Assembly (NCBI GenBank): GCA_033763455.1
Contig: JANRKO010000006.1
Span: 352,001-416,000 of the forward strand
Direction of reading: 5' to 3'
From: Polyangiaceae bacterium
Lineage (GTDB): Bacteria > Myxococcota_A > Polyangia > Polyangiales > Polyangiaceae
DNA length: 64,000 nucleotides
Of this stretch, positions 1 to 64,000 are shown piece by piece. Every line of letters starts with the position of its first letter. Position 1 is the first letter of the stretch. A program made the position numbers and the translations under genes. The notes beneath the pieces were generated by a model. That model was not told where the DNA came from and made no database searches. It saw nothing but the letters and a program-made list of their open reading frames with translations.

Positions 1-1092
1 GCAGTCTCCGTAGCTGACATCGAAGCTAAAGCCCGAAGCCGGCGGCGCCACGCCTCCAGCTCCGCCCGACGCGCTTCCGGCTCCGCCACCGAAGCCACCC
101 TGGAAGTATTGAGAGCACGAGCAGGTGGACGTACCGCTGAAGCCGTTCGGATAGCAGCTCAGGTAGAAGGTAGAGTTGCTACAGCTCAGGGTGGCGTCAC
201 AATATCCGGGAGAGTTCACGTTCACGCTACCAACGCAGCCCACGGGGGGTACGGGTACGGGATAGGGTGGAGGCATCGGCACACCGTACTGACAGCTGTA
301 GGCGTTCGAATCCCAGTACGAGCAGCGATTTTCTGTATCGTTATAGTCGCAGCGCTCCTGAAGTACGGAGGTGCGGCATTGCTTGCCTGCTTGTACGTAC
401 TGCTGGCACACGGGGGAATAGGAATTCACCTCTGAATAGCAGCCATTGACGCAGTCAAAGTAGCGACCATCTTGCGGTACCCCAGAACACTTCAAGGCGA
501 TGCTACAATAGTTCTCACACGCGCCCATCAGAGGTGGTGGAGGTGGTGGCGGCGGCGGCGGCGACGCGCAGCGCTCAGCATCGGACATGAGTTGCCCGCA
601 CTTGGCCTGTGCGTCCCCAAAGCTGCAACTGGTACTCGCAAGCACACTTTGGTAACAGTCGAGAGCCTGGATGCGAGAGTTGTAGCAGTCACTGTTCATC
701 GCCCCTTGATTTAAGTAGCTGTTGCAGTTCCCCGCACAAGTTGGGTCGCCTTGGCCGCACGACGAAAGCTGCCCGCAAAAGCGCTCACACGCCGTAATTG
801 GAGGCGGTGGAGGTGGTGGTGGAGGCGGTGGCGGTGGTGGAGGTGGTGGGAATATCGGCCCGACCCCGCCAGTGGGAGCAACGGGCGCTCCGCCAGCTGG
901 CGCACCACCGGACTTGGTGGGGCCTCCACCGGACGCTTTGCCACCAGTGCCGCCGGTGCCGCCAATCCCACCCGAAGACGGGTACGGGTAGGTGCCGTTG
1001 AAACCAACCAGGTCCCCACCGTCGCGCCCACCACATGCCACCAACCAACATGCCATACCCGCCAGAAGCGGCGCCTTAAGTCCAACTCGCAT
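1..1092 (-). CDS. Cys-rich, poly-Pro lipoprotein (3' end runs off the window start; not in the ORF track)
   Basis: Manual translation from ATG at 1092: MRVGLKAPLLAGMACWLVAC (lipobox LVAC), Gly-rich linker, ~17 Pro, two 10-Cys modules separated by poly-Pro; no stop codon before position 1. Confidence 0.85.
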   Translation of the reverse strand, partial: MRVGLKAPLLAGMACWLVACGGRDGGDLVGFNGTYPYPSSGGIGGTGGTGGKASGGGPTKSGGAPAGGAPVAPTGGVGPIFPPPPPPPPPPPPPPPPPITACERFCGQLSSCGQGDPTCAGNCNSYLNQGAMNSDCYNSRIQALDCYQSVLASTSCSFGDAQAKCGQLMSDAERCASPPPPPPPPPPLMGACENYCSIALKCSGVPQDGRYFDCVNGCYSEVNSYSPVCQQYVQAGKQCRTSVLQERCDYNDTENRCSYWDSNAYSCQYGVPMPPPYPVPVPPVGCVGSVNVNSPGYCDATLSCSNSTFYLSCYPNGFSGTSTCSCSQYFQGGFGGGAGSASGGAGGVAPPASGFSFDVSYGDC

Positions 1093-1310
1093 GAGCGAAG
1101 CCTAGCCTTCAAACCACCGCAGGTCCACCGCGCAAGGTGGGCCGATGCGGCACCGAATAGCTATTTTCTTCGAGGGTTGGCCCTATTTCTCACATCAAGA
1201 GGGCTGCTATAACTGAACGCAAAGCCCCCTGACACAAATTCGTTACACCCTCACCTTGACAGCAAACGCAGCGCTCCCTAGCTGCTATGTCGTCCTTTTG
1301 GGATTCTTGC

Positions 1311-1973
1311 ATGCCAACGACACCACCGCCCAGCCAGCACCCCATGGAACTTCAGCAAGAGGGGCTGACGGACGCCGAGCACCACAAGAAAATGGTTGAG
1401 CTTAAGAGTGCACAGGACGCACTCGTGAAGAGCAAGGAAATCGAGCGAGGGATCCTGCTGGTGAACACGGGGGATGGAAAGGGCAAATCCACAGCGGCCT
1501 TCGGCTTGGCGCTGCGTGCGGCTGGTGCTGGCCTGCGCGTGGGTGTGATTCAGTTTATCAAAGGAACTTGGAAAACGGGTGAAGCGGAAGCGTTCAAACG
1601 CTTCCCGGAGATCGAGCACGTGGTATCCGGCGAGGGCTTCACTTGGAACACGCAGGACCGCCAAAAGGATGTGGCTGCGGTTCGGCGGGGGTGGGAGCGA
1701 GCTAAAGAGATGATCGAAGCCAGCCGCGGTGATGAGCCAGCGTTCCATTTGTTGGTGCTAGATGAGCTTAATATCGCACTAGCCTTCAACTACATCGGGT
1801 TAGATGAAGTGTTGCCTGTGCTTAAGAATAAGCCAAAAATGCTGAACATTGCCGTTACTGGTCGCGATGCCAAGCCGGAATTGATTGCCCTGGCCGACAC
1901 GGTAACGGAGATGAAGTCCATTAAGCACGCGTTTGATGCTGGCATTGTGGCCCAGCGAGGCATCGAGTACTGA
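1311..1973 (+). CDS. cobO: cob(I)alamin adenosyltransferase (CobO/BtuR/CobA)
   Basis: VNTGDGKGKSTAAFGLALRA, IQFIKG, VLDELNIAL, TGR, ADTVTEM..KHAFDAG...GIEY motifs; start could be 1287, 1311 or 1344. Confidence 0.95.
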   Translation: MPTTPPPSQHPMELQQEGLTDAEHHKKMVELKSAQDALVKSKEIERGILLVNTGDGKGKSTAAFGLALRAAGAGLRVGVIQFIKGTWKTGEAEAFKRFPEIEHVVSGEGFTWNTQDRQKDVAAVRRGWERAKEMIEASRGDEPAFHLLVLDELNIALAFNYIGLDEVLPVLKNKPKMLNIAVTGRDAKPELIALADTVTEMKSIKHAFDAGIVAQRGIEY

Positions 1974-2037
1974 GGGCGCATCCAAGAGTGAGCGATGCAC
2001 GAGCGTGCTCTGGCGGCGGGCAGCGCGTTTGTACGGC

Positions 2038-2487
2038 TTAACCGTTAGGGAGTTTTGAGAAAAACTCGAACGCTACCTTTTCGAATTCTGGCGCTACCCG
2101 CTTAACCAACGCTTGGCCTCGCGCAGTAACTATAATTCGCCAGGCGCGTGCGTCACCGAGCGTAGGCCCGCGATCGAGCAAGCCTCGTAGTGAGAGGGCT
2201 GTTGCAATACGCGAGGTAGTTGCTTGATCGAGCCCGGCGTGTTCGGCAACAGCCCGCTGTTGGACAGCATCTTCTTTGGCCTCGGTGAGGCTCAATGTGG
2301 AAGCCAACACCAGGTATTGGGTGTGCGTTAGCTCAAAGGGCTTGAGCGTCGAATCAGCCATCCGTTGCCAACGCATCGCGTCGCGCCAGAGGCTGAAGCC
2401 ACGTTGGATGTTTTCTGGCTCTGGGGTCACCACTTCGAAATCACCGTTTGGATTGGGGACGACGGGACACACGCGGGCCTGAGGCAC
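2038..2487 (-). CDS. MarR-family transcriptional regulator
   Basis: LKPFELTHTQYLVL, winged helix (LDQATTSRIATALSLRGLL), DARAWRIIVTARG; start uncertain. Confidence 0.88.
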   Translation of the reverse strand: MPQARVCPVVPNPNGDFEVVTPEPENIQRGFSLWRDAMRWQRMADSTLKPFELTHTQYLVLASTLSLTEAKEDAVQQRAVAEHAGLDQATTSRIATALSLRGLLDRGPTLGDARAWRIIVTARGQALVKRVAPEFEKVAFEFFSKLPNG

Positions 2488-2676
2488 TTAGCATGACAAG
2501 CATCAGGAGTGCGAGGCGAAGGGGGTGGAGCGGCGTGCGAGGTACTTAGCATGACAAGCATCAGAAGTGCGGGGCGAAGGGGGTTCCCAGGGCTTGAGGT
2601 ACTTAGCATGACAAGCATCAGGAGTGCGGGGCGAAGGGGGTTCCCAGCCGGCTTGAGGTACTTAGCATGACAAGCA
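2481..2676. repeat. Tandem 57-59 bp repeat (4 cores ACTTAGCATGACAAGCA)
   Basis: Cores start at 2486, 2544, 2601, 2660; intervening sequences are near-identical. Confidence 0.95.
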
Positions 2677-2867
2677 CTGGCAGCGGGTCGAAAGAAGGCC
2701 GCAACCGTCCGGCTACACCAACGGGACGCCAACAGGCCAAGCGTGTGCGAGGTTCTCCGGGCGTGGCGCGTTGCACGCCCGATCGGGTGTCAGCGGATTC
2801 GTGGAGACAGCCAGGATGAAACAACGCCCAAGGCCCGGCCTAGGAGCCAATAAGTGCGCTGCAGTGC

Positions 2868-4334
2868 TTACTGCTGGGTGGCGATGGGCTTGGGGCCCAC
2901 CCAACGTTCCTGACGGCTGTAGGGGACCTCGTGGGCTTCGTCTTTGCTCACGGTTGATTTATCGAGCTGAATGTTCTTGGTCATGGTGATCATGAACACG
3001 GTGGAGCTGCCTTGGCCGCCTATCATTACGGACCAGCCGAGGAACATCATCCACATGCGGAACCAGCGTTGCCCGTATTTGGCCACGATGGCAGCTTCGT
3101 TCTTCTTCCAGTTTTCGTACCACTTGTGAATGGTAATCGAATAATGCACACCGCAGTTCTCGACTCGGTGAACCTCGAAACCGGCGCGCTCTGCCTGCGA
3201 AACCACGAAGCCGAGCGGACAACTCGCATCGGCACCGGGGAAGATGTACTTCGCCATGAAGAGGCCCCACACGAGGTCCTCATAGTGCCAAGGGCGGCGG
3301 AGCCCTGCGATCTGTAGATAGAAGATGCCGTCGTCTTCCAACATGCTTCGTACTTGGAGGAGGAACTGCTGAAAGTTCTTGATGCCAACGTGCTCGGCCA
3401 TTTCCAAGCAGGTGATCTTGTCGAACTTGGTAGCCGGTAGGTTGCGGTAGTCATCCACGATGACGCGCACGCGATCGGCCACGCCTGCTTTCCTGGCTCG
3501 TTCGTTGGCCCAATCGGCTTGCTCCTGTGCCAGGGTGATCCCGGTGCTGATCGAGCCGTGGTTCTTGGCTGCGTGAGTGATGAGTGGACCCCAGCCGCAG
3601 CCGATGTCCAAATGTCGATCACCCGGCTTCATCTGCACGTAGCGGCATACGGTTTCAAGCTTACGCTCTTGGGCTGTTTCCAGGGATTCGTTCGGATCCT
3701 GGAAGATACCGCTTGTGTACGTCATCGATTCGCCAAGGAACCAATTGTAGAAGTCATTGCCGCGATTGTAGACGTGCGCGATATCACTCTCGTCGCTCTT
3801 TACCGTGTGCGTCACATTCTGACCGAGGAACTCTCGAAAGTAGAATTTGACATCACCCCAGGTAAACGCGAAGCGAAACAGGCGGTTACGGCGCAGGAGC
3901 ACCTCATATACGTCCTGTTTGAAGTCTAGCTTTTCGGCCATGTACGCTTCGTAGAGGATCTCCATCGGGATCCGTTTTGATTGCCAGCGGGCAGCGTCAG
4001 CCGGATCACGCCAGGCAATGTACTTGCTGCAATCTTCAGCGGGCGCGCTGCTCTGGGAGTAGGAGCGATAAACAAGCCAGCCAAGAGGCAGCACGATTCC
4101 GAAAAGGGGGACAGCAACCCAAGCTAACGCTGCAGCCACCCAGCTACCGGTAAGCAGCCAAGCCAAACCCGCCACGGCCGTTGGGACCGCTAGGAGGACC
4201 AGGATATTTTGCTCAAGCAGCCAGAAGATGAAGGGCATGCCGTGCGTGCGCCCCTGTTCTCGGTGCTCAGAAGCCTTCTGGTGCGTGGGTCGTTCGGTCG
4301 CGTGCGGAGAGTTCAGTGCTGCAGAATCTGTCAT
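2868..4334 (-). CDS. CMAS-family SAM-dependent lipid methyltransferase, sphingolipid C9-methyltransferase-like, with N-terminal TM helices
   Basis: YNRGNDFYNWFLG, MTYTSG, LDIGCGWG, KITCLEMAEHVG, YEDLVWGLFMAKYIFPGADAS; two hydrophobic segments near the N-terminus; start uncertain (4334 or 4238). Confidence 0.88.
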   Translation of the reverse strand: MTDSAALNSPHATERPTHQKASEHREQGRTHGMPFIFWLLEQNILVLLAVPTAVAGLAWLLTGSWVAAALAWVAVPLFGIVLPLGWLVYRSYSQSSAPAEDCSKYIAWRDPADAARWQSKRIPMEILYEAYMAEKLDFKQDVYEVLLRRNRLFRFAFTWGDVKFYFREFLGQNVTHTVKSDESDIAHVYNRGNDFYNWFLGESMTYTSGIFQDPNESLETAQERKLETVCRYVQMKPGDRHLDIGCGWGPLITHAAKNHGSISTGITLAQEQADWANERARKAGVADRVRVIVDDYRNLPATKFDKITCLEMAEHVGIKNFQQFLLQVRSMLEDDGIFYLQIAGLRRPWHYEDLVWGLFMAKYIFPGADASCPLGFVVSQAERAGFEVHRVENCGVHYSITIHKWYENWKKNEAAIVAKYGQRWFRMWMMFLGWSVMIGGQGSSTVFMITMTKNIQLDKSTVSKDEAHEVPYSRQERWVGPKPIATQQ

Positions 4335-4463
4335 TTTTAGGCCTGGGGCGGCAGCGCAAGAGTGCGCCAAAACAATCCGCTCGGGGGCCCTTAGACGCCA
4401 AATCGTGCCAAAAGTCCACTCCATCCAGAAATCCCGGGGGAGCCGAGGCGGCCTAGCAAAGCC

Positions 4464-5384
4464 TTAGGTCGAATGATTCAGAACAAAATCGACCACGTGG
4501 GCATCGGGCACAAAGCCCAGCTCGTACGTCGGCACGCACTCCACCACCCGTTCCAACGTCTCCAGACACTCGCCCATCAAGGCCTTATCGTAGAAGGGGA
4601 CAAAACTCGTCGAGAGCAAGCGTGCAACGGCCAGAGAGCTCTCCATGCGGAAGGCCTGGTTCGTGTGGGTTTGTCGCAAGAAATAAAGCGCCGTAACGGG
4701 CACGCTCCCAGCTTCGCTGAAGGCGCCCTCCCCGTGCCAGGGGGTTCCGTGCATGATTACCTTGCCTTCGGAGAGGCGGAGCACGATGCGGTCGTCGCTC
4801 AAAATGCGCACATTCTTCGCGTTTTGCCAGATGCGGGACATGGTCGTCTTTCCGCCACCTGATTGGGCCGTGAATATGTAGCCGCGCCCATCTTCCGTGA
4901 TTAGGCCAGACGCGTGCAGCTCGATCCCTTGGCGGGAGCAAAGTAGATGTTCCAAGAGGAGCTCTCCAAGTGGGTATTCGAGGCCTGCAATCCGCTCCTT
5001 GTGCGGGAAGCGCCGCTCATCAAGCAGCACCTCGCCATACGTGAACGTGCGATCCACCCGAGCCACCTGGTAAGGCGCATGGCCGAAGGCCGGCGTATGG
5101 CAGGCGAACATCAAGCCCCCGGAAGCCTCCTTAAACAGCTTCCAGCTACCACCAGAATCGAAAAGCGGCACTTCTGAGGGCGGCTTTGGCATCTCAGAAA
5201 CGCGCCGCACCTCCAGCTGCAGATCTGCAGGACTTTGAGTTTGAAACGCCGAGAAGGCTCCGGGCATAACGATTTCGGCATGCTCGCCGTGTACAAAGCC
5301 AAGCGTAATACCGCCAATACGCAGGCCCACCGACGAATGAAGCCCGCTGTCCGTGTCGCCTGGTGTGCGCTCCCACCCGTCCAT
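4464..5384 (-). CDS. HPr-kinase-like P-loop protein of RiPP/PqqD cassettes
   Basis: LHASG..., Walker A-like SGGGKTT, ILSDDR, HGTPWHGE; GAGGGGAG RBS; directly downstream of the precursor peptide. Confidence 0.75.
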   Translation of the reverse strand: MDGWERTPGDTDSGLHSSVGLRIGGITLGFVHGEHAEIVMPGAFSAFQTQSPADLQLEVRRVSEMPKPPSEVPLFDSGGSWKLFKEASGGLMFACHTPAFGHAPYQVARVDRTFTYGEVLLDERRFPHKERIAGLEYPLGELLLEHLLCSRQGIELHASGLITEDGRGYIFTAQSGGGKTTMSRIWQNAKNVRILSDDRIVLRLSEGKVIMHGTPWHGEGAFSEAGSVPVTALYFLRQTHTNQAFRMESSLAVARLLSTSFVPFYDKALMGECLETLERVVECVPTYELGFVPDAHVVDFVLNHST

Positions 5385-5394
5385 CAGCTCCCCC

Positions 5395-5580
5395 TCAGCT
5401 CCCGAGTGACATGCAGCTACCAGTCGTGCAGTCGTCAGCGGCGGGCCCGCTGATGCCGACCATCTTACATGCTCCTAGCACGGCCTCCTCGGGCCGGAGC
5501 GGCACGGCGGTGACCTGAGGCGAAACGTAGCGCCGCTTGGGGCTCAGCTTTGCAGGCGTTGGGTTGCTTTCGTCGGTCAC
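5395..5580 (-). CDS. Putative RiPP precursor peptide (61 aa)
   Basis: GGAGG RBS before GTG at 5580; leader KRRYVSPQVTAVPLRPEEAVLGA; core CKMVGISGPAADDCTTGSCMSLGS; lies between the radical SAM and kinase-like genes. Confidence 0.85.
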   Translation of the reverse strand: MTDESNPTPAKLSPKRRYVSPQVTAVPLRPEEAVLGACKMVGISGPAADDCTTGSCMSLGS

Positions 5581-5616
5581 GGAACCCTCCAAAGGTACGT
5601 AAGCTCTGCCGCAAAC

Positions 5617-6849
5617 TCAAGTTCGCTGTACGACTGGCAGTGGCCGAGGGGCGCGAGGTTGGGTAACTGGCGTACAGGCCGCAAGCTTCAGAGGCTGCGC
5701 CCCGCCGAGCTTCTCCACTTTTGCGAGTAGATTTTCGTGCTCGGCTCCGCCCGGACAATACTCACATGGACCATGGGCACGGACGGGGTGCCCGATGGCA
5801 TGGGCGCGCAGGTGCGCAACTTCACACAGAAAAGCGACTGGCTCTTCCGCATCGCCGGATTCAAGCTCGCCGTTTGCTGGGCACATCCCACAGATATTCT
5901 TAAGGCCACATTTCGTGCACTTGGTCTCACGTGTGTGCTTGCGTTCACGTTTAGCGCGCAGGAAGGAAGTCCAGCCTTCTTTGAATTTCCCCGACTCCAG
6001 AAGCAGAGTCTCTTTGGTGGAGAGGACACACATCTCCAGGTTTCCGTAGGGATCTACCGCGAACGATCGCACGCCCGCCCCACAATGATACAACTTCTCC
6101 GGATCCTCGGTCTCGGCCGTGCTTCGGGCAAAATAGTCCCTCCAGGCTGCCACTCGAGCCGAGTCTGCCAGATCCATCTCCACCACTTGCTCTGGTTGGA
6201 TCCTCACGGCAAGGGGGCTTGAAGAACAATCGATGCGCGGGTTGATTAACGCATCGAACTTAAAAGGCACTCCCAGCTCCTCGGCCCACTTCCGCATGAG
6301 CTGAATTTCATGGCGATTGCGGGTAACAGCGACCGTCTTCAACTTGAGCGGCAACTTGCGTTCCAAGAGCAGATGAACGGCCTTCACACACCGCGCATGG
6401 GAGCCGGGCTTTCGCGTTAACGCCTCGTAAGACTCTCTGGTGTAGCCATACAGCGTGATCTCGATCGAAAAAGGGCGATACTCTGCGAGCACATCGGCAA
6501 TCTCTTCGTCAATCAGGATCCCGTTCGTAAACAGTGTGATGAGGAAGCCTTTGCCCTTGGCGTAGCGGTAGATATCGAGGAAATCTTTGCGTGCAAAGAT
6601 CTCTCCGCCTGTGAACAAGAGCCAGAGGGTTCCAGCGTCGGCGATTTCATCCAAGAGGCCAAAATACTGTTCGGTGGTCAGCTCGGTGTTCTTGGCCTGC
6701 TGGTCTCCCATCGGGAGATTGTTGTAACAGTGCTCGCAAGTGAGTGGACAACGCCGTGTCACCTCAATCGTGGCACTCAACGGAACGTGGGCCTGAGCGG
6801 CCGTGGTGATCGCTCCCTGGCTAAACGTCCCGTAGCTCGAAGTCTTCAT
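5617..6849 (-). CDS. Radical SAM/SPASM peptide maturase
   Basis: CPLTCEHC (CxxxCxxC), FTGGE, TNG; SPASM cysteines CGAG...DPYGNLEMC...CTKC..KNICGMC...C; start overlaps the PqqD stop (ATGA). Confidence 0.95.
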   Translation of the reverse strand: MKTSSYGTFSQGAITTAAQAHVPLSATIEVTRRCPLTCEHCYNNLPMGDQQAKNTELTTEQYFGLLDEIADAGTLWLLFTGGEIFARKDFLDIYRYAKGKGFLITLFTNGILIDEEIADVLAEYRPFSIEITLYGYTRESYEALTRKPGSHARCVKAVHLLLERKLPLKLKTVAVTRNRHEIQLMRKWAEELGVPFKFDALINPRIDCSSSPLAVRIQPEQVVEMDLADSARVAAWRDYFARSTAETEDPEKLYHCGAGVRSFAVDPYGNLEMCVLSTKETLLLESGKFKEGWTSFLRAKRERKHTRETKCTKCGLKNICGMCPANGELESGDAEEPVAFLCEVAHLRAHAIGHPVRAHGPCEYCPGGAEHENLLAKVEKLGGAQPLKLAACTPVTQPRAPRPLPVVQRT

Positions 6850-7169
6850 GGGCTTTCGTTGGCCACGGCCTGCACTAGCCCCACATCCGATAGTGTTGCG
6901 ATGAAGGTTGTCACATCAGTGCGGGCCTGTTCCGGGGAGAGCTCGTATTCGTCAAGTAGGGCTTGCACGAGGCTCTCCTCGGTTGCGCTTTGGGCTAACT
7001 TCGACCACAGCACGGACGCCGACTCGTTCAAGACGAATACGGAGGCGAGGTCTGCGATGTCACCCCGCACGGGCACGATGACGCTTTCCTCGCCCAATTT
7101 CCGAGTGACGGATTCCCCTCGCTGACTAAAAATACGGCTCCTCACAGCACATAAGAGTAGCTCACGCAC
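6846..7169 (-). CDS. PqqD family / RiPP recognition element (RRE)
   Basis: RKLGEESVIVPV...VFVLNESASVLWSKL...LVQALLDEYELSPEQARTDVTTFIATLSDVGLV, typical of PqqD. Confidence 0.92.
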   Translation of the reverse strand: MRELLLCAVRSRIFSQRGESVTRKLGEESVIVPVRGDIADLASVFVLNESASVLWSKLAQSATEESLVQALLDEYELSPEQARTDVTTFIATLSDVGLVQAVANESP

Positions 7170-7383
7170 GGGCAGCTACCAACCTGGAACCCACCATTGA
7201 GCTCATTACTATTCGCTACCGATCATCCTGGAAACTCCGTTCAGGCTGGGTATCGTGGTTGCCTCGCCCAGTTTCCGGTCATTTCTCGTCGCGCTAGTGG
7301 GAGCTCGACGCCTTTTGGGCCGCGTAGCATCGGGTGCCGTTCGCCGGTTCGGCCCGAAGAGTGCCACAAAATCGCCAGATTCC

Positions 7384-7824
7384 ATGGCTCTGCGCCCTTC
7401 CTTCGTCGAGGAGCTGCTGGGTAAGGGGATGCGTGTTCGGCTGCCGGCGATGGGTGGCAGCATGTTGCCGCTGATCGCTCCGGGCAGCGTCCTCACCATT
7501 GCCCCACTTAACGAAGCTCGTCCCAAAGAGGGAACCGTAGTGCTCTACCGCGACGGGCGTCGCATGTTTGCCCACCGGCTGCTAGCTCGTACCAGAGCGA
7601 GCATGCCTCCTGGAAGCAACTACGCATTCCGCGGAGACAACCTGGCTACCTACGACAGACCCAGCCCGGAGCATCGCATTCTGGGCATTGTCGAACTCGT
7701 GGAACCCCCGACCATCAGCTACCGCAGAGGACCTGGTGTGAGGCGAGCACTGCGCCAAGCAGCGCGCTTCTTCGCCAACCGGGATGCGAGCCGCCAAAGC
7801 GGCCGCAGCGGCCTGCACAAGTAA
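7384..7824 (+). CDS. S24/S26-family serine peptidase (candidate leader peptidase)
   Basis: GGSMLPLI catalytic Ser box, AHRLL, RGDN motifs; divergent from PqqD. Confidence 0.8.
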   Translation: MALRPSFVEELLGKGMRVRLPAMGGSMLPLIAPGSVLTIAPLNEARPKEGTVVLYRDGRRMFAHRLLARTRASMPPGSNYAFRGDNLATYDRPSPEHRILGIVELVEPPTISYRRGPGVRRALRQAARFFANRDASRQSGRSGLHK

Positions 7825-8720
7825 AGCAAGAACAAGCGCGAACGTCGGGTTTCTTGGTAGCGATGCTCCATCTTCCGGATGGAGGGAAAAGTACTGATGA
7901 ATATTAGCTTGAGCAGGGAGTTTCGGGCCACGAACCACCAAACTAGAAGCGACCGGCGGTATGCGTCCCCGTGGTGGGCTTCCTGCTCCGGCGGCCCTGG
8001 GAGCCAGCGTAACATGCTTCGCGCTCTCTCAGTGAGCGGCACAACCGGTTCACTCTTTAAAAGGCCACGGTCCTTTGCCAACTGCAAACAATAGGGAAAA
8101 ATGTCATGCGTACGGGTGGAGTTGATGAGCTGGATGAGGCGCGGAAGGTTGAGCTCCTCACGCCAAGCCTCGTGAGCACGGGCGAATTCCTCCAAGATCC
8201 TGAGCTCTAGCCCCAAGTGCTGGAGATAGTGGCTTGCTAGGTGGAGCAAGCAGAGCTCCTTGTTGAGTACTGAGATTTCGGTATCGCGAAGGCGCCAGGT
8301 TTGGCGATTCTCCCAAAGTATGGATTCTGGCACCCCAAGGTACAATGGGAACGCGTTCCAGTGGAGTTCCACAACGAACGGTGCTCCCCGGGGAGGAGTG
8401 CGAAACAACGGGTGTTGAAAATCGCTCTTCAGATCCATTTCGAGGGAGCGAAGGCGAGGAGCGTGGTAGCCAAGCTTGGCCAAGATCGACGCCGCGCGCG
8501 GAGCATCGGATGCGTGCACCAGAATGTCGTTATCGGCGATGCGGCGTGTTTCGATGCGGGTGCCCAACCGATCCAAGAGCGGCAATCCTTTAAGCACCAG
8601 CGCATCTATCTTCTCCTCCGCGAGGGCACGGAGTATGGAAAGCAGCTCCTCTTCTAGCAGCGTGTTGTACGCAAGCTTACGTATGTCTTCGACTGCCGAG
8701 GGGCTGGGGTTTGGCACCAA
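7719..8720 (-). CDS. Nucleotidyltransferase family protein (NTP_transf_5-like)
   Basis: ALVLKG, RRIADNDILV, VELHW, LLHLASH motifs. Confidence 0.85.
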   Translation of the reverse strand: MVPNPSPSAVEDIRKLAYNTLLEEELLSILRALAEEKIDALVLKGLPLLDRLGTRIETRRIADNDILVHASDAPRAASILAKLGYHAPRLRSLEMDLKSDFQHPLFRTPPRGAPFVVELHWNAFPLYLGVPESILWENRQTWRLRDTEISVLNKELCLLHLASHYLQHLGLELRILEEFARAHEAWREELNLPRLIQLINSTRTHDIFPYCLQLAKDRGLLKSEPVVPLTERARSMLRWLPGPPEQEAHHGDAYRRSLLVWWFVARNSLLKLIFISTFPSIRKMEHRYQETRRSRLFLLYLCRPLRPLWRLASRLAKKRAAWRSARLTPGPLR

Positions 8721-8779
8721 CCTAGGTATGCGACCGGCCCTGGCTCAAATAAAGGGCGAATCGCCCAAGTCTCCGCGCC

Positions 8780-9211
8780 TTAGTGCCCCAGGCGTTGGCT
8801 CAGCCAGGCAGAAAACTGGTGCGCGGGCAGCAATCCTTCTTGGCGAGCCGTTTCGCGACCCCCTTGGAATAGCAGAAAAGCTGGAATTCCTGAGATCCTG
8901 AACTTAGCGGACGGCCCTGGGTTTTCATCTGTGTTGAGCTTGAGCACGGCAACCTTACCCGCTTGTGCTCGTGCAACCTGCTCAAGCACTGGGGCTGCCA
9001 TCCGGCACGGACCGCACCAAGGCGCCCAAAAATCCACCAACACGGGCAGTGGCGACGCTTCAAGAGCCGCAAATAGCTCCCCCGTATTAACCGCCTGCGG
9101 CAACCCGGCCGTTTCTAGCGTTTGCTTGCAGCGGCCGCAAACGGGCGTCCCTTCACGACCTTCCGCGACGCGATTGAAGGCGCCGCACTTAGAACAACGA
9201 AAGGTTAACAT
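8780..9211 (-). CDS. trxC: Thioredoxin 2 with N-terminal zinc finger
   Basis: CSKCGAFNRV...CGRC zinc finger and DFWAPWCGPC active site. Confidence 0.92.
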   Translation of the reverse strand: MLTFRCSKCGAFNRVAEGREGTPVCGRCKQTLETAGLPQAVNTGELFAALEASPLPVLVDFWAPWCGPCRMAAPVLEQVARAQAGKVAVLKLNTDENPGPSAKFRISGIPAFLLFQGGRETARQEGLLPAHQFSAWLSQRLGH

Positions 9212-9410
9212 TAGGGGGAACGTAAACACGACGTAGTCCCCACGCAACTCTAGCCAGTGGGGCCGCGGCTTTCTTCGGCCTGAGGCCGCGGACTACGGGG
9301 AGGGAACGGTATTCTTACGTCTATCTGCTCCTTTCTCAGCCAGGCTAACGTTGTTTCCGGCGTCCGGGGTGCTTGTAGGCCCCAGGCCTAGGCCTGCTAT
9401 ACTCGCCCGC

Positions 9411-10424
9411 ATGTCGTTGTCCCGGATAAGGTCAAAGGCGACCTTCCCGGTTGTTGTTGGCGCTTTGCTCGTGCTTCTTCTGTTGGCGTCCGTGCTTTCG
9501 CTCTGGGTTGGGCACGGGGATCTCTCAGATGTTGCCCTACGAGCGGCCTTCTTAGAGCTTCGGGGGATGCGGGTTGCCGCCGCCTTTTTCGCTGGTGCCG
9601 CGCTGGCGGTAGGTGGGGTGATGGTGCAGGGGCTGTTTCGGAATCCGCTCGCAAGCCCAGAGATATTGGGGACAACTGCGGGTGCCGCACTGGGCGGTAA
9701 GCTCGCGCTGTTCTTTTACGAAACCGTGCTTGCCGGGGCACTGGTTTGGATTTCGCCACTGACGTTGGTCCCATTGGGGTCGCTTTTGGGGGCACTTCTG
9801 GCGCTTTCGTTGCTGCTCGTGATCGTCCGCGTCCGCGACGATGTGGTGGTGTTGTTGCTGGTGGGCTTCTTGCTCTCCTCTTTGTTTCTGGCTCTTGGTG
9901 GGTTTGTAATGGCGTTAGCTCAGGAGCGCTGGGAGCTTGCCCGAGCGTTGATCGGATTTTCCTGGGGTGATTTAAGCAGTGTGGGGGCAAAGCAGCTGTG
10001 GATGGCCGCGCCGCTCGTGGTGATCGGAAGTGGCGCGTGTTGGTTCTGGGGTAAACCTCTCGACATTTTGCTCTCCGGAGACGAAGAGGCGCGCTCCTTG
10101 GGCGTGAACGTGAAGCAAACGCGCTTCTGGTGCATCGTCTGGACCTCCGTGTTAACGTCGGCAGCTGTTGGGCTAGGAGGGAACGTGGGGTTTGTGGGGT
10201 TGGTGGTGCCGCATGCACTACGGCCGTTTGTGGGCGTGCGGCATCGGCGGTTGATGTTCTGTTCGGTTATTCTGGGGGGCGCATTCTTAGTGCTGTGCGA
10301 TGTCGTGGCTCGCGTGCTGCCCACTCGAAGCGAGGTGCCGCTCGGCGTTGTTACGGGAATTGTTGGCGCTCCCATGTTCTTGTTGTTGCTCAGTCGTACG
10401 CGGCGCGAGGTGCAGCTTGGCTAG
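9411..10424 (+). CDS. FecCD/BtuC-family ABC permease (cobalamin/iron chelate)
   Basis: QGLFRNPLASPEILG, GDEEARSLGV, GFVGLVVPH, EVPLGVVT. Confidence 0.93.
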   Translation: MSLSRIRSKATFPVVVGALLVLLLLASVLSLWVGHGDLSDVALRAAFLELRGMRVAAAFFAGAALAVGGVMVQGLFRNPLASPEILGTTAGAALGGKLALFFYETVLAGALVWISPLTLVPLGSLLGALLALSLLLVIVRVRDDVVVLLLVGFLLSSLFLALGGFVMALAQERWELARALIGFSWGDLSSVGAKQLWMAAPLVVIGSGACWFWGKPLDILLSGDEEARSLGVNVKQTRFWCIVWTSVLTSAAVGLGGNVGFVGLVVPHALRPFVGVRHRRLMFCSVILGGAFLVLCDVVARVLPTRSEVPLGVVTGIVGAPMFLLLLSRTRREVQLG

Positions 10425-11379
10425 GCTATTGGCTCCCTTGAATGCGGCGGGCGTCGCTCTCGCCTTGGCTTTGAGTGCCGGGGCAAGTTTGCGATTTTCC
10501 TCGGTGAACCAAGAAAGTACGCCTGGAAGTAAGCGTACTCCGGCGGCGCTCTTGGTGAACACTCCAGAGGGCCCTGCGCTTCGGGACGCCACTGGTGCGG
10601 TCGTAGTCGTGAAAAATTACCAACGCATTGTCGGCGGGAGCCTCGTGGCGGATCGCTTGTTGCTTGAACTGGCCGAACCAGCTCGCGTCCTTGCCTCGCT
10701 TGATTCCTCGCGTGCCACAGCTTGGGGCTTTCGCATTACGGCGCCGCACACGCTCTCCGAGCCGACCAACGCGGAACGGCTGCTAGCACTTAAGCCCGAT
10801 CTGGTGATCTTGAGTGATCTCGGAGAGGCTTCAAAAGTTCAGCGGTTGCGTGAGCTCGGGTTGGCAGTGTTTGTGCTCGGTCCCATGCGCGGACGGGCAA
10901 CGTTACTTCCTCAAATACAGGCAATCTCGATGCTTCTTGGTGCGCCCGCACGCGGTGAGGCGCTCAGTTCAGCTTTTCGAGCGCGAAGCGAACGCGTAGC
11001 GGTGAGTGTGCCGAAGGGCAAACGCCTGCGAGCGCTGTATGTTGGAGCTTACGGGGATAAAATGTTCGGCGGAACGCGTGGAACGAGTTACCACGACGTG
11101 CTCGAAATGGCTGGCCTCGTTGATGCAGCGGAATCTAAGTTCGAAGGCTGGCCACAATACAGCCCCGAGCAGGTCTTGAGCCTCGATCCTGATGTCTTGG
11201 TCACAACCACCACGTCTGCCAAGAATCTGTGCGAGCAAACAGGGCTTCAGGCGTTACGGGCATGCCGCGCGGAAAATGGTGTCGTAGCCCTAAATGAAGG
11301 GCTTATGAGCGATCCTGGGTTGGCGATGCTTGATGCCGCCGAGGCAGTGTTCGAAGCCGTGTACGGCACGCGCCATTGA
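10417..11379 (+). CDS. ABC transporter substrate-binding protein (BtuF/FepB-like)
   Basis: ERLLALKPDLVI, WPQYSPEQVLSLDPDVLV; TTG start overlaps the permease stop. Confidence 0.85.
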   Translation: MARLLAPLNAAGVALALALSAGASLRFSSVNQESTPGSKRTPAALLVNTPEGPALRDATGAVVVVKNYQRIVGGSLVADRLLLELAEPARVLASLDSSRATAWGFRITAPHTLSEPTNAERLLALKPDLVILSDLGEASKVQRLRELGLAVFVLGPMRGRATLLPQIQAISMLLGAPARGEALSSAFRARSERVAVSVPKGKRLRALYVGAYGDKMFGGTRGTSYHDVLEMAGLVDAAESKFEGWPQYSPEQVLSLDPDVLVTTTTSAKNLCEQTGLQALRACRAENGVVALNEGLMSDPGLAMLDAAEAVFEAVYGTRH

Positions 11380-11411
11380 AGACAAGCTATGTGCTGGGGG
11401 CGGCCCAGCTA

Positions 11412-12197
11412 TCACCCATCTCGGTGAAGTTGGAAGCTGAGGCCAGCGCCGACTTCTAAATCTACCCCATAGCCTTCAAAAATAGGCCCGCGAGTGATCA
11501 CTTCGCGCGAAGGACCTTGGGCAATCACACGCCCGGCATTTAAGAGGATGCTCCGGTTGGTGTAACGCAGGGCTTCCTCCAGGTGATGGAGTGCCAGGAT
11601 GATCAGGTGCCCCTTCTGGCTCAGGCCTTGCAGCAACTCCAAAAAGCTCAGTGCAAAACGCACGTCCAAAGCCGCAGTTGGTTCGTCCAGTAAGATCACT
11701 TGCGCACCTGTTGCCAGGGCACGCGCCAGAAGAACGCGCCGTTGTTCGCCTCCAGAAAGTTCATTGAAGGGGCGGTCGGCAAGGCTAGTGGCCTCTACTG
11801 CTTCGAGTGCTTCTGCCACACACGTCCGATCAGCAGCGGACATCCCAAAAAGGCCCGTGTGTCGGCTGTAGCGAGCGAGCGCCACGACATCCCACACCGG
11901 CATAGGTGCCATGAGTAACGACTTTTGCGGGACGTAGGCGAGCTTCTGGGCGCGCTCTTTTGCAGATACTGTTTTTAGGTTCACACCGAACAGTGTTACG
12001 GTGCCGGTGTAGTCTATTAACCCGCAAAGGGCGCGCAGAAGGGTCGTCTTGCCCGCGCCATTTGCGCCAAGCAGCGAGATAACTTCACCGCGTTCGGCGG
12101 TAAATGAGACCTCCCGGACCACGTCTCGCCCGCCCATCTTCACACCGAGGCAGTGAGCTTCAAGGGCAGGGGAGGGCATGGGCGGATGCCATAGCAT
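11412..12197 (-). CDS. ABC ATPase (BtuD/FecE-like)
   Basis: GANGAGKTT, LSGGEQRRVLLARALA, LLDEPT. Confidence 0.93.
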   Translation of the reverse strand: MLWHPPMPSPALEAHCLGVKMGGRDVVREVSFTAERGEVISLLGANGAGKTTLLRALCGLIDYTGTVTLFGVNLKTVSAKERAQKLAYVPQKSLLMAPMPVWDVVALARYSRHTGLFGMSAADRTCVAEALEAVEATSLADRPFNELSGGEQRRVLLARALATGAQVILLDEPTAALDVRFALSFLELLQGLSQKGHLIILALHHLEEALRYTNRSILLNAGRVIAQGPSREVITRGPIFEGYGVDLEVGAGLSFQLHRDG

Positions 12198-12248
12198 CTA
12201 CGCGCCGCCATCGCGACCCGGTTGTAACGCACACTCTGCAGGCCGCGT

Positions 12249-13469
12249 TCAGTGTTGCTGCGCCGTCACCGGAGACAGCGGATCGCACGCCTCGAGAGAC
12301 TCATCGAACTCCTGCTCGATGGCAGTAAGACCAGAAAGTGCGTCGGCAACGGAGCTGGCTTTTTCTCCGGGCTTGGGGAAATGGGCCACCAACACTGGCT
12401 CTCTCACGCCGGCAAGCTCGGTGCCTTTCACCGGTAGGTGCCCTTGCGCCACGAGCTTATCGTACAGGAGGCGTCCACGCTCGCGTGCTATGGGGCTGGC
12501 GAAGCGGACGTGAAAGTGGTTGTCGTGGCCCGGCGCGTGCTTCACGGCAGGATTCGGATAGCGCCCTTCGCCTTCGAACATTTGCTTGAGCCAAAGGGGA
12601 TCTTCGCCGATGGAGGCTGCGTAGTCGCGAAACCATGTTTGAAGTTCGCGGTCTAAAAGGACGTAATCGATCGGGGTTTGGGTGAGGAAAGCCTTCAAGA
12701 GGGCCCAACTCCGCGGGTAGTCAATCTCATTGCGGGTCGGTGGTTTGAACCAAACTGAGCCCTGCGTGCGGTAGAAGTAAACATCCACGTCGCGTCCGCT
12801 GCGATGGCTCTTGTGAGGAGGAGCATAGCCACCACCTTCAGGGCTAATTGAGCCGATCATAACCGGTGGAGAATGCGGAAATTGCTCCTGAACCGTGGCA
12901 ATCGCGCGAGTGAGCCCCAGAAGAGTCTCTTCGGTGCCGAAGCGATGTTGCGGAACGGTTACCACCCATCGTGGATCCTTTTTGAGCGCAACGCCGTTGA
13001 TCAAAAAGCCAACATTGGGATGCCCTACGCTGATGGCGCCAATCGAACGCTGTGCCTCTTCGCTGTAGACTGAAAGCTTGAGCTTCTCTGGTTTCGGAAC
13101 GGCGGCTGCTAGGGACGGAGCATGAGGTTTGCCTGGTGCCCGTTTCGGCAGCGAGCGAGGCCTGACGCTTTGCTTGGTCTTGGGCGGACGAGGCCTGACG
13201 CTTTGCTTGGTTTTGGGAGTAGAAGTGCCCCCTGCCTTGCTGTGCTCCACTTTGGCTTTGTCGGCTGACTCCTGTTCTGTCGACCGACTTGTCTTAGGTG
13301 GTGCCGGCTGCGAGTGAATCGCCTTTGCCGTGGTTGTGGCAGGCCAAGCGATGTTGGCAAAGAGCCCCAGCAAAATAGGCGCGAAGAAGCGTGCCGCAGG
13401 GCTCGGGTGCCGGGCACCGGTTATGAACTGCTTCGTGAACTTGCACTGCGTGAAAATGGCTTTCAACAC
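12249..13469 (-). CDS. Penicillin-insensitive murein endopeptidase (MepA-like)
   Basis: HKSHRSGRDVD and HDNHFHVR zinc motifs; Lys/Pro-rich linker; start uncertain (ORF extends to 13604). Confidence 0.8.
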   Translation of the reverse strand: MLKAIFTQCKFTKQFITGARHPSPAARFFAPILLGLFANIAWPATTTAKAIHSQPAPPKTSRSTEQESADKAKVEHSKAGGTSTPKTKQSVRPRPPKTKQSVRPRSLPKRAPGKPHAPSLAAAVPKPEKLKLSVYSEEAQRSIGAISVGHPNVGFLINGVALKKDPRWVVTVPQHRFGTEETLLGLTRAIATVQEQFPHSPPVMIGSISPEGGGYAPPHKSHRSGRDVDVYFYRTQGSVWFKPPTRNEIDYPRSWALLKAFLTQTPIDYVLLDRELQTWFRDYAASIGEDPLWLKQMFEGEGRYPNPAVKHAPGHDNHFHVRFASPIARERGRLLYDKLVAQGHLPVKGTELAGVREPVLVAHFPKPGEKASSVADALSGLTAIEQEFDESLEACDPLSPVTAQQH

Positions 13470-13528
13470 AGCTACATCGATAGCAAGCGAGCCGTGCGCC
13501 GGCCAAAATTTACGACTCTGCCCCGGAG

Positions 13529-13948
13529 CTAGCCCGCAAGAAGTGCGGCCAACTCTGCTCGCAGGCGAGGCGCTTGATCCGGATCGAGGCTCTTGGCTGG
13601 CCAACCCACCCCGAGGCCTTGCTTTTCATCGGGTTTGGGAATGATGTGGAAGTGAACGTGAGGCACCGCTTGATGTGCTTGGGCGCCGTTGTTCTGGAGT
13701 ACATTGAAAGCTTGCACTCCGGTTACCTTCTGAACTGCACGGCAGATGCGCGGCAAAACGCGGCCAAGCGCGGCGGCGGACTCATCGGAGAGCGCATCTA
13801 AGGTAACGGCTGGCTCTTTCGGGACCACCAAGGTGTGTCCGGGCGCTACCGGGTTGATGTCGAGGAAGGCGAAGACGAGCGCGTCTTCGTAGACTTTATG
13901 TGAGGGGATATCTCCGCGAATAATGCGTGTGAAGAGAGTCTCAGCCAT
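13529..13948 (-). CDS. HIT family nucleotide-binding protein
   Basis: AFLDINP..PGHTLVVPK, QAVPHVHFHIIP histidine triad. Confidence 0.95.
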   Translation of the reverse strand: MAETLFTRIIRGDIPSHKVYEDALVFAFLDINPVAPGHTLVVPKEPAVTLDALSDESAAALGRVLPRICRAVQKVTGVQAFNVLQNNGAQAHQAVPHVHFHIIPKPDEKQGLGVGWPAKSLDPDQAPRLRAELAALLAG

Positions 13949-13984
13949 GTTCGTCTCCAGTTGCTTACAGTAGATAGCATTCGG

Positions 13985-15091
13985 TCAGCGTTTTAAAAGT
14001 GAGTTAGCCTGGGCGGCGTAAGGCCCAGTCGCAAAGCGTTCGAGATACTTTTCGGCAACGTGGCGCGCTCCGCTCGCGTCCCCGGCGCGCGAACTTGCGT
14101 CCATTTGTCGACCTAAAGCCTCCGCCACAAGGTCACCGTTCGGTCGCTCTTTTTCGTAAGTGCCAAACCACTTGGCGGCTTCGTCGGGGCGAGTCTCAGC
14201 AAGCAAGCGCCCAAGCCTGAAGGCCGCGTTGGGGGCTGCATCTTCGCGTGCGAAGCGATCGCGCACGCAACGCAACAAGCTTTCGGCAGTACGGAGATCT
14301 TTGGCTAATCCGGCAAGATCCGCGGCTTGGGTGAGATCTTCAGCGGGCCAGGTTTTGCATTGTACGTCGAGGGCCGTCTTTTGGGATTTTGCGAATGCGG
14401 CATCGTAGTTGCCTTGCGCCGCAAGCTCCTTCCAGGTGAGAGGGCTCTCCTCGCTCGAAGCCCCCCCCCGGCCTTGCCCGCCGTTATTCGGATTAACTAG
14501 CGTTTTCGCTGGTTCTGGCAGCGAGCTCGCCTTTTTGGGGTGCACGCAAAGCAGCTGCAACGTGGTCTTATCGCGCAGGCGATGGGGTGATTGGCCGCAC
14601 GCGCTTAGGAGCTCCGCGCTACCGGAGTTAAACTGAAGTTCAAATGAGTTGAGGCTCGGGGACCATGTCATGCGAAAATCAGCAGATTGCACGTACATGC
14701 GAAAGGGTCCAGCCGACGCTATCCAATCGCGCTCATTGCCCGTTTCCACGTAGAAATGCGCGGTACCCTCCTCAAGGCGCACTTCCACCCGAGGCTCTGC
14801 AACCGTGACCACCCGCGCCTTGGTATGCGCTTCAAGCGTTACTCGGCTGCCGTCCCAGAACGAAATCTCCGGAGAGCTTTCGCTTTGGATAACCTTATCG
14901 ATCTCGGTGACGTCGCCAGCACTGAAACTGGGCGTCGCGGAACCTTTGTTGAGCCAGCGAGCTACCACGAGCCCGAGCGGAATGAGGATCATCAGAAGGA
15001 GCGCCAGCGTCGCTATGCGAGCCCTCAGAAAGCGACCGCGAGGAGTGCTTGGCATCCCCACCCCCAAACCACCCGCGCCTCCCTCCGTCAA
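13985..15091 (-). CDS. FecR-domain membrane protein with C-terminal TPR (anti-sigma-like)
   Basis: TM helix, DGSRVTL...VRLEEGTAHFYV FecR-like segment, TPR tail (YEKERPNGDLVAEALGR, YLERFATGPYA). Confidence 0.75.
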   Translation of the reverse strand: MTEGGAGGLGVGMPSTPRGRFLRARIATLALLLMILIPLGLVVARWLNKGSATPSFSAGDVTEIDKVIQSESSPEISFWDGSRVTLEAHTKARVVTVAEPRVEVRLEEGTAHFYVETGNERDWIASAGPFRMYVQSADFRMTWSPSLNSFELQFNSGSAELLSACGQSPHRLRDKTTLQLLCVHPKKASSLPEPAKTLVNPNNGGQGRGGASSEESPLTWKELAAQGNYDAAFAKSQKTALDVQCKTWPAEDLTQAADLAGLAKDLRTAESLLRCVRDRFAREDAAPNAAFRLGRLLAETRPDEAAKWFGTYEKERPNGDLVAEALGRQMDASSRAGDASGARHVAEKYLERFATGPYAAQANSLLKR

Positions 15092-15105
15092 CCTTCATTC
15101 AGGTC

Positions 15106-15133
15106 TTGATACTGTTCTTATGTTCAGTATTAT
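15106..15133 (+). promoter_or_regulatory. Sigma70-like promoter (TTGATA-16-TATTAT) overlapped by a LexA-like box TACTG-N10-CAGTA
   Basis: TACTGTTCTTATGTTCAGTA at 15110-15129, immediately upstream of a DNA repair dioxygenase gene. Confidence 0.65.
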
Positions 15134-15140
15134 GTGGGGC

Positions 15141-15779
15141 ATGCAACAGTGCCTGTTTGGACATGGGGAACCCTCTTTTGATGCGCGTATGCGCAGAGCG
15201 GAACGTTTTGAGCTCGGCAAGGGCGCGTGGCTCGAGTACCTGCCGGGGTGGCTGCAAGGGCACTCGGAGCTGTTCGATGCGCTGGTGCGCTCCGCAGATT
15301 GGCACCGCGAGCAACGTCGGATGTACGAGCGAGAGGTGGAGGTTCCCCGCTTGATGGCGCGCGCCCCGAGAGATTCATCGGCCACGCCCGTGTTGCGTGG
15401 GATGTCGTACGCGTTATCGGAGAGGTACCATTTGGAGCTCAATCACCTCACGCTGGCTTGGTATCGGAACGGCGCAGATAGCGTGGCGCCCCATGGGGAC
15501 AAGCTCGGATCGCTTACGGACAATACAGTCGTTGCGATTGTGTCGCTCGGAGAGCCGCGGCGCTTCACGTTGCGGCCAGCGGAAGGTGGAGCCACGCGAT
15601 TTCTCCGTCCTGGTTATGGCGATCTAGTGGTGATGGGGGGAACTTGCCAGCGAACGTTCTTGCACGCGATCCCGAAGCAGGGGCAAGCAGGGCCCCGCAT
15701 GGCCGTCATGTTCAGGCCTGAAGTGCCTTGGGAAAGGTCTGCCGGGCCGGGCCGGGCGCTCAACCCTCCAGGGATGTGA
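15141..15779 (+). CDS. AlkB-family 2OG-Fe(II) dioxygenase
   Basis: VPRL, YRNGADSVAPHGD, VSLGEPRRF, GDLVVMGG..Q..HAIPK, PRMAVMFR. Confidence 0.92.
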   Translation: MQQCLFGHGEPSFDARMRRAERFELGKGAWLEYLPGWLQGHSELFDALVRSADWHREQRRMYEREVEVPRLMARAPRDSSATPVLRGMSYALSERYHLELNHLTLAWYRNGADSVAPHGDKLGSLTDNTVVAIVSLGEPRRFTLRPAEGGATRFLRPGYGDLVVMGGTCQRTFLHAIPKQGQAGPRMAVMFRPEVPWERSAGPGRALNPPGM

Positions 15780-15890
15780 AGGGGTGGGTTTCTGTCGCAC
15801 ATCGACAGCCAAAACTACGGAGCAAACTACTGTTTCCGCACTTGGTAGGCTCCGAAAGGTAAGCAGGCCAGTCATACTGAGAGCTAGCGC

Positions 15891-16796
15891 ATGCGCAAGT
15901 CTGCACCAGATTTCGGCGACCAAACGGTCGAAACAACCATCTCGCGGGATGCGTTGGGACAGGTCACGTTCGCGCAGCAAGCGTGCTTGGTGGTCCTAGC
16001 TGGGCCCCGGATCGGTCAGCGTGTGGCACTCGCGGGCAAAGCGCTCAGTATTGGCCGAGGCAGCAAGAATCGACTCATCTTTGATGCTGATTCGGTGAGC
16101 CGTCAGCATGCGTCTATCGAATGGACGGGGGCCGCGCATCAAGTAAAAGATCTCGGCTCCACGAACGGCACGTTCGTGAATGAACGGCGCGTTATCGATT
16201 GTGTTTTGAAAGATAGCGACCGCGTGCAGCTTGGGAAAGTGCTGCTGAAGTACATTTCGAGCGGGAATATCGAGAGCGTCTACCATGCAGAAATTCAGCG
16301 GCTCACGCGCTTCGACGGGCTTACAGGTGTGCCCAATCGTCGGCATTTCGACGAAGTTCTCGAGAGTGAATTCACCCAGCTTGCCGAGCACCAGCGCCCC
16401 TTAAGCGTTGTCGTTTTCGATCTCGATCACTTCAAGCAAGTGAACGACAAACACGGGCACCCCGCTGGGGATTCCGTGCTCAGGCAGGTCGCCGAAAGAG
16501 TTGCAAAGGTGCTGGGTTCGGAGCTGTTCTTGGCGCGTACGGGCGGGGAAGAGTTTGCCGTAGTGTGCCCCGGCATGCCCGTGGAGTTGGCGGGCGAAGT
16601 GGCAGAGAGAATTCGCGCCTGCGTAGAAGCTGAGCGCTACATGTTCGACGGCACCGCAATTCCCATGACGGTGAGCCTGGGCGTGGCTGCTGCAAGCTCG
16701 CTCAATCCTCCCAATATCCCCGCGCTTCTCGGGGAGGCCGATAGGCGCCTGTACGTCGCAAAATCGCACGGTCGCAACCGCGTGTGCTCAACCTAG
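15891..16796 (+). CDS. FHA-GGDEF diguanylate cyclase
   Basis: FHA (IGR...VSRQHA...DLGSTNGTFVN) and DLDHFKQVNDKHGHPAGD...GGEEF. Confidence 0.95.
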   Translation: MRKSAPDFGDQTVETTISRDALGQVTFAQQACLVVLAGPRIGQRVALAGKALSIGRGSKNRLIFDADSVSRQHASIEWTGAAHQVKDLGSTNGTFVNERRVIDCVLKDSDRVQLGKVLLKYISSGNIESVYHAEIQRLTRFDGLTGVPNRRHFDEVLESEFTQLAEHQRPLSVVVFDLDHFKQVNDKHGHPAGDSVLRQVAERVAKVLGSELFLARTGGEEFAVVCPGMPVELAGEVAERIRACVEAERYMFDGTAIPMTVSLGVAAASSLNPPNIPALLGEADRRLYVAKSHGRNRVCST

Positions 16797-16847
16797 TTGA
16801 ACACCTCGTTGCGGCGCGCTCTTCGAAGGCCGATAGCCGGATCAGCG

Positions 16848-17468
16848 TTAGCGTATCTTGCCGATGTTTGACACTAAGGCACAGTTGGCTACAGAACGGG
16901 CCAGACGTTGTTTTGCGAGCTCAAAGTTGTCGAGAAGCTCTACGTGCCCCTGTTTGATGCGTAGGGTACCCACGTATTCGCAGCGGTCTTTGGCTTTGGG
17001 GAACTCTAGGTTGACGACGATCGTGCCCGTCTCTCGCTGAACTCCGTTGAAGGTACTGCTGGGATGGGTTACCGCGTATCGCCCTTGGCCGCTCGAACTG
17101 TAGAGTGGTCGCATTTGGGCTCGGGTTGTGACGTTGGAGGTGGACGTCACTCCTATGGAAGTCAAATAGAAGGGCTCCTGGTCAGCGCGAACGCTAAAAA
17201 CTCCACCAGATTGGAGTGCGTCTTGGGTTAACCCACGAAGGGGAAACATTTCCTTCGGGTTGCCAAAATCCTCGCTATCCTGGAAGTACAAGTAACCGAG
17301 GGCAGTAGTTTTATCTTCTACTATTAGTTCTCCGATAACGACTCGCTCATCGGCGCCCACCCAATCAACGTTATTGGCTCGGATGTAGCCTTTCTGGCAG
17401 CCCGCGAGGCTGCAGATTACGCCGAGGAACGCTGCGATTCGACTGTCGTTACGTATTGCCACCCACAT
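16848..17468 (-). CDS. Hypothetical lipoprotein
   Basis: Long ORF with a signal peptide ending in LAGC; visibly lower GC than its neighbours. Confidence 0.6.
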   Translation of the reverse strand: MWVAIRNDSRIAAFLGVICSLAGCQKGYIRANNVDWVGADERVVIGELIVEDKTTALGYLYFQDSEDFGNPKEMFPLRGLTQDALQSGGVFSVRADQEPFYLTSIGVTSTSNVTTRAQMRPLYSSSGQGRYAVTHPSSTFNGVQRETGTIVVNLEFPKAKDRCEYVGTLRIKQGHVELLDNFELAKQRLARSVANCALVSNIGKIR

Positions 17469-17582
17469 CAGCCGCCAGCCTAGCAAGGCCCACTCACGGT
17501 GCCAATCGGTGCGTGGCGCAACGCGCAGATCAGGTGGCTTCTTCGCGTTGACCGCCTGGTAGTCGTCTGTTTGAAATCATCG

Positions 17583-17881
17583 TAGATTAACTACTGGTAG
17601 GTGTCGGCCATCCCCGTAAGTCCTCAAATCGGGCTCGGTTTTGGGATTGGGCGCTCAAGTTCCACGCTGGCCCTTTAGTGCGTGCATTATCCCCAATCCC
17701 AAAAGCGAGCAGCCGCGCTGCCCGAGGCTGATCATGTCGCAACCTTTCCGCTGCAGCGCGGAGCCTGGACGCACCCAGCCCCGCCCGCGTCTCCCGCTTC
17801 GGGAGACGCTTGGTGAGGGGCAAGCTGCCGCGAGCAGCGGCAGCTGGGGAGGGCATCTCACTCCTTGAAGCTAGATCAGGG
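17583..17881. repeat. ~300-bp multi-hairpin dispersed element, copy 1
   Basis: Collinear with 29128-29430: TAGATTAACTACT ... four stem-loops ... GATCAGGG. Confidence 0.9.
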
Positions 17882-17933
17882 AACACGCACGGCTGAAGCC
17901 AACGAAACGCTGGCCAGGCGCCTCGCCCTGAAC

Positions 17934-19208
17934 TTAGGCACTCGCGCGAGTTGAGTTGCGCCGACCTTTGGGAGCGCCGTTGGCGGAGCCGTTCGTCTTC
18001 GGGGCGGGTGCGCTTTTCGCAGCCGGTGCGCTCTTGGCCGGAGCTGCAGCTTTGCCCAGAAGATCGTCCGCCATCTTGGCAGCGCGGTGCGTGCTTTCCC
18101 AAGAGAACTCTTTGCGACCAAAGTGGCCGTAGGCCGCCGTATCGCGGTAGATGGGGCGCAACAGATCCAACTCCTCGATGAGAGCGCGCGGACGCATGTC
18201 AAACTCCTCAGAAACGTACTTCTGGAGCTTCTCATCGCCGATCTTGCCGGTGCCAAATGTGTTCACGTACACGCCCATCGGCTTGGCAACGCCGATGGCG
18301 TACGCCACCTGCACTTCGACTCGCGACGCGAGCCCGGCGGCCACAATGTTCTTCGCCACGAAGCGCGCGTAGTAGCAAGCGGAGCGATCCACCTTTGAGG
18401 GATCTTTACCGCTGAAAGCGCCGCCACCATGGCGACCCATGCCACCGTAGGTATCTACGATGATCTTACGGCCCGTGAGGCCCGCATCACCAAAAGGACC
18501 ACCGACAACAAAGCGACCCGTCGGGTTTACGAAGTACTTGGTCTTCGCATCGAGAAGGTGCTTGGGGAGGCTCTTTTTGATCACGAGCTCCATGACGGCA
18601 TCTTTGAGCGTCTTGTACTTCACGTCTTCGGAGTGTTGCGTGGAGAGCACCACAGCATCAATGCGCTTGGGCTTGTCGTTCTCGTACTCCACGGTGACCT
18701 GGCTTTTGGCGTCCGGCCGCAGAAAATCAACCTTGCCGGCTTTTCTGAGGGACGCAATCTGCTTCACCATTTGGTGTGCGTACATGATGGGGGCTGGCAT
18801 AAGCTCCGGGGTTTCGTCGCACGCGTAGCCGAACATCAGGCCTTGGTCGCCCGCGCCCTGCTCCTTGAACATCCCTTTGCCTTCGGTCACACCTTGGGAG
18901 ATATCCGGTGATTGCGGCTCAATGGCGGTGAGCACACCGCAGGTGTTGTAGTCGAAGCCCATCGAAGAATCGGTGTAGCCAATCTCTTTGACGGTCTGGC
19001 GAGCGATCTTTGCAAAATCCACCTTGGCAGTGGTGGTGATCTCGCCTGCAACGACAATAAAGCCGGTCTTGCAGAGCGTTTCGCACGCAACGCGGCTCAT
19101 CTTGTCTTGGGTCAAAATAGCGTCCAACACCGCATCGGAGATGGCGTCGCACATCTTGTCGGGATGGCCTTCAGAAACGGACTCGGAGGTGAAAAGATAT
19201 TGGCTCAT
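17934..19208 (-). CDS. metK: S-adenosylmethionine synthetase
   Basis: [35 protein letters not shown]. Confidence 0.99.
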
Positions 19209-19355
19209 CGCGTATCGCTCGTTTGTTTGAGGTTTGTTTGGGGTCTGGGCCGTGTGTATCGGGCCGCGAAGCCCAAAAGGCGGCGGACCCTATCACGGAT
19301 TAATCGCGCTGGCAGTACGGGCGTCGAAGGGTTGGGCGGCCCAGGGCGTGCGGGT

Positions 19356-19760
19356 TCAGTCGCCAAATTCTCGGCGATTTTCGGGGGCTTGGGCGGCGGA
19401 GCCGGTGGACGGTTGCGGTGGGGCCACCCTCAGGCGTTGGGCGGGGGTCCGGTGAAGCGTCAGGCGCAGCACCCTTGGCCCACGAGTGACGGTGAGCTTG
19501 ACCGGGTCACCCGCGTCTCCGCTTAGCAATTGGCGCAGTTGTGCGTCGGTGAGGTCCGCTACTGCAACTCCGTCGATGAACAAGATCTCATCGCCCGCAA
19601 GCAGGCCCGCTTGCTCGGCGGCCAAACCCTTCGGCGCCTCGCGAATCGTGACACGCCCCGAAGCATCTTTCGCCAACAAAGCTCCGATGGTCCCGCGAGG
19701 CGCAGCGCAGCCGACCAAGGACGCGGCCAGGAGCGTGACGGCGGCGCAGCGGATTTTCAC
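19356..19760 (-). CDS. PDZ-domain lipoprotein
   Basis: LVGC lipobox; AEQAGLLAGDEILFIDG PDZ motif. Confidence 0.85.
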   Translation of the reverse strand: MKIRCAAVTLLAASLVGCAAPRGTIGALLAKDASGRVTIREAPKGLAAEQAGLLAGDEILFIDGVAVADLTDAQLRQLLSGDAGDPVKLTVTRGPRVLRLTLHRTPAQRLRVAPPQPSTGSAAQAPENRREFGD

Positions 19761-20942
19761 TTAGCTACGGTACCCGGCGTTAACGTCTACATATTGGTGG
19801 CCGAGATCCGTCATGAAGTAGCGAACATGGCCAGGCCCTGCCCCCAGGCGTACGTGGATGGAGAACTTCGGGCCCTTCATAACTTCCTTCGCTCGCGCCT
19901 CGGCCTCACTGCCGACTCCGACGCCGCGTTCCACGATCACGACATCGTTGATAGCTATTTGCGCAACGTTCGGATCAAACAACACCCCAGAACGACCGGC
20001 TGCCGCCAAAATTCTGCCCCAATTCGGATCGCAGCCGGCAATGGTGGTCTTCACTAAGAGTGAGGTGGCGATCGTTTTGGCGACCTTGAAGGCTTCGGCT
20101 TCCGTGCCCACGCCGCTCACCTTGAGCTCCACCAGATGTTCGCTGCCCTCGCCATCGGCGACAATAGACTGTGCGAGCTCAGCGAACACGGTGGTCAATG
20201 CCGCCTCAAGCTCCTGCTCAGTAGCCTCGCCGGCCGCACCCGAAGCCAAGACGAAAACGCTGTCGTTGGTGCTGGTGTCCCCGTCTACGGAGCAGGCATT
20301 GAACGTAAGATCAGTCGCTCGTTCCAATGCGCGAGCAAGTGTTGCAGCGCTGCATTTCGCGTCGGTTACAGCGAAAGCCAGCATGGTGGCGTGGAGCTTG
20401 CCGTCGGCTGAGAGGTCTGGGTGGATCATTCCGGCGCCTTTGGCCATTGCGAGCACGCGGGCTCCGCTGCCACCTGGAATGGCTGCCTGGGCGAGCTTGG
20501 GCCAGCGATCTGTGGTGAGGATCGCCTGAGAAAAAGCCTCATAGCCGTCTGAGGCAAGGCCACCTATCAAATCAGGGACGCGCCCCAAAATGAGCTCGGC
20601 TCGCAGCACTTCCCCAATAACCCCCGTGGAGGCAGGCAACACCTGCTCAGGCGGACAACCAAGAGCTTCGGCTATTGCGTTGGTGGTGGTGAGCGTGGCG
20701 GCAAGACCGGCTTCACCGGTACAGGCATTCGCACAACCGCTATTCACCAAGATGGCTCGCGCAACACCGGTGCGTACGCGCGTCAACGCAACTTCTACGG
20801 GAGCTGCTTTTACTAAGTTGCGAGTGAAAACGCCGGCCGCGGTGGCTGGAGCATCTGCTACCAACAAACCGACATCTCTGCCGCCGCGCTTCTTCAGCCC
20901 GCACTCCAAGCCCGCGAAACGAAAGCCCTTAGGAACGATCAT
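19761..20942 (-). CDS. argJ: Ornithine acetyltransferase / glutamate N-acetyltransferase
   Basis: NSGCANACTG, STGVIG, KGAGMIHP, ATML, DGDTSTND, DGEG, DPNWGRI. Confidence 0.97.
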   Translation of the reverse strand: MIVPKGFRFAGLECGLKKRGGRDVGLLVADAPATAAGVFTRNLVKAAPVEVALTRVRTGVARAILVNSGCANACTGEAGLAATLTTTNAIAEALGCPPEQVLPASTGVIGEVLRAELILGRVPDLIGGLASDGYEAFSQAILTTDRWPKLAQAAIPGGSGARVLAMAKGAGMIHPDLSADGKLHATMLAFAVTDAKCSAATLARALERATDLTFNACSVDGDTSTNDSVFVLASGAAGEATEQELEAALTTVFAELAQSIVADGEGSEHLVELKVSGVGTEAEAFKVAKTIATSLLVKTTIAGCDPNWGRILAAAGRSGVLFDPNVAQIAINDVVIVERGVGVGSEAEARAKEVMKGPKFSIHVRLGAGPGHVRYFMTDLGHQYVDVNAGYRS

Positions 20943-20965
20943 GCGGGGCTTATATCAGCACCTTT

Positions 20966-21041
20966 TGGAGCCGTCGATCGGACTTGAACCGATGACCTGT
21001 GCTTTACGAAAGCACTGCTCTACCAACTGAGCTACGACGGC
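20966..21041 (-). tRNA. tRNA-Thr (anticodon CGT)
   Basis: Reverse complement GCCGTCGTAGCTCAGTTGGTAGAGCAGTGCTTTCGTAAAGCACAGGTCATCGGTTCAAGTCCGATCGACGGCTCCA; full cloverleaf with encoded CCA. Confidence 0.97.
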
Positions 21042-21201
21042 GAAAGATGGGCACCGGTACTATCCCAGGCGCCCAACCCTGTAAACCAAACTTTGGCGGA
21101 TTTACCCACTTTCGCTGGGTTTTCCGCTGTGGGCTCGGCCTTTGAGTGAGGGCATGGGGGCAGCATGTGCACCCCCAGAAGCGGCCTGAATGCGGGAGAA
21201 C

Positions 21202-22083
21202 TTAACCCGTTGAGGCCCCGCTGGCAGTTTTTCGAAGGCGGCACAGGTACATGGGCCCCATTCCGCCCGCATCTGGCAGGAAGCTCCAGCCAAACCGCTC
21301 GGCCTGTCCCACGCTGAACCTGACGGGCTCCTCTTCGCACGCTGAGCCCAACTTTCGTAACAGCCGGCCCACCACGCGGGAGTTTTCGTCTTCGACGAGC
21401 GCGCACGTTGCGTACACCAATACGCCGCCGGGCTTCAAACTGGCGAAAGCGGAACGAAGCAATGAGTATTGCTGAACCGCCAGGTGCTGAACTCGGGCTT
21501 CCGACCAAGCAGCGAGGGCCGCTGGATCAGAAAGCACGTGACGTTCCGATGAACACGGCGCGTCGAGCAGAATGCGATCGAATTGCTCGGGCTGGTACCG
21601 CCCAAAGCGCGAGGCATCGTAGCCGCGCACTTCGATCTGTTCACGTATTTCGGCGGGCAGATATTCGGAAAGGACGCGCAAGAGGCGTGTGCGCCGCGCT
21701 CTGGAGAGTTCATTGAGAACCAGCGGCCGCAAGCTGGGGTGAGGGAGGCCCCGTTCGGATTGGGTGTCAGCAGGGCTCAGTGCTTGGCCTGCATTCTGTG
21801 CGAGAAACAGTTTCTCGGCTAGGATCAAGGATTTGCCGCCAGGGGCCGCGCACATATCCAGGACGCGCATCCCCGGTTCAACCAGCAAGCTCTCGGCGAC
21901 CAGAATCGAAGCTCCATCCATGCTGTACGTCGCGGATAGCTCGGGTCGCGCGACAGAGAACGCGTTCAGCCGTTGCGTGTGCACGCTCTCCGCCAAGAGT
22001 GCCGCACGCAGTGTTGCCCAACGTTCGCCGAAGCGCCGTTGATAAAATTCTTCGAAACCGAGCGCGCCGCGCAACCGAGCCAT
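21202..22083 (-). CDS. RsmB/NOP-family RNA m5C methyltransferase
   Basis: VLDMCAAPGGKS, FDRILLDAPCS, LVYATC...EN. Confidence 0.92.
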   Translation of the reverse strand: MARLRGALGFEEFYQRRFGERWATLRAALLAESVHTQRLNAFSVARPELSATYSMDGASILVAESLLVEPGMRVLDMCAAPGGKSLILAEKLFLAQNAGQALSPADTQSERGLPHPSLRPLVLNELSRARRTRLLRVLSEYLPAEIREQIEVRGYDASRFGRYQPEQFDRILLDAPCSSERHVLSDPAALAAWSEARVQHLAVQQYSLLRSAFASLKPGGVLVYATCALVEDENSRVVGRLLRKLGSACEEEPVRFSVGQAERFGWSFLPDAGGMGPMYLCRLRKTASGASTG

Positions 22084-22229
22084 GGGGTGAGCAGTCTACC
22101 GGTCTCGCAAAATCAAGAAACCCAAGCCAAGGCTGATGGAGGTTCGCTGCACCTGTCACCCTCCCGGCAGCACAGCCGGCTAGGCCTCCCAAACCACGTT
22201 GGCGACCAATCTGGTGGGGTCGGTGCGGA

Positions 22230-22293
22230 CGGCAGTTTTTGACACATGGAGAAATCTGCCGCGGCAGTTTTTGACACATGGAGAAATCTGCCG
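22230..22293. repeat. Perfect 32-bp tandem duplication of an imperfect palindrome containing TTGACA
   Basis: CGGCAGTTTTTGACACATGGAGAAATCTGCCG x2, ending 12 bp upstream of the AAA+ ATPase ATG. Confidence 0.93.
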
Positions 22294-22305
22294 TAGCCTA
22301 ACCCG

Positions 22306-23427
22306 ATGAAAAACCTCCGGAAACGCTACCTCACGCCCCAGATCACGGCTGATCTTGGGCGCAAGATGGTCTTTCTGGCGGGTGCACGCCAAGTGGGAAA
22401 AACGACTCTCGCGAGGGCGCTGCCAGGGGCCAAGAACGGCTATCTCAACTGGGATGATGACCACGACCGCCATCTCATGTTGAGTCGGGAGCTTCCGGCA
22501 TCGCCACTCTGGGTTTTCGACGAAATCCACAAGTATCGTTCCTGGCGTGGTTGGTTGAAGGGCCTCTACGATAAGCGTCTGCCCAATCAGCGGATCCTCG
22601 TGACTGGGAGTGCGCGCCTCGATTTGTATCGGTATGGAGGCGATTCCCTGCAGGGGCGTTATCACCTCTTACGGCTGCATCCCTTGAGCCTTGCTGAGCT
22701 CAAGCTCACCACGCAGTCAGATTTTCTGAGCCTGCTGCGGTTGGGTGGATTTCCAGAGCCATTTTTCGGTGGCTCCGAAGTCGAAGCTCGACGCTGGTCG
22801 CGCGACTACCGCGCTCGCCTGGTGCGAGATGATATTGCTAGCCTGGAACCCATCGCTGACCTCGGGAACATTGAGCTCCTGATGCAACGGTTGCCTGCCC
22901 TCGTAGGATCTCCGCTTTCGATCAACGCGCTGCGCGAAGATCTACAAGTGAGCCACAAGCTGCTTGAAAGCTGGGTGGGCGTGCTCGAAAGGATGTACGC
23001 CGTCTTCCGCGTACCACCTTTTGGCACCCCCCGCCTCAGGGCCATAAAGAAGGAACAAAAACATTACCATCTGGACTGGAGCCTGGTTGCCAACGAGGGC
23101 GCACGCTTCGAAAACTTGGTGGCTTGCCATTTACTAAAGTGGGTCCACTTCATCGAAGACACGGAAGGGCGTGACGTGGAGCTGCGATATTTTCGCGATC
23201 GCGATGGCCGGGAGGTGGACTTCGTAGTTGTCGAAGGGAACAAGCCGATCCTGATGGTTGAAGCCAAACTTTCGGATACAGCTCCCGATCGCAGCCTTCG
23301 TTACCTCGCCGCCAAGTTTCCGGGGGTACCAGCGATCCAAGTTACCGCTGCAAACGCGAAAGATTTCGTCACGCCTGAGGGCATTTCAGTGCGTCCGGCG
23401 CTTGGGTTCCTGCGTACCTTGATTTAA
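22306..23427 (+). CDS. AAA_14 ATPase with DUF4143 / PD-(D/E)xK-like C-terminus
   Basis: GARQVGKTT, FDEIH, VTGSA, SLQGR, GGFPE, FENLV, YFRDRDGREVDFV, VEAK. Confidence 0.92.
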   Translation: MKNLRKRYLTPQITADLGRKMVFLAGARQVGKTTLARALPGAKNGYLNWDDDHDRHLMLSRELPASPLWVFDEIHKYRSWRGWLKGLYDKRLPNQRILVTGSARLDLYRYGGDSLQGRYHLLRLHPLSLAELKLTTQSDFLSLLRLGGFPEPFFGGSEVEARRWSRDYRARLVRDDIASLEPIADLGNIELLMQRLPALVGSPLSINALREDLQVSHKLLESWVGVLERMYAVFRVPPFGTPRLRAIKKEQKHYHLDWSLVANEGARFENLVACHLLKWVHFIEDTEGRDVELRYFRDRDGREVDFVVVEGNKPILMVEAKLSDTAPDRSLRYLAAKFPGVPAIQVTAANAKDFVTPEGISVRPALGFLRTLI

Positions 23428-23451
23428 ATCCCCCCCTCCGCTCGGGACGCT

Positions 23452-25071
23452 TCAGTCCTCGTAGTCCGGATTTTGCCAGGGCTGCTTCGGCTCGCCGTCG
23501 TCCTTCTCCACGATGAGGCAACGCGTGGTGAGCAGTGTGCCCGCGACGGAAGCCGCGTGCTCCAGAGCGCAACGAACCACTTTGGTGGGATCGATCACAC
23601 CGCTCTTGATGAGATCTTCGTATTCGCCTGTAGCGGCGTTCAAGCCGAAACCGCCGCTTCCATTGCGAACTTTGTCGATCACCACGCTCGGCTCAAGACC
23701 AGCATTCGAAGAGATCATGCGCAGGGGCTCTTCAAGGCACCGGCGCACAATGTTGACCCCGACGCGTTCGCCATCAGTGACTGTGAGCTTGTCGAGCACA
23801 CTCTGGCAGCGCAAAAGAGCCACGCCACCACCGGGTACGATGCCTTCCTGTGCCGCCGCGCGTGTGGCGTACATCGCGTCTTCCACGCGATCTTTACGTT
23901 CCTTGAGTGCCATCTCGCTGTGGGCGCCCACCTTGATCACAGCAATGCCGCCGCTCATCTTGGCCAGGCGTTCCTGCAGCTTTTCCTTGTCAAAATCGCT
24001 GGAAGTCTCCTCGATTTGACGACGGATGAGCTCCTGGCGCCCTGTGATGGCCGCCTTGTCGCCCAGGCCGTCGACGATCAGCGTGTTTTCGTGATCCATG
24101 ACCGCGCGGCGGCAGCGGCCGAGATCCGCCAGGGTGGCGCTTTCGATCTTGCGACCGGTCTCTTCCGCGATGACGACACCGCCCGTGAGCACGCCGAGAT
24201 CTGCCAGGATTTCTTTACGCCGATCGCCAAAAGCCGGCGACTTCACCGCGCAGCACTGCAAGGTGCCGCGCATCCGGTTGATCACCAAGGTAGCTAGCGC
24301 CTCAGGATCGAAATCTTCCGCGATGATGAGAAGCGGCTTGTTAGCCTTCACCACCTGCTCCAGTAGTGGAACGAGCTCAGCGAGGTTCGAGATCTTGCGC
24401 TGGTGCAACAGCACATAGGGATCTTCGAGTACGCACTGCATGCGCGCAGAGTCCGTCACGAAGTACGGCGACATGTAGCCCTTATCGAACTGCATGCCAT
24501 CTACCGTTTCGAGCACGGTTTCAGTGTTTTTCGCCTCTTCAATCGTGATGACGCCGTCTTTGCCCACCTTCTCCATGGCTTGAGCGAGCATCTGGCCCAC
24601 CTCTTCGTCGCCGTTGGCGCTGATGGTTCCGATGCGCGCGATTTGTTCGTTGGTTTCGATGGGGCGCGAGAGCTTCTTCAACTCCGCAACCACAGCTTCC
24701 ACGGCGATGTCGATACCGCGCTTGATGAACATAGCGTCGTGGCGAGCCGCCACCATCGCCGCGCCTTCACGATAGATGGCCTCGGCGAGCACAGTGGCTG
24801 TGGTAGTGCCGTCGCCCGCTAGCTCCGCCGTCTTGGAGGCGACTTCGCGTACCAGACGGACTCCCACGTTCTGAAGGCGATTGGGTAGGTCGATCTCCTT
24901 GGCGACGGTGACACCGTCCTTAGTAATGCGGGGTTGGGAAGCACCACTGCTGAACACCACATTTCGCCCCTTGGGGCCCAAGGTTACCTTGACGGCTCGG
25001 GCTAACGCCTCGACACCATCGAGCAAATGCTTCTGAGCTACTAGATCGTATACAATCTCACGTGCGGCCAT
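23452..25071 (-). CDS. groEL: Chaperonin GroEL (stand-alone paralog)
   Basis: [50 protein letters not shown]. Confidence 0.98.
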
Positions 25072-25212
25072 TGCTTAAGCTTCTCCTCGGGGCGCGCAAT
25101 GTGCGCACCGGGCCGGCCGCTGGCAAGGGGAGAATTGGGGGTCAGAGGCGAATTTGACCCCACTCGCTGGCGTTGCGGTACTTGGCTGCCGTGTTCCGCT
25201 TGAGGGTCATCC

Positions 25213-27087
25213 ATGAGTTTTCGAAAAATTTCCGCTGAGACGCGGATTCTCCCGCCTGTTGTCAACGTGAGCCCCGGAAATAGTCCGAGGGGCGTGAGGT
25301 CCGGCTGGCCAATCGCGGTCATCTCGGTCTTCGGCCTCGTTGCCCAAGGCTGCTCCGGCGGGGACAGTTCTCGGAACTCCAGCCCATCGCGGCCAGGAGC
25401 ATACGCGGGTTCTGGCAACGTGATGGCCTCGGGAGGCACGGGCTCGGGAGGCAGCCCGGTAGCGAGCTCGGGCGGTACCAGTGGATCAGGCGTCCCCAAC
25501 GCTCCGGTCGACTGTGCCACTCGGCCACCACCGGCGCCGACGCCACTTCGGCGCCTCACGTTGGAGCAGTATCAGAACAGTGTGCGTGAGCTTTTGGCCC
25601 AAGCGCCCGGAGCCAGCAAAGCCGCTGAAGGAGTATTTGCTCAGCTGCCTGTGGACGGCAGGAACCAAGATGTCTTCACGAGCATGGACGATCGCGTGTC
25701 GCAGAGCCACGTCGATGGCTTCTACAACATTGCCAAGGCCGTCGCAGGAATCCTTCGCAGCAACGCGAACGAAGCTCAAGCGTTGAGTTGCCCTACGATT
25801 GACCAGCCGTGTTTCAACACATTCGTTAGGAATTTTGGGTTGCGTGCGTTTCGTCGTCCGCTCTTGGCTCCCGAGCTTGCTCGCTACGGGGAATTGTTCG
25901 GCTTGGAGGGCACTGGCGAAGGGGCTGTCGCCGCGGCGACATTTTCGTTCCTAATGGCGCCCGAGTTTCTGTACCGCGTGGAAGTGAACGGCACCCCAGC
26001 ACCTGCCAACGCGCTTGAGCTAACGCTTTCGGATTTTGAAAAGGCCACGCGCCTGGCGCATCATTTCTGGCATGGCCCCCCGGACGCAGAGTTGCTTTCT
26101 GCGGCCGAAAAAGGGCAACTGAGCACTCCGAGCGGGTTTGAGGCAGAGCTCTTGAGGGTGGCGGCGGCGCCTCAATCCGAGGTTGCTTTGCGGCGGTTCT
26201 GGGGCCAGTGGCTCGGCGTGGAGGGGTTCCACGGCTTCGTCGATACTCCCGCGTTTCGTGCCTTCGCTGGTACTCCGCAGCCGGGCGCCGTTTTGGCAGA
26301 TGCTTTGAAGCAAGAGTTGTGGGCCATGGTGAATGCTTTCACGTGGCAAGGTTCCGGAACGCTCTCGGACCTTTTTACCACTACCGATGTTTTCGCCACC
26401 TCGCCCGAACTGGCGGCCATCTACGGTGTTCCGGCGTGGGATGGTACTTCCAAACGAACGCAGTTTGGTCCAAATGGGCGCACCGGCTTACTCACGCGTG
26501 CAGGTTTACTGGTGAGCGGCAATGAGCTCACGAACCCTATCAAGCGTGGCGCTTTCGTGCTCAAGCACCTGCAATGCGTTCAACTTTCCCCGCCCGCCAA
26601 CTTGCCCGCGGAAGCGCTCGCGTTGCCCACGATCGATCCCAAACAAAGTACGCGTCAGCGCTTCGCGGCAAAGACCTCCCCTGCCGAATGTGCGGCTTGC
26701 CACACAACCTTCAATCCCTACGGCTTTGCGTTCGAGGAGTACGACGCCTTGGGTCGCCTTCGTACCACGGAGAAAGTGTTCGACGATGCCGGCACGTTGT
26801 TAGCGGAGGTGCCCGTGGATGCGAGCGTAACGGCAACCATCGATAACAAGCCGGTTGCGGTTAAGGGAGCGGCCGACCTTTCGGCGGCCCTCGCCACTTC
26901 CGACGCCGTGAGCCAGTGTATTGCTCAACAATACTTCGCTTACACCTTCGGCCGCCCTGCTGCCGGAGCTGATCAATGTGTGGTGGCCGAGCTGGGCACG
27001 GCGCTCAAGGCCACGGGGCTCAACGGATTTGTGAAAGCTATAGCTAAAACGAGTGCGTTCCAGGAACGCGTGATCGGGACTCCCTGA
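25213..27087 (+). CDS. DUF1592/DUF1588-type lipoprotein with CxxCH
   Basis: LRRLTLEQYQNSV, GLRAFRRPL, PEFLYR, RTGLLTRAG, NPIKRG, CAACH..FNPYGFAFEEYDALGR. Confidence 0.88.
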   Translation: MSFRKISAETRILPPVVNVSPGNSPRGVRSGWPIAVISVFGLVAQGCSGGDSSRNSSPSRPGAYAGSGNVMASGGTGSGGSPVASSGGTSGSGVPNAPVDCATRPPPAPTPLRRLTLEQYQNSVRELLAQAPGASKAAEGVFAQLPVDGRNQDVFTSMDDRVSQSHVDGFYNIAKAVAGILRSNANEAQALSCPTIDQPCFNTFVRNFGLRAFRRPLLAPELARYGELFGLEGTGEGAVAAATFSFLMAPEFLYRVEVNGTPAPANALELTLSDFEKATRLAHHFWHGPPDAELLSAAEKGQLSTPSGFEAELLRVAAAPQSEVALRRFWGQWLGVEGFHGFVDTPAFRAFAGTPQPGAVLADALKQELWAMVNAFTWQGSGTLSDLFTTTDVFATSPELAAIYGVPAWDGTSKRTQFGPNGRTGLLTRAGLLVSGNELTNPIKRGAFVLKHLQCVQLSPPANLPAEALALPTIDPKQSTRQRFAAKTSPAECAACHTTFNPYGFAFEEYDALGRLRTTEKVFDDAGTLLAEVPVDASVTATIDNKPVAVKGAADLSAALATSDAVSQCIAQQYFAYTFGRPAAGADQCVVAELGTALKATGLNGFVKAIAKTSAFQERVIGTP

Positions 27088-27094
27088 GGTTGCC

Positions 27095-28738
27095 ATGAAG
27101 TTTGATCGTCAACATCGCAGATTTTTCCTCCAGGGTCTGGGTGGCGCCATGCTCGCGCTGCCATTTTTGCCGTCCCTCATGGGCGATGAAAAGAAAGCTC
27201 ATGCGCAGAACGCCGCCAAGAAGCGCTTCATTACTATCAAGTCTTACAGCGCGCAGAACATCCGGGATTGGTATCCGTCTCGGGCAGTGCAAGGCTACAC
27301 CTTGCGGGACTACGGTGCGGATGAAGTGGGGGGTGGCAACGGCAAGCGTGACGGCACGCTCGCGCTTTCTCAGAAGCTGCGGGAGAGCAGCGGAAAACAT
27401 TCGGACAATAAGGAGTACTTTGGCACTTATGCGCCCCTCACGGACTTCGCCAATCCAGGTATCTCTAAGATCTTAGGCCCGGCACTGAACCCATTCCTCA
27501 GCAAGCTATTGTTGTTGCGTGGGCTCGATTTCATGCCCATGACCAACCACAACGACGGTGGCATTTTGGGCAATTATAAGGGCGGCTCGATTGACGGGGG
27601 CGCTGCTGCGATGGAGGAGTTTCCCACGATTGATCAGGTGTTGGCCTATAATTCTGGGTTCTACCCGCAAACACCTTCCGGTGGCCGATCGCTACATCTT
27701 TCCCCCGGGCGCGCCAACACGTTTTCCTACACCCACCAAGGGAACCTTACAGGACCCGTCACGCAGGTAACGGCGGACATCGATCCGAAGGTTGTGTTCG
27801 ACCGGCTGTTTGCCAATCTCGTCCCCCCTGGCGGTACACCTCCACCGGTGGATCCCAATAAGTACCTTGTGGATCGCGTGGTCGCAGATTACGCAAGCTT
27901 GAAGCAGAATCCTCGCCTGAGCATGGCCGATCAACAAACGGTCGAACGCCACATCGGCTTCCTCGCGGAATTGCAAGCGCGCCTCAACGCCACGCCGAGC
28001 ACGGTCGCTTGCACCAGGCCCAATGCACCTGCTTCTTCAACGCTCCAGGGCACCGATCCTGCCGAGATTACCCGAGTGTTTGAGTCCATGACGGATCTCA
28101 TCGCTGCGGCCGTTCAGTGCGATTTGACGCGCATTTTTACCCTCGATGTGTACAAAGCCGTGGGCCAGGTAAACGGTGCCGATCAGGGTTTCGAGCACAG
28201 TTGCGCGAGCTGCCAGGGCAACCCCAACCCCACCGATTGGCACCGGGCGGCCCACGATTGGGATCAAATTCCACAGCGCGACAAAGTTGTGTCGCTCAAC
28301 GAATGGATGACTCGCAAGATTTTTGTGAGGCTGCTTGAGAAGCTGGATGTCCCAGAAGCAGATGGCAAGACGTATCTGGACAACTCTTTGGTTCTATGGG
28401 GCAATGAGCTAGGGATGAATCATCTCAGCTACAGTGTGCCCACACTCATGGCGGGTAGCCTGGGTGGGCATTTTGAAACAGGCCGCTACATCGACTATAT
28501 CGACTGGGATCGCTCCGACAAGTTTTCGCAGCACAACGGTATGGTCATTGAGGGAGTGCCATACAATCGCCTCTTCATCTCCATTTTGCAGGCATTTGGC
28601 CTAGCCCCGAGCGACTATGAGCGCCAGCCCGGCGTTGGCTACGGCGAAACACGCACCCTCGGTAAGCCTGCGGATGCGTTCGCGGTGGACTACGATCCCA
28701 GTCAAATCGCCCGGCCGTTGCCAGCTCTGCGCGTGTAA
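27095..28738 (+). CDS. DUF1552 domain protein with Tat signal
   Basis: RRFFLQGLGGAMLALPFLPSL, TIDQVLA, DPKVVFDRLF, CDLTR, LDNSLVLWGNELG. Confidence 0.88.
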   Translation: MKFDRQHRRFFLQGLGGAMLALPFLPSLMGDEKKAHAQNAAKKRFITIKSYSAQNIRDWYPSRAVQGYTLRDYGADEVGGGNGKRDGTLALSQKLRESSGKHSDNKEYFGTYAPLTDFANPGISKILGPALNPFLSKLLLLRGLDFMPMTNHNDGGILGNYKGGSIDGGAAAMEEFPTIDQVLAYNSGFYPQTPSGGRSLHLSPGRANTFSYTHQGNLTGPVTQVTADIDPKVVFDRLFANLVPPGGTPPPVDPNKYLVDRVVADYASLKQNPRLSMADQQTVERHIGFLAELQARLNATPSTVACTRPNAPASSTLQGTDPAEITRVFESMTDLIAAAVQCDLTRIFTLDVYKAVGQVNGADQGFEHSCASCQGNPNPTDWHRAAHDWDQIPQRDKVVSLNEWMTRKIFVRLLEKLDVPEADGKTYLDNSLVLWGNELGMNHLSYSVPTLMAGSLGGHFETGRYIDYIDWDRSDKFSQHNGMVIEGVPYNRLFISILQAFGLAPSDYERQPGVGYGETRTLGKPADAFAVDYDPSQIARPLPALRV

Positions 28739-29127
28739 GCGCTTACTGCCCTGCGGACCCTGATCCGGTGGCACAGATGTTGACGCTAATTTTGGGGGGC
28801 GGCTGGAGGTCGCTCCGGCGCCGCTCCGGCGCAAGGGCGAGCAACTTTGAGGGGTTGAGGCCGGCACGGAGCTCGATTTACTGAGGCGAGGCGCGCTCTA
28901 GAGCGCAGCTGCTAAGGAATGGGCAAAGCTACGCCCCGTCTCTGAAAATCGAGCCCGTTTTAAGAGCGACCAACGAGGACGGCACAAGCCAGCGTCGTCA
29001 GACGGTGCAGACAACGAGCGCGGCCAATCGACGGCGGGAGGCGACAAAGTCGATTAGGCGTTCGGCCGCGCGAGCGATGCGGAGCACGAGCGAATTCCCT
29101 GAGGTCGCGGTCTGCCCCGCATCTTCT

Positions 29128-29430
29128 TAGATTAACTACTAGCGGATGTCGCCCATTCCCGTAATCTCCAATAGTGCTCGTTTTTGGGATTGGGCATCCG
29201 TGGGTGGTTGCCGCCCCTTCCACGTTGTTTATCCCCAATCCCAAAAACGAGCAGCCGCGCTGCCCGCGACTTTTCAGGTTGCAACCCCTCCGTTGCAGCG
29301 CGGAGCTGCCAGGCACACGCCCCTCCCGCGGCTCCCGCCTTCGGGAGACGCTTGGCGAGGGGCAAGCTGCCGCTTCATGCGGCAGCTGGGGTGGGCCCCC
29401 AAACGGTTACGCCCTACCGCTGGATCAGGG
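29128..29430. repeat. ~300-bp multi-hairpin dispersed element, copy 2
   Basis: Collinear with 17583-17881; perfect 19-bp stem 29176-29194/29234-29252. Confidence 0.9.
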
Positions 29431-29514
29431 GCGGAGCGAGCGGCTGGTCAGACGTCACGTACCAGGCGATGATGGTTGGTTGAAGGGCGAGGATGCGTCG
29501 CTCAAGGAGGAGTC

Positions 29515-31002
29515 ATGGCGGAGCAAGGCACAGAGGGTTTCGGGTTTGAGCACGCAGTGGGGTTCGCACCGGGGGAGCACAATGGGGCGCTGGGCCTTGG
29601 GGCTCTAGAAGTTCAATACAGTGAGCTTTTCGCAGAAGCTTTATCGGACGGAGTGATCACGGCCGAAGAGCGCGCTCACCTTGAACGGGCTGCGGGCAAC
29701 CTTGGCCTCGATAGGGCAAAGCTCTTGAAGCTCGAAGCGGCGCTGCTTGCTGCTTACGAGAGCCACCGCAACGTGCGGGTGGTTGAGCAGTATGAAGAAC
29801 GGGCAAGCTCGCTCGCTCCGCTCCAGATGGGCCAGAAAGGCGGGGCGGATTCGCCGGCTTTGTTGCAACGCATTTCAGAGCTTGAGGCGCGCGTCTTGGA
29901 GCTTGAAGCGGAGCTTCGGCGGGCTCAGTCGTTGGTGAATGTTGAGGTGGATCTCGGTGGCCTCCAGACGGCGGCCCAAGTGGCGTCCGAAGATCCGCAG
30001 GAGGTTTGGCGTTCGATTCGTCGGGATCCTACCAACCCAGAACACCTCCGGGTGCTCTACAGAGTTTACGACGCCCATGCCGAGGCCGATGGTCGCTGGT
30101 GTGCGGCACAAGCGCTCGTCGCTCTCAATGCGGCGGGGCCTGAAGAAAAGGCTTGTTTCGAGGCTGGCAGAAAGCTCAGCTTGATCACGCCGACGGCTAG
30201 CATTCTCCCCGAAAGTTGGCGTGACTTCCTCTTTCACCCAGAAGAAGAGATCATCGCGGGTCAGATCTTGGGCCTCATCGCGCCCGCAGTTCTGATTGGT
30301 CGCGTGAGTGCGCTCGGTCGCGACGGTCGCCTCCACCGGCCACACCCCGAGCACCTGCAAGATCCTACCGAATCCACGCTTACCGCTGTACGAGCCCTCC
30401 CTTGGGCAGCTGCCATCTTGGGTCTTCCAACGCCTCAGATCTACGTGGAGAAAGAGAGAGACTCAGGTTACGAAATCCTCCCCGGCGTTCCGCCTGTTAC
30501 GGTGATTGGTAGGCGGGCACTCTCTGGCCTTACTCAACCAGGTTACGCGTTCAAAGTGGCGCGGCACCTCGTGGGTTATCGCAAAGAGCATTTTGTTAAG
30601 AGCCTGTTCAGTGCCATTCCAGATCTAGAGGATCTGTTCCTTGCGGCTCTCTGCATCGGAAACCCCGGGCTTCCCATCGCTGATGATATGAAGCGGCGCG
30701 TGGCCCCGATAGCGCAGGCGATTGAGCCACTTTTGGACGCGCCACAGCGCGATACGCTGAAGAGCTGCTTTTTGCATTTCGTGGAAGAAGGCGGGCGCAC
30801 GAACCTCCAGCGCTACAGCCGCTCTGCCGATAAAACGGCTTGCCGTGCCGGGCTCGTACTTGCCAACGATCTGCCCACGGTGGCGACGCTGCTTGAATCA
30901 GAAGAGGGCAAACACGGCGAGCTTTTCAAAGATCTCGTGGTTTTTTCGACGAGCGATCGCTACCTGGGCATTCGTAAACAGATCGGGATTGCACTCGCGT
31001 AA
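29515..31002 (+). CDS. Hypothetical protein (TerB-like N-terminus, coiled coil, helical C-terminal domain)
   Basis: AAGGAGG RBS before ATG at 29515; ALSDGVITAEERAHLERAA; LQRISELEARVLELEAELRR. Confidence 0.8.
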   Translation: MAEQGTEGFGFEHAVGFAPGEHNGALGLGALEVQYSELFAEALSDGVITAEERAHLERAAGNLGLDRAKLLKLEAALLAAYESHRNVRVVEQYEERASSLAPLQMGQKGGADSPALLQRISELEARVLELEAELRRAQSLVNVEVDLGGLQTAAQVASEDPQEVWRSIRRDPTNPEHLRVLYRVYDAHAEADGRWCAAQALVALNAAGPEEKACFEAGRKLSLITPTASILPESWRDFLFHPEEEIIAGQILGLIAPAVLIGRVSALGRDGRLHRPHPEHLQDPTESTLTAVRALPWAAAILGLPTPQIYVEKERDSGYEILPGVPPVTVIGRRALSGLTQPGYAFKVARHLVGYRKEHFVKSLFSAIPDLEDLFLAALCIGNPGLPIADDMKRRVAPIAQAIEPLLDAPQRDTLKSCFLHFVEEGGRTNLQRYSRSADKTACRAGLVLANDLPTVATLLESEEGKHGELFKDLVVFSTSDRYLGIRKQIGIALA

Positions 31003-31066
31003 CAAGCGACCCTGGACGGCGCATGAAGGGGAAGGCGGTGAGGGTCCATTCAACCATTGCAGGGAT

Positions 31067-31182
31067 ACTTAGCATGCAAAGTGATTCGAGCGGAGCGCGA
31101 AGGGGCCCGAACGGGCTGAAGGAAACTTAGCATGCAAAGTGATTCGAGCGGAGCGCGGAGGGGCCCGAACGGGCTGAAGGAA
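31067..31182. repeat. Two tandem 58-bp units homologous to the 2481-2676 repeat
   Basis: ACTTAGCATGCAAAGT cores at 31067 and 31125; GCGAAGGGG and GGGCT at about the same offsets as in the first locus. Confidence 0.92.
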
Positions 31183-31240
31183 GCAGCGGTGTCCCGGACA
31201 CGAACGAGCGCTCGCTGGGCCCAACGCACGTGAGGAGGCG

Positions 31241-32722
31241 TTACTTGAAGCCGGGCAAAAAACGGCTCTCAGCCTTGAAAAGATCGAGCGTAAGTTGCTT
31301 GATTTCTTTGGGTGAACAGACAGCAGCAGTGTAGGGATCTAGAAGGAGCGCGTGGATGGCGGCTTCAACGCTCTTCTCGATAGCTGCTGTGGCGCCAAGA
31401 TCGTACATGCGCATTTGCCAATCGCAGATTGCCGCCATCTGTGGTGGGAGGCGCCCGTAGACAGTCGGGTTAACGCCGTTGCGGTCGATCATGCACGCGA
31501 CTTCCACCACGCCGTCGTGCGGGAGGTTGTCGATTAAGGGGCCGCCCCCTTTGGATCGATTCATCACGTTGCCGTGGATCCGGAAGGGCGAATCTTTCTC
31601 CCTAGCTTCGATGATGAAGGACGCGTATTCCCAAGATCGCTTCCAATCGATGCTGCGGGTACCGGCCACCATCTCCAGCCGATCCGTGTCTGCTCGCTTA
31701 CGCCAGATTGGCCAATTGTTGCGGTAAAAGGCCGATTCTCCCTCGTATCGCTCCCGCAGGTAACGCTTCTGCAAGTCTTTTCTTTTGCGATAGTAAGGGA
31801 GGTATTCGGACAGATGCCCCGAGCTTTCGGTGATGAACGCGCCGAAGTGCAGCATCATGTCCTTGCGCACCAGGTCGCCGGCGTCCTTTGCGTTAGGGGG
31901 CTTGCCCGCGAGATCTTTCTCGGCCAACGCCATGAGCTTCGGGTAAAGATCTTTTCCTGCATGCCGCAGCTTGGTGAACCAGGCCAGGTGATTCACGCCG
32001 GCGCATTCCCATTCGAGTTCGGCATACGGCACATTGGCGCGCCCGGCCAAAAGATGGCTGGTGCCCTGCACTGAATGGCAGAGGCCAACTGCCGCCACAG
32101 GACTCGTTCTACCAGCGGCGAGCATCATCATGCTCATCGGATTGGTATAGTTGAGCACGAGTGCCTCTGGGCAGAGCCGCTCCACATCCTTCAACACTTC
32201 TATCCACACGGGGATCGTGCGTAGCCCCTTAAAGAGCCCGCCGGGCCCGATGGTGTCCCCGATGCACTGATCGATACCGTACTTCAGCGGGATATCGTTG
32301 TCGTGCTTCACGCATTCGACGCCACTTACCTCGATGCAGTTGACGATATAGTGCGAACCTTTGAGCACCTTCTTGCGATCACTCGAAGCTGTCACCTTCC
32401 AGCGAGGCTTGCCGAGGGTTTCCAAGAGCTTCTGGATGAGGGCATGCATTGTCCTCAGCCTTTCCTCGTCGACATCTACGAGCGCGATTTCGCCAGCCTC
32501 GGCGCCCGGCATCCGCAATACGTCGTTGACTAGGCGCGGTGTAAAAGCAGAGCCCGCCCCCAGCATGGTTAGCTTGAGGCTGCGGCCTAGCTTTCCGGGC
32601 AGCCCCACGTCAGCCTCGGCCTCCTTCGTATGTTCTTGGTGCCCCCGATCGACCGCTTTTGCAGCCGGCTTTCGCGGAAGAGATTGGGCGGGGCCTCGAG
32701 GTGCAGACGGGCTTTTGGGCAT
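31241..32722 (-). CDS. melA: Family 4 glycoside hydrolase (NAD-dependent alpha-galactosidase)
   Basis: LGAGSAF, DIPLKYGIDQCIGDTIGPGG, LNYTNPM, GLCHSVQG, AGVNHLAWF, TESSGHLSEY. Confidence 0.92.
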   Translation of the reverse strand: MPKSPSAPRGPAQSLPRKPAAKAVDRGHQEHTKEAEADVGLPGKLGRSLKLTMLGAGSAFTPRLVNDVLRMPGAEAGEIALVDVDEERLRTMHALIQKLLETLGKPRWKVTASSDRKKVLKGSHYIVNCIEVSGVECVKHDNDIPLKYGIDQCIGDTIGPGGLFKGLRTIPVWIEVLKDVERLCPEALVLNYTNPMSMMMLAAGRTSPVAAVGLCHSVQGTSHLLAGRANVPYAELEWECAGVNHLAWFTKLRHAGKDLYPKLMALAEKDLAGKPPNAKDAGDLVRKDMMLHFGAFITESSGHLSEYLPYYRKRKDLQKRYLRERYEGESAFYRNNWPIWRKRADTDRLEMVAGTRSIDWKRSWEYASFIIEAREKDSPFRIHGNVMNRSKGGGPLIDNLPHDGVVEVACMIDRNGVNPTVYGRLPPQMAAICDWQMRMYDLGATAAIEKSVEAAIHALLLDPYTAAVCSPKEIKQLTLDLFKAESRFLPGFK

Positions 32723-32859
32723 GTAATTCGCTCTCTTACTACCGTGTGTGGCCGCTTGCCAGCGCCCCTTGCCTTCTTTTACGCGACCCGGCGAGGAGTG
32801 GGCGCCGTTCAGTCAGCGCTTTGCCAAGCTCAGAGCGCCCATGCTGTTGTCGTTCATCG

Positions 32860-33768
32860 TTACGGCCGGCGGCCGGTGTTTACCGCATGTTTAGGATGGG
32901 TGATCCATTCACTGTAGGAGCCTGCATAGAGGCGCGGTAGCGGCAACCCGGCGTGGGCTGCGGCGAGCACATTGTGGCAAGCGGTGACTCCCGAGCCACA
33001 ATACATCACGCTGGTTGCGCCCGTGTCCGCGCCGGCGGCCTGAAAGCGTGCGCGTAGCTCCGAAGCGGTTCGAAACTTGCCGGCGTTGAGGTTCTCGCCG
33101 AACGGCAAGCTTTGGGCGGTAGGAATGTGCCCGGGGATCCGATCTATAGGCTCTACTTCACCTGCGTAGCGTTCGACCGCACGCGCATCGAAGAGGCGGG
33201 CATTACCACTCGCTATCGCGACCTCGACTTCTTCGGTGGTGCACAACCACGAGGCTTTGGGGGCAATACGTGGTGCGTCTTTTCTCTCGCGGATGTTTTT
33301 CATTGCTGCAGGTTCTTGGCTTACTGCACCAGAGGCTGCCAGCCAGCCGCTCCACCCGCCATCAAGCACTGCCTGCCCGCCTGGGTGCCTAAGCCAGCCC
33401 AGAAGCCACCATAGCCGAGCTGCAAAGGCACCGCCCACGTCGTCGTAGGCTACCACTTGCGTGTGTTCGGAGATCCCCCAGCTCTCGAGTTTCTCCCAGA
33501 AAATGAAGGGATCGGGCAGCGGGTGGCGCCCCGTCTTTCCCGCAATTATCGGGCCGGAAAGGTCTTTTTCAAGATCGGCGAAGATTGCGCCTGGGATGTG
33601 TGAAGCCGCATATGCTTGCGCACCGGCCTCCGGTGACCCGAGCGTGAATCTGCAATCAACGATGACCAACTGTGCTTCACCGGTTGAGCTCTTGGAGCCA
33701 TCGGTCGGGGCGCTTGCGGCCTCCATCAAGCCTACGAGCTCATCGGCTGAAATTAGCGTTTCAAACAC
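32860..33768 (-). CDS. sseA: Tandem-rhodanese sulfurtransferase (SseA-like)
   Basis: HIPGA, GRHPLP, AARLWW, GHIP, YCGSGVTAC, LYAGSYSEW; GGAGG RBS before GTG at 33768. Confidence 0.9.
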   Translation of the reverse strand: MFETLISADELVGLMEAASAPTDGSKSSTGEAQLVIVDCRFTLGSPEAGAQAYAASHIPGAIFADLEKDLSGPIIAGKTGRHPLPDPFIFWEKLESWGISEHTQVVAYDDVGGAFAARLWWLLGWLRHPGGQAVLDGGWSGWLAASGAVSQEPAAMKNIRERKDAPRIAPKASWLCTTEEVEVAIASGNARLFDARAVERYAGEVEPIDRIPGHIPTAQSLPFGENLNAGKFRTASELRARFQAAGADTGATSVMYCGSGVTACHNVLAAAHAGLPLPRLYAGSYSEWITHPKHAVNTGRRP

Positions 33769-33782
33769 CAGTTTACCTCCGC

Positions 33783-34082
33783 TCAGCCATTCCTTCGGCT
33801 GCGCAGTGTAAGCCACTCAGCGGCCGCTCCCAGGCGCCCTTGTTCACCACGTACACGGTCAATCCAATGGCGAAGCCCGGCGGGGCTCATGAGCGTTTCT
33901 GGTCTGTTGGATGTAGGTGCTTCTCGGAGCGTGCCTGTTTCGAGGGTGGCCTCTACGGTCTGCTCGGCCAGCGCCGACGCCACAGCCAGGACCTTGTTGA
34001 GTTGCTCCTCTAGCCACTCGGGCTCTCCACGCCCCGAGAAACGCACAGTTCCCACACGGACGTTGATTTCCGCTTTCGCCAT
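33783..34082 (-). CDS. Small hypothetical protein
   Basis: ATG start MAKAEINVRVGTVRFSGRGEPEWLEEQL; ends just upstream of the sseA RBS. Confidence 0.6.
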   Translation of the reverse strand: MAKAEINVRVGTVRFSGRGEPEWLEEQLNKVLAVASALAEQTVEATLETGTLREAPTSNRPETLMSPAGLRHWIDRVRGEQGRLGAAAEWLTLRSRRNG

Positions 34083-34217
34083 TTTCCGCAATTTCCCAAA
34101 AGCCTGTCTGGACCGCTTCCCGGCGCTACGAGGTAACCTAGAGAGCCGGACGGTACACCAGTTTCCACGGGGGCTCGAGGGTGCGATAGATCCCCCCGGG
34201 GCCTCTTGGGGCGAGCG

Positions 34218-34239
34218 AGTACTTAGCATGCTAAGTACT
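34218..34239. promoter_or_regulatory. Perfect 22-bp palindrome AGTACTTAGCATGCTAAGTACT (candidate operator)
   Basis: Exact inverted repeat in a divergent intergenic region; same core as the 58-bp repeats. Confidence 0.6.
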
Positions 34240-34425
34240 GCTTGTTGGGCGGAGATGCCCCCCGCGCGTCGTCCAGTACGACAAAATGCCGATCAACAGC
34301 TCCCTCGGCCCAACCTCAGCACCGTCACGGGGCCGCCCCGCGGGTGGCCACCGAAGGCTGGAACCCGGGACGAAGGTGAGCCGTGAGGGCCCCGCGCAAC
34401 CGTGTCGTTGTGGTATGGGGCCGCC

Positions 34426-35571
34426 ATGCTGACTGCAGAAGGATGTCGTGGGCGCCGCGAGCGGCTTTGGAAACACATACAATTGGACTTGGGCGAAGTG
34501 GACGCGGTTCTGATCACGGAGCCGGCCCACGTCACGTACCTCTCGGGGTTTTGTCTCTCGGCCTACGAGTTTCGCTCTGTGTTGGCCGCTGCGTGGCTGG
34601 TGCTGCACTCGAATGGGCGAGCTGTTCTTGTAGCGGATAATCTCCTTCGCCCTTACGCAGATGCGGCGTTCGTGGACGAGATCATTGACCCCGTGTGGTA
34701 CAATGGAAACGCAAGTGCAGGTTCGCGCCGCGAGCTGTTGGTCGCTGGGGCTAAACAAGCGCTCGGCAACCTTGGTACGCGGCGTGTGGCCTTGGAAGGG
34801 GCTAGCGCTCCACTTTCGGTGGTGGATAAGCTCCGGGAAGGCGGCGCCACGTGGGTGGATCTTGGCCAAGCGCTCGCCGTTCTACGGGCGAAAAAAGACG
34901 CTGACGAGATCGCGGTGTTTCGTCGCTCGGTGGCGGCGGGTGAAGCGGGGCATGCCGCGGCCCTCCGCGAACTACGCCCGAAAATGACTGAATACGACCT
35001 CTATCACCTTGTGCGACGAGCGGTCGAGGTGTCGCTCGGCGAGCCAGCCCAGGTGTACGGTGACTTCGTTTCCGGTCCGCGCTGTGAGGAAATCGGAGGG
35101 TTCGCCTCCGCGCGCGTGATCGAGAAGGGAGATTTGGTGCTTTTGGATTTCTCAGTGGTGGTGCAAGGCTACCGTTGTGATTTTGCCAACACATTCGTGT
35201 GTGACGGCGAACCGAAAGCCGACCTACAGGAGGCCTTTTTGGCCTGCAGAGCAGCGATGGACGTGGGTGAGAAAGCTGCTCGTGCTGGGGTCCCTTGTCG
35301 CACGGTCGACGAAGCCGTGCGCGCAAGCCTTGGTGAGCGGCGCTCGAACTTTCTGACACATTCTGGGCACGGCCTCGGGCTCGGTCATCCGGAGACGCCT
35401 TTCATCGTGCCGGCGAGCACCGATACCTTACAAAGCGGCAACATCATCACGATTGAACCAGGCCAATACGTTCCGGGTGCCTATGGGCTCCGAATCGAGC
35501 GCAATTACCTGGTGACAGAAGCTGGGCTTGAGGTGCTTTCGAAGCACGAAATACGGCTCACGCAGATCTAA
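34426..35571 (+). CDS. M24 (Xaa-Pro) aminopeptidase
   Basis: DLVLLD...GYRCD, HSGHGLGL..PE, TIEPGQY, GLRIE. Confidence 0.93.
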   Translation: MLTAEGCRGRRERLWKHIQLDLGEVDAVLITEPAHVTYLSGFCLSAYEFRSVLAAAWLVLHSNGRAVLVADNLLRPYADAAFVDEIIDPVWYNGNASAGSRRELLVAGAKQALGNLGTRRVALEGASAPLSVVDKLREGGATWVDLGQALAVLRAKKDADEIAVFRRSVAAGEAGHAAALRELRPKMTEYDLYHLVRRAVEVSLGEPAQVYGDFVSGPRCEEIGGFASARVIEKGDLVLLDFSVVVQGYRCDFANTFVCDGEPKADLQEAFLACRAAMDVGEKAARAGVPCRTVDEAVRASLGERRSNFLTHSGHGLGLGHPETPFIVPASTDTLQSGNIITIEPGQYVPGAYGLRIERNYLVTEAGLEVLSKHEIRLTQI

Positions 35572-35589
35572 CCCCCGCACGGCCCCGGC

Positions 35590-37914
35590 TCAAAAGGTGG
35601 CGTCGACCCCGATATTAGGGATGGTGAAGGGGCCTGCCACTGTAGATTCACAGCTTCGCGGACCGCACTCGCGCCGCACGACTTCCTTGTTCAACGTTGC
35701 GTTGAAGACCTCCAAATGCACACCGATGTCGCGATTGGGTCCCAGGACCCAGCGTTTTTCGGCACGCAAATCCAGTCGAAAGAAGCTTGAGGCGCGATCG
35801 GCGGAATCATAACGAGGGCCATCGTCGGTCAGGCGGCGGGTGGGGACACCCGTATAGAAAACACCACGCCCGCCCAACTGGTACCCCCGGTCAAAACGGT
35901 AACCGATACCGAAATTCGCGACGTGGGTGCGGTCGAACGCGGAAACCCCTTCGGACTTTCCGTACGCACGCGTGGTGCGCGACAGGGTGTACGAAAGCTG
36001 CCCCGAGAGGCGTTCGGTAAGCGCTCGGCGCAGATCTAATTCCAAGCCTACGGCGCGACCCAACGCACGGCTATCGCGGCTCTCGGCGTCGACGTCCGCT
36101 TGGCCCATGGTACCCAGTGGATCATTTAAATCAAAAAAGATGGACTGAAAAGTGGTGGCTGTGCCGGTAATCTGAAGAGGTAAGTGGGTTTTGGCGCCAA
36201 AACTGTGTTGCGCGCTGGATTGCAGCCCACCTTTGAGCCCGGCCACGCGAGCGCCCGGAACTGCCGGCAGGAAGCTCGGTGGCTGGTGTAAAAGGCCGAG
36301 CGACTGAAAAAGGGAAGATTCTGGTGTTAGCTGGTAGACCGCAGAGATGCGCGGATCAACGCCCAGCTCGGTTTGGCCTAGGGAATGATAGCGATCCACT
36401 CGGATACCCGGAGTTACACGTACCCGCCCGAGGCGCCACTCTGTTTCCGCAAACGCAGCGTAGGTGGCATCCATTCGCGTGGGAAAAAGGGCTTTCAAAT
36501 CGGCATAGTTGGCCGCGTCTCTCCCCACGTTGAGCACAAAGAAGTCGAGGGCCGCGTCGCCACCTAAAGTGAAGCTAGCGTTGTCGGCAAAGTCCGTGGA
36601 TAGCGCGCTCCTCGCCCGTAGAGTCCTATCCACCAAGTAGCCGAGGGTGGTGCGGGAGCGATCGATACCGAGAGTTACCGCCGATTCGAGCTTGGTGGAA
36701 GCGTCGAAGTGCCCCGTGTGTCGTAGATCGACCCGGTGAAATTCTGTCCCCGCGAAGTCCCGGTTGTTGTCGGCGAAGTAATCGTACGCTCCGAACGCAA
36801 AAACACCGATCGAATTCTGTGATGTGAGCTTGTAATCAGTGCGAGCCTGGTAATCCCAATACGCAATGCTTGCATCCGTGAAGAGAGAGGCAATCAGGCC
36901 CGTGTAAGAATAGCGCCCCGCCAACAGCATTTGGCCATTCCCATTGGCAAATGGCGCATGCACTAAGCCTCCTGCGTCCAACACTCGGACCGAAGCTTCT
37001 CCTCCGAATCGAGGTGGTGGGGGCGTTGTTTTGGAAGAAATAATGGCGCCGGCGTAGCGGCCGAGTTCTGCTGGAGGCCCTCCGCGGTAAAGATCAACAC
37101 GCTCAATGAGCGATGGGTGGATTACCTGCGGACCCAGGAAAGCGTGAAATAGGAGCGGAACGCTCACGCCGTCGATAAAATAACCGACGTTGCCAGGCGG
37201 CGCGCCACGGATGAAGAAGAAGGGCAGCCCCGACACCACCGACGTGACCCCAGGCAGGCTCTCGATCGCACGGAAGGGATCGCAGAAAGCCCCGGGCAAT
37301 TGCCGCGCTTCAGCCCTGCTCACAGAAGAAGTGTCCGCTGGCACATCCGCTCCGAGGACCGTTACTTCGAGGGGGCGAGCTTCGGCCGCTCGGGCTAGCG
37401 CCGTGCTATCGGATCCCTGCTCACCTTTGGGTGCGGCGGTCGGTTCGCTTGGCGGAGCCTGTTCGAAGCGCACCTCGTAGCGGATCTTCGCAGCCACAGG
37501 CTTCCCCGCTTGTATGGCAGGAACAAACTTCCATCTCAGCGCCTGCTCTTCAGCGGCACCGGTAAACGGGGGGGCGCCTCGCACAGCCCGGGCCAAGACT
37601 ACTTCGCCTGTCGCGCTGACGATTAACTCCAGCTCCACCACACTACTTCCCGTGGCGCCCTCCGGGTATTGGGAGATAGCCTGGATGGGCGAAGGTGGGG
37701 TAATGCTGGGTGGATGCACCGCGTTGGGGCTAGTGGAAACCAGCGCGGGCGACGAGCCAGCTTGAGGGTGTGGATCCGGCGCGTTAGGCGCCGCCTGCGC
37801 CAACCCTAGGGTGAACAAGGTGGCGCACCAAAGATCCCCCAAGAACCCCAAAAGCAGCGAAGGTCGGGGGCGAAGCCTCGGCAATTGGGCGCTGATTGGA
37901 GAGAACGGCGGCAC
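35590..37914 (-). CDS. TonB C-terminal domain fused to a TonB-dependent receptor
   Basis: YPEGA...WKFVPAIQAGKPVA TonB-C; DPFRAIESLPGV, IRGAPPGNVGYFIDG plug; C-terminal F. Confidence 0.88.
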   Translation of the reverse strand: MPPFSPISAQLPRLRPRPSLLLGFLGDLWCATLFTLGLAQAAPNAPDPHPQAGSSPALVSTSPNAVHPPSITPPSPIQAISQYPEGATGSSVVELELIVSATGEVVLARAVRGAPPFTGAAEEQALRWKFVPAIQAGKPVAAKIRYEVRFEQAPPSEPTAAPKGEQGSDSTALARAAEARPLEVTVLGADVPADTSSVSRAEARQLPGAFCDPFRAIESLPGVTSVVSGLPFFFIRGAPPGNVGYFIDGVSVPLLFHAFLGPQVIHPSLIERVDLYRGGPPAELGRYAGAIISSKTTPPPPRFGGEASVRVLDAGGLVHAPFANGNGQMLLAGRYSYTGLIASLFTDASIAYWDYQARTDYKLTSQNSIGVFAFGAYDYFADNNRDFAGTEFHRVDLRHTGHFDASTKLESAVTLGIDRSRTTLGYLVDRTLRARSALSTDFADNASFTLGGDAALDFFVLNVGRDAANYADLKALFPTRMDATYAAFAETEWRLGRVRVTPGIRVDRYHSLGQTELGVDPRISAVYQLTPESSLFQSLGLLHQPPSFLPAVPGARVAGLKGGLQSSAQHSFGAKTHLPLQITGTATTFQSIFFDLNDPLGTMGQADVDAESRDSRALGRAVGLELDLRRALTERLSGQLSYTLSRTTRAYGKSEGVSAFDRTHVANFGIGYRFDRGYQLGGRGVFYTGVPTRRLTDDGPRYDSADRASSFFRLDLRAEKRWVLGPNRDIGVHLEVFNATLNKEVVRRECGPRSCESTVAGPFTIPNIGVDATF

Positions 37915-37946
37915 TTCGCTGAGTCCAACTGTATACTGATTCGGTC

Positions 37947-39626
37947 ATGGCGTCGGCCCTAGGTCGTTCACTTCGTTACTTCCTCTTGGCTGCCGCCAAT
38001 ACTTCAGTATTCGGCGCCGCGGCCTGCACCACGGTTGAGGGTGGAGTCTCTGGGTTTGGCGAAAAAGTGCTGCGCCCTGAGGACTCGTATGTGGACGGTC
38101 CCGGTCGGCAGTTAGCCACTGGTGTCTTCACTCAATTCGCGCTCGATCCAGTAGCGCCTACGGGCCCTCACGTGATTTCTTTTCAGCACAAAGATGCTGG
38201 TGTGGCGTTGGTGTCCATCCCCTTCGATGGTACCCCGAGTTGCGAGCTCGGGCCTGCGATCGCTTACAGTGTTTTTGCGAGCACAGGCGAGGTGCCACGC
38301 CGGATTTCCTATCTCGAAAGTGGAGGCTCTAAACGTCTGAGCGGCCTTTTGCGCTTCGGTGACTACGAGTGTCAGCACTATATGGATCCGATACCGGACG
38401 CGACGTTACCCGCTCAAACAGGGGACGCTCAAAGTTTCCTCACGCTCACGGGGCCAGGCGAGCTCTTGCGGCTCAACCCGTGGCAAGAAACGAAGCAAGT
38501 GCTGGCGCAGAACGTCCAACAATACGAAATTTCCAATCACCAGAAGCTTCCCCCAAGATCGATGTGGCTGCTGGAGTCTGGAAAGCTGTTGTTGCGAGAT
38601 GTCGAAGGCAAGGAGCTCGCGAGCTTCGGCGAACAGGTCGGCGAGTATCGAGCGTTTTCGGCGAGTCCCGAGGGTACAGCGTGGGTCGCAATGTACGCGG
38701 AGCCTGGTGGTATTTTCATGGTGCCGGACACTCTCGGTATGCCGACTCGGATAGCAGACACAGGCTGTGCCTTGGCATTGCTCTCAAGCCCAGTCGAGGC
38801 GCGTGGCCCGTGGCTCAGCTACTTCTCGCCATGCGAAAAAGGCGCACTCGCGCTGCAGCATCTCGGCACCAATGAGCGGTTGAACATTGCCGAAGGGGTC
38901 ACCACCGTACCCCGGTTTGTGAATACGGTGCTTGGGCTGAGCTTGCTCTACTTGCAAGGTGGAAACGGGCGCGTTGGAACCCTAACGTTAACGCCATTTC
39001 GCGGAATGCCTTTGAAAGTGGCGGAGCTGGTTGATTGGCGCGTGGTGGGGCCAGGCGCGGGGGATAAGCTGCGGGTGTTAGCCGACAGTGATGGTTCGGT
39101 TGGCAGGCTTGTAGATATTGACCTCAAAACCCAGGCCGTATCCGAGTTGGCTACGCGGGTACTTCCAGACTTTGGGTTAGGCTTGTTAATCAATTTTGAC
39201 GGGAAAACCGGGGATTGGGCTCAGGTGGACGCCGCGGGGAGCGTACGGACGATCACGACGGGCGTGCCTTTTCACTCACCGTTGGTGGTGAAGGATTGGG
39301 TGCTTGCTCTCGATCACATGAGTGGCCCAACCGGGCGCCTGGTAGCGTTAAATCCAGCACTGAGCTCGCTCACCCCGGTTGCTGAAGGGGTTCCTCCGGG
39401 CGGTTTCTCCATCGTGGAAGAATCTCCCGTGGCTTTGTACATCACTCGCTATCAGGCGGAGCTCGGCACCGGGCAACTCCGCGCGCAGCTTCTCACTACG
39501 GGTGACGATCTTGCGGTGAGCGAGGGTGTTGGAGAGTTTGAAGTGACCCTCTGGCCGAAGCCCGGCGTGCTCTACGCCATACCCACGGGTGCCCGTCAGG
39601 GGCTTTGGTTTGCAGCAGCCCGCTAA
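37947..39626 (+). CDS. Hypothetical lipoprotein, beta-rich
   Basis: 559-aa ORF, signal peptide ending in AAAC. Confidence 0.75.
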   Translation: MASALGRSLRYFLLAAANTSVFGAAACTTVEGGVSGFGEKVLRPEDSYVDGPGRQLATGVFTQFALDPVAPTGPHVISFQHKDAGVALVSIPFDGTPSCELGPAIAYSVFASTGEVPRRISYLESGGSKRLSGLLRFGDYECQHYMDPIPDATLPAQTGDAQSFLTLTGPGELLRLNPWQETKQVLAQNVQQYEISNHQKLPPRSMWLLESGKLLLRDVEGKELASFGEQVGEYRAFSASPEGTAWVAMYAEPGGIFMVPDTLGMPTRIADTGCALALLSSPVEARGPWLSYFSPCEKGALALQHLGTNERLNIAEGVTTVPRFVNTVLGLSLLYLQGGNGRVGTLTLTPFRGMPLKVAELVDWRVVGPGAGDKLRVLADSDGSVGRLVDIDLKTQAVSELATRVLPDFGLGLLINFDGKTGDWAQVDAAGSVRTITTGVPFHSPLVVKDWVLALDHMSGPTGRLVALNPALSSLTPVAEGVPPGGFSIVEESPVALYITRYQAELGTGQLRAQLLTTGDDLAVSEGVGEFEVTLWPKPGVLYAIPTGARQGLWFAAAR

Positions 39627-39800
39627 GGCTGCGCCATCGGGTGTGTGCCAGCTTCAACCCGCGTGACTCGAGTGTCATGGGATAGGGTGACCCTAGGGTT
39701 AACCCGATCCACGCGGTTGTTTCGAGAATATCTCAAGAAGAGGCCAATCTAGTATCGCTGGAACGGAATGTGCTTAGATGCGTGCTCGGAGGTTTTCCTC

Positions 39801-41591
39801 ATGAAGCATCGGGTGAGCAAGAATCAGTTTGGGCGCCAGTGGTTGTGGGCATTCATGATGGGGGCGGCCGGTGGGTTAGCGGCGGGCTGCAGTGCTGACG
39901 AGTCGCTCAGTGCTCGCGCGAGTGGTGGCTCAGGCTTTAGCCCGTCGGCACCGACTGCGATTTCTGGTCCGGATTTGTTGGGCCCTGGTAACGGTGCAAG
40001 TGCTAGCGGTGGTGCCGCGAGTGCCCCGATGTTGCCTCCCGAAAAGGAAGTGCCCATCGATTCCGAGCGTCCGCACGCGGGAGATCGCTTTGTGTACGTG
40101 CCGAATCCTCAAAGCGACAACGTCGCGGTGATCGATGCCGATACGTTGGCGATTCGCACCGTGGAAGTTGGGGACGAGCCTCGTTACTTGGAGACGCTTG
40201 GGGGCAAAGATGTGGCCATTGTGCTGAACGTGCTTTCCGACGATGCACATATCCTTCGCACTGACGCCATGGGTACGACTTCTCCGCACCGCCTAGAAGT
40301 GTTGTCGGGTTCGAACGCCATCGCCGTAGCTCCGGATGGAAAACACGCCATCACGTACTTCGATGCTGCACGCGGCATCGGGGGGCGAACGGGCAGTTTT
40401 CAGGATGTGAACTTGATAACCATCGGGGCTGACGCCGGAGCCGACGCTTCCGTCGGGCTTTCTGTGGGTTTTCGCCCAAGTCGGGTGTTTTTCAACCAAG
40501 CCTCCACCGAGGCCTACGTAGTAACGGAAGACGGCGTTTCGATCGTTAACTTTGCGGCACTTGAAAAGGGAGGCATTCCCAAAACAGTGGCTGTTGCGCC
40601 CCGTGAGCAGGCCAAGGTGCTAGACGTATCCGTTACTCCAGACGGTCAGTTCGCGCTCGGGCGTGTGCCCGGAGAAAGCTCGATCAGGCTCGTGGAGCTC
40701 GCGACCGGTGCCATCAAGATCCTAGACTTTAAGGATATTATTCATCAGGATCCGATACCGACCCCGTCGGGAGCGGCGGGCTCCGCGTCCATGGCTGGTG
40801 CTGCCGGGATGGCTGGCGTTGGCAATGTGGGCGGCGGGTCGAACACGCCGCCGCCTGCGCTCGATCTTTCGGACCTAGATGTTGCGGCTAGCGGCGAGTT
40901 TGCCATTGCAGTGGTGAGGAACTTGAGCATGGTGGTGCGCATTCCTGTACCCGGAGGGTTCGCTGTACCAAATACGGCGACAACCCTCCCGATTACAGGC
41001 GAAGCGATCGGTTCGGTGGTGTTGGCTCCCGATGGCAAGAAGGCATTGCTTTACACAACGGCACAGGCCGGTGTGGAACGAGTGACAACTCTCGATCTGG
41101 TGAGCAATCAGTTCTCCGTACAGGATTTGCGAAAGTCCACCCAAGCAGTAGCGATTAGCGGCGACGGCAAGGTCGCTCTCGTTGTGCACGATAAAGTCGC
41201 AGGCGATCCTGCGGAGCCGGGCATCGACCAAGACGTGATGATCGACCGATCTTATGGCTACAGCCTAATCCAGCTGGATAAGGGCTTCGCCAAGCTTCAA
41301 CTCACGCAAACCAACGTGGGGCCATTTAGCATTACGCCAGATAGCAGTGCACTTTTCTTGTTATTCAAAGCTACGGGCGTGGCTGAAATTCAGCGTGTGG
41401 GCCTTGATAACTTTAGCGTTACACGGATCTCCGTCGGCAGCCCTCCGTTGTCTCTGGGTGCCGTTCCGCGAACCCAAAAGGTGTTCGTTGGCCAGGAGCA
41501 TCCCGATGGGCGCATTACGTTCGTAGATTTTGCCGGCAAGAACGTCGAAAGCGTGACCGGCTTTGAGAAGAATAGTCGCATCCGCGAGTGA
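39801..41591 (+). CDS. YncE/YVTN-like beta-propeller lipoprotein
   Basis: LAAGC lipobox; repeated VAVID, IAVAPDG, VSVTPDG, ITPDS blades; GGAGG RBS. Confidence 0.82.
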   Translation: MKHRVSKNQFGRQWLWAFMMGAAGGLAAGCSADESLSARASGGSGFSPSAPTAISGPDLLGPGNGASASGGAASAPMLPPEKEVPIDSERPHAGDRFVYVPNPQSDNVAVIDADTLAIRTVEVGDEPRYLETLGGKDVAIVLNVLSDDAHILRTDAMGTTSPHRLEVLSGSNAIAVAPDGKHAITYFDAARGIGGRTGSFQDVNLITIGADAGADASVGLSVGFRPSRVFFNQASTEAYVVTEDGVSIVNFAALEKGGIPKTVAVAPREQAKVLDVSVTPDGQFALGRVPGESSIRLVELATGAIKILDFKDIIHQDPIPTPSGAAGSASMAGAAGMAGVGNVGGGSNTPPPALDLSDLDVAASGEFAIAVVRNLSMVVRIPVPGGFAVPNTATTLPITGEAIGSVVLAPDGKKALLYTTAQAGVERVTTLDLVSNQFSVQDLRKSTQAVAISGDGKVALVVHDKVAGDPAEPGIDQDVMIDRSYGYSLIQLDKGFAKLQLTQTNVGPFSITPDSSALFLLFKATGVAEIQRVGLDNFSVTRISVGSPPLSLGAVPRTQKVFVGQEHPDGRITFVDFAGKNVESVTGFEKNSRIRE

Positions 41592-41627
41592 TGGGGGTTT
41601 CGCGTCAAGCCCTTACCAAGGAGAGCC

Positions 41628-43238
41628 ATGGTTTCTTTTAAGAATCTAGTTCCAGTTACGTTCTTATTGGCTGTTGGAGTCGCCGGGTGTGGCGGCGACC
41701 GCTCGAAGGAGCAACCTGCAAACATCATTGCGTCCCTGGCGCTCAGCGATCACGCCGTGTTCATTGACCAAGCCAATGATCGGGCGTTCCTTCTGGATGT
41801 GGGGGCAAGCCCAAACCCGAGCTCCAAAGTATTGGGGTTGCCCAAGCGCCCGCTCCTGGCGCAGCGACGCTTGAGCCCAACGGTGTTGGATCCAAACGCT
41901 ACTGATCCTGACGAGGTGCTGGTGTTGTCAGCAGGGGACGTAGATTCGAGCGAAATTGGGCCGAGTATTGCGGTGCTAAAAAAGGACCAAGTCGCCCGCA
42001 CTTATCCCTTGCCCGCGCCTTTCGATTCGATCGTGCAGTCGCCCGATGGGCGTTACGTAGTGGCCAAATTTGGGCAGGATAATTCGCCCAATCGGCTGTT
42101 GTTCAATCGCAATGAGACGGCGATCATTGATCTTACGCAACCCCCAGAAGAAGGGAAAAATCCTGTAGACCGCACCATTCGCGGGTTTGGCGACCCTCCG
42201 AAACGCATTCTTTTTTCGCCGCCCATGACAATTAACGGAGAAGCCAGGCAGCTGGCGTTGGTGCTGTTCAAGCAGGTTGTGGCGATCTTGGATCTCAACC
42301 ACCTCGATCGCCCTGAGTTTACCATCGAATTGGGGGCCAATGCTCCGGACGCCCCAGCCATTGATTTGGAGCAGGTGCTCTTCGACACCAACGAAAACAA
42401 GATTTACCTCCGCGGTACCGCGTCCACGGACATCTACGTTGTTCAGTTGGCAGCGCGTGACGCGGTCGTGGACGCCTCCAAGAATGATTTCGTGCCGTCC
42501 CTGAATCAATTGGGTGGCGGCGCTCAGCTCAAAGATATGGCGCTCTACGGAGCCGAAGCTGACCGCAGGCTGCTGGTGGCCGCCGGTGGGAACGCGCTTG
42601 TAATCGATGCAGATTCCAATCGTGTTACCACGGTGCCATTGCCCGCGGCGGCGACGAACATGTTGGTTTTTCGGGGGAGATCGCCCCAGGTAGACACCGT
42701 GGACACACGAGCACTGCTTTATTCAGAGGGAAGCTCGGACGTCGTCTTCCTGGATCTTGGGCAGATCGAAGATCGAAAAGCGCGCAACGCTGAACGGCTC
42801 AAGGTGAGTCCGTACGAAAAGGTGATCCCCCTGGGCAAGGCTCTTGGCGGCACCGATACGGATAACCTGGTGATGTTGCTCCACAGTGGAACTCTGGGGG
42901 CGAGCATTCTCAATCTGGATTTGCGCACAGTTTCGCGTATATCCACGCAGGTTGATCTGGAGGGAGGGCTGCCGGATCCATTCTTGAATCGAGTTTGGGT
43001 TGCGCCAAGGTCGCAAGATAAGCTCGGGTTTGTGGAGCTTGATCCCAATAAGATTCAGCCAACGGAGGTTCGGCTAGACTATCCCGTGTCGGATTTGCTG
43101 TTGTTTACGCAAGGTACACAAAAGCGTGTGCTGGTAACTCATCCCAGTAGCATTGGCCGCGCAACGTTGCTGGAGGCCAATGCTCTTAGGGACGTAAAAC
43201 AGGCTATTGTGCTCGAAGGCTACCTTCTGGGGGAATGA
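41628..43238 (+). CDS. Hypothetical beta-propeller-like lipoprotein
   Basis: VAGC lipobox; QSPDGRY blade; AAGGAG RBS. Confidence 0.78.
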   Translation: MVSFKNLVPVTFLLAVGVAGCGGDRSKEQPANIIASLALSDHAVFIDQANDRAFLLDVGASPNPSSKVLGLPKRPLLAQRRLSPTVLDPNATDPDEVLVLSAGDVDSSEIGPSIAVLKKDQVARTYPLPAPFDSIVQSPDGRYVVAKFGQDNSPNRLLFNRNETAIIDLTQPPEEGKNPVDRTIRGFGDPPKRILFSPPMTINGEARQLALVLFKQVVAILDLNHLDRPEFTIELGANAPDAPAIDLEQVLFDTNENKIYLRGTASTDIYVVQLAARDAVVDASKNDFVPSLNQLGGGAQLKDMALYGAEADRRLLVAAGGNALVIDADSNRVTTVPLPAAATNMLVFRGRSPQVDTVDTRALLYSEGSSDVVFLDLGQIEDRKARNAERLKVSPYEKVIPLGKALGGTDTDNLVMLLHSGTLGASILNLDLRTVSRISTQVDLEGGLPDPFLNRVWVAPRSQDKLGFVELDPNKIQPTEVRLDYPVSDLLLFTQGTQKRVLVTHPSSIGRATLLEANALRDVKQAIVLEGYLLGE

Positions 43239-43250
43239 GTGGAAAACGTC

Positions 43251-44354
43251 ATGAAGAAACTTGCCATTGCTAGTTGGTTCTCGGTTGCCACGTCTGTAGC
43301 TCATTGTGCGTCCGCTCAAACCGCGAAACCCGCGGCACCGGAGAGCCCCAAGGCCGAGGTGCCTAAGGCGGCCGCTCCCAAAGCTCAAGTAGCGCCCACG
43401 CCCCCTCCACCTGCGCCCGTGGTAGAAACACCGGCTCCACCCGGGCCTCAGGCAGAAACGCCCACGCCATCAACACCCTCGGGAACAACGCCCGAGTCGG
43501 CGGCGCTAGTCGGTTCTGAAGGCTCTGGAGGAACCCCAGATGCTCCCTCCCCAGCAAGCGACTTCCCTCCTGTGCTCAATCCAGTAGACGGCGCACCTGA
43601 AGCAAGGCCGTCCGAGGTCTCACGTCCAACCGTGAGTGCTCCCCGTGTGATCGCAATCCATGAGGCTACTCCGGCAGCCGTTACGCCCAACGACGGCAGC
43701 TCGCGTAAGAGTCGCCCCCTATCTACGGTATTCAATGGTTCACTTCGAACCTATTTCGATGTGAACGGTGTTTGGAACCTAGATGACAGTTATCAGTTGT
43801 TTGACAATTCAGATGTTAACTGGAGATTCGGCGTCAGTGCGGGGTACGACCTGCTGAAGTTTGGGACCGGCTGGGTGCTCTCGCCTGAGCTTGGTTGGTC
43901 GCACGAGGGTGCGACGGGTGGGCCAAATTCTCCTCAGCTTTCGCAGAAGGAAATCACCGGAGATCATTTCTTTTCAGCCATTAGGGGCCGCTATTCCTTG
44001 GTTTCCTGGCTAGAAAGTTTTGGTCGGCTTCAGGGGGGCCTTGCCTGGACGCGTGTGGACTTGGCTGCATCAACCGCCCAAGCCGACAATTTTTCAATCG
44101 ACGACAAGGCCCCAGAATTTCAGCTGGGCGCGGGCCTGCAGGCCCGCACCCCTGATTCGGATGGAGCCCCTCCCGGGGAAAGTCTGTCGCTCGGCATGAT
44201 GGTTGAAGGAGGGTACCAGCTGGCACCGGCTTTGGCGCTCAAGCTGGAGCGTGATCCGTCTGCAGGTCAACGGTTCACAGTACTAACTTCCGATCTGGGA
44301 GAACTTTCACGTAGTGGCCCTTTCATCCGCTTCGGGGCGTTTGCGCGTTTCTAG
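43251..44354 (+). CDS. Putative outer-membrane beta-barrel with Pro-rich linker
   Basis: Signal peptide, Pro/Ala-rich region, alternating beta strands, terminal FIRFGAFARF. Confidence 0.72.
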   Translation: MKKLAIASWFSVATSVAHCASAQTAKPAAPESPKAEVPKAAAPKAQVAPTPPPPAPVVETPAPPGPQAETPTPSTPSGTTPESAALVGSEGSGGTPDAPSPASDFPPVLNPVDGAPEARPSEVSRPTVSAPRVIAIHEATPAAVTPNDGSSRKSRPLSTVFNGSLRTYFDVNGVWNLDDSYQLFDNSDVNWRFGVSAGYDLLKFGTGWVLSPELGWSHEGATGGPNSPQLSQKEITGDHFFSAIRGRYSLVSWLESFGRLQGGLAWTRVDLAASTAQADNFSIDDKAPEFQLGAGLQARTPDSDGAPPGESLSLGMMVEGGYQLAPALALKLERDPSAGQRFTVLTSDLGELSRSGPFIRFGAFARF

Positions 44355-44378
44355 GAAGTTCTTGGAAACGCGCTCGGG

Positions 44379-46124
44379 TCACACGGTGTCCCAAGCGTAG
44401 CCTTCTCGCTCAAACGCGAAATCCGCCAGGCCTTTCACCAGCTCGTCTTCGTTCTTGTCGATTTCGATCAGGTTTACGTCGATGCGGCGCTGAGCCTGGC
44501 CTGCAAATGCCTTGGCGATGTCGATCTCCCGGCTCACCACGCTTTCGCCTTCGGCCGTAATGCGTGCGGTTACCCGGCTCAGGACGCAGCCGAGCGCAAA
44601 TAGATCGATCATGATGTCGGCCAGGCGCCTGGTTGCGAACTGTTTCTCGATGATAAGCTTCCCGTGCCGGCGCAGAAGACGGTCGGCGGCTGTGGCCAAA
44701 TCGCGCGTCTTATCCTCGAAAATTCCGGCTTGGGCCTTGAGTGCGGGGTGCACTTTGGTGAGACGGCTTTTCTCGCGCGGCACACCGGTGGCCAGCGCTG
44801 CGCGGCGGAGGGCGTAGTCGCGCACGACACCGAAACCCTTGATGGGATCATCGAATACGCCTTTGAGCGAGCGCGAAAGCTCTTTCAATTCGGCGCCCAC
44901 ATCGTTCATCGCGGAAAGCGCGATGAAGAGCCGCAAGATTTCGTTGGTGCCTTCAAAGATGCGATTAATCCGACAATCCCGCACGAGGCGTTCATAGGGA
45001 AATTCGCACATGTAGCCGTTGCCCGCGGCGATCTGTAGAGCTTCGTCAGCGGAGCGCCAGAGGCACTCGCTAGCTAGCACCTTACTTATGGCCGCTTCAA
45101 TTGCGTAGTCTTCAACCTTTTGATCAACCAAGCCTGCAACCATGGAAACGACCGATTCGGTTGCGTAACAGTCGATTACCATTTGGCCGACCTTCTGTTT
45201 GATTAAACCGTATTCACTGATGGGTTTGCCAAACTGCACCCGTTCGGTGGCTTGTTTACTCGCGAGCGCGATCAGGCGCTTCATGCCGCCAACAGACCCG
45301 CCACCGAGGCCAGTGCGGCCGCTGTTCAGGATGTTCATGGCGACCTTAAAACCTTTGCCTTCTTCGCCCAGAAGGTTCGCTTTAGGGATGCGCACGTTGT
45401 CAAAATGCACCGTGGTGGTGGAGCTGGCGCGCAGCCCCATCTTATTCTCGTGAGGGCCCGTGGAGACTCCGGGCATGTCGCGGGTTACGATGAAGGCGCT
45501 AAGGTTTTTGCGTTCATCGGCGGCGCCAGTCTTGGCAAAAACGGTGAAAAAATCAGCAATTCCGCCGTTTGTGATCCAGATCTTTTCACCGTTTAAAATG
45601 TAATCATCGCCATCCTTTTCAGCTCGCGTACGAATTGATGCAGCGTCCGAGCCGGAGGTGGGCTCCGTGAGGCAAAAAGCCGCGATCATTTCGCCAGCGG
45701 CTAACTTGGGATAGTACCGCGCGCGCTGTTCTTCGTTGCCGAACAACAAAAGGCCGCGCATACCGATGGAGCTGTGAGCTCCCACTGTGACGGCTACGGA
45801 GGCATCGTACTTGGAGATTTGTTGAAGGGTGCGTGAATAGGCAGTGCTGCCGAAGCCCACACCTCCGTGTTCCTCCGGAATTACCAACCCAAACAAACCA
45901 AACTGTCGCAGTTCTTCCAAGAACTCATCGGGCAGGTGTGCCGCGCGGTCCCACTCCCCAAATTCCTTCGCCTTAGGTTTCAGCAAGGAGTCGATGGACT
46001 CGAGCACTGTTTGCAGTGTCTCCTGTTCCTTGGGATCCATCTTGGGGAATGGGAACAGAATGTCTTCTTCGATTTCGCCGACAGACAGCGAAACCATGAA
46101 GCTACTTTTGGGTCGTTCGGTCAC
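44379..46124 (-). CDS. Acyl-CoA dehydrogenase (VLCAD/ACAD9-like)
   Basis: AFCLTEPTSGSD, LNGEKIWITNG, KMGLRAS, RVQFGKPI, RIFEGTNEILR; GAAGGAG RBS before GTG. Confidence 0.95.
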   Translation of the reverse strand: MTERPKSSFMVSLSVGEIEEDILFPFPKMDPKEQETLQTVLESIDSLLKPKAKEFGEWDRAAHLPDEFLEELRQFGLFGLVIPEEHGGVGFGSTAYSRTLQQISKYDASVAVTVGAHSSIGMRGLLLFGNEEQRARYYPKLAAGEMIAAFCLTEPTSGSDAASIRTRAEKDGDDYILNGEKIWITNGGIADFFTVFAKTGAADERKNLSAFIVTRDMPGVSTGPHENKMGLRASSTTTVHFDNVRIPKANLLGEEGKGFKVAMNILNSGRTGLGGGSVGGMKRLIALASKQATERVQFGKPISEYGLIKQKVGQMVIDCYATESVVSMVAGLVDQKVEDYAIEAAISKVLASECLWRSADEALQIAAGNGYMCEFPYERLVRDCRINRIFEGTNEILRLFIALSAMNDVGAELKELSRSLKGVFDDPIKGFGVVRDYALRRAALATGVPREKSRLTKVHPALKAQAGIFEDKTRDLATAADRLLRRHGKLIIEKQFATRRLADIMIDLFALGCVLSRVTARITAEGESVVSREIDIAKAFAGQAQRRIDVNLIEIDKNEDELVKGLADFAFEREGYAWDTV

Positions 46125-46577
46125 GTGAGAGTCTCCTTCAGATTTCTCAGGATACGCTCTCGACCCCAGGGGTGCGCCAGCCCCTTCTAGCCGCAACGCA
46201 GGGACCCGTCGTTGGGTACCGAACTGGATGACCAGAGTGCCCCGCGCGAAGCGGAGCGAGTCGCCCATGAATAGGCTCAACGGCCGGAAGCTCGGTTCCT
46301 CGAGATGCCTCGACGAAAGGGATCCAAAACCAGGCCCAATCATTTGGGGCGACGTGTGGCGCGTCGCTCAGCCCGGCGAGATCAACGTGATACTCGCCGG
46401 GACCGAGCGGAGCGAGGCCCCCGGCCCGATTGACTGGTTGCTCCAAGCGTTAGCGTTTTTTCCGGCCGTCCGTCCATGGTCATTTGTTCGAGGTCCCCGA
46501 GGCCCGTTGACCCCGTTTAGTTCGGGGCCTTCCGACGGCGCTCGGGGTCGTGGATAGTGGAAGCTCGGGCTGCGCCA

Positions 46578-47660
46578 ATGAACCCCAGCGAACTCAAGCT
46601 TGTACCACTCACTTCCAAGGGGCACGTGTCCGTCGCCCGGCTCACGCAGTTCTGGTACCCGGTGTGCTTCGCACGGGAGCTCAAGAAGGGTCCGCTCGCG
46701 CGGCGGTTGTTCGGGACTCCGCTCGTGCTTTTTCGAGATGCGGCAGGCAAGCCAGCCACGCTTCTTGATCGGTGTCCTCACCGGAACGTGCCGCTTTCGC
46801 TCGGCCGGGTTGGAGAGCAAGGGCGCCTTACATGCCGTTACCACGGTTGGCAATTCGAAGGCAGTGGCGCGTGTGGTCTGGTCCCGGGACTCTTAGATCG
46901 TTCAGAAGCGAAAGCGCGCCGAGTCCCGAGCTTTGCCACCCTAGAGCAGGATGGCCTGATCTGGGTCTATGCAATGCCCGATCAAGAGCCCCGAACAAGC
47001 CCGTTTGCATTCCCGAGCTTCACGGAGGGTGGCTACGCCCACGTTCGGCGAGCCGTGGAAGCGGAAGGCACACTCCACGCAACCTTGGAGAACGCGCTAG
47101 ATGTTCCGCACACGGCGTTTCTGCATCGAGGTCTCTTCCGCGGAGGTGAGCCGCATAAAATCCTGGCCCACGTTCGGCGGACGCCCGAGCGCGTTGAGAT
47201 CGAATATTCAGGTGAACCAAAACCAACCGGGCTGGTCGCACAGCTGCTCTCCCCAAGCGGCGGAGTCGTCCAACACTGGGATCGCTTCATTCTCCCTTCG
47301 GTGGCTCAGGTGGAATATCGGCTGGGAACCGAAAATCACTTCTTGGTGACGGCGGTTGGCTCTCCGATCGACGATTTCCACACACGGCTTTTCGCTACAG
47401 CGAGCTTTCGAACTCGGGTGCCCGCGCGCCTGTTGCGCCCGATCCTGGAGCCGTTTGCGCTTCGAATTTTTGGGCAAGATGCTGCCATTTTGAAGGCGCA
47501 GTCCGCGGTGATTCGTGAATTCTCGGGTGAGCAATTTATGTCTACAGCTATTGACCTCATGGGGCCCCAAATGTGGAGGCTGATGCGCCAGGCCGAACGT
47601 GGGGAGCGGGCAGAGGTCGAGGATCAGGCCATCCTGCATCAGGTGGAGTTTCTCGCGTAG
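46578..47660 (+). CDS. Rieske non-heme iron oxygenase alpha subunit (VanA-like)
   Basis: DRCPHR...CRYHGWQF Rieske motif; ENALDVPHTAFLH iron motif. Confidence 0.92.
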   Translation: MNPSELKLVPLTSKGHVSVARLTQFWYPVCFARELKKGPLARRLFGTPLVLFRDAAGKPATLLDRCPHRNVPLSLGRVGEQGRLTCRYHGWQFEGSGACGLVPGLLDRSEAKARRVPSFATLEQDGLIWVYAMPDQEPRTSPFAFPSFTEGGYAHVRRAVEAEGTLHATLENALDVPHTAFLHRGLFRGGEPHKILAHVRRTPERVEIEYSGEPKPTGLVAQLLSPSGGVVQHWDRFILPSVAQVEYRLGTENHFLVTAVGSPIDDFHTRLFATASFRTRVPARLLRPILEPFALRIFGQDAAILKAQSAVIREFSGEQFMSTAIDLMGPQMWRLMRQAERGERAEVEDQAILHQVEFLA

Positions 47661-47696
47661 TGCACTTTAGGCGCCTTGTGGTAAGGCCCCTTCGAC

Positions 47697-48224
47697 ATGG
47701 ATGTTTCAAGCTCTGCTGATGCGGTACGAAGTCGATGGATCATCTGGAGCCTCACGGCCATCGTATTTGTCGGCGTCGCCGCCGTCATGTTTGGGCGCCC
47801 TCCATCCATTGAGCGCTCTGTGCCAACGTCGCTTGCCACGCTCAATGCGTGCCTCAACGGAATGGCAACTATCTGCTTGTGCGTCGGCTTCTGGTGCATT
47901 CGCCAAAAACGCATCGCCGCTCATCGGGCTTGCATGCTCGCCGCGTTCTTGATTTCCTGCATGTTTCTCGTAACGTACCTATTGCATCACGCCCAGGTGG
48001 GGTCGGTTCGTTATCAAGGGGTTGGATGGGTGCGGGCAATCTACTTTGGGCTCTTGATACCGCATGTGGTTCTTGCAGGGCCCGTCGTGCCGCTCGCGCT
48101 TTTCACGCTTTATCGCGGCTGGACCCAGCGAATCGCCGCCCACCGCGCCATTGCGCGCATCACCCTGCCCATTTGGCTGTTTGTGTCGGCGAGCGGGGTC
48201 GTGATTTACTTCATGTTGTACTGA
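47697..48224 (+). CDS. DUF420 membrane protein
   Basis: LNACLNG, HRACML, FLVTYL, HRAIARITLPIWLFVSASGVVIY. Confidence 0.88.
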   Translation: MDVSSSADAVRSRWIIWSLTAIVFVGVAAVMFGRPPSIERSVPTSLATLNACLNGMATICLCVGFWCIRQKRIAAHRACMLAAFLISCMFLVTYLLHHAQVGSVRYQGVGWVRAIYFGLLIPHVVLAGPVVPLALFTLYRGWTQRIAAHRAIARITLPIWLFVSASGVVIYFMLY

Positions 48225-48256
48225 AGTTGGGCTTGAGAACGGAGTCGGAGTTAGGC

Positions 48257-48706
48257 GTGCGTGCCGTCGTTCAGCGAGTGCTTTCAGCCAAGGTTACGGT
48301 TGCCACCGAAACGGTGGGCGAAATCGGGGCGGGGCTCTGTGTGTTGGTGGGGGTCGCCGCAGGTGACACACAGCGCGATGCCGAGCAGTTGGCGCTGAAG
48401 GTGGCCAACCTGCGCATTTTCGAGGATGAGTCCGGGAAAATGAACCTTTCCGCGCGTCAGCTTGGGCACCAACTTCTGGCTGTATCCCAGTTTACTTTGT
48501 TGGGGGACACCCGGCGTGGCAATCGACCCGGTTTTTCTGAGGCGATGGAGCCCGGCCAGGCCAAAGAGCTATTCGGCGCGTTCTGCGAGGGGTGCCGAAA
48601 GGTGGGGCTCGCTGTGGAAACGGGGCGTTTTCAGGCGCACATGCAGGTAGCACTCGTTAACGACGGCCCTGTCACTCTCTTGGTGGACACCCAGCGCGTG
48701 TTTTGA
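48257..48706 (+). CDS. dtd: D-aminoacyl-tRNA deacylase
   Basis: MRAVVQRV, LRIFEDESGKMN, SQFTL, NDGPVT. Confidence 0.96.
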   Translation: MRAVVQRVLSAKVTVATETVGEIGAGLCVLVGVAAGDTQRDAEQLALKVANLRIFEDESGKMNLSARQLGHQLLAVSQFTLLGDTRRGNRPGFSEAMEPGQAKELFGAFCEGCRKVGLAVETGRFQAHMQVALVNDGPVTLLVDTQRVF

Positions 48707-48724
48707 TTTACACAGGAACAGCGC

Positions 48725-49033
48725 ATGCCCCGAATCGTTTTTATTGCGACTCGCATCGGTCACGAGAAGACCGTAGAAACCGACGGTGGCGAATTGCTGG
48801 ATATCTGCGATCAGTACCTCGCACCTATCCCGTTCTCTTGCCGCTCAGCTAGCTGTGGCACCTGCCACATCCATGTCACCGAAGGTCAAGATTTGCTGGA
48901 ACCCCCCGAAGCGGCGGAAAGCGAACTCCTCGAGCTTTTGGGTAATCTGCCGAACCATCGTTTAGCGTGCCAAGCGCGTGTAAAAGACGAACCCGGTACG
49001 ATCGTAATCCGGCCCGTGTTGGGTACGATCTAG
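48725..49033 (+). CDS. 2Fe-2S ferredoxin
   Basis: FSCRSASCGTC...RLACQ. Confidence 0.93.
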   Translation: MPRIVFIATRIGHEKTVETDGGELLDICDQYLAPIPFSCRSASCGTCHIHVTEGQDLLEPPEAAESELLELLGNLPNHRLACQARVKDEPGTIVIRPVLGTI

Positions 49034-49101
49034 TATCTTTCGAGCGTGCCGCGAGGGTGCAACAGGGGAGGTTGCCGCGCTTGGGGCCTCGTCGTCTCGT
49101 C

Positions 49102-51000
49102 TTATCGATAACGAATAGGCGAAGTTGCCGCGCTTGGTGGTTCATCGTCGCCAATGGAAGCGTTTTGGGCGTCGGTGAGGCCGTAGCCGAGGCTGCCGTT
49201 GAGGTTCACGCCCCAGCAGCGAATGTCGCCGTTCTCAAGCAACGCACAGGTGTGAATGCTGCCGGCAGCAATTCGAACCGCAAGGCCGCCGAGCGGCACA
49301 TCGCCGGCCGAGGGCGGCGCGTTGGAGGTGATGGCTGCGTTGCCGTAGCCCAAGTAACCGCGATCGTTGAGACCCCAGCAGCGCACCTTACCGTCGACCA
49401 AGAGCGCGCACGTGTGAAAACGGCCCGCAGCGAGCTGCTTTGTGGGCACGCCCACTTGCACAGGACCCGCTGTGAGGAGCGGAAAATCCGTAGATGTGCC
49501 CAGCGCGGTGATGCCGTTCACCGGGTCCGGATTGTACCCCAGTTGCCCGAACTGGTTGGAACCCCAACAGTACACCTGACCATCCATGCCATTGCCCTTG
49601 AGAAGCGCGCAGGTGTGGGCCTCGCCTTCGACGACTTGGGCCACTGTGGCACCACCGAGATCCACATTCGCAATGGCCGAAGGATCGGGCATGGCCGTGG
49701 TGCTCAACTGCCCCAATTGACCGCCGGTGTTTTCGCCCCAGCAGCGTAGCCCATCACCGAGCACAATGGCGCAGTTGTGCGTGGGCCCTGCACTCAATGA
49801 GAGCACCGGGCTGCCAATGGGAACCACTGTGGGCAGGGGGCCGTATTGCAGGCGTTGCTCATTCGAGCCGCGGTTAACACCCCAGCAATTGACGGAAGTG
49901 GCGCGCCTTACGCAGGTGTGGGTTCCTCCAGCAACGATCTGCTCGGAGGGGCCGCTAAAATTGACTACATAGCCTTGAAGCGGGATCTCGTTATCGCCAA
50001 TGTGTTCATAGTTACCGGTGCCGAGTTGACCGGAGTGGTTGGCACCCCAACAAATCACGTTTCCCCCAACCAGCCGCGCGCACGTGTGTAAGGTGCCCGC
50101 AGCTAGTTCCAGGGCAGGCGCGGGCAACTTGACGTCGCCGCCGCAGCCCGCGGGTTCATCGTCACCCAGACTGTTTTCGTTGCCGTAACCCAGGACTCCA
50201 AAACCACCATCTCCCCAGCAGCGCACCTGCCCTGTTTCCAGAAGCACGCAGGTGTGACCACCCCCAACGACAATATCTTTGGCCTTTCCCGCGGTAATTG
50301 GCTCGCAATTGGCCGCCAGCGGGGGCAGCGGAATGAGCCCGGCGGGCGGTTTCTCAAAGAGCCAGCGTTCTGGTTGGCAGACGTTGTTGGCGTTGCAGGT
50401 AAAACCCGCGGTGCAGTCGCGGGTGACATTGCACTGGCGACGGCATACGGCGCCGAGGCACACCAGCGGCGAGGCGCAGTCAGAATTGTAGCTGCAGGTT
50501 GCGCCTTCTGGTCCCTTTGGCAACGCGCCATCTGTAAGCTCGCTCTCATCAGCGCACGAGCCCGATGCGCAAACCTGGCCGGGTGCGCAGTCCCTCTCGG
50601 TCTGGCAAGCATTGCGGCAGAGCCCATCGCTAGCACAAACAAGCGGGTGTGCGCATTGGCTGTTGAAGGTGCACGCGGCCTCGTCCGGAAGCTGACAGAC
50701 GCGCAAAGGTGCTTCAGGGGCCACGACGCAGCGCGCGCCAGCTTTGCAATCCTTGCTGTCTACACATTGCTCATGGCAGCGCTCGAAGGCGCAGGCCAAC
50801 GGTGAACGACAGTCGGAGTTCAGCGTGCACCCACCAGTTAACTCCTGAGCTACCTTTTGGGCGGCTTGATCATCGCCGCATGCGCCTGGTCCCAACAGCA
50901 GGGACAAAAGGGCAAACAACGCGTAAGTTGCGCGCGGAGCGACGCGCCGAGCGCGGCTCCGGCCAAGCTCATTCAGGTTTGCGAAGGGAAGCACGACCAA
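49102..51000 (-). CDS. Cys-rich lipoprotein with RCC1/BLIP-II repeats
   Basis: PGAC lipobox; CxxNSDC repeats; repeated HTCA...VRCWG.N..GQLG. Confidence 0.9.
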   Translation of the reverse strand: MVVLPFANLNELGRSRARRVAPRATYALFALLSLLLGPGACGDDQAAQKVAQELTGGCTLNSDCRSPLACAFERCHEQCVDSKDCKAGARCVVAPEAPLRVCQLPDEAACTFNSQCAHPLVCASDGLCRNACQTERDCAPGQVCASGSCADESELTDGALPKGPEGATCSYNSDCASPLVCLGAVCRRQCNVTRDCTAGFTCNANNVCQPERWLFEKPPAGLIPLPPLAANCEPITAGKAKDIVVGGGHTCVLLETGQVRCWGDGGFGVLGYGNENSLGDDEPAGCGGDVKLPAPALELAAGTLHTCARLVGGNVICWGANHSGQLGTGNYEHIGDNEIPLQGYVVNFSGPSEQIVAGGTHTCVRRATSVNCWGVNRGSNEQRLQYGPLPTVVPIGSPVLSLSAGPTHNCAIVLGDGLRCWGENTGGQLGQLSTTAMPDPSAIANVDLGGATVAQVVEGEAHTCALLKGNGMDGQVYCWGSNQFGQLGYNPDPVNGITALGTSTDFPLLTAGPVQVGVPTKQLAAGRFHTCALLVDGKVRCWGLNDRGYLGYGNAAITSNAPPSAGDVPLGGLAVRIAAGSIHTCALLENGDIRCWGVNLNGSLGYGLTDAQNASIGDDEPPSAATSPIRYR

Positions 51001-51009
51001 GAACTCGCC

Positions 51010-51759
51010 TTATTGGTTGCAGCCCAGGGGCTCGCTCGAGCTGGCTCCAGCAGCACCGGCGGCACCGGCCGCGAAACCCGGGGTGCAGCGACAGCCACGG
51101 CACTCGAACGTTGGAAAACAGTCGATGCTCGCTCGGCACTCAACTCGGCATTGGCCATCGACGCAAGCGAGGGGTATGGGGCAGTCGGAATTGTAAACGC
51201 AGGGTGTGCCACTGCCGGCGGTGAGCTGCTCAGGAAGCTTGCCAAGGGTCAGCTCACTTTGTTCGGCGCAGCTCCCGGTGGCGCAGGCCTGACCCTTCAG
51301 GCAATCCCGATCGGTCTTGCATTGATCGCGACACTGGCCGTCGACTGCGCACAGCTGGCCCATCGGGCACTGACTGTTGAATGTGCAAGATTTTTCCTCC
51401 TCCAGTTGGCACACCGCCACTGGACGATCGGCGGCGACGCAACGTTGCCCTGGATCGCAATCCTTGGAGTCCGCGCATTCAACGTGGCAGCGCCGAAATG
51501 CGCACACGAGCTTGCCGTCGCAGTCGCTGTTGATCAGGCAGCCCTCCGAGAGCTTCGCTGCGGTGATCGCAGCGGCATCGGAGTTGCCCGAGCAGCCACC
51601 CATTTGTGAAACGAGCAACCCACCTCCTAGTGCCATCACTAGGAAGCGCGGGTAGCGGCGAACAAAGAACAACGACGACGAAAGCGCGGCAATCAGCATG
51701 AGGCTAACCAGCCTCTTACCACCCCGAGAGCTCACAAGGAAAGGCGGGCCCTTCCACAT
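51010..51759 (-). CDS. Cys-rich lipoprotein, paralog of the N-terminal half of the downstream gene
   Basis: GGC lipobox; GCLINSDC..CAFRRCHVECADSKDC...CTFNSQC aligns with 49102-51000. Confidence 0.82.
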   Translation of the reverse strand: MWKGPPFLVSSRGGKRLVSLMLIAALSSSLFFVRRYPRFLVMALGGGLLVSQMGGCSGNSDAAAITAAKLSEGCLINSDCDGKLVCAFRRCHVECADSKDCDPGQRCVAADRPVAVCQLEEEKSCTFNSQCPMGQLCAVDGQCRDQCKTDRDCLKGQACATGSCAEQSELTLGKLPEQLTAGSGTPCVYNSDCPIPLACVDGQCRVECRASIDCFPTFECRGCRCTPGFAAGAAGAAGASSSEPLGCNQ

Positions 51760-51846
51760 CTTATCCGGACAAGCCGCGCCGAATGAAGGGGAGGCGCCAA
51801 GGCGCCTAATGAGTGACCTTCTTACAGCCTACTGCGAACGTCCCAA

Positions 51847-52188
51847 TCAGGGCTCGCTCGGGTCACGATCGCGGTGTTCGTTCCAGTGCGTCTTGGCCGC
51901 ATTGTAAACGGCCCGAACCGCCTCCGTGCGCTCTTCATCACTCACTGCGCGCATGCCACGCTTGATAAGATCTGGAACTATGAATTGATCTACCCGGGCC
52001 CGAGACTCGCTCATCGTGCCCGGCCAGGCGCCCGCTGCCGCTCGGCCCTGCCGATGCAGCTCTTCCCGGCTCAACCGCGCCCACTCGATCCCCAGGGTCG
52101 ACGCCCTTCGATCCAAGAATGACTGCCGACGGTTGTTGGTGTTGGGCCGCTTGGGCTGGCCCTCTGTTGTGATGATTCGAGTTGACAT
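51847..52188 (-). CDS. Small hypothetical protein
   Basis: ATG at 52188, MSTRIITTEG...AAGAWPGTMSESRARV...AVYNAAKTHW. Confidence 0.65.
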   Translation of the reverse strand: MSTRIITTEGQPKRPNTNNRRQSFLDRRASTLGIEWARLSREELHRQGRAAAGAWPGTMSESRARVDQFIVPDLIKRGMRAVSDEERTEAVRAVYNAAKTHWNEHRDRDPSEP

Positions 52189-52419
52189 GTTGTACTCTAT
52201 GGCTTCGACACCCCACCTGGTCTCGAATGCCGGGACGCTTCTTAACCTGTATGGGGCGGAAAGTCTTAACAAAAGCGAAGCTTGGAAGCGGTTATTCTGG
52301 GGGAAAATGAAGCCTGACTGTCTTTGGGTGCACCGCCCCCGTCCGACCGGGTGAGCGAGCGGGTACTCCGGGCGGCGAAACAGCGACCCATCAACCCCCA
52401 GCCACGCTAAGACCTTCCC

Positions 52420-53241
52420 GTGATTTCGCAGAATCAGCACGATGCACCACCCGTAATTGTGGCAATTGGCGGGTCCGACCCGAGTGGGGGCGCGGGTATT
52501 CAGGCCGACATCAAGACGATCACCGCTTTCGGGGGTTATGCGGCGGCTGTCATCACGGCGCTCACCGTCCAAAATACGGTCGGGATTTCCGATGTGCTGG
52601 CCATTGACCCCCATTTTGTCGGCCAGCAGCTTGAGGCAGTACTGACGGATTTGCCCGTAGCCGCCATCAAGATCGGCATGCTCCACAGTGCCGAGGTGGT
52701 GCGTGAGGTTGCCGCCATCCTCGAGAGCCTAGCCTTTGGCATCCCGGTCATCCTGGATCCGGTGGTTCTCTCCTCCAGCGGTACGCCACTTTTGGATAAC
52801 ACCGGGATTCGCTCGCTTTGCCAAAGGTTATTGCCGCTGTCGGCACTCATTACCCCCAACCTGCCGGAAGCTCAGCTGTTAACAGGTGTCAAAATTGATG
52901 GGGAGGATGATTTCGGTCGTGCCTGTGACCACTTGTTGGCAGCTGGGGCATCTGCTGTTTTGATCAAAGGGGGGCACCTTCCGGGAGCCTTGGTCGTGGA
53001 TTACCTGCGGATGGGTGACGGCACCGAGCAGCGCTATGAGGCTACGAAGTTGGAGTCTCGCTCCACCCACGGAACGGGCTGTACCCTGGCGTCTGCGATT
53101 GCGACTTTGATAGGGGAGGGGCGTACTCTTTCGGACGCCGTTTACCAGGCGCAACGGTTTGTTCATCAAGCAATTTTGGATGCGGTGCCCATGGGCCGCG
53201 GTGTCGGGCCTCTCAACCACGTGTGTCGTCACCACCGCTAG
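52420..53241 (+). CDS. thiD: Hydroxymethylpyrimidine/phosphomethylpyrimidine kinase
   Basis: GGSDPSGGAGIQADIKT, KIGML, DPV, TPNLPEA, KGGH, THGTGCTLASA. Confidence 0.97.
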   Translation: MISQNQHDAPPVIVAIGGSDPSGGAGIQADIKTITAFGGYAAAVITALTVQNTVGISDVLAIDPHFVGQQLEAVLTDLPVAAIKIGMLHSAEVVREVAAILESLAFGIPVILDPVVLSSSGTPLLDNTGIRSLCQRLLPLSALITPNLPEAQLLTGVKIDGEDDFGRACDHLLAAGASAVLIKGGHLPGALVVDYLRMGDGTEQRYEATKLESRSTHGTGCTLASAIATLIGEGRTLSDAVYQAQRFVHQAILDAVPMGRGVGPLNHVCRHHR

Positions 53242-54113
53242 GTGGGCGGGTGCGACACGCGAGCTCGGCCGCGCGCGAGCTGAGCGAGTTCCTCAAGCCG
53301 CTGCGCTGACGCTAGATGGTCGAGATTGAAGGGGAAATCGTTGCGTACACCGCGTGCGTAACTCGAGAGTTGATCGGGATCCGCGTTTGGGATGCGCAGC
53401 AAAGCCCGACGCAATTGAGCCGCAAGCTCTTCGGTGCAAAGAGCACTCATGGCTCGCAGCAGCTGAAGTGAGAAGCTGAACCACGCCGCGTTACTGGTGC
53501 CTTCGGCGAGCCTTAGGCCAAACTCCACCGCTTTTTCGCACGTGTTTCCGTCAACCTTAACACCGCTTTGCAGGCTCGTTAAGACACGCTTGAGGTGGCT
53601 GGCGAGCAACATCTCCGCCTCGCCCATACGGCCATCGGCGAGCGCCCGTTCGGCAACCTGACCTACAAGCTCAAGCGCACCAGCCTGACGTGTCGAATCA
53701 CTGTGGGCGCGACCGCCTGAAAAAGAAACGTTCGCCTCGCGCTCGTCTTCCGATCCGGTACCTAGGCTTCGATGCCCGCGTGTGGCCTCCGAGATCTCTA
53801 TGGTTTGGTCGATGCGTGCGGCGCCGACGACAAGCTCAAGCTCACGATGACCGATGCGGAGCTTATCGCCTGGCTTAAGCACGCGCGTGCCAAAGATGCG
53901 CTGACCGTTCACCAGAACCCCGTTCACGCTGTCCAGATCTTTAACGATCGCCGTTTCGCCGGCGACGCGCAGCTCCGCGTGCCGTCGGGATACCAGGGGC
54001 CCATCTATCACGAGGTTGCAAAGCGGGCTGCGTCCGATCACGTAGTTGCCCAAGCCAAGTGCGAGATCTTGTCCGCCGCTGCGCAGGTAGATGGTGGTTT
54101 TCGGTAGTGCCAA
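53238..54113 (-). CDS. FHA domain protein
   Basis: IGRS...VSRRHA...DLDSVNGVLVNG. Confidence 0.88.
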   Translation of the reverse strand: MALPKTTIYLRSGGQDLALGLGNYVIGRSPLCNLVIDGPLVSRRHAELRVAGETAIVKDLDSVNGVLVNGQRIFGTRVLKPGDKLRIGHRELELVVGAARIDQTIEISEATRGHRSLGTGSEDEREANVSFSGGRAHSDSTRQAGALELVGQVAERALADGRMGEAEMLLASHLKRVLTSLQSGVKVDGNTCEKAVEFGLRLAEGTSNAAWFSFSLQLLRAMSALCTEELAAQLRRALLRIPNADPDQLSSYARGVRNDFPFNLDHLASAQRLEELAQLARGRARVSHPPT

Positions 54114-54284
54114 GCTGACTCGATCCTCGTGAGCCCGGGCGGCTCCCCTCGGCCTGCAGGGCGGCAGAGGTCTGGTTTCCTAGCAAACACGAACGAGCAA
54201 TTTTCGGCTGGCTTTAGCCCTTGAGCGTGTATTCGTGGCGTTTAGTTGGCGAGTGTCCCAAGATGAGCCGAGCTCAGAGGCAAC

Positions 54285-55601
54285 ATGACGCGACGAACCT
54301 CGAAAGGCCTGGTGCTTGTAGTGCTCGCGGGCTTGGCTAGCTTGAACCGAGCATGTGCGTCGGATGCCGACTCCCTGGGTGTAAGTGTGTCTTTGGCGGG
54401 GGCCGCCGGACAGATGAATCTTCCACGTCCAATTCGGGGAGCGGGCGGAACTCGTATGGCCTCGTTGGGGGGAGCGACCAACTCGCTTCCGGAGGCACCC
54501 CGCCGCGCGCCTGAGCCCGCGGGAGCTTCGGTTGTGACCTTCCTGCACGGCGTGGCGGACGCCCCCAACGTTGCATTGTGCTTCTCCAAGGACAGTGCGG
54601 ACGGGCAAGTGTCACTTTCTGAACGCCCCTGGCCGACGGGTGGGATGGCTTTTGGAGCAAGTGAGCGACTGGACGCTCCTGCAGGTCTCGACGTTGACAA
54701 AGAAACGCTGGTTGCTGTCCTCGTTGCTGGCGAATCGAACCTCTTGGAAAGCACGACGTGTGCAGAGGTGAACGCCCTCTTGGCTGTTGGCGGCGGGTTA
54801 AACCAAAAGGTTTACGACCCATCGGTAGCTGCAGCGGACGCCGCGTTTGCGGGCGCGGCCGGAACAGCAGGATCCTCGGGGGCGGGCGCAACAGCTGGCG
54901 CCTATGGGATGGGTGGGACGAGCGGCGCCTCAGGGCAAACTGGTTCAGGTGGCGCCTTGGGCGTGGGCGGGCAGTTGGGAGGCGGGGGAGTGGCGGGCGC
55001 CGGAAACGAACCACGGGGTATTCGTGTGCGGCTGCTGGGAGGTTTGCCTAGTGGGACTTTTAGTGCATCCACAAGTTACCTGTTTGCCGCCACGGGATGT
55101 TTAGGTGCCCCCAACCACACCCATAAGCTTGAAGCTTTGGTATGTGGAGCTGGCTATACCCCCAAAACCAGCACACTCACGCCTCTCTTAGTTTCACTCA
55201 GCCGCATTACCACATTCAACGCTCCAGGCTTGCAGGTGGTGAATGGGAGCCTCGGCGAAAGTGAACTCTCCCTTTTGACCCAGCCAGGCCCGCTGAGCGT
55301 CCAGACGCCAGTTACCATTGTGAGCGGTCTTTCGTTCGGCACGATAGGGCCCTTCCCGCCGTACGCGCCCGCGCCCCCGACGGAATATTGGACGCCCGTA
55401 GGTGCAACGCTGCGTGTGGACAGCAATCAATTGGAAGTGATTTGGAAAAACCTGCTGCAGCGCTCAGGGATCGCCACCCTTGAGATTGCGAAAAATTACA
55501 GCGTGATCTTGGTGGGGCCAGCCCCAGCGGTGACCGAAGCTGGATGGTGGAACGCCGCCACGCTCAGCCTCATTGCCAACGACCCTCCGCCCGCAAAGTA
55601 A
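54285..55601 (+). CDS. Exported protein with Gly-rich linker (DUF4397-like)
   Basis: Signal peptide; VTFLHGVADAPNV motif; GAAG/GSGG linker. Confidence 0.7.
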   Translation: MTRRTSKGLVLVVLAGLASLNRACASDADSLGVSVSLAGAAGQMNLPRPIRGAGGTRMASLGGATNSLPEAPRRAPEPAGASVVTFLHGVADAPNVALCFSKDSADGQVSLSERPWPTGGMAFGASERLDAPAGLDVDKETLVAVLVAGESNLLESTTCAEVNALLAVGGGLNQKVYDPSVAAADAAFAGAAGTAGSSGAGATAGAYGMGGTSGASGQTGSGGALGVGGQLGGGGVAGAGNEPRGIRVRLLGGLPSGTFSASTSYLFAATGCLGAPNHTHKLEALVCGAGYTPKTSTLTPLLVSLSRITTFNAPGLQVVNGSLGESELSLLTQPGPLSVQTPVTIVSGLSFGTIGPFPPYAPAPPTEYWTPVGATLRVDSNQLEVIWKNLLQRSGIATLEIAKNYSVILVGPAPAVTEAGWWNAATLSLIANDPPPAK

Positions 55602-55612
55602 AGTGCCGAGGC

Positions 55613-56467
55613 CTAGTGGCGTAGCTGCACGTCGGCGAGCTTCGCTTTGACGTCGTTTAAGAAGGGCGAGTTGGGAAAGCGCCGGATGAACGAGCGGAGG
55701 GTCGTTTTGGCGTCATTGTAAGCCTCGATCTGGAGCTGAGTGTTCGCCAAAAGCAACGTGGCATCGTCCAGAATTTCTCTGTCCGGCGAGGATTCGGAAA
55801 GCTCAATCAGACTCGTGATGGCGTCTCGATGGTGGCCAAGCTGGGTGCGGGCGAGCGCGAGTTGATAAGTTGCCGACGGGCTGTGTGCGGCGTTGTCTTT
55901 GTAACGCAGCGATTCGAGCATCGCTTCTTCCGTTTCGTGCCAGCGCTGGTTTTGAGCGTGTTCGAGGCCGGCTTGATACGCTTGCAGCGAGAGCTGATTC
56001 TTCGCCTGTTCAGCGGCGTTTTGGAAAACCAAACGTTCGGTGGCCGTGAGGGCTAACGCGGAAACATCGGAGTAGCCGTCGATGATCTCCTTGTAGTTGC
56101 GCTGTTCGATCAAACGATAGAAGTCGAGCGCCAGGCGCCCAGCGCGGGTGGCCTTTTCCTCTCGGGCTTGAGCACCCTTCAGCTCCTTATCCATTTGCGT
56201 GACCGCATCGCGCGTGTCTTTGGTTTCGGCCCGCACTGCGTCGATTTTGAGGTCCCAAGCGAGCTTTACGGCCACCAGAATGACCAAGGTGGTCACTACG
56301 TAGGCTGTGGCCGTACTGAAGACGGCACGCCGCTCGGAGCCTTGCTGGCGCTTGGAAATGCTTTTTAGATCCGCGGCTAGCGCATTAACTAGGTTGTTCG
56401 TCTTGATCGAAAGGGAACGCCCCTCCACGATCTCGCGCTTGATTTCCTCCAGTTCGTACTCGTCCAT
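55613..56467 (-). CDS. Membrane-anchored coiled-coil/TPR protein (CpoB/BamD-like TPR)
   Basis: MDEYELEEIKREIVE, TM helix, C-terminal FIRRFPNSPF TPR. Confidence 0.82.
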   Translation of the reverse strand: MDEYELEEIKREIVEGRSLSIKTNNLVNALAADLKSISKRQQGSERRAVFSTATAYVVTTLVILVAVKLAWDLKIDAVRAETKDTRDAVTQMDKELKGAQAREEKATRAGRLALDFYRLIEQRNYKEIIDGYSDVSALALTATERLVFQNAAEQAKNQLSLQAYQAGLEHAQNQRWHETEEAMLESLRYKDNAAHSPSATYQLALARTQLGHHRDAITSLIELSESSPDREILDDATLLLANTQLQIEAYNDAKTTLRSFIRRFPNSPFLNDVKAKLADVQLRH

Positions 56468-56655
56468 GGCGTTGGAACCCTGCTCCCCCCGAGTATCCCT
56501 CCGAGGGCGGCCCCGCAAGCCAAGGCGTTCCAAAGGCCTAAATTGGGACTCGGCGGGCGCTTAAACCCCGATTTGCGGGGGGCAGCGCTGTTTTTGGCGC
56601 CCCAGCACCAGAACTTGGCTTTTTTCTCTAAGGCCTGTGCGCTATGAGGCGCCCC

Positions 56656-57219
56656 ATGGATACCAGCGACATCAAAAAAGGGCTCAAGCTCATGATGGAC
56701 GGTCAGCCTTACATTGTTACGGACTTTCAGTTCGTAAAGCCCGGCAAGGGGCAGGCTTTCACGCGCACGAAGCTTCGAAACATGCTCACGGGAAGCAACC
56801 TGGAGCGCAATATTCGGTCCGGTGAAAAGTTCGATCAGGCGGATGTAGAGGACAAGACCCTCCAATACATTTACCCCGAGGGCGATGCCTTCGTGTTCAT
56901 GAGCTCGGTGAGCGGTGAGCAGGTAAGCGTTCAGAAGGAAATTATCGGGGATGATGCGGACTTTCTGATCGACGGCATCGAAGTCACGATCACGATCTAC
57001 CAGGGAAATCCAGTAAGCGTGGCTCTGCCTCCCCATATTATCGTGCAGGTAACGTCCACCGAACCGGGCGTGAAGGGCGATACGGCCACCAACGTGACCA
57101 AACCCGCAACGGTGAGCACAGGTGCTACGGTCGCCGTCCCACTCTTCGTCGGCGAAGGCGACTGGATCCGCGTGGATACACGTACGCGCAGTTACTTGGA
57201 GCGCGCCAAAGCTCCCTGA
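56656..57219 (+). CDS. efp: Elongation factor P
   Basis: FVKPGKGQAFTRTK, TEPGVKGDTA, VPLFV, DTRT..YLER. Confidence 0.98.
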   Translation: MDTSDIKKGLKLMMDGQPYIVTDFQFVKPGKGQAFTRTKLRNMLTGSNLERNIRSGEKFDQADVEDKTLQYIYPEGDAFVFMSSVSGEQVSVQKEIIGDDADFLIDGIEVTITIYQGNPVSVALPPHIIVQVTSTEPGVKGDTATNVTKPATVSTGATVAVPLFVGEGDWIRVDTRTRSYLERAKAP

Positions 57220-59144
57220 GCTTCGAACAGCACGGGCCGCCCTGCTTCCAAGCAAGCGACTCTCTCACCTCCATTTTGAATCACGCAGTCTGACAGCTGC
57301 GTGATCGCCCTGGCCGGTTCGGGAGTCCAAAGTTGGGGCGTTGGACCATCCACGAAGAGCCCGAGATTTGTGGGCACTACAAGCCACTTCCCGTCGGGTG
57401 ACCGGGGACTGCCCGCTACCACGGGTAGGTCACCGAATGGCTGCCCCACCGGGGCGATTGGAAGCGCTCCGAACAGCACGTGCAGCTGACCACCTTTGAA
57501 GCCGAGCGGCGCCACCGATGGCAACAGGGGCCCTTTATGCCCATTACAAGCTCCGGGGCGTGGTGCTAGGAACGAGCTCGCTACGGGCGGCTGGGGCACA
57601 CCCGAGCTGTCACTAAATACCATGCTCACAAACGGGCTGTCGCAAGGGAGCGTGATACCTGTGAAGAGCTGACCGCTGGGAGAGGCGACCGAAAGTGGCC
57701 AAGCCGAAAGGTTGCTTTCAGTGCTCGCGTTGTCAGCTCCCGCTGTTCCGGGTGCGCCGCCGGCCCCTGGAGTAGGGGGGGCTACCGTTCCGTCGGTCGT
57801 TATCCGTACTACACCGGTATCGCTGAGTAACAGCAGCCCGTTGGAGTCAAACGTTAACGGTGAATAGCGCGGTGAAGGTAGTTGCCTCTGAACCATTGCG
57901 GCAATCGGCAGCCTCTGCGCGCGGCGTTCCAACAAGGTCTTGGTGAATTCGGTCGTCAGCTTCTTCGTAGCCGCGCTATCGACATTGGCGAAGAACCAGT
58001 CGCGGGTCGCAAGCGCGGCCAGGGCAAAGAGTGGCTTTTTCTGCTTGAGGGCGAGCCGGACCCGAGTCTGGAGCACTCGGAACGCGACCTTGTCCATGTT
58101 GTTGCAGCGCACTGCGCCGCCGTCGGCGTCGGTGACGCGAAAAGTGCCACTTTCGGCACAGACGCTGGCGAAGTAGCGCACAGTTGCGTCGAGGGTGGAT
58201 GCGGCTCTTTGTGCGGCGGCGGCAGTAAGGCTGCGACTGCTCGGTGCTTGCGCGGCTTTCCACAAAGAAAAAGAGGGTTCGCTGGGATCGCGGGCGAGGC
58301 CAGAGGCGCGATCGAGCCAGACAAGTGGTGCCGAAACGGAAGTGTTGGGTGCGCCCTGCTCGCCTACCCGGATCATCACCTGCACGTCGTCACTTTGATC
58401 GCCGTCGCGATCCTGGGAATCCACACTCACGTCGAGCGTTTCGCCGGGTGCCGCCGCGGCGATTCGAAGAGTTAACCGGATAGTGTGCTGATTCATGGGT
58501 GCGAGTACTAGCAGCGCACGTGTGGGTGCTCGCGCGATGAGCGGCGTTTGGCATTCGGCCCGGATGTCCAAGGTGACGCTGTGGGCACCCGTTTGAGCGA
58601 GTTCAACCTTGCGCTGGCAGCCTTCGGCGCTGGGCACAAAGCCCGGTACTCCTGCGAGCTGTCGCGGGGGCGCTCCCGCTTCAAACAGCCATGCACCCAC
58701 CTGTGGGAGAGGTGGCCCCACGGGTGGTGTTGTGCCGGTGATGGGTGCTGCGTTGAGCCATGCGACGACTTCGAGTCGCCCGTCGTTGTTAAAATCCCCG
58801 CTCACTGCGCGTTCAAAGGCAAGGCCCGCGGGGGCGGTGATATCCTGATCGCCGAGGTGCCAGGTGGTGGCACCTTTTGGCGCAATTTCACTTGTTTTTG
58901 GGGCAAATGCGGGCGCGCCGGCTGCCGCCTGTGGGCCAGCCTCGGGTGCATGGGCGGCGCCGCCAACGGCATGCGGCGCGGAAGCCACTTTAAAAGGCGT
59001 GTACGGCTTCTCTCGCTCACAGCTCTTGCATGACACAAACCAGAGTGAAGATAACCCGCAGACGAGTGTGAACAGAGGACGAACGCTCGACGACATGTGG
59101 GGATAGCGGTTCGGGGAAACGGCGCGTTGGCGGAGTGGATTCAT
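57192..59144 (-). CDS. Hypothetical lipoprotein with FG-GAP-like motifs
   Basis: FVSC lipobox-like; GDFNNDGRLEV and DRDGDQSDDV motifs; start overlaps the upstream stop. Confidence 0.75.
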   Translation of the reverse strand: MNPLRQRAVSPNRYPHMSSSVRPLFTLVCGLSSLWFVSCKSCEREKPYTPFKVASAPHAVGGAAHAPEAGPQAAAGAPAFAPKTSEIAPKGATTWHLGDQDITAPAGLAFERAVSGDFNNDGRLEVVAWLNAAPITGTTPPVGPPLPQVGAWLFEAGAPPRQLAGVPGFVPSAEGCQRKVELAQTGAHSVTLDIRAECQTPLIARAPTRALLVLAPMNQHTIRLTLRIAAAAPGETLDVSVDSQDRDGDQSDDVQVMIRVGEQGAPNTSVSAPLVWLDRASGLARDPSEPSFSLWKAAQAPSSRSLTAAAAQRAASTLDATVRYFASVCAESGTFRVTDADGGAVRCNNMDKVAFRVLQTRVRLALKQKKPLFALAALATRDWFFANVDSAATKKLTTEFTKTLLERRAQRLPIAAMVQRQLPSPRYSPLTFDSNGLLLLSDTGVVRITTDGTVAPPTPGAGGAPGTAGADNASTESNLSAWPLSVASPSGQLFTGITLPCDSPFVSMVFSDSSGVPQPPVASSFLAPRPGACNGHKGPLLPSVAPLGFKGGQLHVLFGALPIAPVGQPFGDLPVVAGSPRSPDGKWLVVPTNLGLFVDGPTPQLWTPEPARAITQLSDCVIQNGGERVACLEAGRPVLFEAQGALARSK

Positions 59145-59938
59145 GTTCCTGTGAACGCAGGAACGCGTTTCTCGCTGAACGCTGACATTCCTTCTTGGGC
59201 ATCAGCCGTTTGGAACAATCCTCCAAATGCCCTCGCTTCGCGCGCGAACGCCGCGGCGTGGTGCCCTTCCAAATCTGCGTTGAGAAGCTCTTTGGCCTTC
59301 GCCACCGCAAGTGGCGCCGCAACTCGAACGCGGCCGGCCGCTTCCAGCGCTCTTTCGAGCAAGCTTTCGGGTGCCACCACAGCATTGACGAGCCCCGCAG
59401 CGAAGGCTTCGCTGGCATTCAAATTTCGCCCAGAAAACACCATTTCTCGAGCAAGGCCGAGGCTCACTCGGCGTGCCAAGCGCTCAGTGCCACCAAACCC
59501 CGGGATGAGGCCCAGCGTGACCTCGGGTAAGCCGAAGCGTGCGCGCTCGGAGGCCAGCATGAAGTCCGCACAGAGCGCGAGCTCAAGACCACCGCCGAGT
59601 GCGAAACCGTTCACAGCCGCAATGACAGGAAAGGGGGAACGCTCCATGAGTTGACCGAGCCGATGCCCCGTTTCGCTGAAACGCGTGGCAGCGTCGCTTC
59701 CCATCCCATTCATGTGCGCCAAATCGGCCCCTGCAACGAAGGCTTTCTCGCCGGCCCCGATGAGGATCACCGCTCGTGGCGCGCAAGCTCGCGCAAAGGC
59801 TTCGCCAAAATCTGTGAAGGCGGCCGTCAGTTCCTCAATCATGAGTAGGTTGATGGCGTTGAGCTTGTCTGGTCGATTCAGCTTCACGATGGGTGTAAGC
59901 GCATCGCCCTCGATCAAGATTGTTTGAAATGTTCTCAT
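59141..59938 (-). CDS. Enoyl-CoA hydratase (crotonase)
   Basis: LNRPDKLNA, AFVAGADL, AVNGFALGGGLELAL, PEVTLGLIPGFGGT. Confidence 0.95.
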   Translation of the reverse strand: MRTFQTILIEGDALTPIVKLNRPDKLNAINLLMIEELTAAFTDFGEAFARACAPRAVILIGAGEKAFVAGADLAHMNGMGSDAATRFSETGHRLGQLMERSPFPVIAAVNGFALGGGLELALCADFMLASERARFGLPEVTLGLIPGFGGTERLARRVSLGLAREMVFSGRNLNASEAFAAGLVNAVVAPESLLERALEAAGRVRVAAPLAVAKAKELLNADLEGHHAAAFAREARAFGGLFQTADAQEGMSAFSEKRVPAFTGT

Positions 59939-60849
59939 TGGGGAACCCGAGAAGTTGAGCCAAAAAGCGGCGCTTCCCCGAGCTTTTTGCCGCGTTCGTC
60001 GTAGTCGTAGAACCCGCGTCGGCTCTTTTTCCCAAGCCGACCCGCGGCAACCATGTTTCGAAGGAGCGTGCTGGCCCGGTACTTCGTGTCGCCGAACTCG
60101 CTCTGCAGAACTTCAGTGATTGCGAGGACTGTGTCGAGGCCGATCAAGTCCGCAAGTTCGAGTGGCCCCATCGGGTGGTTGAGGCCAAGACGTGCGCCTT
60201 GGTCGATATCCGAGACGGTCGCGAGATCTTCTTGGAGTGCGAAGATGGCTTCATTCACGAGCGGCACGAGCATGCGGTTCACCACAAATCCAGGATGATC
60301 ACGGCTTACAATGACCTCCTTGCCGAGCGAAAGAGACAGCGCCCGCGCCGTGGCGAGCGTGGCATCACTCGTCTCAAGGCCTCGTACGATCTCCACCAGC
60401 TTCATGAGTGGTACGGGGTTCATGAAATGAAGCCCCACAACCTGGGCCGGGCGTGAAGTGACCGAAGCGAGCCGGGTGATGGAGATGCTCGACGTATTCG
60501 TCGCCAGGATGGCGTGAGGCTGTGCTGCAGCGTCGGCGTTCCGCAGGAGTTGCAACTTGAGCTCAACGTTTTCGGTGGCCGCCTCGATGATCAGATCGGC
60601 TTCAGAAAGGCCTGCTGCGGTGGCGATGAGGCGAGCTTCGATTTGTTCGGCAACCTCTGCCGTGAGCGTCGCTTTTTCGACCAAACGCCGCACTTGAGCG
60701 ACCACCTTATTGCGGCCGACCTCCGCGCGTTCGAGGCTAATATCTGAGAGCAATACCCGGTAACCAGCTGTGGCACATACTTGTGCGATGCCGCCGCCCA
60801 TTTGTCCCGCACCCACGACACAGACGGTCTTGATTTGTTCAACGCTCAT
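59935..60849 (-). CDS. hbd: 3-hydroxybutyryl-CoA dehydrogenase
   Basis: VVGAGQMGGGIA, IEAATE, ATNTSSISIT, GLHFMNPVP, HPMGPLELADLIGLD. Confidence 0.95.
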   Translation of the reverse strand: MSVEQIKTVCVVGAGQMGGGIAQVCATAGYRVLLSDISLERAEVGRNKVVAQVRRLVEKATLTAEVAEQIEARLIATAAGLSEADLIIEAATENVELKLQLLRNADAAAQPHAILATNTSSISITRLASVTSRPAQVVGLHFMNPVPLMKLVEIVRGLETSDATLATARALSLSLGKEVIVSRDHPGFVVNRMLVPLVNEAIFALQEDLATVSDIDQGARLGLNHPMGPLELADLIGLDTVLAITEVLQSEFGDTKYRASTLLRNMVAAGRLGKKSRRGFYDYDERGKKLGEAPLFGSTSRVPQ

Positions 60850-61101
60850 CCAAATAGCGCTATCGCGTTGGGCGATCTGGGGCAAGCCTCGGGGCCGCGA
60901 AGCGCCCCGCGCACCGGACAACCGGGGACCACGTGCGTGGCGCTAGAATTGGGCCGACGGGCCTGGCTCCAATGGGCATTCGAGCGACTATCGGTTTGGC
61001 GTTGAAACATCGATCGATGTCCGGGCGCTTGGGGTTGACAGAACTTCGCGCTGCGAAATTAGGCCCGGCTTTTCGCTGAGCATAGTAAAAAGGGACCCAG
61101 A

Positions 61102-64000
61102 ATGGATTCAAATATCGTCCGCTCGCTACTCGGCACGCTTCAAGTTGATCCTGATTCCGCGGAGGCCTGGCAAAAGCTGGAGGATGCTGCCGGTCGGGTT
61201 GAAGGTGATCTGAGCCGCACGGAGCTTTTGCGCCTGATGGACGCCGCCCGCCTTCGCCACAGCGAGAGGGGCGAATGGGATGCAGTGGCCGCCTTGTTAC
61301 GCTTGCAAACACAGGTAGCAGTAGGGCTTCCCCAAGAAGCCGATCTGGTGATGGCCCTGGCTCGCGTCCAGAGCGAGCAACTCTTCGACGATGGCTTGGC
61401 CACAGCCGCTTTTCAGCGCTTTCTGGAGCTAAGCCCAGGCGATAAAACGGCTTCGACAGCCATTGAAGATGCTCGCTCAAAGGGGGTGCGGTGGGCTGAG
61501 TTAGTTCAGGGCTACCTATCTGAGGCAGAGCAGGCCCCCGACGATGTCTACGCAAGTTCGATGTTTATGCGTGCGGCGGAGATGGAGTTTCGCTTTGCAG
61601 GCGATGCTGCAGATTTGGGAGCAGCCGCCGAGAGGTTGGAGCGCGCTGTGCGGCTCGACGCCGCCAATGAGCGGGCCGGCCACCTTCTAGAGCGTATCTA
61701 CCGGAAGCAGAAGAAATGGGATGAGGTAGCGCGCGTTCTGGAGCGTATGGCCGACCGCGGCCCTACCGAGCAAAGCCGAGCCAGTTCGGGTATTCGATTA
61801 GCACGGCTCTACGCAAAGTGGCTCGAAGATACGGAGCGCGCCGCTCAGGCCTACGAACGCGTGTTGCGGAGTGATCCGATCAACGCTGAGGCCATGGAGT
61901 TTCTCTCGGGATTCTACTCGGCCGAGAGCCGTTGGGACGATTTGGTTCGGCTGTACGAAAACGAGCTGAAGCAAAAAGAGGCCAACAGCCCCGATCGCCT
62001 TGGGGATTGTCTGCAGATTGCGATCATCCATTGGCGCAAGCGTGAGAACCTGGAAGACGCGGAGCTCTGGTTTGACCGTGTGTTAAAGCTTGAGCCAGCA
62101 CACGCCGGAGCGTTGGAGTTCTACCGAGCCTATTCTGCAGCCAAGGGCGATGAGGGGAAGCTGCTTGAAATCCTTCAGAATGCTCAGCGTGGGATCCCGG
62201 ATGCGAACAAACGAGCCGAGCTCTCGCAGGAAATTGCAGAATTGGCGGAGGGTCAGGAGAATGCCCAGAAAGCGATTGAGCAGTATCGCAATATCTTGCG
62301 CAGCCGCCCTGATGACGAACCCGCTCGCACAGCGCTGAAACGTCTGTACCGGCAGACACAAGGATACAATGCTTTGGTTGAGTTACTGCGGCAGGAGCTG
62401 GAGCGCACGCCGGCCGACAACGCAGCGGCGCGCCTTGCTATTTTGCGGGAGGTGGCTTCTGTTTATCGCGAGCACCTTCGGAGCGACACGGCGCTCGTGC
62501 CGATCCTTAACCAAATTGTTCATTTGGATGAGAAGCTGGATCAAAACGACGTCGTTGAGGTACGGGAATTGGTGCAGCTTTACGAGAAGCTCTCGCGGTG
62601 GCGCGATCTGCTCACGACACAGCTACTCTTGGCGGACATCACGCCGGATGTTGAGGAGAAGAAGATGCTCCTCCGCGCGGCCGCACGCCGCTGGCTCGAT
62701 CAGTTCTCCAACGTTCAGCAGGCCACCGATGCGTATGCCGCGCTCCTGAAGCTCGACCCTTCGGATCCTGAAGCTCGGGAGCGCCTTGAAGAGCTGTACC
62801 GCAAGCGCCGCGCTTGGCCGGAGCTCTTTGAACTTTATGCGGGCGAAGTTGAGGGCGCTACGGGTGAACGCCGCCTCTCGCTGCAGCAAGAAATGGCGAG
62901 GCTCGCGGCGGAGCGGCTTCAGAAGCCAGCCGAGGCCATCAAGCTCTACACGACCATCCTCGCAGCTGATCCCACTCGCCTTAGCATTTTGGACGCGCTC
63001 GAACGCATTGCGGAAAAGGCGCGAGATTTCGAGAGCCTTGCGGGTGCGGTGGAGCGGCGCGTTCTGCTCACTACGGATACGGCCGAAAAGTTGGTTCAAC
63101 TTCAGAAGCTGGGCGGTGTCTACTCCGAGCACCTCAAAGACGAAGAGCGAGCGCTATCAGCATGGCAGCGTGTGCTGGAGCTTGCACCGGGGCAGGCGCG
63201 AGCATTGCGGGTGCTTCGCGACTCCTATTTGAATCGCGGGGACTACGCTGGTCTTGAAGCCCTATACGAATCGCAGAACGACTGGGAGGGCCTGGCTGAG
63301 GTACTCAGCAACGCAGGCGATCGCGCCAAAGACGATGCCGCCAAGATCGATTTGAGCTACCGAGCGGCGCGCGTTTACGCCGAAAAATTGGGGCAAGCGG
63401 ATCGGGCGTTCCGCTCTTACGAGCGCATCCTTAGCGTGAATCCCAAAGATCAGCGCGCGATCATGGCGCTTATTCCTCTGTACGAAGAAGATGAGAAATG
63501 GGCCCGCTTGCCGGCACTCTACGAGGGACTGATCGCTCTTTCGTCGTCCGTCTCAGAACAGCTGGCGCTCTACCGCAAGTTGATCGAGGTCAGCCAGAAG
63601 AAGCTTTCGGACAAGCAGGCTACCGTCGAATACTCTAAGCGAGCTTACGAGCTTGCACCCGACGACCCGAGCTTGCTGGAAGGGTTCGAGGCTGCGTGCC
63701 GGGCTGTGGGGAATTTCCAGCCCTATGTGCAGAGCTTGGAGCTCCAGCTCGCCGCCCTCCCAGAGGAGGAAGCCGCACCGGAAGGCCAAAAGAAGCGCTC
63801 TAAGAAGAAGAAGAAGGTGGAGGTCGACGATGACCAAGAAACAGTGAAGCTGGTGCCTTCACCGAGACGCGGCCTGGAGATGCGCCTCGCCCAAATTTAC
63901 GCCCAGGAGTTGGGGCGTCCAGAAGAGGCTGTACGTGTTTACAAGCAATTGACGGTAAGGCAGCCCAATGACATTGCTGTTGGTTTCGCGTTCGAGCACC
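61102..64000 (+). CDS. Very large TPR protein (gliding-motility AgmK/Glt-like), runs off the window end; not in the ORF track
   Basis: Manual translation from ATG at 61102, MDSNIVRSLLGTLQVDPDSAEAWQKLE...; continuous TPR-like helices (AYERVLRSDP, LERIYRKQKKWDEVARVLE); no in-frame stop noticed. Confidence 0.88.
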   Translation, partial: MDSNIVRSLLGTLQVDPDSAEAWQKLEDAAGRVEGDLSRTELLRLMDAARLRHSERGEWDAVAALLRLQTQVAVGLPQEADLVMALARVQSEQLFDDGLATAAFQRFLELSPGDKTASTAIEDARSKGVRWAELVQGYLSEAEQAPDDVYASSMFMRAAEMEFRFAGDAADLGAAAERLERAVRLDAANERAGHLLERIYRKQKKWDEVARVLERMADRGPTEQSRASSGIRLARLYAKWLEDTERAAQAYERVLRSDPINAEAMEFLSGFYSAESRWDDLVRLYENELKQKEANSPDRLGDCLQIAIIHWRKRENLEDAELWFDRVLKLEPAHAGALEFYRAYSAAKGDEGKLLEILQNAQRGIPDANKRAELSQEIAELAEGQENAQKAIEQYRNILRSRPDDEPARTALKRLYRQTQGYNALVELLRQELERTPADNAAARLAILREVASVYREHLRSDTALVPILNQIVHLDEKLDQNDVVEVRELVQLYEKLSRWRDLLTTQLLLADITPDVEEKKMLLRAAARRWLDQFSNVQQATDAYAALLKLDPSDPEARERLEELYRKRRAWPELFELYAGEVEGATGERRLSLQQEMARLAAERLQKPAEAIKLYTTILAADPTRLSILDALERIAEKARDFESLAGAVERRVLLTTDTAEKLVQLQKLGGVYSEHLKDEERALSAWQRVLELAPGQARALRVLRDSYLNRGDYAGLEALYESQNDWEGLAEVLSNAGDRAKDDAAKIDLSYRAARVYAEKLGQADRAFRSYERILSVNPKDQRAIMALIPLYEEDEKWARLPALYEGLIALSSSVSEQLALYRKLIEVSQKKLSDKQATVEYSKRAYELAPDDPSLLEGFEAACRAVGNFQPYVQSLELQLAALPEEEAAPEGQKKRSKKKKKVEVDDDQETVKLVPSPRRGLEMRLAQIYAQELGRPEEAVRVYKQLTVRQPNDIAVGFAFEH

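Follow-up and report, generated by a model that had tools for sequence, protein, structure and literature searches.

The locus described here, in a 64,000-nucleotide stretch of a Polyangiaceae contig (hereafter the window), raises the question of what is made by an operon that joins a radical SAM (rSAM)/SPASM enzyme to an HPr-kinase (HprK)-like protein. A sequence-only reading had proposed a hybrid RiPP cluster in which the rSAM/SPASM enzyme works with lasso-type tailoring enzymes. We report that the cassette is real and widespread, and that cross-linking, phosphorylation and trimming of a small three-Cys peptide are its most likely function, the rSAM enzyme standing beside machinery that had been characterised from lasso-peptide and linear-phosphopeptide pathways only. 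The hybrid idea was right but can be given a better comparison: among characterised systems, the cassette lies closest to the linear polyphosphorylated peptide (LPP) pathway of Bacillota, encoded by lppA-K-B-S-D-N clusters (Popov et al., Nat Commun 2026, PMC13381572; this and the other papers are cited from the portions of their text that were available), rather than the lasso pathway. The text below establishes the gene families, their catalytic motifs, their synteny and how the precursor is conserved; every chemical step is one that we infer.

Table 1. Genes and precursor segments of the cassette, in window coordinates
Feature	Position	Strand	Size and remarks
HprK-like P-loop peptide kinase	4464..5384	(-)	306 aa
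Precursor peptide gene	5395..5580	(-)	61 aa; GTG start; coordinates include the stop codon
Precursor, leader	~5473-5580	(-)	
Precursor, predicted core (xCK...C...CxxxGS)	~5398-5472	(-)	
Radical SAM/SPASM peptide maturase	5617..6849	(-)	410 aa
Discrete PqqD-type RiPP recognition element (RRE)	6846..7169	(-)	107 aa
Soluble S26B-type (archaeal/SipW-like) Ser/His/Asp peptidase, predicted leader peptidase	7255..7824	(+)	189 aa
PF14907 (NTP_transf_5) nucleotidyltransferase, accessory	7719..8720	(-)	333 aa

The PqqD, rSAM/SPASM, precursor and HprK-like kinase genes form a single tight minus-strand operon (Table 1). ORF calls and Pfam/NCBIfam profile searches returned the six gene positions and family assignments of the sequence-only reading, and its operon structure is likewise found in the DNA: the PqqD and rSAM genes share an ATGA overlap, a Shine-Dalgarno sequence (GGAGGG, 5585-5590) stands 4 nt ahead of the precursor GTG, and GGGGGAG precedes the kinase ATG. 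All NCBIfam matches stay under the curated cut-offs. The peptidase gene is divergent from the PqqD operon here and co-directional, after the kinase gene, in most other loci; the 3' end of the nucleotidyltransferase gene overlaps it convergently by 106 bp, as also happens in loci L001 and L002. Promoter and terminator sites were no more numerous in 4000-9400 than in shuffled sequences, and an Rfam scan of window positions 1-14000 at the gathering threshold gave 0 matches; one terminator-like hairpin lies directly 3' of trxC, before the nucleotidyltransferase gene. The cluster holds no exporter gene, and the ORFs of positions 1-14000 include no counterpart of the MsbA-like LppD. ABC genes at 9351-12197 resemble a FecCD/BtuCDF-type importer, judging from their ORF sequences alone.

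Queries with the window's proteins on rSAM-anchored loci found the four-gene core, syntenically arranged, in 75-76 of 80 loci (the best 80 of 398 related loci), which is far beyond chance: PqqD in 76 (counted by tblastn) and the precursor and kinase in 75 each, with gene order and strand kept across phyla (Acidobacteriota, Binatia, Nitrospirota and Myxococcota). It is patchily distributed: 4 of 151 genomes carry it in the window's own order, and 6 of 121 do so in an acidobacterial order; given the latter count we rejected a housekeeping role in Acidobacteriota. The sequence-only reading had expected kinase, peptidase and nucleotidyltransferase to accompany homologous rSAM/precursor pairs in other genomes. 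The outcome is mixed: the kinase accompanies them at the count just given, the peptidase is commonly linked (49 of 70 assessable loci), and the nucleotidyltransferase is linked in only 9 of the same best 80. Peptidase loci were taken as the union (51) of those found by an S24 HMM (34) and by tblastn (43); in the other 21 of the 70 assessable loci, checked by ORF layout, no peptidase was found within ~6 kb.

The precursor belongs to a family of 959 clusters, and none of the 120 relatives listed bears a functional name or Pfam domain. Across 45 sequences Y18, P21, L28, E32-L35, C38, K39, C51 and C56 never vary, and at least 90% keep G60 and S61. All 74 distinct leaders have Tyr at -19 and Pro at -16, and 71 of them have YxxPx[LVIM]; the leader then reads LRPEEAVLG-xCK. 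All 71 distinct cores begin with xCK, 68 contain exactly three Cys, and 69 end in Gly-Ser (the others being one GT and one AS). Between the fixed Cys the core is hypervariable and Gly/Ser/Thr-rich; Asp makes up 0.6% of its residues and Glu is absent, the family has no Ser at core position 3, and the C-terminal Ser is the sole conserved hydroxyl residue.

In the pathway that we propose, the PqqD-type RRE very probably binds the invariant leader motif YxxPx(L/V/I), which is the motif by which RREs bind lasso and LPP leaders (PMC10368454; PMC13381572). The protein matches PF05402 (E = 2.7e-15), and by profile comparison against the PDB its family lies nearest to lasso and LPP RREs (lasso TbiB1, 3.3e-13; LppB, 9x8z, 5.2e-10; PbaB1, 9x90, 2.4e-9), with PqqD itself behind them at only 5e-4. 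A predicted complex of PqqD protein and precursor scored 0.49 (best of 3 controls, 0.03), with runs agreeing in at least 92% of contacts and a partner pLDDT of at least 52. Of 157 solved complexes, 116 reach the mark it passed, as do 2 of 215 mismatched pairs; at 0.60 or under it is reached by only 18 of the 157 plus both mismatches that passed. The prediction weakly supports binding, and since like complexes have been solved (9x8z, 5v1v) the pass may be memory.

The RRE would hand the peptide to the rSAM/SPASM enzyme, which would modify the core at its three invariant Cys; sacti-/ranthipeptide-like Cys thioether links are the likeliest outcome, an assignment that we hold tentatively, at a little short of even odds. 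The protein matches Radical_SAM (PF04055, E = 6.9e-20), and the Pfam SPASM model gave no match to it at E<=0.01. The seven-Cys SPASM pattern runs CX9-15GX4C ... CX2CX5CX2-3C ... C, and the enzyme has it as C256-X12-G-X4-C274, C311-X2-C314-X5-C320-X2-C323 and C342, together with the CX3CX2C motif (C34, C38, C41); these two patterns, by which we judged membership of the rSAM/SPASM maturases, are invariant in 35 sequences. Homology fails to fix the chemistry, because NCBIfam scores fall far under every cut-off (best AhbD, 104 bits against 500, and MftC, 98 bits against 265) and because the near folds include the non-thioether enzymes PqqE, SuiB, anSME and the epimerase EpeE, besides SkfB and CteB (5why, 5wgg). 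By sequence, SkfB (top, 5.5e-11) and PqqE are the PDB matches.

The HprK-like kinase would next phosphorylate Ser once or several times, with the near-invariant C-terminal Ser a reasonably probable site. This residue is favoured because Gly-Ser ends nearly every core (69/71); as a precedent, the HprK homologues of lasso pathways add phosphate to the C-terminal Ser of the linear precursor (PMC8498205). The analogy with the two newest characterised relatives speaks against it: BsfK, which is stimulated by its RRE, and LppK use Ser3 of the core (PMC10368454; PMC13381572), a residue that cassette cores lack. The kinase's NCBIfam matches are ScmC (TIGR04249, E = 7e-7) and HprK_rel_A (E = 1e-3), both under cut-off. 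Its relation to known kinases was seen by fold search, phmmer against the PDB giving only a marginal PEPCK match (E = 0.54): the AF2 model (pLDDT 91.3) matches PEPCK (Foldseek E = 6e-8) and the HprK/P structures 1knx, 1ko7 and 1kkl (2e-5 to 6e-5). Invariant in 38 homologues are H157, S175-G176-x-G178-K179, T181, S196-D197 and R199. The lasso kinase motif H...GxxGxGK[ST]...DD (in BsfK H148-G163-G166-G168-K169-S170-D186-D187; PMC10368454) is found, by motif rather than by alignment with BsfK or LppK, as H157, G176, G178, K179, T180/T181 and D197-D198; position K-6 is Ala in the window and Gly in at least 90% of the family.

Leader removal is likely the work of the soluble Ser/His/Asp S26B peptidase, assisted by the RRE as for LppS, an RRE-dependent peptidase (triad S29/H68/D93) that cleaves unphosphorylated precursor inefficiently (PMC13381572); the cut may lie near the VLG-xCK junction, a placement that we offer with some reserve. 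The sequence-only reading had the family right, and the gene is more than a flanking one: its product is a RiPP leader peptidase of an established type. Its sole NCBIfam match is TIGR02228, archaeal-type signal peptidase I (E = 2.9e-4; homologues 4e-10 to 9e-7), PF00717 matches occur among its homologues, and G67, S69, M70, H107, R108, G127, D128 and G144 are invariant in 26 of them, the His standing where bacterial SPase and LexA carry Lys. In many lineages the leader peptidase and a membrane anchor are followed, in one fusion, by a PorU/gingipain-like domain, and a giant secreted protease of PorU-like type goes with many of the loci. Finally, the nucleotidyltransferase (PF14907, E = 1e-26) might, where present, decorate the phosphate, a step that we regard as doubtful; a nucleotidyltransferase puts hexoses on the corresponding lasso phosphate (PMC8498205), and in the available account of the LPP study deletion of LppN had no effect (PMC13381572). 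K44-G45, R59, D63-x-D65, H120 and H164 are invariant in 8 cassette-adjacent homologues. Catalytic motifs are intact in this protein, the kinase, the peptidase and the rSAM enzyme.

The LPP pathway comprises an RRE, an HprK-like kinase, a SipW-like leader peptidase and, as a core gene, an NTP transferase (PMC13381572). The cassette resembles it in its discrete RRE, for whose profile LppB is the second-best PDB match, its YxxPx(V/L) leader, its HprK-like kinase, its want of a macrolactam cyclase, its soluble archaeal/SipW-type leader peptidase (S69, H107 and D128) and its NTP transferase, although the term PF14907 is absent from the main text of the LPP paper. Unlike the LPP pathway, it adds an rSAM/SPASM gene translationally coupled to the RRE gene and a three-Cys core, whereas the LPP product is linear; it has no LppD; beyond YxxPxV/L its leader reads LRPEEAVLG against VLxHQxIxFET (LPP motif YxxPxVLxHQxIxFETxxS, phospho-acceptor Ser3); its only conserved Ser is C-terminal; and it occurs in Acidobacteriota, Myxococcota, Binatia and Nitrospirota, whereas LPP is restricted to Bacillota according to the available text. 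The terms radical SAM, rSAM, SPASM, thioether, Acidobacteri* and Myxococc* are absent from that paper's main text (PMC13381572).

Phosphorylated and phosphoglycosylated lasso peptides (paeninodin PadeK, pseudomycoidin PsmK/PsmN, BsfK) share an HprK-like kinase acting on the linear precursor, at the C-terminal Ser in the paeninodin type, a nucleotidyltransferase that adds to the phosphate, and a YxxPxL leader read by a PqqD-type RRE (PMC8498205, PMC10368454, as far as available). Their Asn-synthetase-like cyclase and B2 protease, noted as missing by the sequence-only reading, are missing from the window's entire contig, which has no Transglut_core3 or Asn_synthase match: the genome's sole PF13471 match is on contig C47, and none of its 7 PF00733 matches is on the window's contig (C6). 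The core nearly lacks the Asp/Glu that a lasso macrolactam uses at position 7-9 for its isopeptide bond, and the cassette has a predicted serine peptidase for leader removal and an rSAM enzyme. A separate lasso-like locus lies on another contig of the same genome. The likeness to SynChlorMet that had also been suggested proved real and distant. That cassette, with the HPr-rel-A and GeoRSP systems, likewise has an HprK-like protein, a PqqD relative and rSAM/SPASM enzymes, and ScmC is the kinase's best NCBIfam match, yet scores are far under cut-off throughout (ScmC TIGR04249, 28.8/125 bits; ScmD TIGR04248, 25.6/100; ScmE TIGR04250, 70.3/400; ScmF TIGR04251, 49.2/400), and there is one rSAM gene where SynChlorMet has two. 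SynChlorMet is to our knowledge itself uncharacterised, and our literature search found no paper on it. Sacti-/ranthipeptide maturases (SkfB, CteB, AlbA, PapB) share the SPASM/twitch rSAM fold, RRE-guided recognition and a Cys-bearing core; the cassette differs in having its RRE as a separate protein rather than an N-terminal domain, in rSAM scores of 53-74 bits against NCBIfam cut-offs of 340-850, and in having a kinase, an S26B peptidase and a nucleotidyltransferase. A literature search on HprK/HPr kinase with radical SAM and RiPP, PqqD or nucleotidyltransferase found nothing on the cassette.

We thus arrive at an RRE-dependent RiPP operon in which an rSAM/SPASM maturase is joined to LPP/phosphorylated-lasso machinery, and give this reading, with its steps as proposed, a probability of about 0.5. 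The operon would stand equally if the rSAM/SPASM enzyme performed other chemistry at or near Cys: epimerisation, C-C or C-N cross-links (which the invariant Lys beside Cys1 could join), anSME-type Cys oxidation or MftC-type C-terminal tailoring. Its nearest families (AhbD, NirJ, MftC, PqqE) and folds (PqqE, SkfB, SuiB, anSME, EpeE) are mixed, its 35 homologues share further invariant Cys (C154, C208, C362, C365), and most family members, though not the window's, end in a GCGxCGxH tail. Three invariant Cys in a hypervariable Gly/Ser/Thr-rich core are nevertheless the pattern of a Cys-donor thioether RiPP, and neither the 71 cores nor the 45-sequence alignment has a conserved aromatic residue for a streptide- or darobactin-like link; we consider such other chemistry rather unlikely. 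The kinase could instead be activating, the terminal Ser phosphate being eliminated or displaced, so that a C-terminal ring forms through the Cys five residues upstream (CxxxGS) and the product is free of phosphate. Exactly five residues follow the last Cys in 65 of 71 cores, the other spacings varying, and in class III/IV lanthipeptides Ser phosphorylation precedes elimination; but no lyase-like gene was found in the cassette, and the characterised HprK-like RiPP kinases, in the available text of their papers, all leave the phosphate on (PMC8498205, PMC10368454, PMC13381572), which makes this very unlikely.

A sacrificial role for the peptide, in the manner of PqqA or MftA, with a small redox cofactor or a metal-binding compound made from it, is most improbable. 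There is a single precursor gene per genome and no exporter, the top rSAM scores are to cofactor-type enzymes, and the leader is extremely conserved across phyla; yet the cassette is patchy in both orders sampled, the core is hypervariable between fixed Cys, the machinery is that of leader-cleaved peptides (as available in PMC13381572), and many loci are tied to the PorU-like protease. That the nucleotidyltransferase and, in this genome, the divergent peptidase are chance neighbours without a pathway role strikes us as somewhat unlikely. For the peptidase, the 49/70 linkage and the invariant triad argue strongly against chance. The nucleotidyltransferase is transcribed apart from the core operon, is rarely linked (9 of the best 80 of 398 loci) and belongs to a subfamily common in cassette-free genomes: in the acidobacterial order it occurs in 45 of 121 genomes (unpublished genome G233 among the 45), 39 of them among the 115 without the cassette. 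All 6 cassette genomes of that order hold it, however; the nucleotidyltransferase gene adjoins the cassette in no fewer than three layouts (among Polyangiales, Pyrinomonadaceae and other lineages); PF14907 occurs elsewhere in 5 of 5 genomes checked (best match per genome 1e-48 to 1e-66 with a model from cassette-adjacent copies, and a sixth, 1e-33, on another contig of one of them); and the LPP pathway has an NTP transferase among its core genes (PMC13381572). In a bolder form of the preferred reading, and one that we think quite unlikely, the triply Cys-cross-linked peptide would represent a new RiPP class and end up in a ribosomal peptide-glycan conjugate rather than as a free antibiotic, its (poly)phosphorylated C-terminal Ser serving as a handle to sugars or a cell-surface polymer through the PF14907 transferase and the PorU/gingipain-like 'sortase' domain.

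The first characterisation of a kinase, a SipW-like peptidase and an NTP transferase as RRE-guided machinery dates from 2026 and, in the text available, describes that machinery as confined to Bacillota and to linear peptides (PMC13381572). In the cassette the same machinery is combined with a radical-SAM enzyme, across four or more further phyla and mostly in uncultured bacteria of soil and sediment. Confirmation of the product would establish a new RiPP family, both cross-linked and phosphorylated, and would supply well-defined substrates (leader Y/P, three Cys, terminal Ser) for learning how one RRE serves three or four enzymes; it would also raise the question why such peptides adjoin polysaccharide genes and genes for giant surface proteases.

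Six genes were called within positions 4464-8720 of the window (see the table of features), and the tight operon that had been read from the sequence alone is confirmed: an ATGA overlap joins the PqqD and radical SAM (rSAM) genes, and ribosome-binding-like sequences precede both the precursor gene (GGAGGG at 5590-5585, 4 nt ahead of its GTG) and the kinase gene (GGGGGAG before its ATG). Because of this GGAGGG, the original 61-aa precursor call is more plausible than a 65-aa ORF starting at TTG. The assigned families also held, with Pfam scan matches of PqqD to PF05402 (E 2.7e-15), of the rSAM enzyme to Radical_SAM PF04055 (6.9e-20) and of the nucleotidyltransferase to NTP_transf_5 PF14907 (1e-26), and an S26-type assignment of the peptidase through its sole NCBIfam match, the archaeal-type signal peptidase I model TIGR02228 (2.9e-4). 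At 7719-7824 the convergent ORFs of the peptidase and the nucleotidyltransferase share 106 bp, an arrangement kept at the related loci L001 and L002.

Cassette genes, flanking genes, and genes of a lasso-like locus on contig C47 of the same genome (coordinates of the window, or of L085, a stretch of C47)
Feature	Coordinates	Strand	Remark
PF14907 nucleotidyltransferase	8720-7719	-	set off from PqqD by divergent gap
PqqD	7169-6846	-	first of four-gene run in transcription order
rSAM	6849-5617	-	directly after PqqD
Precursor peptide gene, 61 aa	5580-5395	-	between rSAM and kinase
HprK-like protein	5384-4464	-	last of run
S24/S26-type peptidase	7255-7824	+	divergent from PqqD
CFA-synthase-like methyltransferase	2868-4424		flanking gene
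trxC	8780-9247		flanking gene
MarR regulator	2038-2487		flanking gene
PqqD	L085 6690-6998		C47 lasso-like locus
Transglut_core3 B2-like protease	L085 6982-7434		C47 lasso-like locus
HprK_rel_B-like protein	L085 7447-8379		C47 lasso-like locus
Asn-synthase-like protein, 592 aa	L085 8372-10150		C47 lasso-like locus

Outside Polyangiales the three flanking genes are no part of the system. Between the MarR and CFA-synthase-like genes lies a 57-bp tandem repeat (3.5 copies, 87% matches, 2476-2676), and an open-ended minus-strand ORF at 1-1092 encodes a lipoprotein-like product with repeated Cys-rich modules spaced by long poly-Pro runs.

We report this cassette as an uncharacterised variant, bearing an rSAM gene, of the linear polyphosphorylated peptide (LPP) and phospho-lasso kind of pathway. 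Popov et al. (2026, PMC13381572) describe LPP clusters as restricted to Bacillota. Besides a precursor with a YxxPxV leader, these clusters encode an RRE (LppB), an HprK-like protein (LppK), a SipW-like leader peptidase of the Ser/His/Asp type (LppS), an exporter (LppD) and an NTP transferase (LppN). Ser3 receives between one and four phosphates from LppK, LppS depends on LppB and cuts unphosphorylated precursor inefficiently, and deletion of LppN has no visible effect. Since LPP clusters encode the same component types, four of the six genes at 4464-8720 correspond to the LPP set; the window cassette differs in having an rSAM/SPASM enzyme and a three-Cys core, and in being without an exporter. 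The main text of that paper has no mention of radical SAM, SPASM, thioether, Acidobacteria or Myxococcota, and our literature search found no other publication on the cassette. The sequence-only reading had proposed a lasso-like hybrid making a thioether-crosslinked peptide with a phosphorylated, possibly further decorated terminal Ser. This stands in part: the component machinery is there, but LPP is a better likeness than lasso alone. The mechanism that we propose rests on the homologies of the enzymes to LPP and lasso systems and on the conservation pattern of the precursor.

Seventy-six precursor peptides gave 71 distinct leader-end-plus-core sequences, in which LRPEEAVLG is exact in 63, xCK opens the core in all 71, and the number of Cys in the core is exactly three in 68. 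Of the 71 cores, 64 are 24-27 residues long, 65 have exactly five residues after the last Cys and 69 have a Gly-Ser terminus (the exceptions being one GT and one AS). Gly, Ser, Thr, Cys, Ala and Pro are abundant, Asp makes up 0.6% and Glu is absent. Of 74 distinct full-length leaders, all have Y(-19) and P(-16) and 71 contain YxxPx[LVIM]; in lasso leaders, YxxPxL is the motif that the RRE binds (PMC10368454). The precursor has no NCBIfam match and a single copy in the window's genome. A profile search returned 959 clusters at E<=0.001, and the 120 listed are all unnamed or annotated "hypothetical protein", none with a Pfam domain.

The profile of the RRE family matches best lasso TbiB1 (3.3e-13), LppB (9x8z, 5.2e-10), PbaB1 (9x90, 2.4e-9) and TfuB1, and PqqD itself ranks behind these lasso and LPP RREs (5e-4). 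The predicted complex of PqqD with the precursor scored 0.49, the best of three controls reaching 0.03; it lends weak support to RRE binding and may echo memorised solved RRE-leader complexes.

By its sequence, the rSAM enzyme is a member of no named family: it matches 67 NCBIfam models, every one far under cut-off, among them AhbD (104 bits), NirJ2 (99), MftC (98), PqqE (86), StsB (73.5), AlbA (71.7), ScmE (70.3) and PapB (53.3). Invariant Cys in the homologue alignment comprise CX3CX2C, the complete seven-Cys SPASM pattern and four more. The best PDB sequence matches are SkfB (5.5e-11) and PqqE (6.5e-11), and the model (pLDDT 79.2) matches the folds of PqqE, SkfB, MoaA, SuiB, TigE, CteB, anSME and EpeE. 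At least 90% of homologues close with a GCGxCGxH tail; the window's protein (C-terminus at 5617-5700) stops before it.

In lasso pathways, HprK homologues act on linear precursors, phosphorylating the C-terminal Ser, at times repeatedly, and in pseudomycoidin a nucleotidyltransferase puts hexoses on that phosphate (PMC8498205). A suggested likeness to SynChlorMet cassettes survives as a distant one: ScmC is the best NCBIfam match of the kinase (E 7e-7; 28.8 bits, with the cut-off at 125; HprK_rel_A 1e-3). Invariant in 38 kinase homologues are H157, S175, G176, G178, K179, T181, S196, D197, R199 and a TPWHG block, which fit, with one-residue offsets and by motif comparison rather than direct alignment, the H...GxxGxGKS...DD motif whose importance for the lasso kinase BsfK was shown by mutagenesis (PMC10368454). 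The AF2 model (pLDDT 91.3) matches ATP-PEPCK over both domains (E 6e-8) and HPr kinase/phosphatase folds (1knx 2.3e-5, also 1ko7 and 1kkl). Across 26 peptidase sequences, G67, S69, M70, H107, R108, G127, D128 and G144 do not vary. The peptidase carries His at the position of the LexA/bacterial SPase Lys, and is therefore an S26B (SipW/archaeal) Ser/His/Asp enzyme, one that lacks a membrane anchor. K44-G45, R59, D63-x-D65, H120 and H164 are invariant in eight cassette-adjacent nucleotidyltransferases, the Polyangiales copies being ~60 N-terminal residues shorter than the others.

With each GTDB species represented by one genome, a pattern scan gave 398 stretches encoding an rSAM relative, and the best 80 were kept: two Polyangiales MAGs (77% identity), the remainder from Acidobacteriota, Binatia, Nitrospirota and one Myxococcales MAG (53-60%). 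In these 80, tblastn with the window proteins found PqqD in 76, the precursor and the kinase in 75 each, the nucleotidyltransferase in three, CFA synthase in two and the peptidase in 43; with local HMMs the peptidase reached 51, both methods combined, and the nucleotidyltransferase nine (five of the nine confirmed by Pfam, among 14 loci scanned). Where the kinase and at least 1.2 kb downstream were present (70 loci), the peptidase was found in 49; the other 21 have a four-gene form, the operon ending at the kinase. Co-occurrence with rSAM/precursor pairs, expected of all three enzymes in the sequence-only reading, is seen for the kinase, mostly for the peptidase, and rarely for the nucleotidyltransferase.

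The nucleotidyltransferase gene is placed in three ways: upstream and co-directional (Polyangiales), upstream and divergent, or directly after the kinase. In one acidobacterial order its subfamily occurs, unlinked, in 6/6 cassette genomes, and also in 39/115 others (these 45 genomes include G233, which is unpublished), and it is thus plausibly shared with other systems. PF14907 was found elsewhere in 5/5 acidobacterial genomes without an adjacent copy, and the window's genome has a second such gene on contig C87. At L054 (8531-10272) the post-kinase gene is a mere 168-aa fragment with an IS (rve integrase) gene ~200 bp downstream, suggesting disruption by insertion.

Other neighbours recur. 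At least eight of the 80 loci (L019:8365-12174, L023, L024, L037, L040, L045, L057, L063) fuse the S26B peptidase, via a hydrophobic signal-anchor-like segment, to a ~1250-1500-aa protein ending in Peptidase_C25 (T9SS sortase PorU model NF033707, 253 bits, where the cut-off is 420). At 22/80 loci there is a C25-like gene within ~6 kb, and L002, which with one other locus is closest to the window (both 77%), is among them; the window has no linked one, and two giant C25 proteins are encoded ~290 kb away. Terriglobales-type loci (L011, L017, L019, L030, L039) carry a secreted PF04185 phosphoesterase with Big_7 just upstream of PqqD (two copies in L030), often with a Ser/Thr protein kinase beyond; the phosphoesterase could reflect lineage synteny or be a phosphatase counterpart of the cassette kinase.

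A Bryobacteraceae MAG carries a further, divergent cassette (L021:9-3819) immediately upstream of its main one. This encodes an S26B peptidase, an HprK-like protein (ScmC E 2e-9), PqqD, an rSAM enzyme scoring best to AhbD, NirJ2, MftC and GeoRSP, another PqqD and another peptidase, so that the set of components makes up a wider superfamily. The lasso-like locus on C47, which has polysaccharide genes and a true AsnB on its flanks, means that the window's genome carries two RRE systems with possibly similar leaders, a situation studied by Popov et al. By kinase profile, the cassette occurs in 4/151 sampled genomes of the window's order, 0/23 of its family (the window's genome aside) and 6/121 of one acidobacterial order. 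It is thus an accessory system with a patchy distribution, like that reported for LPP and paeninodins.

What the first reader, a model, noticed from the sequence alone, without database searches (positions are those of the whole stretch)
17583..17881. ~300-nt multi-hairpin element present twice, with conserved stems and divergent loops
Seen: 17583-17881 and 29128-29430 are collinear. Both start TAGATTAACTACT and contain the stems GCTCGKTTTTGGGATTGGG/CCCAATCCCAAAARCGAGC (about 40-nt loops that differ between copies), CCGCGCTGC/GCAGCGCGG, GCCCC..CTCCCG/CGGGAG..GGGGC and AGCTGCCGC/GCGGCAGCT (5-nt loops differ); both end GATCAGGG. Neither has a convincing ORF or adjacent transposase. Inference: retention of stems with loop turnover suggests selection on structure, i.e. 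an unannotated ncRNA or a non-autonomous mobile element, possibly with variable guide-like loops.
Basis: partly seen in the sequence, partly recalled or inferred. Interest (0 to 1): 0.72.

Follow-up and report, generated by a model that had tools for sequence, protein, structure and literature searches.

The report
Structured mosaic MITE family in a myxobacterium
The two ~300-base look-alike stretches are copies of a genus-specific, non-coding "jumping" repeat (a miniature transposon with inverted ends and 5-base target duplications) whose hairpins are conserved, which is a fairly ordinary kind of bacterial junk/mobile DNA rather than a new RNA gene.

Summary
Window 17583-17881 and 29128-29430 are collinear, about 78% identical, and share four hairpins.

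They are not a two-copy element. They belong to a dispersed repeat family with about 38 places in this 6.56-Mb draft genome. Eleven contig ends break inside it. It occurs in 3 of 3 genomes of the same genus, and was not found in 21 other genera of the family.

In at least 11 copies a left module ("X") precedes it. X begins with CCCTGATCCGGYGG, the reverse complement of the right terminus CCRCYGGATCAGGG.

The complete element in the window is 28758-29430 (673 bp). It has perfect 14-bp inverted ends and a 5-bp direct repeat, GCGGA, on both sides. Two further copies also carry perfect 5-bp duplications, and one of these has an empty site in this genome.

Copy A (17548-17881) is a truncated, Y-only copy that lies 3' of metK.

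The stems show compensatory changes: 12 of 51 pairs, with 96.7% of cells paired. The loops do not match flanks or any other locus.

No Rfam family, coding capacity, transposase partner or RNA data was found.

Verdict: a MITE-like mosaic non-autonomous transposon, a new member of a known kind.

The parts
28753..28757 (.). Left copy of the 5-bp target-site duplication GCGGA of the complete element (copy B)
   Evidence: The flank ends ...CTGCGGA immediately before the left inverted repeat. The same GCGGA follows the right inverted repeat.
28758..28771 (+). Left terminal inverted repeat, CCCTGATCCGGTGG
   Evidence: It is the exact reverse complement (13 of 14, Y position) of the right terminus. 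The same motif starts module X in other copies.
28758..29089 (+). Module X, the left half of the element. It starts 20 nt after the stop of the DUF1552 gene (27095-28738).
   Evidence: 9-14 genomic copies. X lies directly upstream of Y in 11 copies (C6 twice, C70, C43, C30, C79, C2, C47, C33, C39, C38).
29090..29430 (+). It lacks about 85 nt of the family's 3' tail but keeps the last ~24 nt.
   Evidence: nhmmer model positions 6-398, score 330.8.
29176..29252 (+). Hairpin H1 of copy B: 19-bp stem and 39-nt loop
   Evidence: Of 19 pairs, 6 have changes on both sides across 24 copies. Copy G3_C13 has the whole stem rewritten but still paired.
29255..29303 (+). Hairpin H2 of copy B: 9-bp stem CCGCGCTGC/GCAGCGCGG
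   Evidence: 96.8% of cells paired. At pair 198/235, U-A is replaced by C-G in 8 of 24 copies.
29318..29399 (+). Module Z of copy B: double hairpin H3 (29319-29363) plus H4 (29366-29386) followed by GGGGTGGGC. This module also occurs on its own elsewhere in the genome.
   Evidence: solo copies without inverted ends; covariance model R1 finds 29 matches in G000, including this one at C6:381318-381399.
29417..29430 (+). Right terminal inverted repeat, CCGCTGGATCAGGG
29431..29435 (.). Right copy of the 5-bp target-site duplication GCGGA
17548..17881 (+). Copy A: a Y-only (truncated) copy with no module X and no left inverted repeat. Its right terminus is degenerate (AAGCTAGATCAGGG, 17868-17881). 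It lies 53 nt 3' of the metK stop (metK = 17934-19208, minus strand).
   Evidence: model positions 4-320; metK; upstream DNA is not X..
17633..17710 (+). Hairpin H1 of copy A. Its loop is of the minority subfamily shared with G0_C35, G1_C57 and G1_C125.
17713..17761 (+). Hairpin H2 of copy A
17777..17857 (+). Module Z of copy A: H3 (17778-17821) plus H4 (17824-17844)
   Evidence: R1 match at C6:369777-369857, 97.6 bits.

Best explanation
The finding is two members of a genus-specific family of non-autonomous DNA transposons. They are MITE-like, though larger and more mosaic than classic MITEs.

A complete element consists of a left module X and a right module Y. It is bounded by 14-bp terminal inverted repeats, CCCTGATCCGGYGG ... 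CCRCYGGATCAGGG.

Inferred mechanism: a transposase supplied in trans, not found in the assemblies, binds these ends and inserts the element by staggered cuts 5 bp apart, which leaves 5-bp direct repeats.

Y carries four local hairpins, H1-H4. The H3+H4 pair, here called module Z, also exists as a free-standing ~85-nt intergenic repeat, so Y is a mosaic.

Copies decay by internal deletion (both window copies lack ~85 nt of the tail) or by loss of X (copy A).

The hairpins are kept by compensatory substitutions that mostly distinguish subfamilies. I infer that 'master' copies are under selection to keep the hairpins. The selection could act on mobilisation, or on tolerance or processing when the element is co-transcribed in intergenic regions.

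What is shown: the repeat family, inverted ends, target duplications, insertion polymorphism, covariation, and absence of coding capacity.

What is inferred: the trans-acting DDE-type transposase, and what the hairpins do.
For: Copy number:
- BLASTN with A and B gives 64 HSPs, merging into 33 loci, 18 of them 200 nt or longer.
- nhmmer gives 53 rows. Twelve of these are the palindromic H1 matching itself on the other strand.
- Eleven contig ends break inside the family: in Y at C31, C3, C30, C79, C76, C54; in X at C33, C40, C7, C38, C44.

Inverted ends:
- X starts with the reverse complement of Y's terminus.
- There are 7 end-to-end pairs of 110-1032 bp in G000.

Target duplications:
- Perfect 5-bp repeats flank C6:380758-381430 (GCGGA), C38:30333-30751 (AGGCT) and G001:C6 (L037 1485-1753, GGCGT).
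- At the G001 site, G000:C80 has no element and a single GGCGT.

Insertion polymorphism:
- Eight distinct relatives' copies have short element-free counterparts in G000. The cleanest is L052 against a 17-nt gap.
- Copy A's region is absent from G001-G003.
- No X or Y lies upstream of the ORF508 orthologue in G001 or G002.

The end motif is specific to the genus:
- With up to 1 mismatch: 22, 37 and 41 hits in G001, G002, G003, against 4, 1 and 4 for the reversed control.
- Exact motif: 7 in G000 against 0-2 in 149 of 150 other genomes of the order.

Neighbours and coding:
- Neighbouring genes of 18 long copies are unrelated to one another, and copies are intergenic in both orientations.
- The 6 internal or overlapping ORFs have no Pfam hit.

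Structure:
- 96.7% of 1170 cells are paired, and 12 of 51 pairs have changes on both sides.
- 0 of 500 shuffles reach this, and slid controls give 36-44% paired.
- The whole element folded as ssDNA has z = -9.4, with the two ends paired.
Against: - No autonomous partner was found. PF13701, PF13546, PF01526 and PF01797 each gave 0 of 4 genomes. None of the 10 PF01609 loci or the 12 fetched PF00665 loci (of 16 matches) carries the end motif. All four assemblies are drafts, 94-95% complete.
- Only 3 of the 10 end-to-end pairs examined have a perfect 5-bp duplication.
- Copy A, L052 and at least 10 solo Z modules lack one or both inverted ends. Their spread needs secondary deletion or another mechanism.
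- Complete elements of 419-1032 bp are larger than the usual MITE, described as 'generally less than 200 bp, some ~400 bp' (Delihas 2011, PMC3184786, passage in section 4).
- Ordinary TIR-dependent transposition does not obviously require four internal hairpins, so the covariation is not explained by this model alone.
Confidence: 0.8

Rival explanations
1. A multi-copy structured non-coding RNA gene, either trans-acting or a cis-regulatory leader or trailer. On this reading the hairpins are the functional product, and the repeats spread by duplication.
For: - Compensatory changes occur in H1, H2 and H3.
- Stability exceeds shuffles.
- There is a weak excess of G-U over A-C mismatches on the + strand: 17 against 10, excluding a doubtful inner helix.
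- The core is conserved across four species at about 70-80% identity.
Against: - Inverted ends and 5-bp duplications bound the unit.
- Many copies are truncated or internally deleted.
- Copies lie in both orientations relative to neighbours.
- The two strands fold equally well.
- No sigma-70-like promoter was found, and the single terminator-like site is at chance level.
- No Rfam family matches at the gathering or E<=1 thresholds.
- The stems are almost pure Watson-Crick palindromes, which fits DNA as well as RNA.
Confidence: 0.08
2. A REP/BIME-like palindromic mosaic moved as single-stranded DNA by a Y1 (RAYT or IS200/IS605-type) enzyme that recognises the hairpins.
For: - The ~85-nt G+C-rich double hairpin Z occurs alone in intergenic DNA without inverted ends: at least 10 solo copies, and 29 R1 matches in G000.
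- The family has a mosaic build.
- One copy fills the gap between convergent genes.
Against: - The Y1_Tnp family PF01797 was not found in any of the 4 genomes, while the control found it in 6 of 14 known genomes.
- IS200/IS605-type insertion makes no target duplication, yet three perfect 5-bp duplications are present.
- The units are far longer than REPs.
Confidence: 0.06
3. Remnants of a guide-RNA-encoding transposon end (IS110 bridge RNA, or a TnpB or IscB omega RNA) whose loops programme target choice.
Against: - Loops are conserved within subfamilies.
- Loops do not match flanks or any other locus beyond chance.
- No Rfam hit, and Rfam includes such families where they are curated.
- 5-bp duplications and inverted ends are not features of those systems. 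That statement rests on my own knowledge and was not tested here.
- No recombinase or nuclease gene lies next to any of the 18 long copies.
Confidence: 0.02

Closest known systems
Bacterial MITEs (e.g. Correia/CREE of Neisseria, ERIC, RUP, Chunjie), as reviewed by Delihas 2011 (PMC3184786; abstract and passages of sections 3, 4, 10-12, 16 seen)
   Same: - Multi-copy and intergenic, with no transposase gene.
- Terminal inverted repeats flanked by direct target duplications.
- Folds into very stable stem-loops.
- Restricted to a narrow taxon.
   Different: - Complete copies are 419-1032 bp, against a usual size under 200-400 bp.
- The stability comes mostly from four local internal hairpins with compensatory changes, not only from end-to-end pairing.
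- No cognate IS with the same ends was found.
Mosaic intergenic repeats: pneumococcal BOX (boxA-B-C), E. coli BIMEs, rhizobial RIMEs, neisserial NIMEs. BOX and RIME are recalled from my own knowledge. BIME and NIME are mentioned in PMC3184786.
   Same: - Modular build: X, Y and Z modules occur in different combinations.
- There are internally deleted forms.
- One module (Z) exists as a free-standing G+C-rich double hairpin.
   Different: - The modules share no sequence with any of those families; no library of them was available, so this was not tested.
- Here the composite has clear inverted ends and 5-bp duplications.
IS1380-family derived elements. This is a lead from memory only: I recall ends beginning CC and 4-5-bp duplications, as for ISEcp1.
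   Same: A 5-bp duplication, and an outer end that begins CC(C)TGAT.
   Different: The IS1380-type transposase family PF13701 was not found in any of the 4 genomes of the genus. No ISfinder comparison was possible. Membership is not claimed.

Membership tests
MITE (non-autonomous TIR transposon) | Terminal inverted repeats at both ends | tested here: met
   A 14-bp repeat, CCCTGATCCGGYGG / CCRCYGGATCAGGG. It is perfect at both ends in window 28758-29430 and in C38:30333-30751. It has up to 2 mismatches per end in 5 more pairs. It is not met by copy A, which lacks the left end.
MITE (non-autonomous TIR transposon) | Flanking direct repeats (target-site duplication) of fixed length | tested here: met
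   Perfect 5-bp repeats in 3 of 10 end-to-end pairs examined: GCGGA, AGGCT, GGCGT. One has an empty site with a single copy of the pentamer. The other 7 have none or a 4-of-5 match.
MITE (non-autonomous TIR transposon) | No transposase gene inside | tested here: met
   Elements are 110-1032 bp. The 6 ORFs inside or overlapping the window copies have no Pfam hit at E<=0.1. Indels between copies are not multiples of three.
MITE (non-autonomous TIR transposon) | Many dispersed copies, with presence/absence differences between related genomes | tested here: met
   own genome; relatives; empty or filled sites.
MITE (non-autonomous TIR transposon) | A cognate autonomous IS with the same ends | tested here: not met
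   Not found in 4 draft genomes. Not found by two exact-pattern scans of the metagenome collection: 0 hits, then 2 chance hits. This is common for MITEs and does not by itself exclude membership.
MITE (non-autonomous TIR transposon) | Small size (usually under 200-400 bp) | tested here: not met
   Complete copies are 419-1032 bp. Only a 110-bp mini form (C76:47770-47879), a 234-bp form (L267) and a 269-bp form (L037) fall in the classic range.
REP / REPIN with RAYT | A Y1 (RAYT) transposase gene in the genome, typically flanked by the repeats | tested here: not met
   PF01797 was found in 0 of 4 genomes. The control found it in 6 of 14 reference genomes.
Rfam-curated structured RNA families | A covariance-model match | tested here: not met
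   Across the whole window at gathering score, only a tRNA matched. Three full-length copies with flanks at E<=1 gave three unrelated weak hits outside the element.
Guide-RNA-bearing transposon ends (IS110 bridge RNA, TnpB/IscB omega RNA) | Variable segment complementary to target or donor flanks, and an adjacent recombinase or nuclease gene | tested here: not met
   Loops have no non-family match beyond chance. Neighbours of 18 copies are unrelated genes. I did not run a dedicated search for IS110 or TnpB genes in the genome.

The most novel reading that the evidence does not exclude
The four-hairpin core (H1-H4, and especially the free-standing Z double hairpin) is not passive cargo. It would be a functional single-stranded module kept by selection.

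Two forms of this reading remain open:
- It is a cis-acting signal for a hairpin-recognising mobilisation step that works alongside the inverted ends. That would explain Y-only and Z-only copies that are still polymorphic between species.
- It is an RNA structure the host now relies on in intergenic transcripts, for 3'-end protection, processing or termination. Copy A sits right behind metK, and several copies abut gene 3' ends.

The evidence does not exclude either form: covariation is real, and no expression data exist.
Probability: 0.12. Interest if true: 0.55.

Novelty: new member of a known kind. Interest (0 to 1): 0.3.

Why it matters
- It explains a conspicuous non-coding feature and a good share of the assembly breaks in this draft genome: 11 contig ends.
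- It provides a marker of recent genome dynamics in an uncultured Polyangiales genus. I found no report of MITEs in myxobacteria in the searchable library.
- It is a clean natural example of a mobile repeat whose internal hairpins evolve by compensatory change.
- It serves as a caution for screens that take covariation alone as proof of an RNA gene.
- It is not a new kind of system.

Tried and rejected
- **Rfam.** The window at gathering score, and three copies at E<=1, gave nothing relevant.
- **First genome contigs pattern scan.** Both H1 arms as an exact pattern gave 0 hits.
- **Second genome-contig scan, looser.** It gave 118 loci and was capped. Only L097 is truly related. Its record title reads 'MAG: Polyangiales bacterium', which I used only for the order-level name.
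- **RNAalifold on the 24-copy alignment.** It missed H1 and paired CCC/GGG runs instead, so I supplied the structure myself.
- **Strand test by G-U against A-C.** 17 against 10, too weak to call.
- **Expression.** No RNA holder is listed: 6 DNA metagenome holders in 4 studies. Laying 4 runs' contigs on 16500-30000 gave only low-depth pieces, plus joints that are other family copies. It says nothing about expression or excision.
- **Partner transposase.** See the Against line. In addition:
  - G001:C68 looked like a 2.9-kb pair of ends but holds DUF1592 and DUF1552 genes, not a transposase.
  - G000:C69 holds a solo 43-nt right end next to ordinary genes.
- **Metagenome scans.** Exact scans with left-end and right-end patterns gave 0 hits and then 2 chance hits.
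- **ORF212 (16848-17486, minus strand).** I considered it as possible cargo or a transposase. It has a lipoprotein-like signal peptide, no Pfam hit, and a 65% paralogue on C39. It is not a transposase.
- **Earlier findings of this scan.** None.
- **Literature.** Siguier et al. 2014 is not held. I saw no table of IS-family ends, so the IS1380 resemblance stays a recollection.

Full report
**Observation**

The two intervals were read and aligned. They are collinear, at 77.6% identity over 281 nt by BLASTN. Both contain TAGATTAACTACT, which occurs only at 17583 and 29128 in the window. Copy A folds better than shuffled sequence on either strand, with z = -3.6 and -3.8.

**Copy number and distribution**

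The window is G000:C6:352001-416000 of a 6.56-Mb, 92-contig draft that is 93.7% complete and 59.3% G+C.

- BLASTN with both copies returns 64 HSPs that merge into 33 loci. Eighteen are 200 nt or longer.
- A profile of 11 long copies returns 53 rows. Twelve of these are the palindromic H1 matching itself on the opposite strand.
- Eleven contig ends break inside the family. This is the usual sign of near-identical young copies. The most similar pair is 97% identical over the core, the median pair 82% and the lowest 62%.
- The family is present in 3 of 3 other genomes of the same genus. It was not found in 21 genomes of other genera of the same family. Two of 16 genomes from other families of the order gave only marginal hits of 48 nt or less.
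- One public record that truly matches (79% over 361 nt) is titled 'MAG: Polyangiales bacterium'. The host is therefore an uncultured myxobacterial genus.

**True extent of the element**

- It starts about 35 nt upstream of TAGATTAACTACT.
- In most copies it carries an extra ~85-nt 3' tail, which ends in ...CCTTAYCGCYGGATCAGGG.
- Both window copies lack most of that tail but keep its last ~24 nt.

Upstream of copy B lies a second repeat, module X, with 9-14 genomic copies.

X begins with CCCTGATCCGGTGG, the reverse complement of Y's terminus CCGCTGGATCAGGG. The complete element in the window is therefore 28758-29430 (673 bp) with perfect 14-bp inverted ends. Six more end-to-end pairs of 110-1032 bp exist in G000.

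**Target duplications and empty sites**

The two G000 copies with perfect ends are flanked by perfect 5-bp direct repeats:

- GCGGA at 28753-28757 and 29431-29435.
- AGGCT at C38:30333-30751.

A 269-bp internally deleted copy in G001 (L037) is flanked by GGCGT. At the orthologous place, G000:C80 has no element and one GGCGT. Over its last 15 nt the left-flank match is short and was judged by eye.

In all, 3 of 10 end-to-end pairs examined have a perfect 5-bp duplication. One more has 4 of 5, and six have none.

Eight distinct copies in the relatives have short element-free counterparts in G000. The cleanest is L052 against a 17-nt gap between convergent genes.

In the other direction:

- Window 16785-18021 holds a lipoprotein-like ORF plus copy A. 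It is replaced by 183 nt in G002, and by similarly short gaps in G001 and G003.
- No X or Y lies upstream of the ORF508 orthologue in G001 or G002.

**Specificity of the end motif**

- With up to one mismatch it occurs 22, 37 and 41 times in G001, G002 and G003. The reversed control pattern occurs 4, 1 and 4 times.
- The exact motif occurs 7 times in G000.
- It occurs 0-2 times in 149 of 150 other genomes of the order. The remaining genome has 5 copies inside a 42-nt tandem repeat.
- That tally includes one genome flagged unpublished, G147, with a single match.

**Structure**

I aligned 24 long copies from four species and counted my four-hairpin structure on them.

- 96.7% of 1170 cells are paired.
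- 12 of 51 pairs show changes on both sides.
- None of 500 shuffles reaches any of these values except 'further pair types', where 1 of 500 does.
- Slid controls give 36-44% paired.
- One G003 copy has the whole H1 stem rewritten yet still paired.

Most compensatory changes are shared by subfamilies. Examples are C-G to U-A in 7 copies and U-A to C-G in 8 copies. They therefore reflect evolution of master copies rather than drift of individual insertions; this is my inference.

The stems are almost purely Watson-Crick. G-U outnumbers A-C only 17 to 10, so RNA and single-stranded DNA cannot be told apart.

The complete element folded as DNA has z = -9.4, with the two ends paired.

**Mosaic nature**

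The H3+H4 double hairpin (module Z, ~85 nt) occurs alone, without inverted ends, in at least 10 intergenic places.

A covariance model of Z built from 44 instances finds 29 matches in G000, 10 in G002 and 19 in G003. In 98 genomes of other genera of the family, 4 genomes have 1-2 weak matches each.

Other variants join the 5' leader directly to Z (C63) or delete H3-H4 (C19).

**What it is not**

- **Not an Rfam family.** No match was found.
- **Not coding.** None of the 6 internal or overlapping ORFs has a Pfam hit.
- **Not promoter-bearing by a simple scan.** No promoter-like site was found in 28600-29600.
- **Not guide-like.** Loops of 14 own-genome copies have no match outside the family beyond chance.
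- **Not linked to a gene family.** Neighbouring genes of 18 long copies are unrelated, and both orientations occur. In the window the neighbours are metK, a GGDEF protein, a DUF1592/DUF1552 pair and an unknown 508-aa ORF.

**Partner search**

No transposase bounded by these ends was found.

- IS1380-type (PF13701), IS701-type (PF13546), Tn3-type (PF01526) and Y1 (PF01797) families gave no match in any of the four genomes.
- The 10 DDE_Tnp_1 loci and the 12 fetched rve loci lack the motif.
- Two exact-pattern scans of the metagenome collection gave nothing related.
- All four assemblies are drafts, so absence is not shown.

**Comparison with known kinds**

The features that define MITEs are inverted ends, flanking direct repeats, no transposase and stable stem-loops (Delihas 2011, PMC3184786, passages seen). 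All are met.

The usual small size and a known cognate IS are not met.

The modular build recalls BOX, BIME and RIME mosaics; BOX and RIME are recalled from my own knowledge. From memory, a 5-bp duplication with ends beginning CC recalls the IS1380 family, but that transposase is not in these genomes, and I claim no membership.

I found no report of MITEs in myxobacteria. Searching 'miniature inverted-repeat transposable' with 'myxobacteria' gave 1 irrelevant paper. Searching 'MITEs' with 'Myxococcus' gave 26 papers; of the 10 listed, 9 concern arthropod mites or unrelated topics and the tenth is a Thiomargarita genome paper, none on myxobacterial MITEs.

**Verdict**

This is a genus-specific, structured, mosaic, non-autonomous transposon family. 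Copy B is a complete element and copy A a truncated one.

It is a new member of a known kind, of modest interest. The open point worth following is why the internal hairpins are kept by compensatory change.

Noticed in passing
window 22084-23441: A 373-aa ORF (22306-23427, AAA_14 + DUF4143 ATPase) sits in a ~1.36-kb stretch that is replaced by about 20 nt in the syntenic region of G002 (L202). It is a lineage-specific gene insertion between conserved neighbours.
   Followed up: partly
window 16785-17547: ORF 16848-17486 (minus strand, 212 aa) has a lipoprotein-like signal peptide with an LAGC lipobox and no Pfam hit. It is absent at this site from G001-G003. It has a 65%-identical paralogue at G000:C39:162846-163496 and a 34% one on C33.
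   Followed up: partly
window 20969-21041 (-): A single tRNA gene (Rfam RF00005, 71.5 bits) lies between argJ (19761-20942) and the next gene. It is the only Rfam gathering-level hit in the 64-kb window.
   Followed up: no
window 25213-28738 and L233 (G001:C68): A DUF1592/DUF1588 (PSD/PSCyt) gene followed by a DUF1552 (HXXSHH) gene occurs in the window and as a paralogous or orthologous pair in G001:C68. In both places an end motif of the repeat family lies just after the DUF1552 stop.
   Followed up: partly
L237 (G001:C132) 647-2180: A ~1.5-kb IS with 18-bp inverted ends (TAGTAAGCATGCTCTCAT) and a DDE_Tnp_1 transposase is inserted about 7 nt from an end motif of the repeat family. A related TAGTAAGCATGC palindrome also occurs inside the insert of L063 (G003:C20). 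This is a different mobile element that seems to land in or next to these repeats.
   Followed up: no
G041:C42:6445-6626 (L219): The 14-nt end motif occurs five times at 42-nt spacing in a genome of another genus of the family. This is a tandem repeat, probably unrelated to the transposon ends.
   Followed up: no
module Y 5' part, e.g. window 29126-29141 and 17581-17596: The A+T-rich block TTAGRTTAACTACT, with a GTTAAC core, is the best conserved unpaired stretch of the element across all four species. It could be a protein-binding site. No promoter-like match was found around it.
   Followed up: partly
module X left end, e.g. G000:C7:88848-88917, C30, C38: The left subterminal region repeats the TGATCCGG core of the inverted end about 50 nt inside the element (...GGATGTTGATCCGG...). 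This may be a second transposase-binding site.
   Followed up: no
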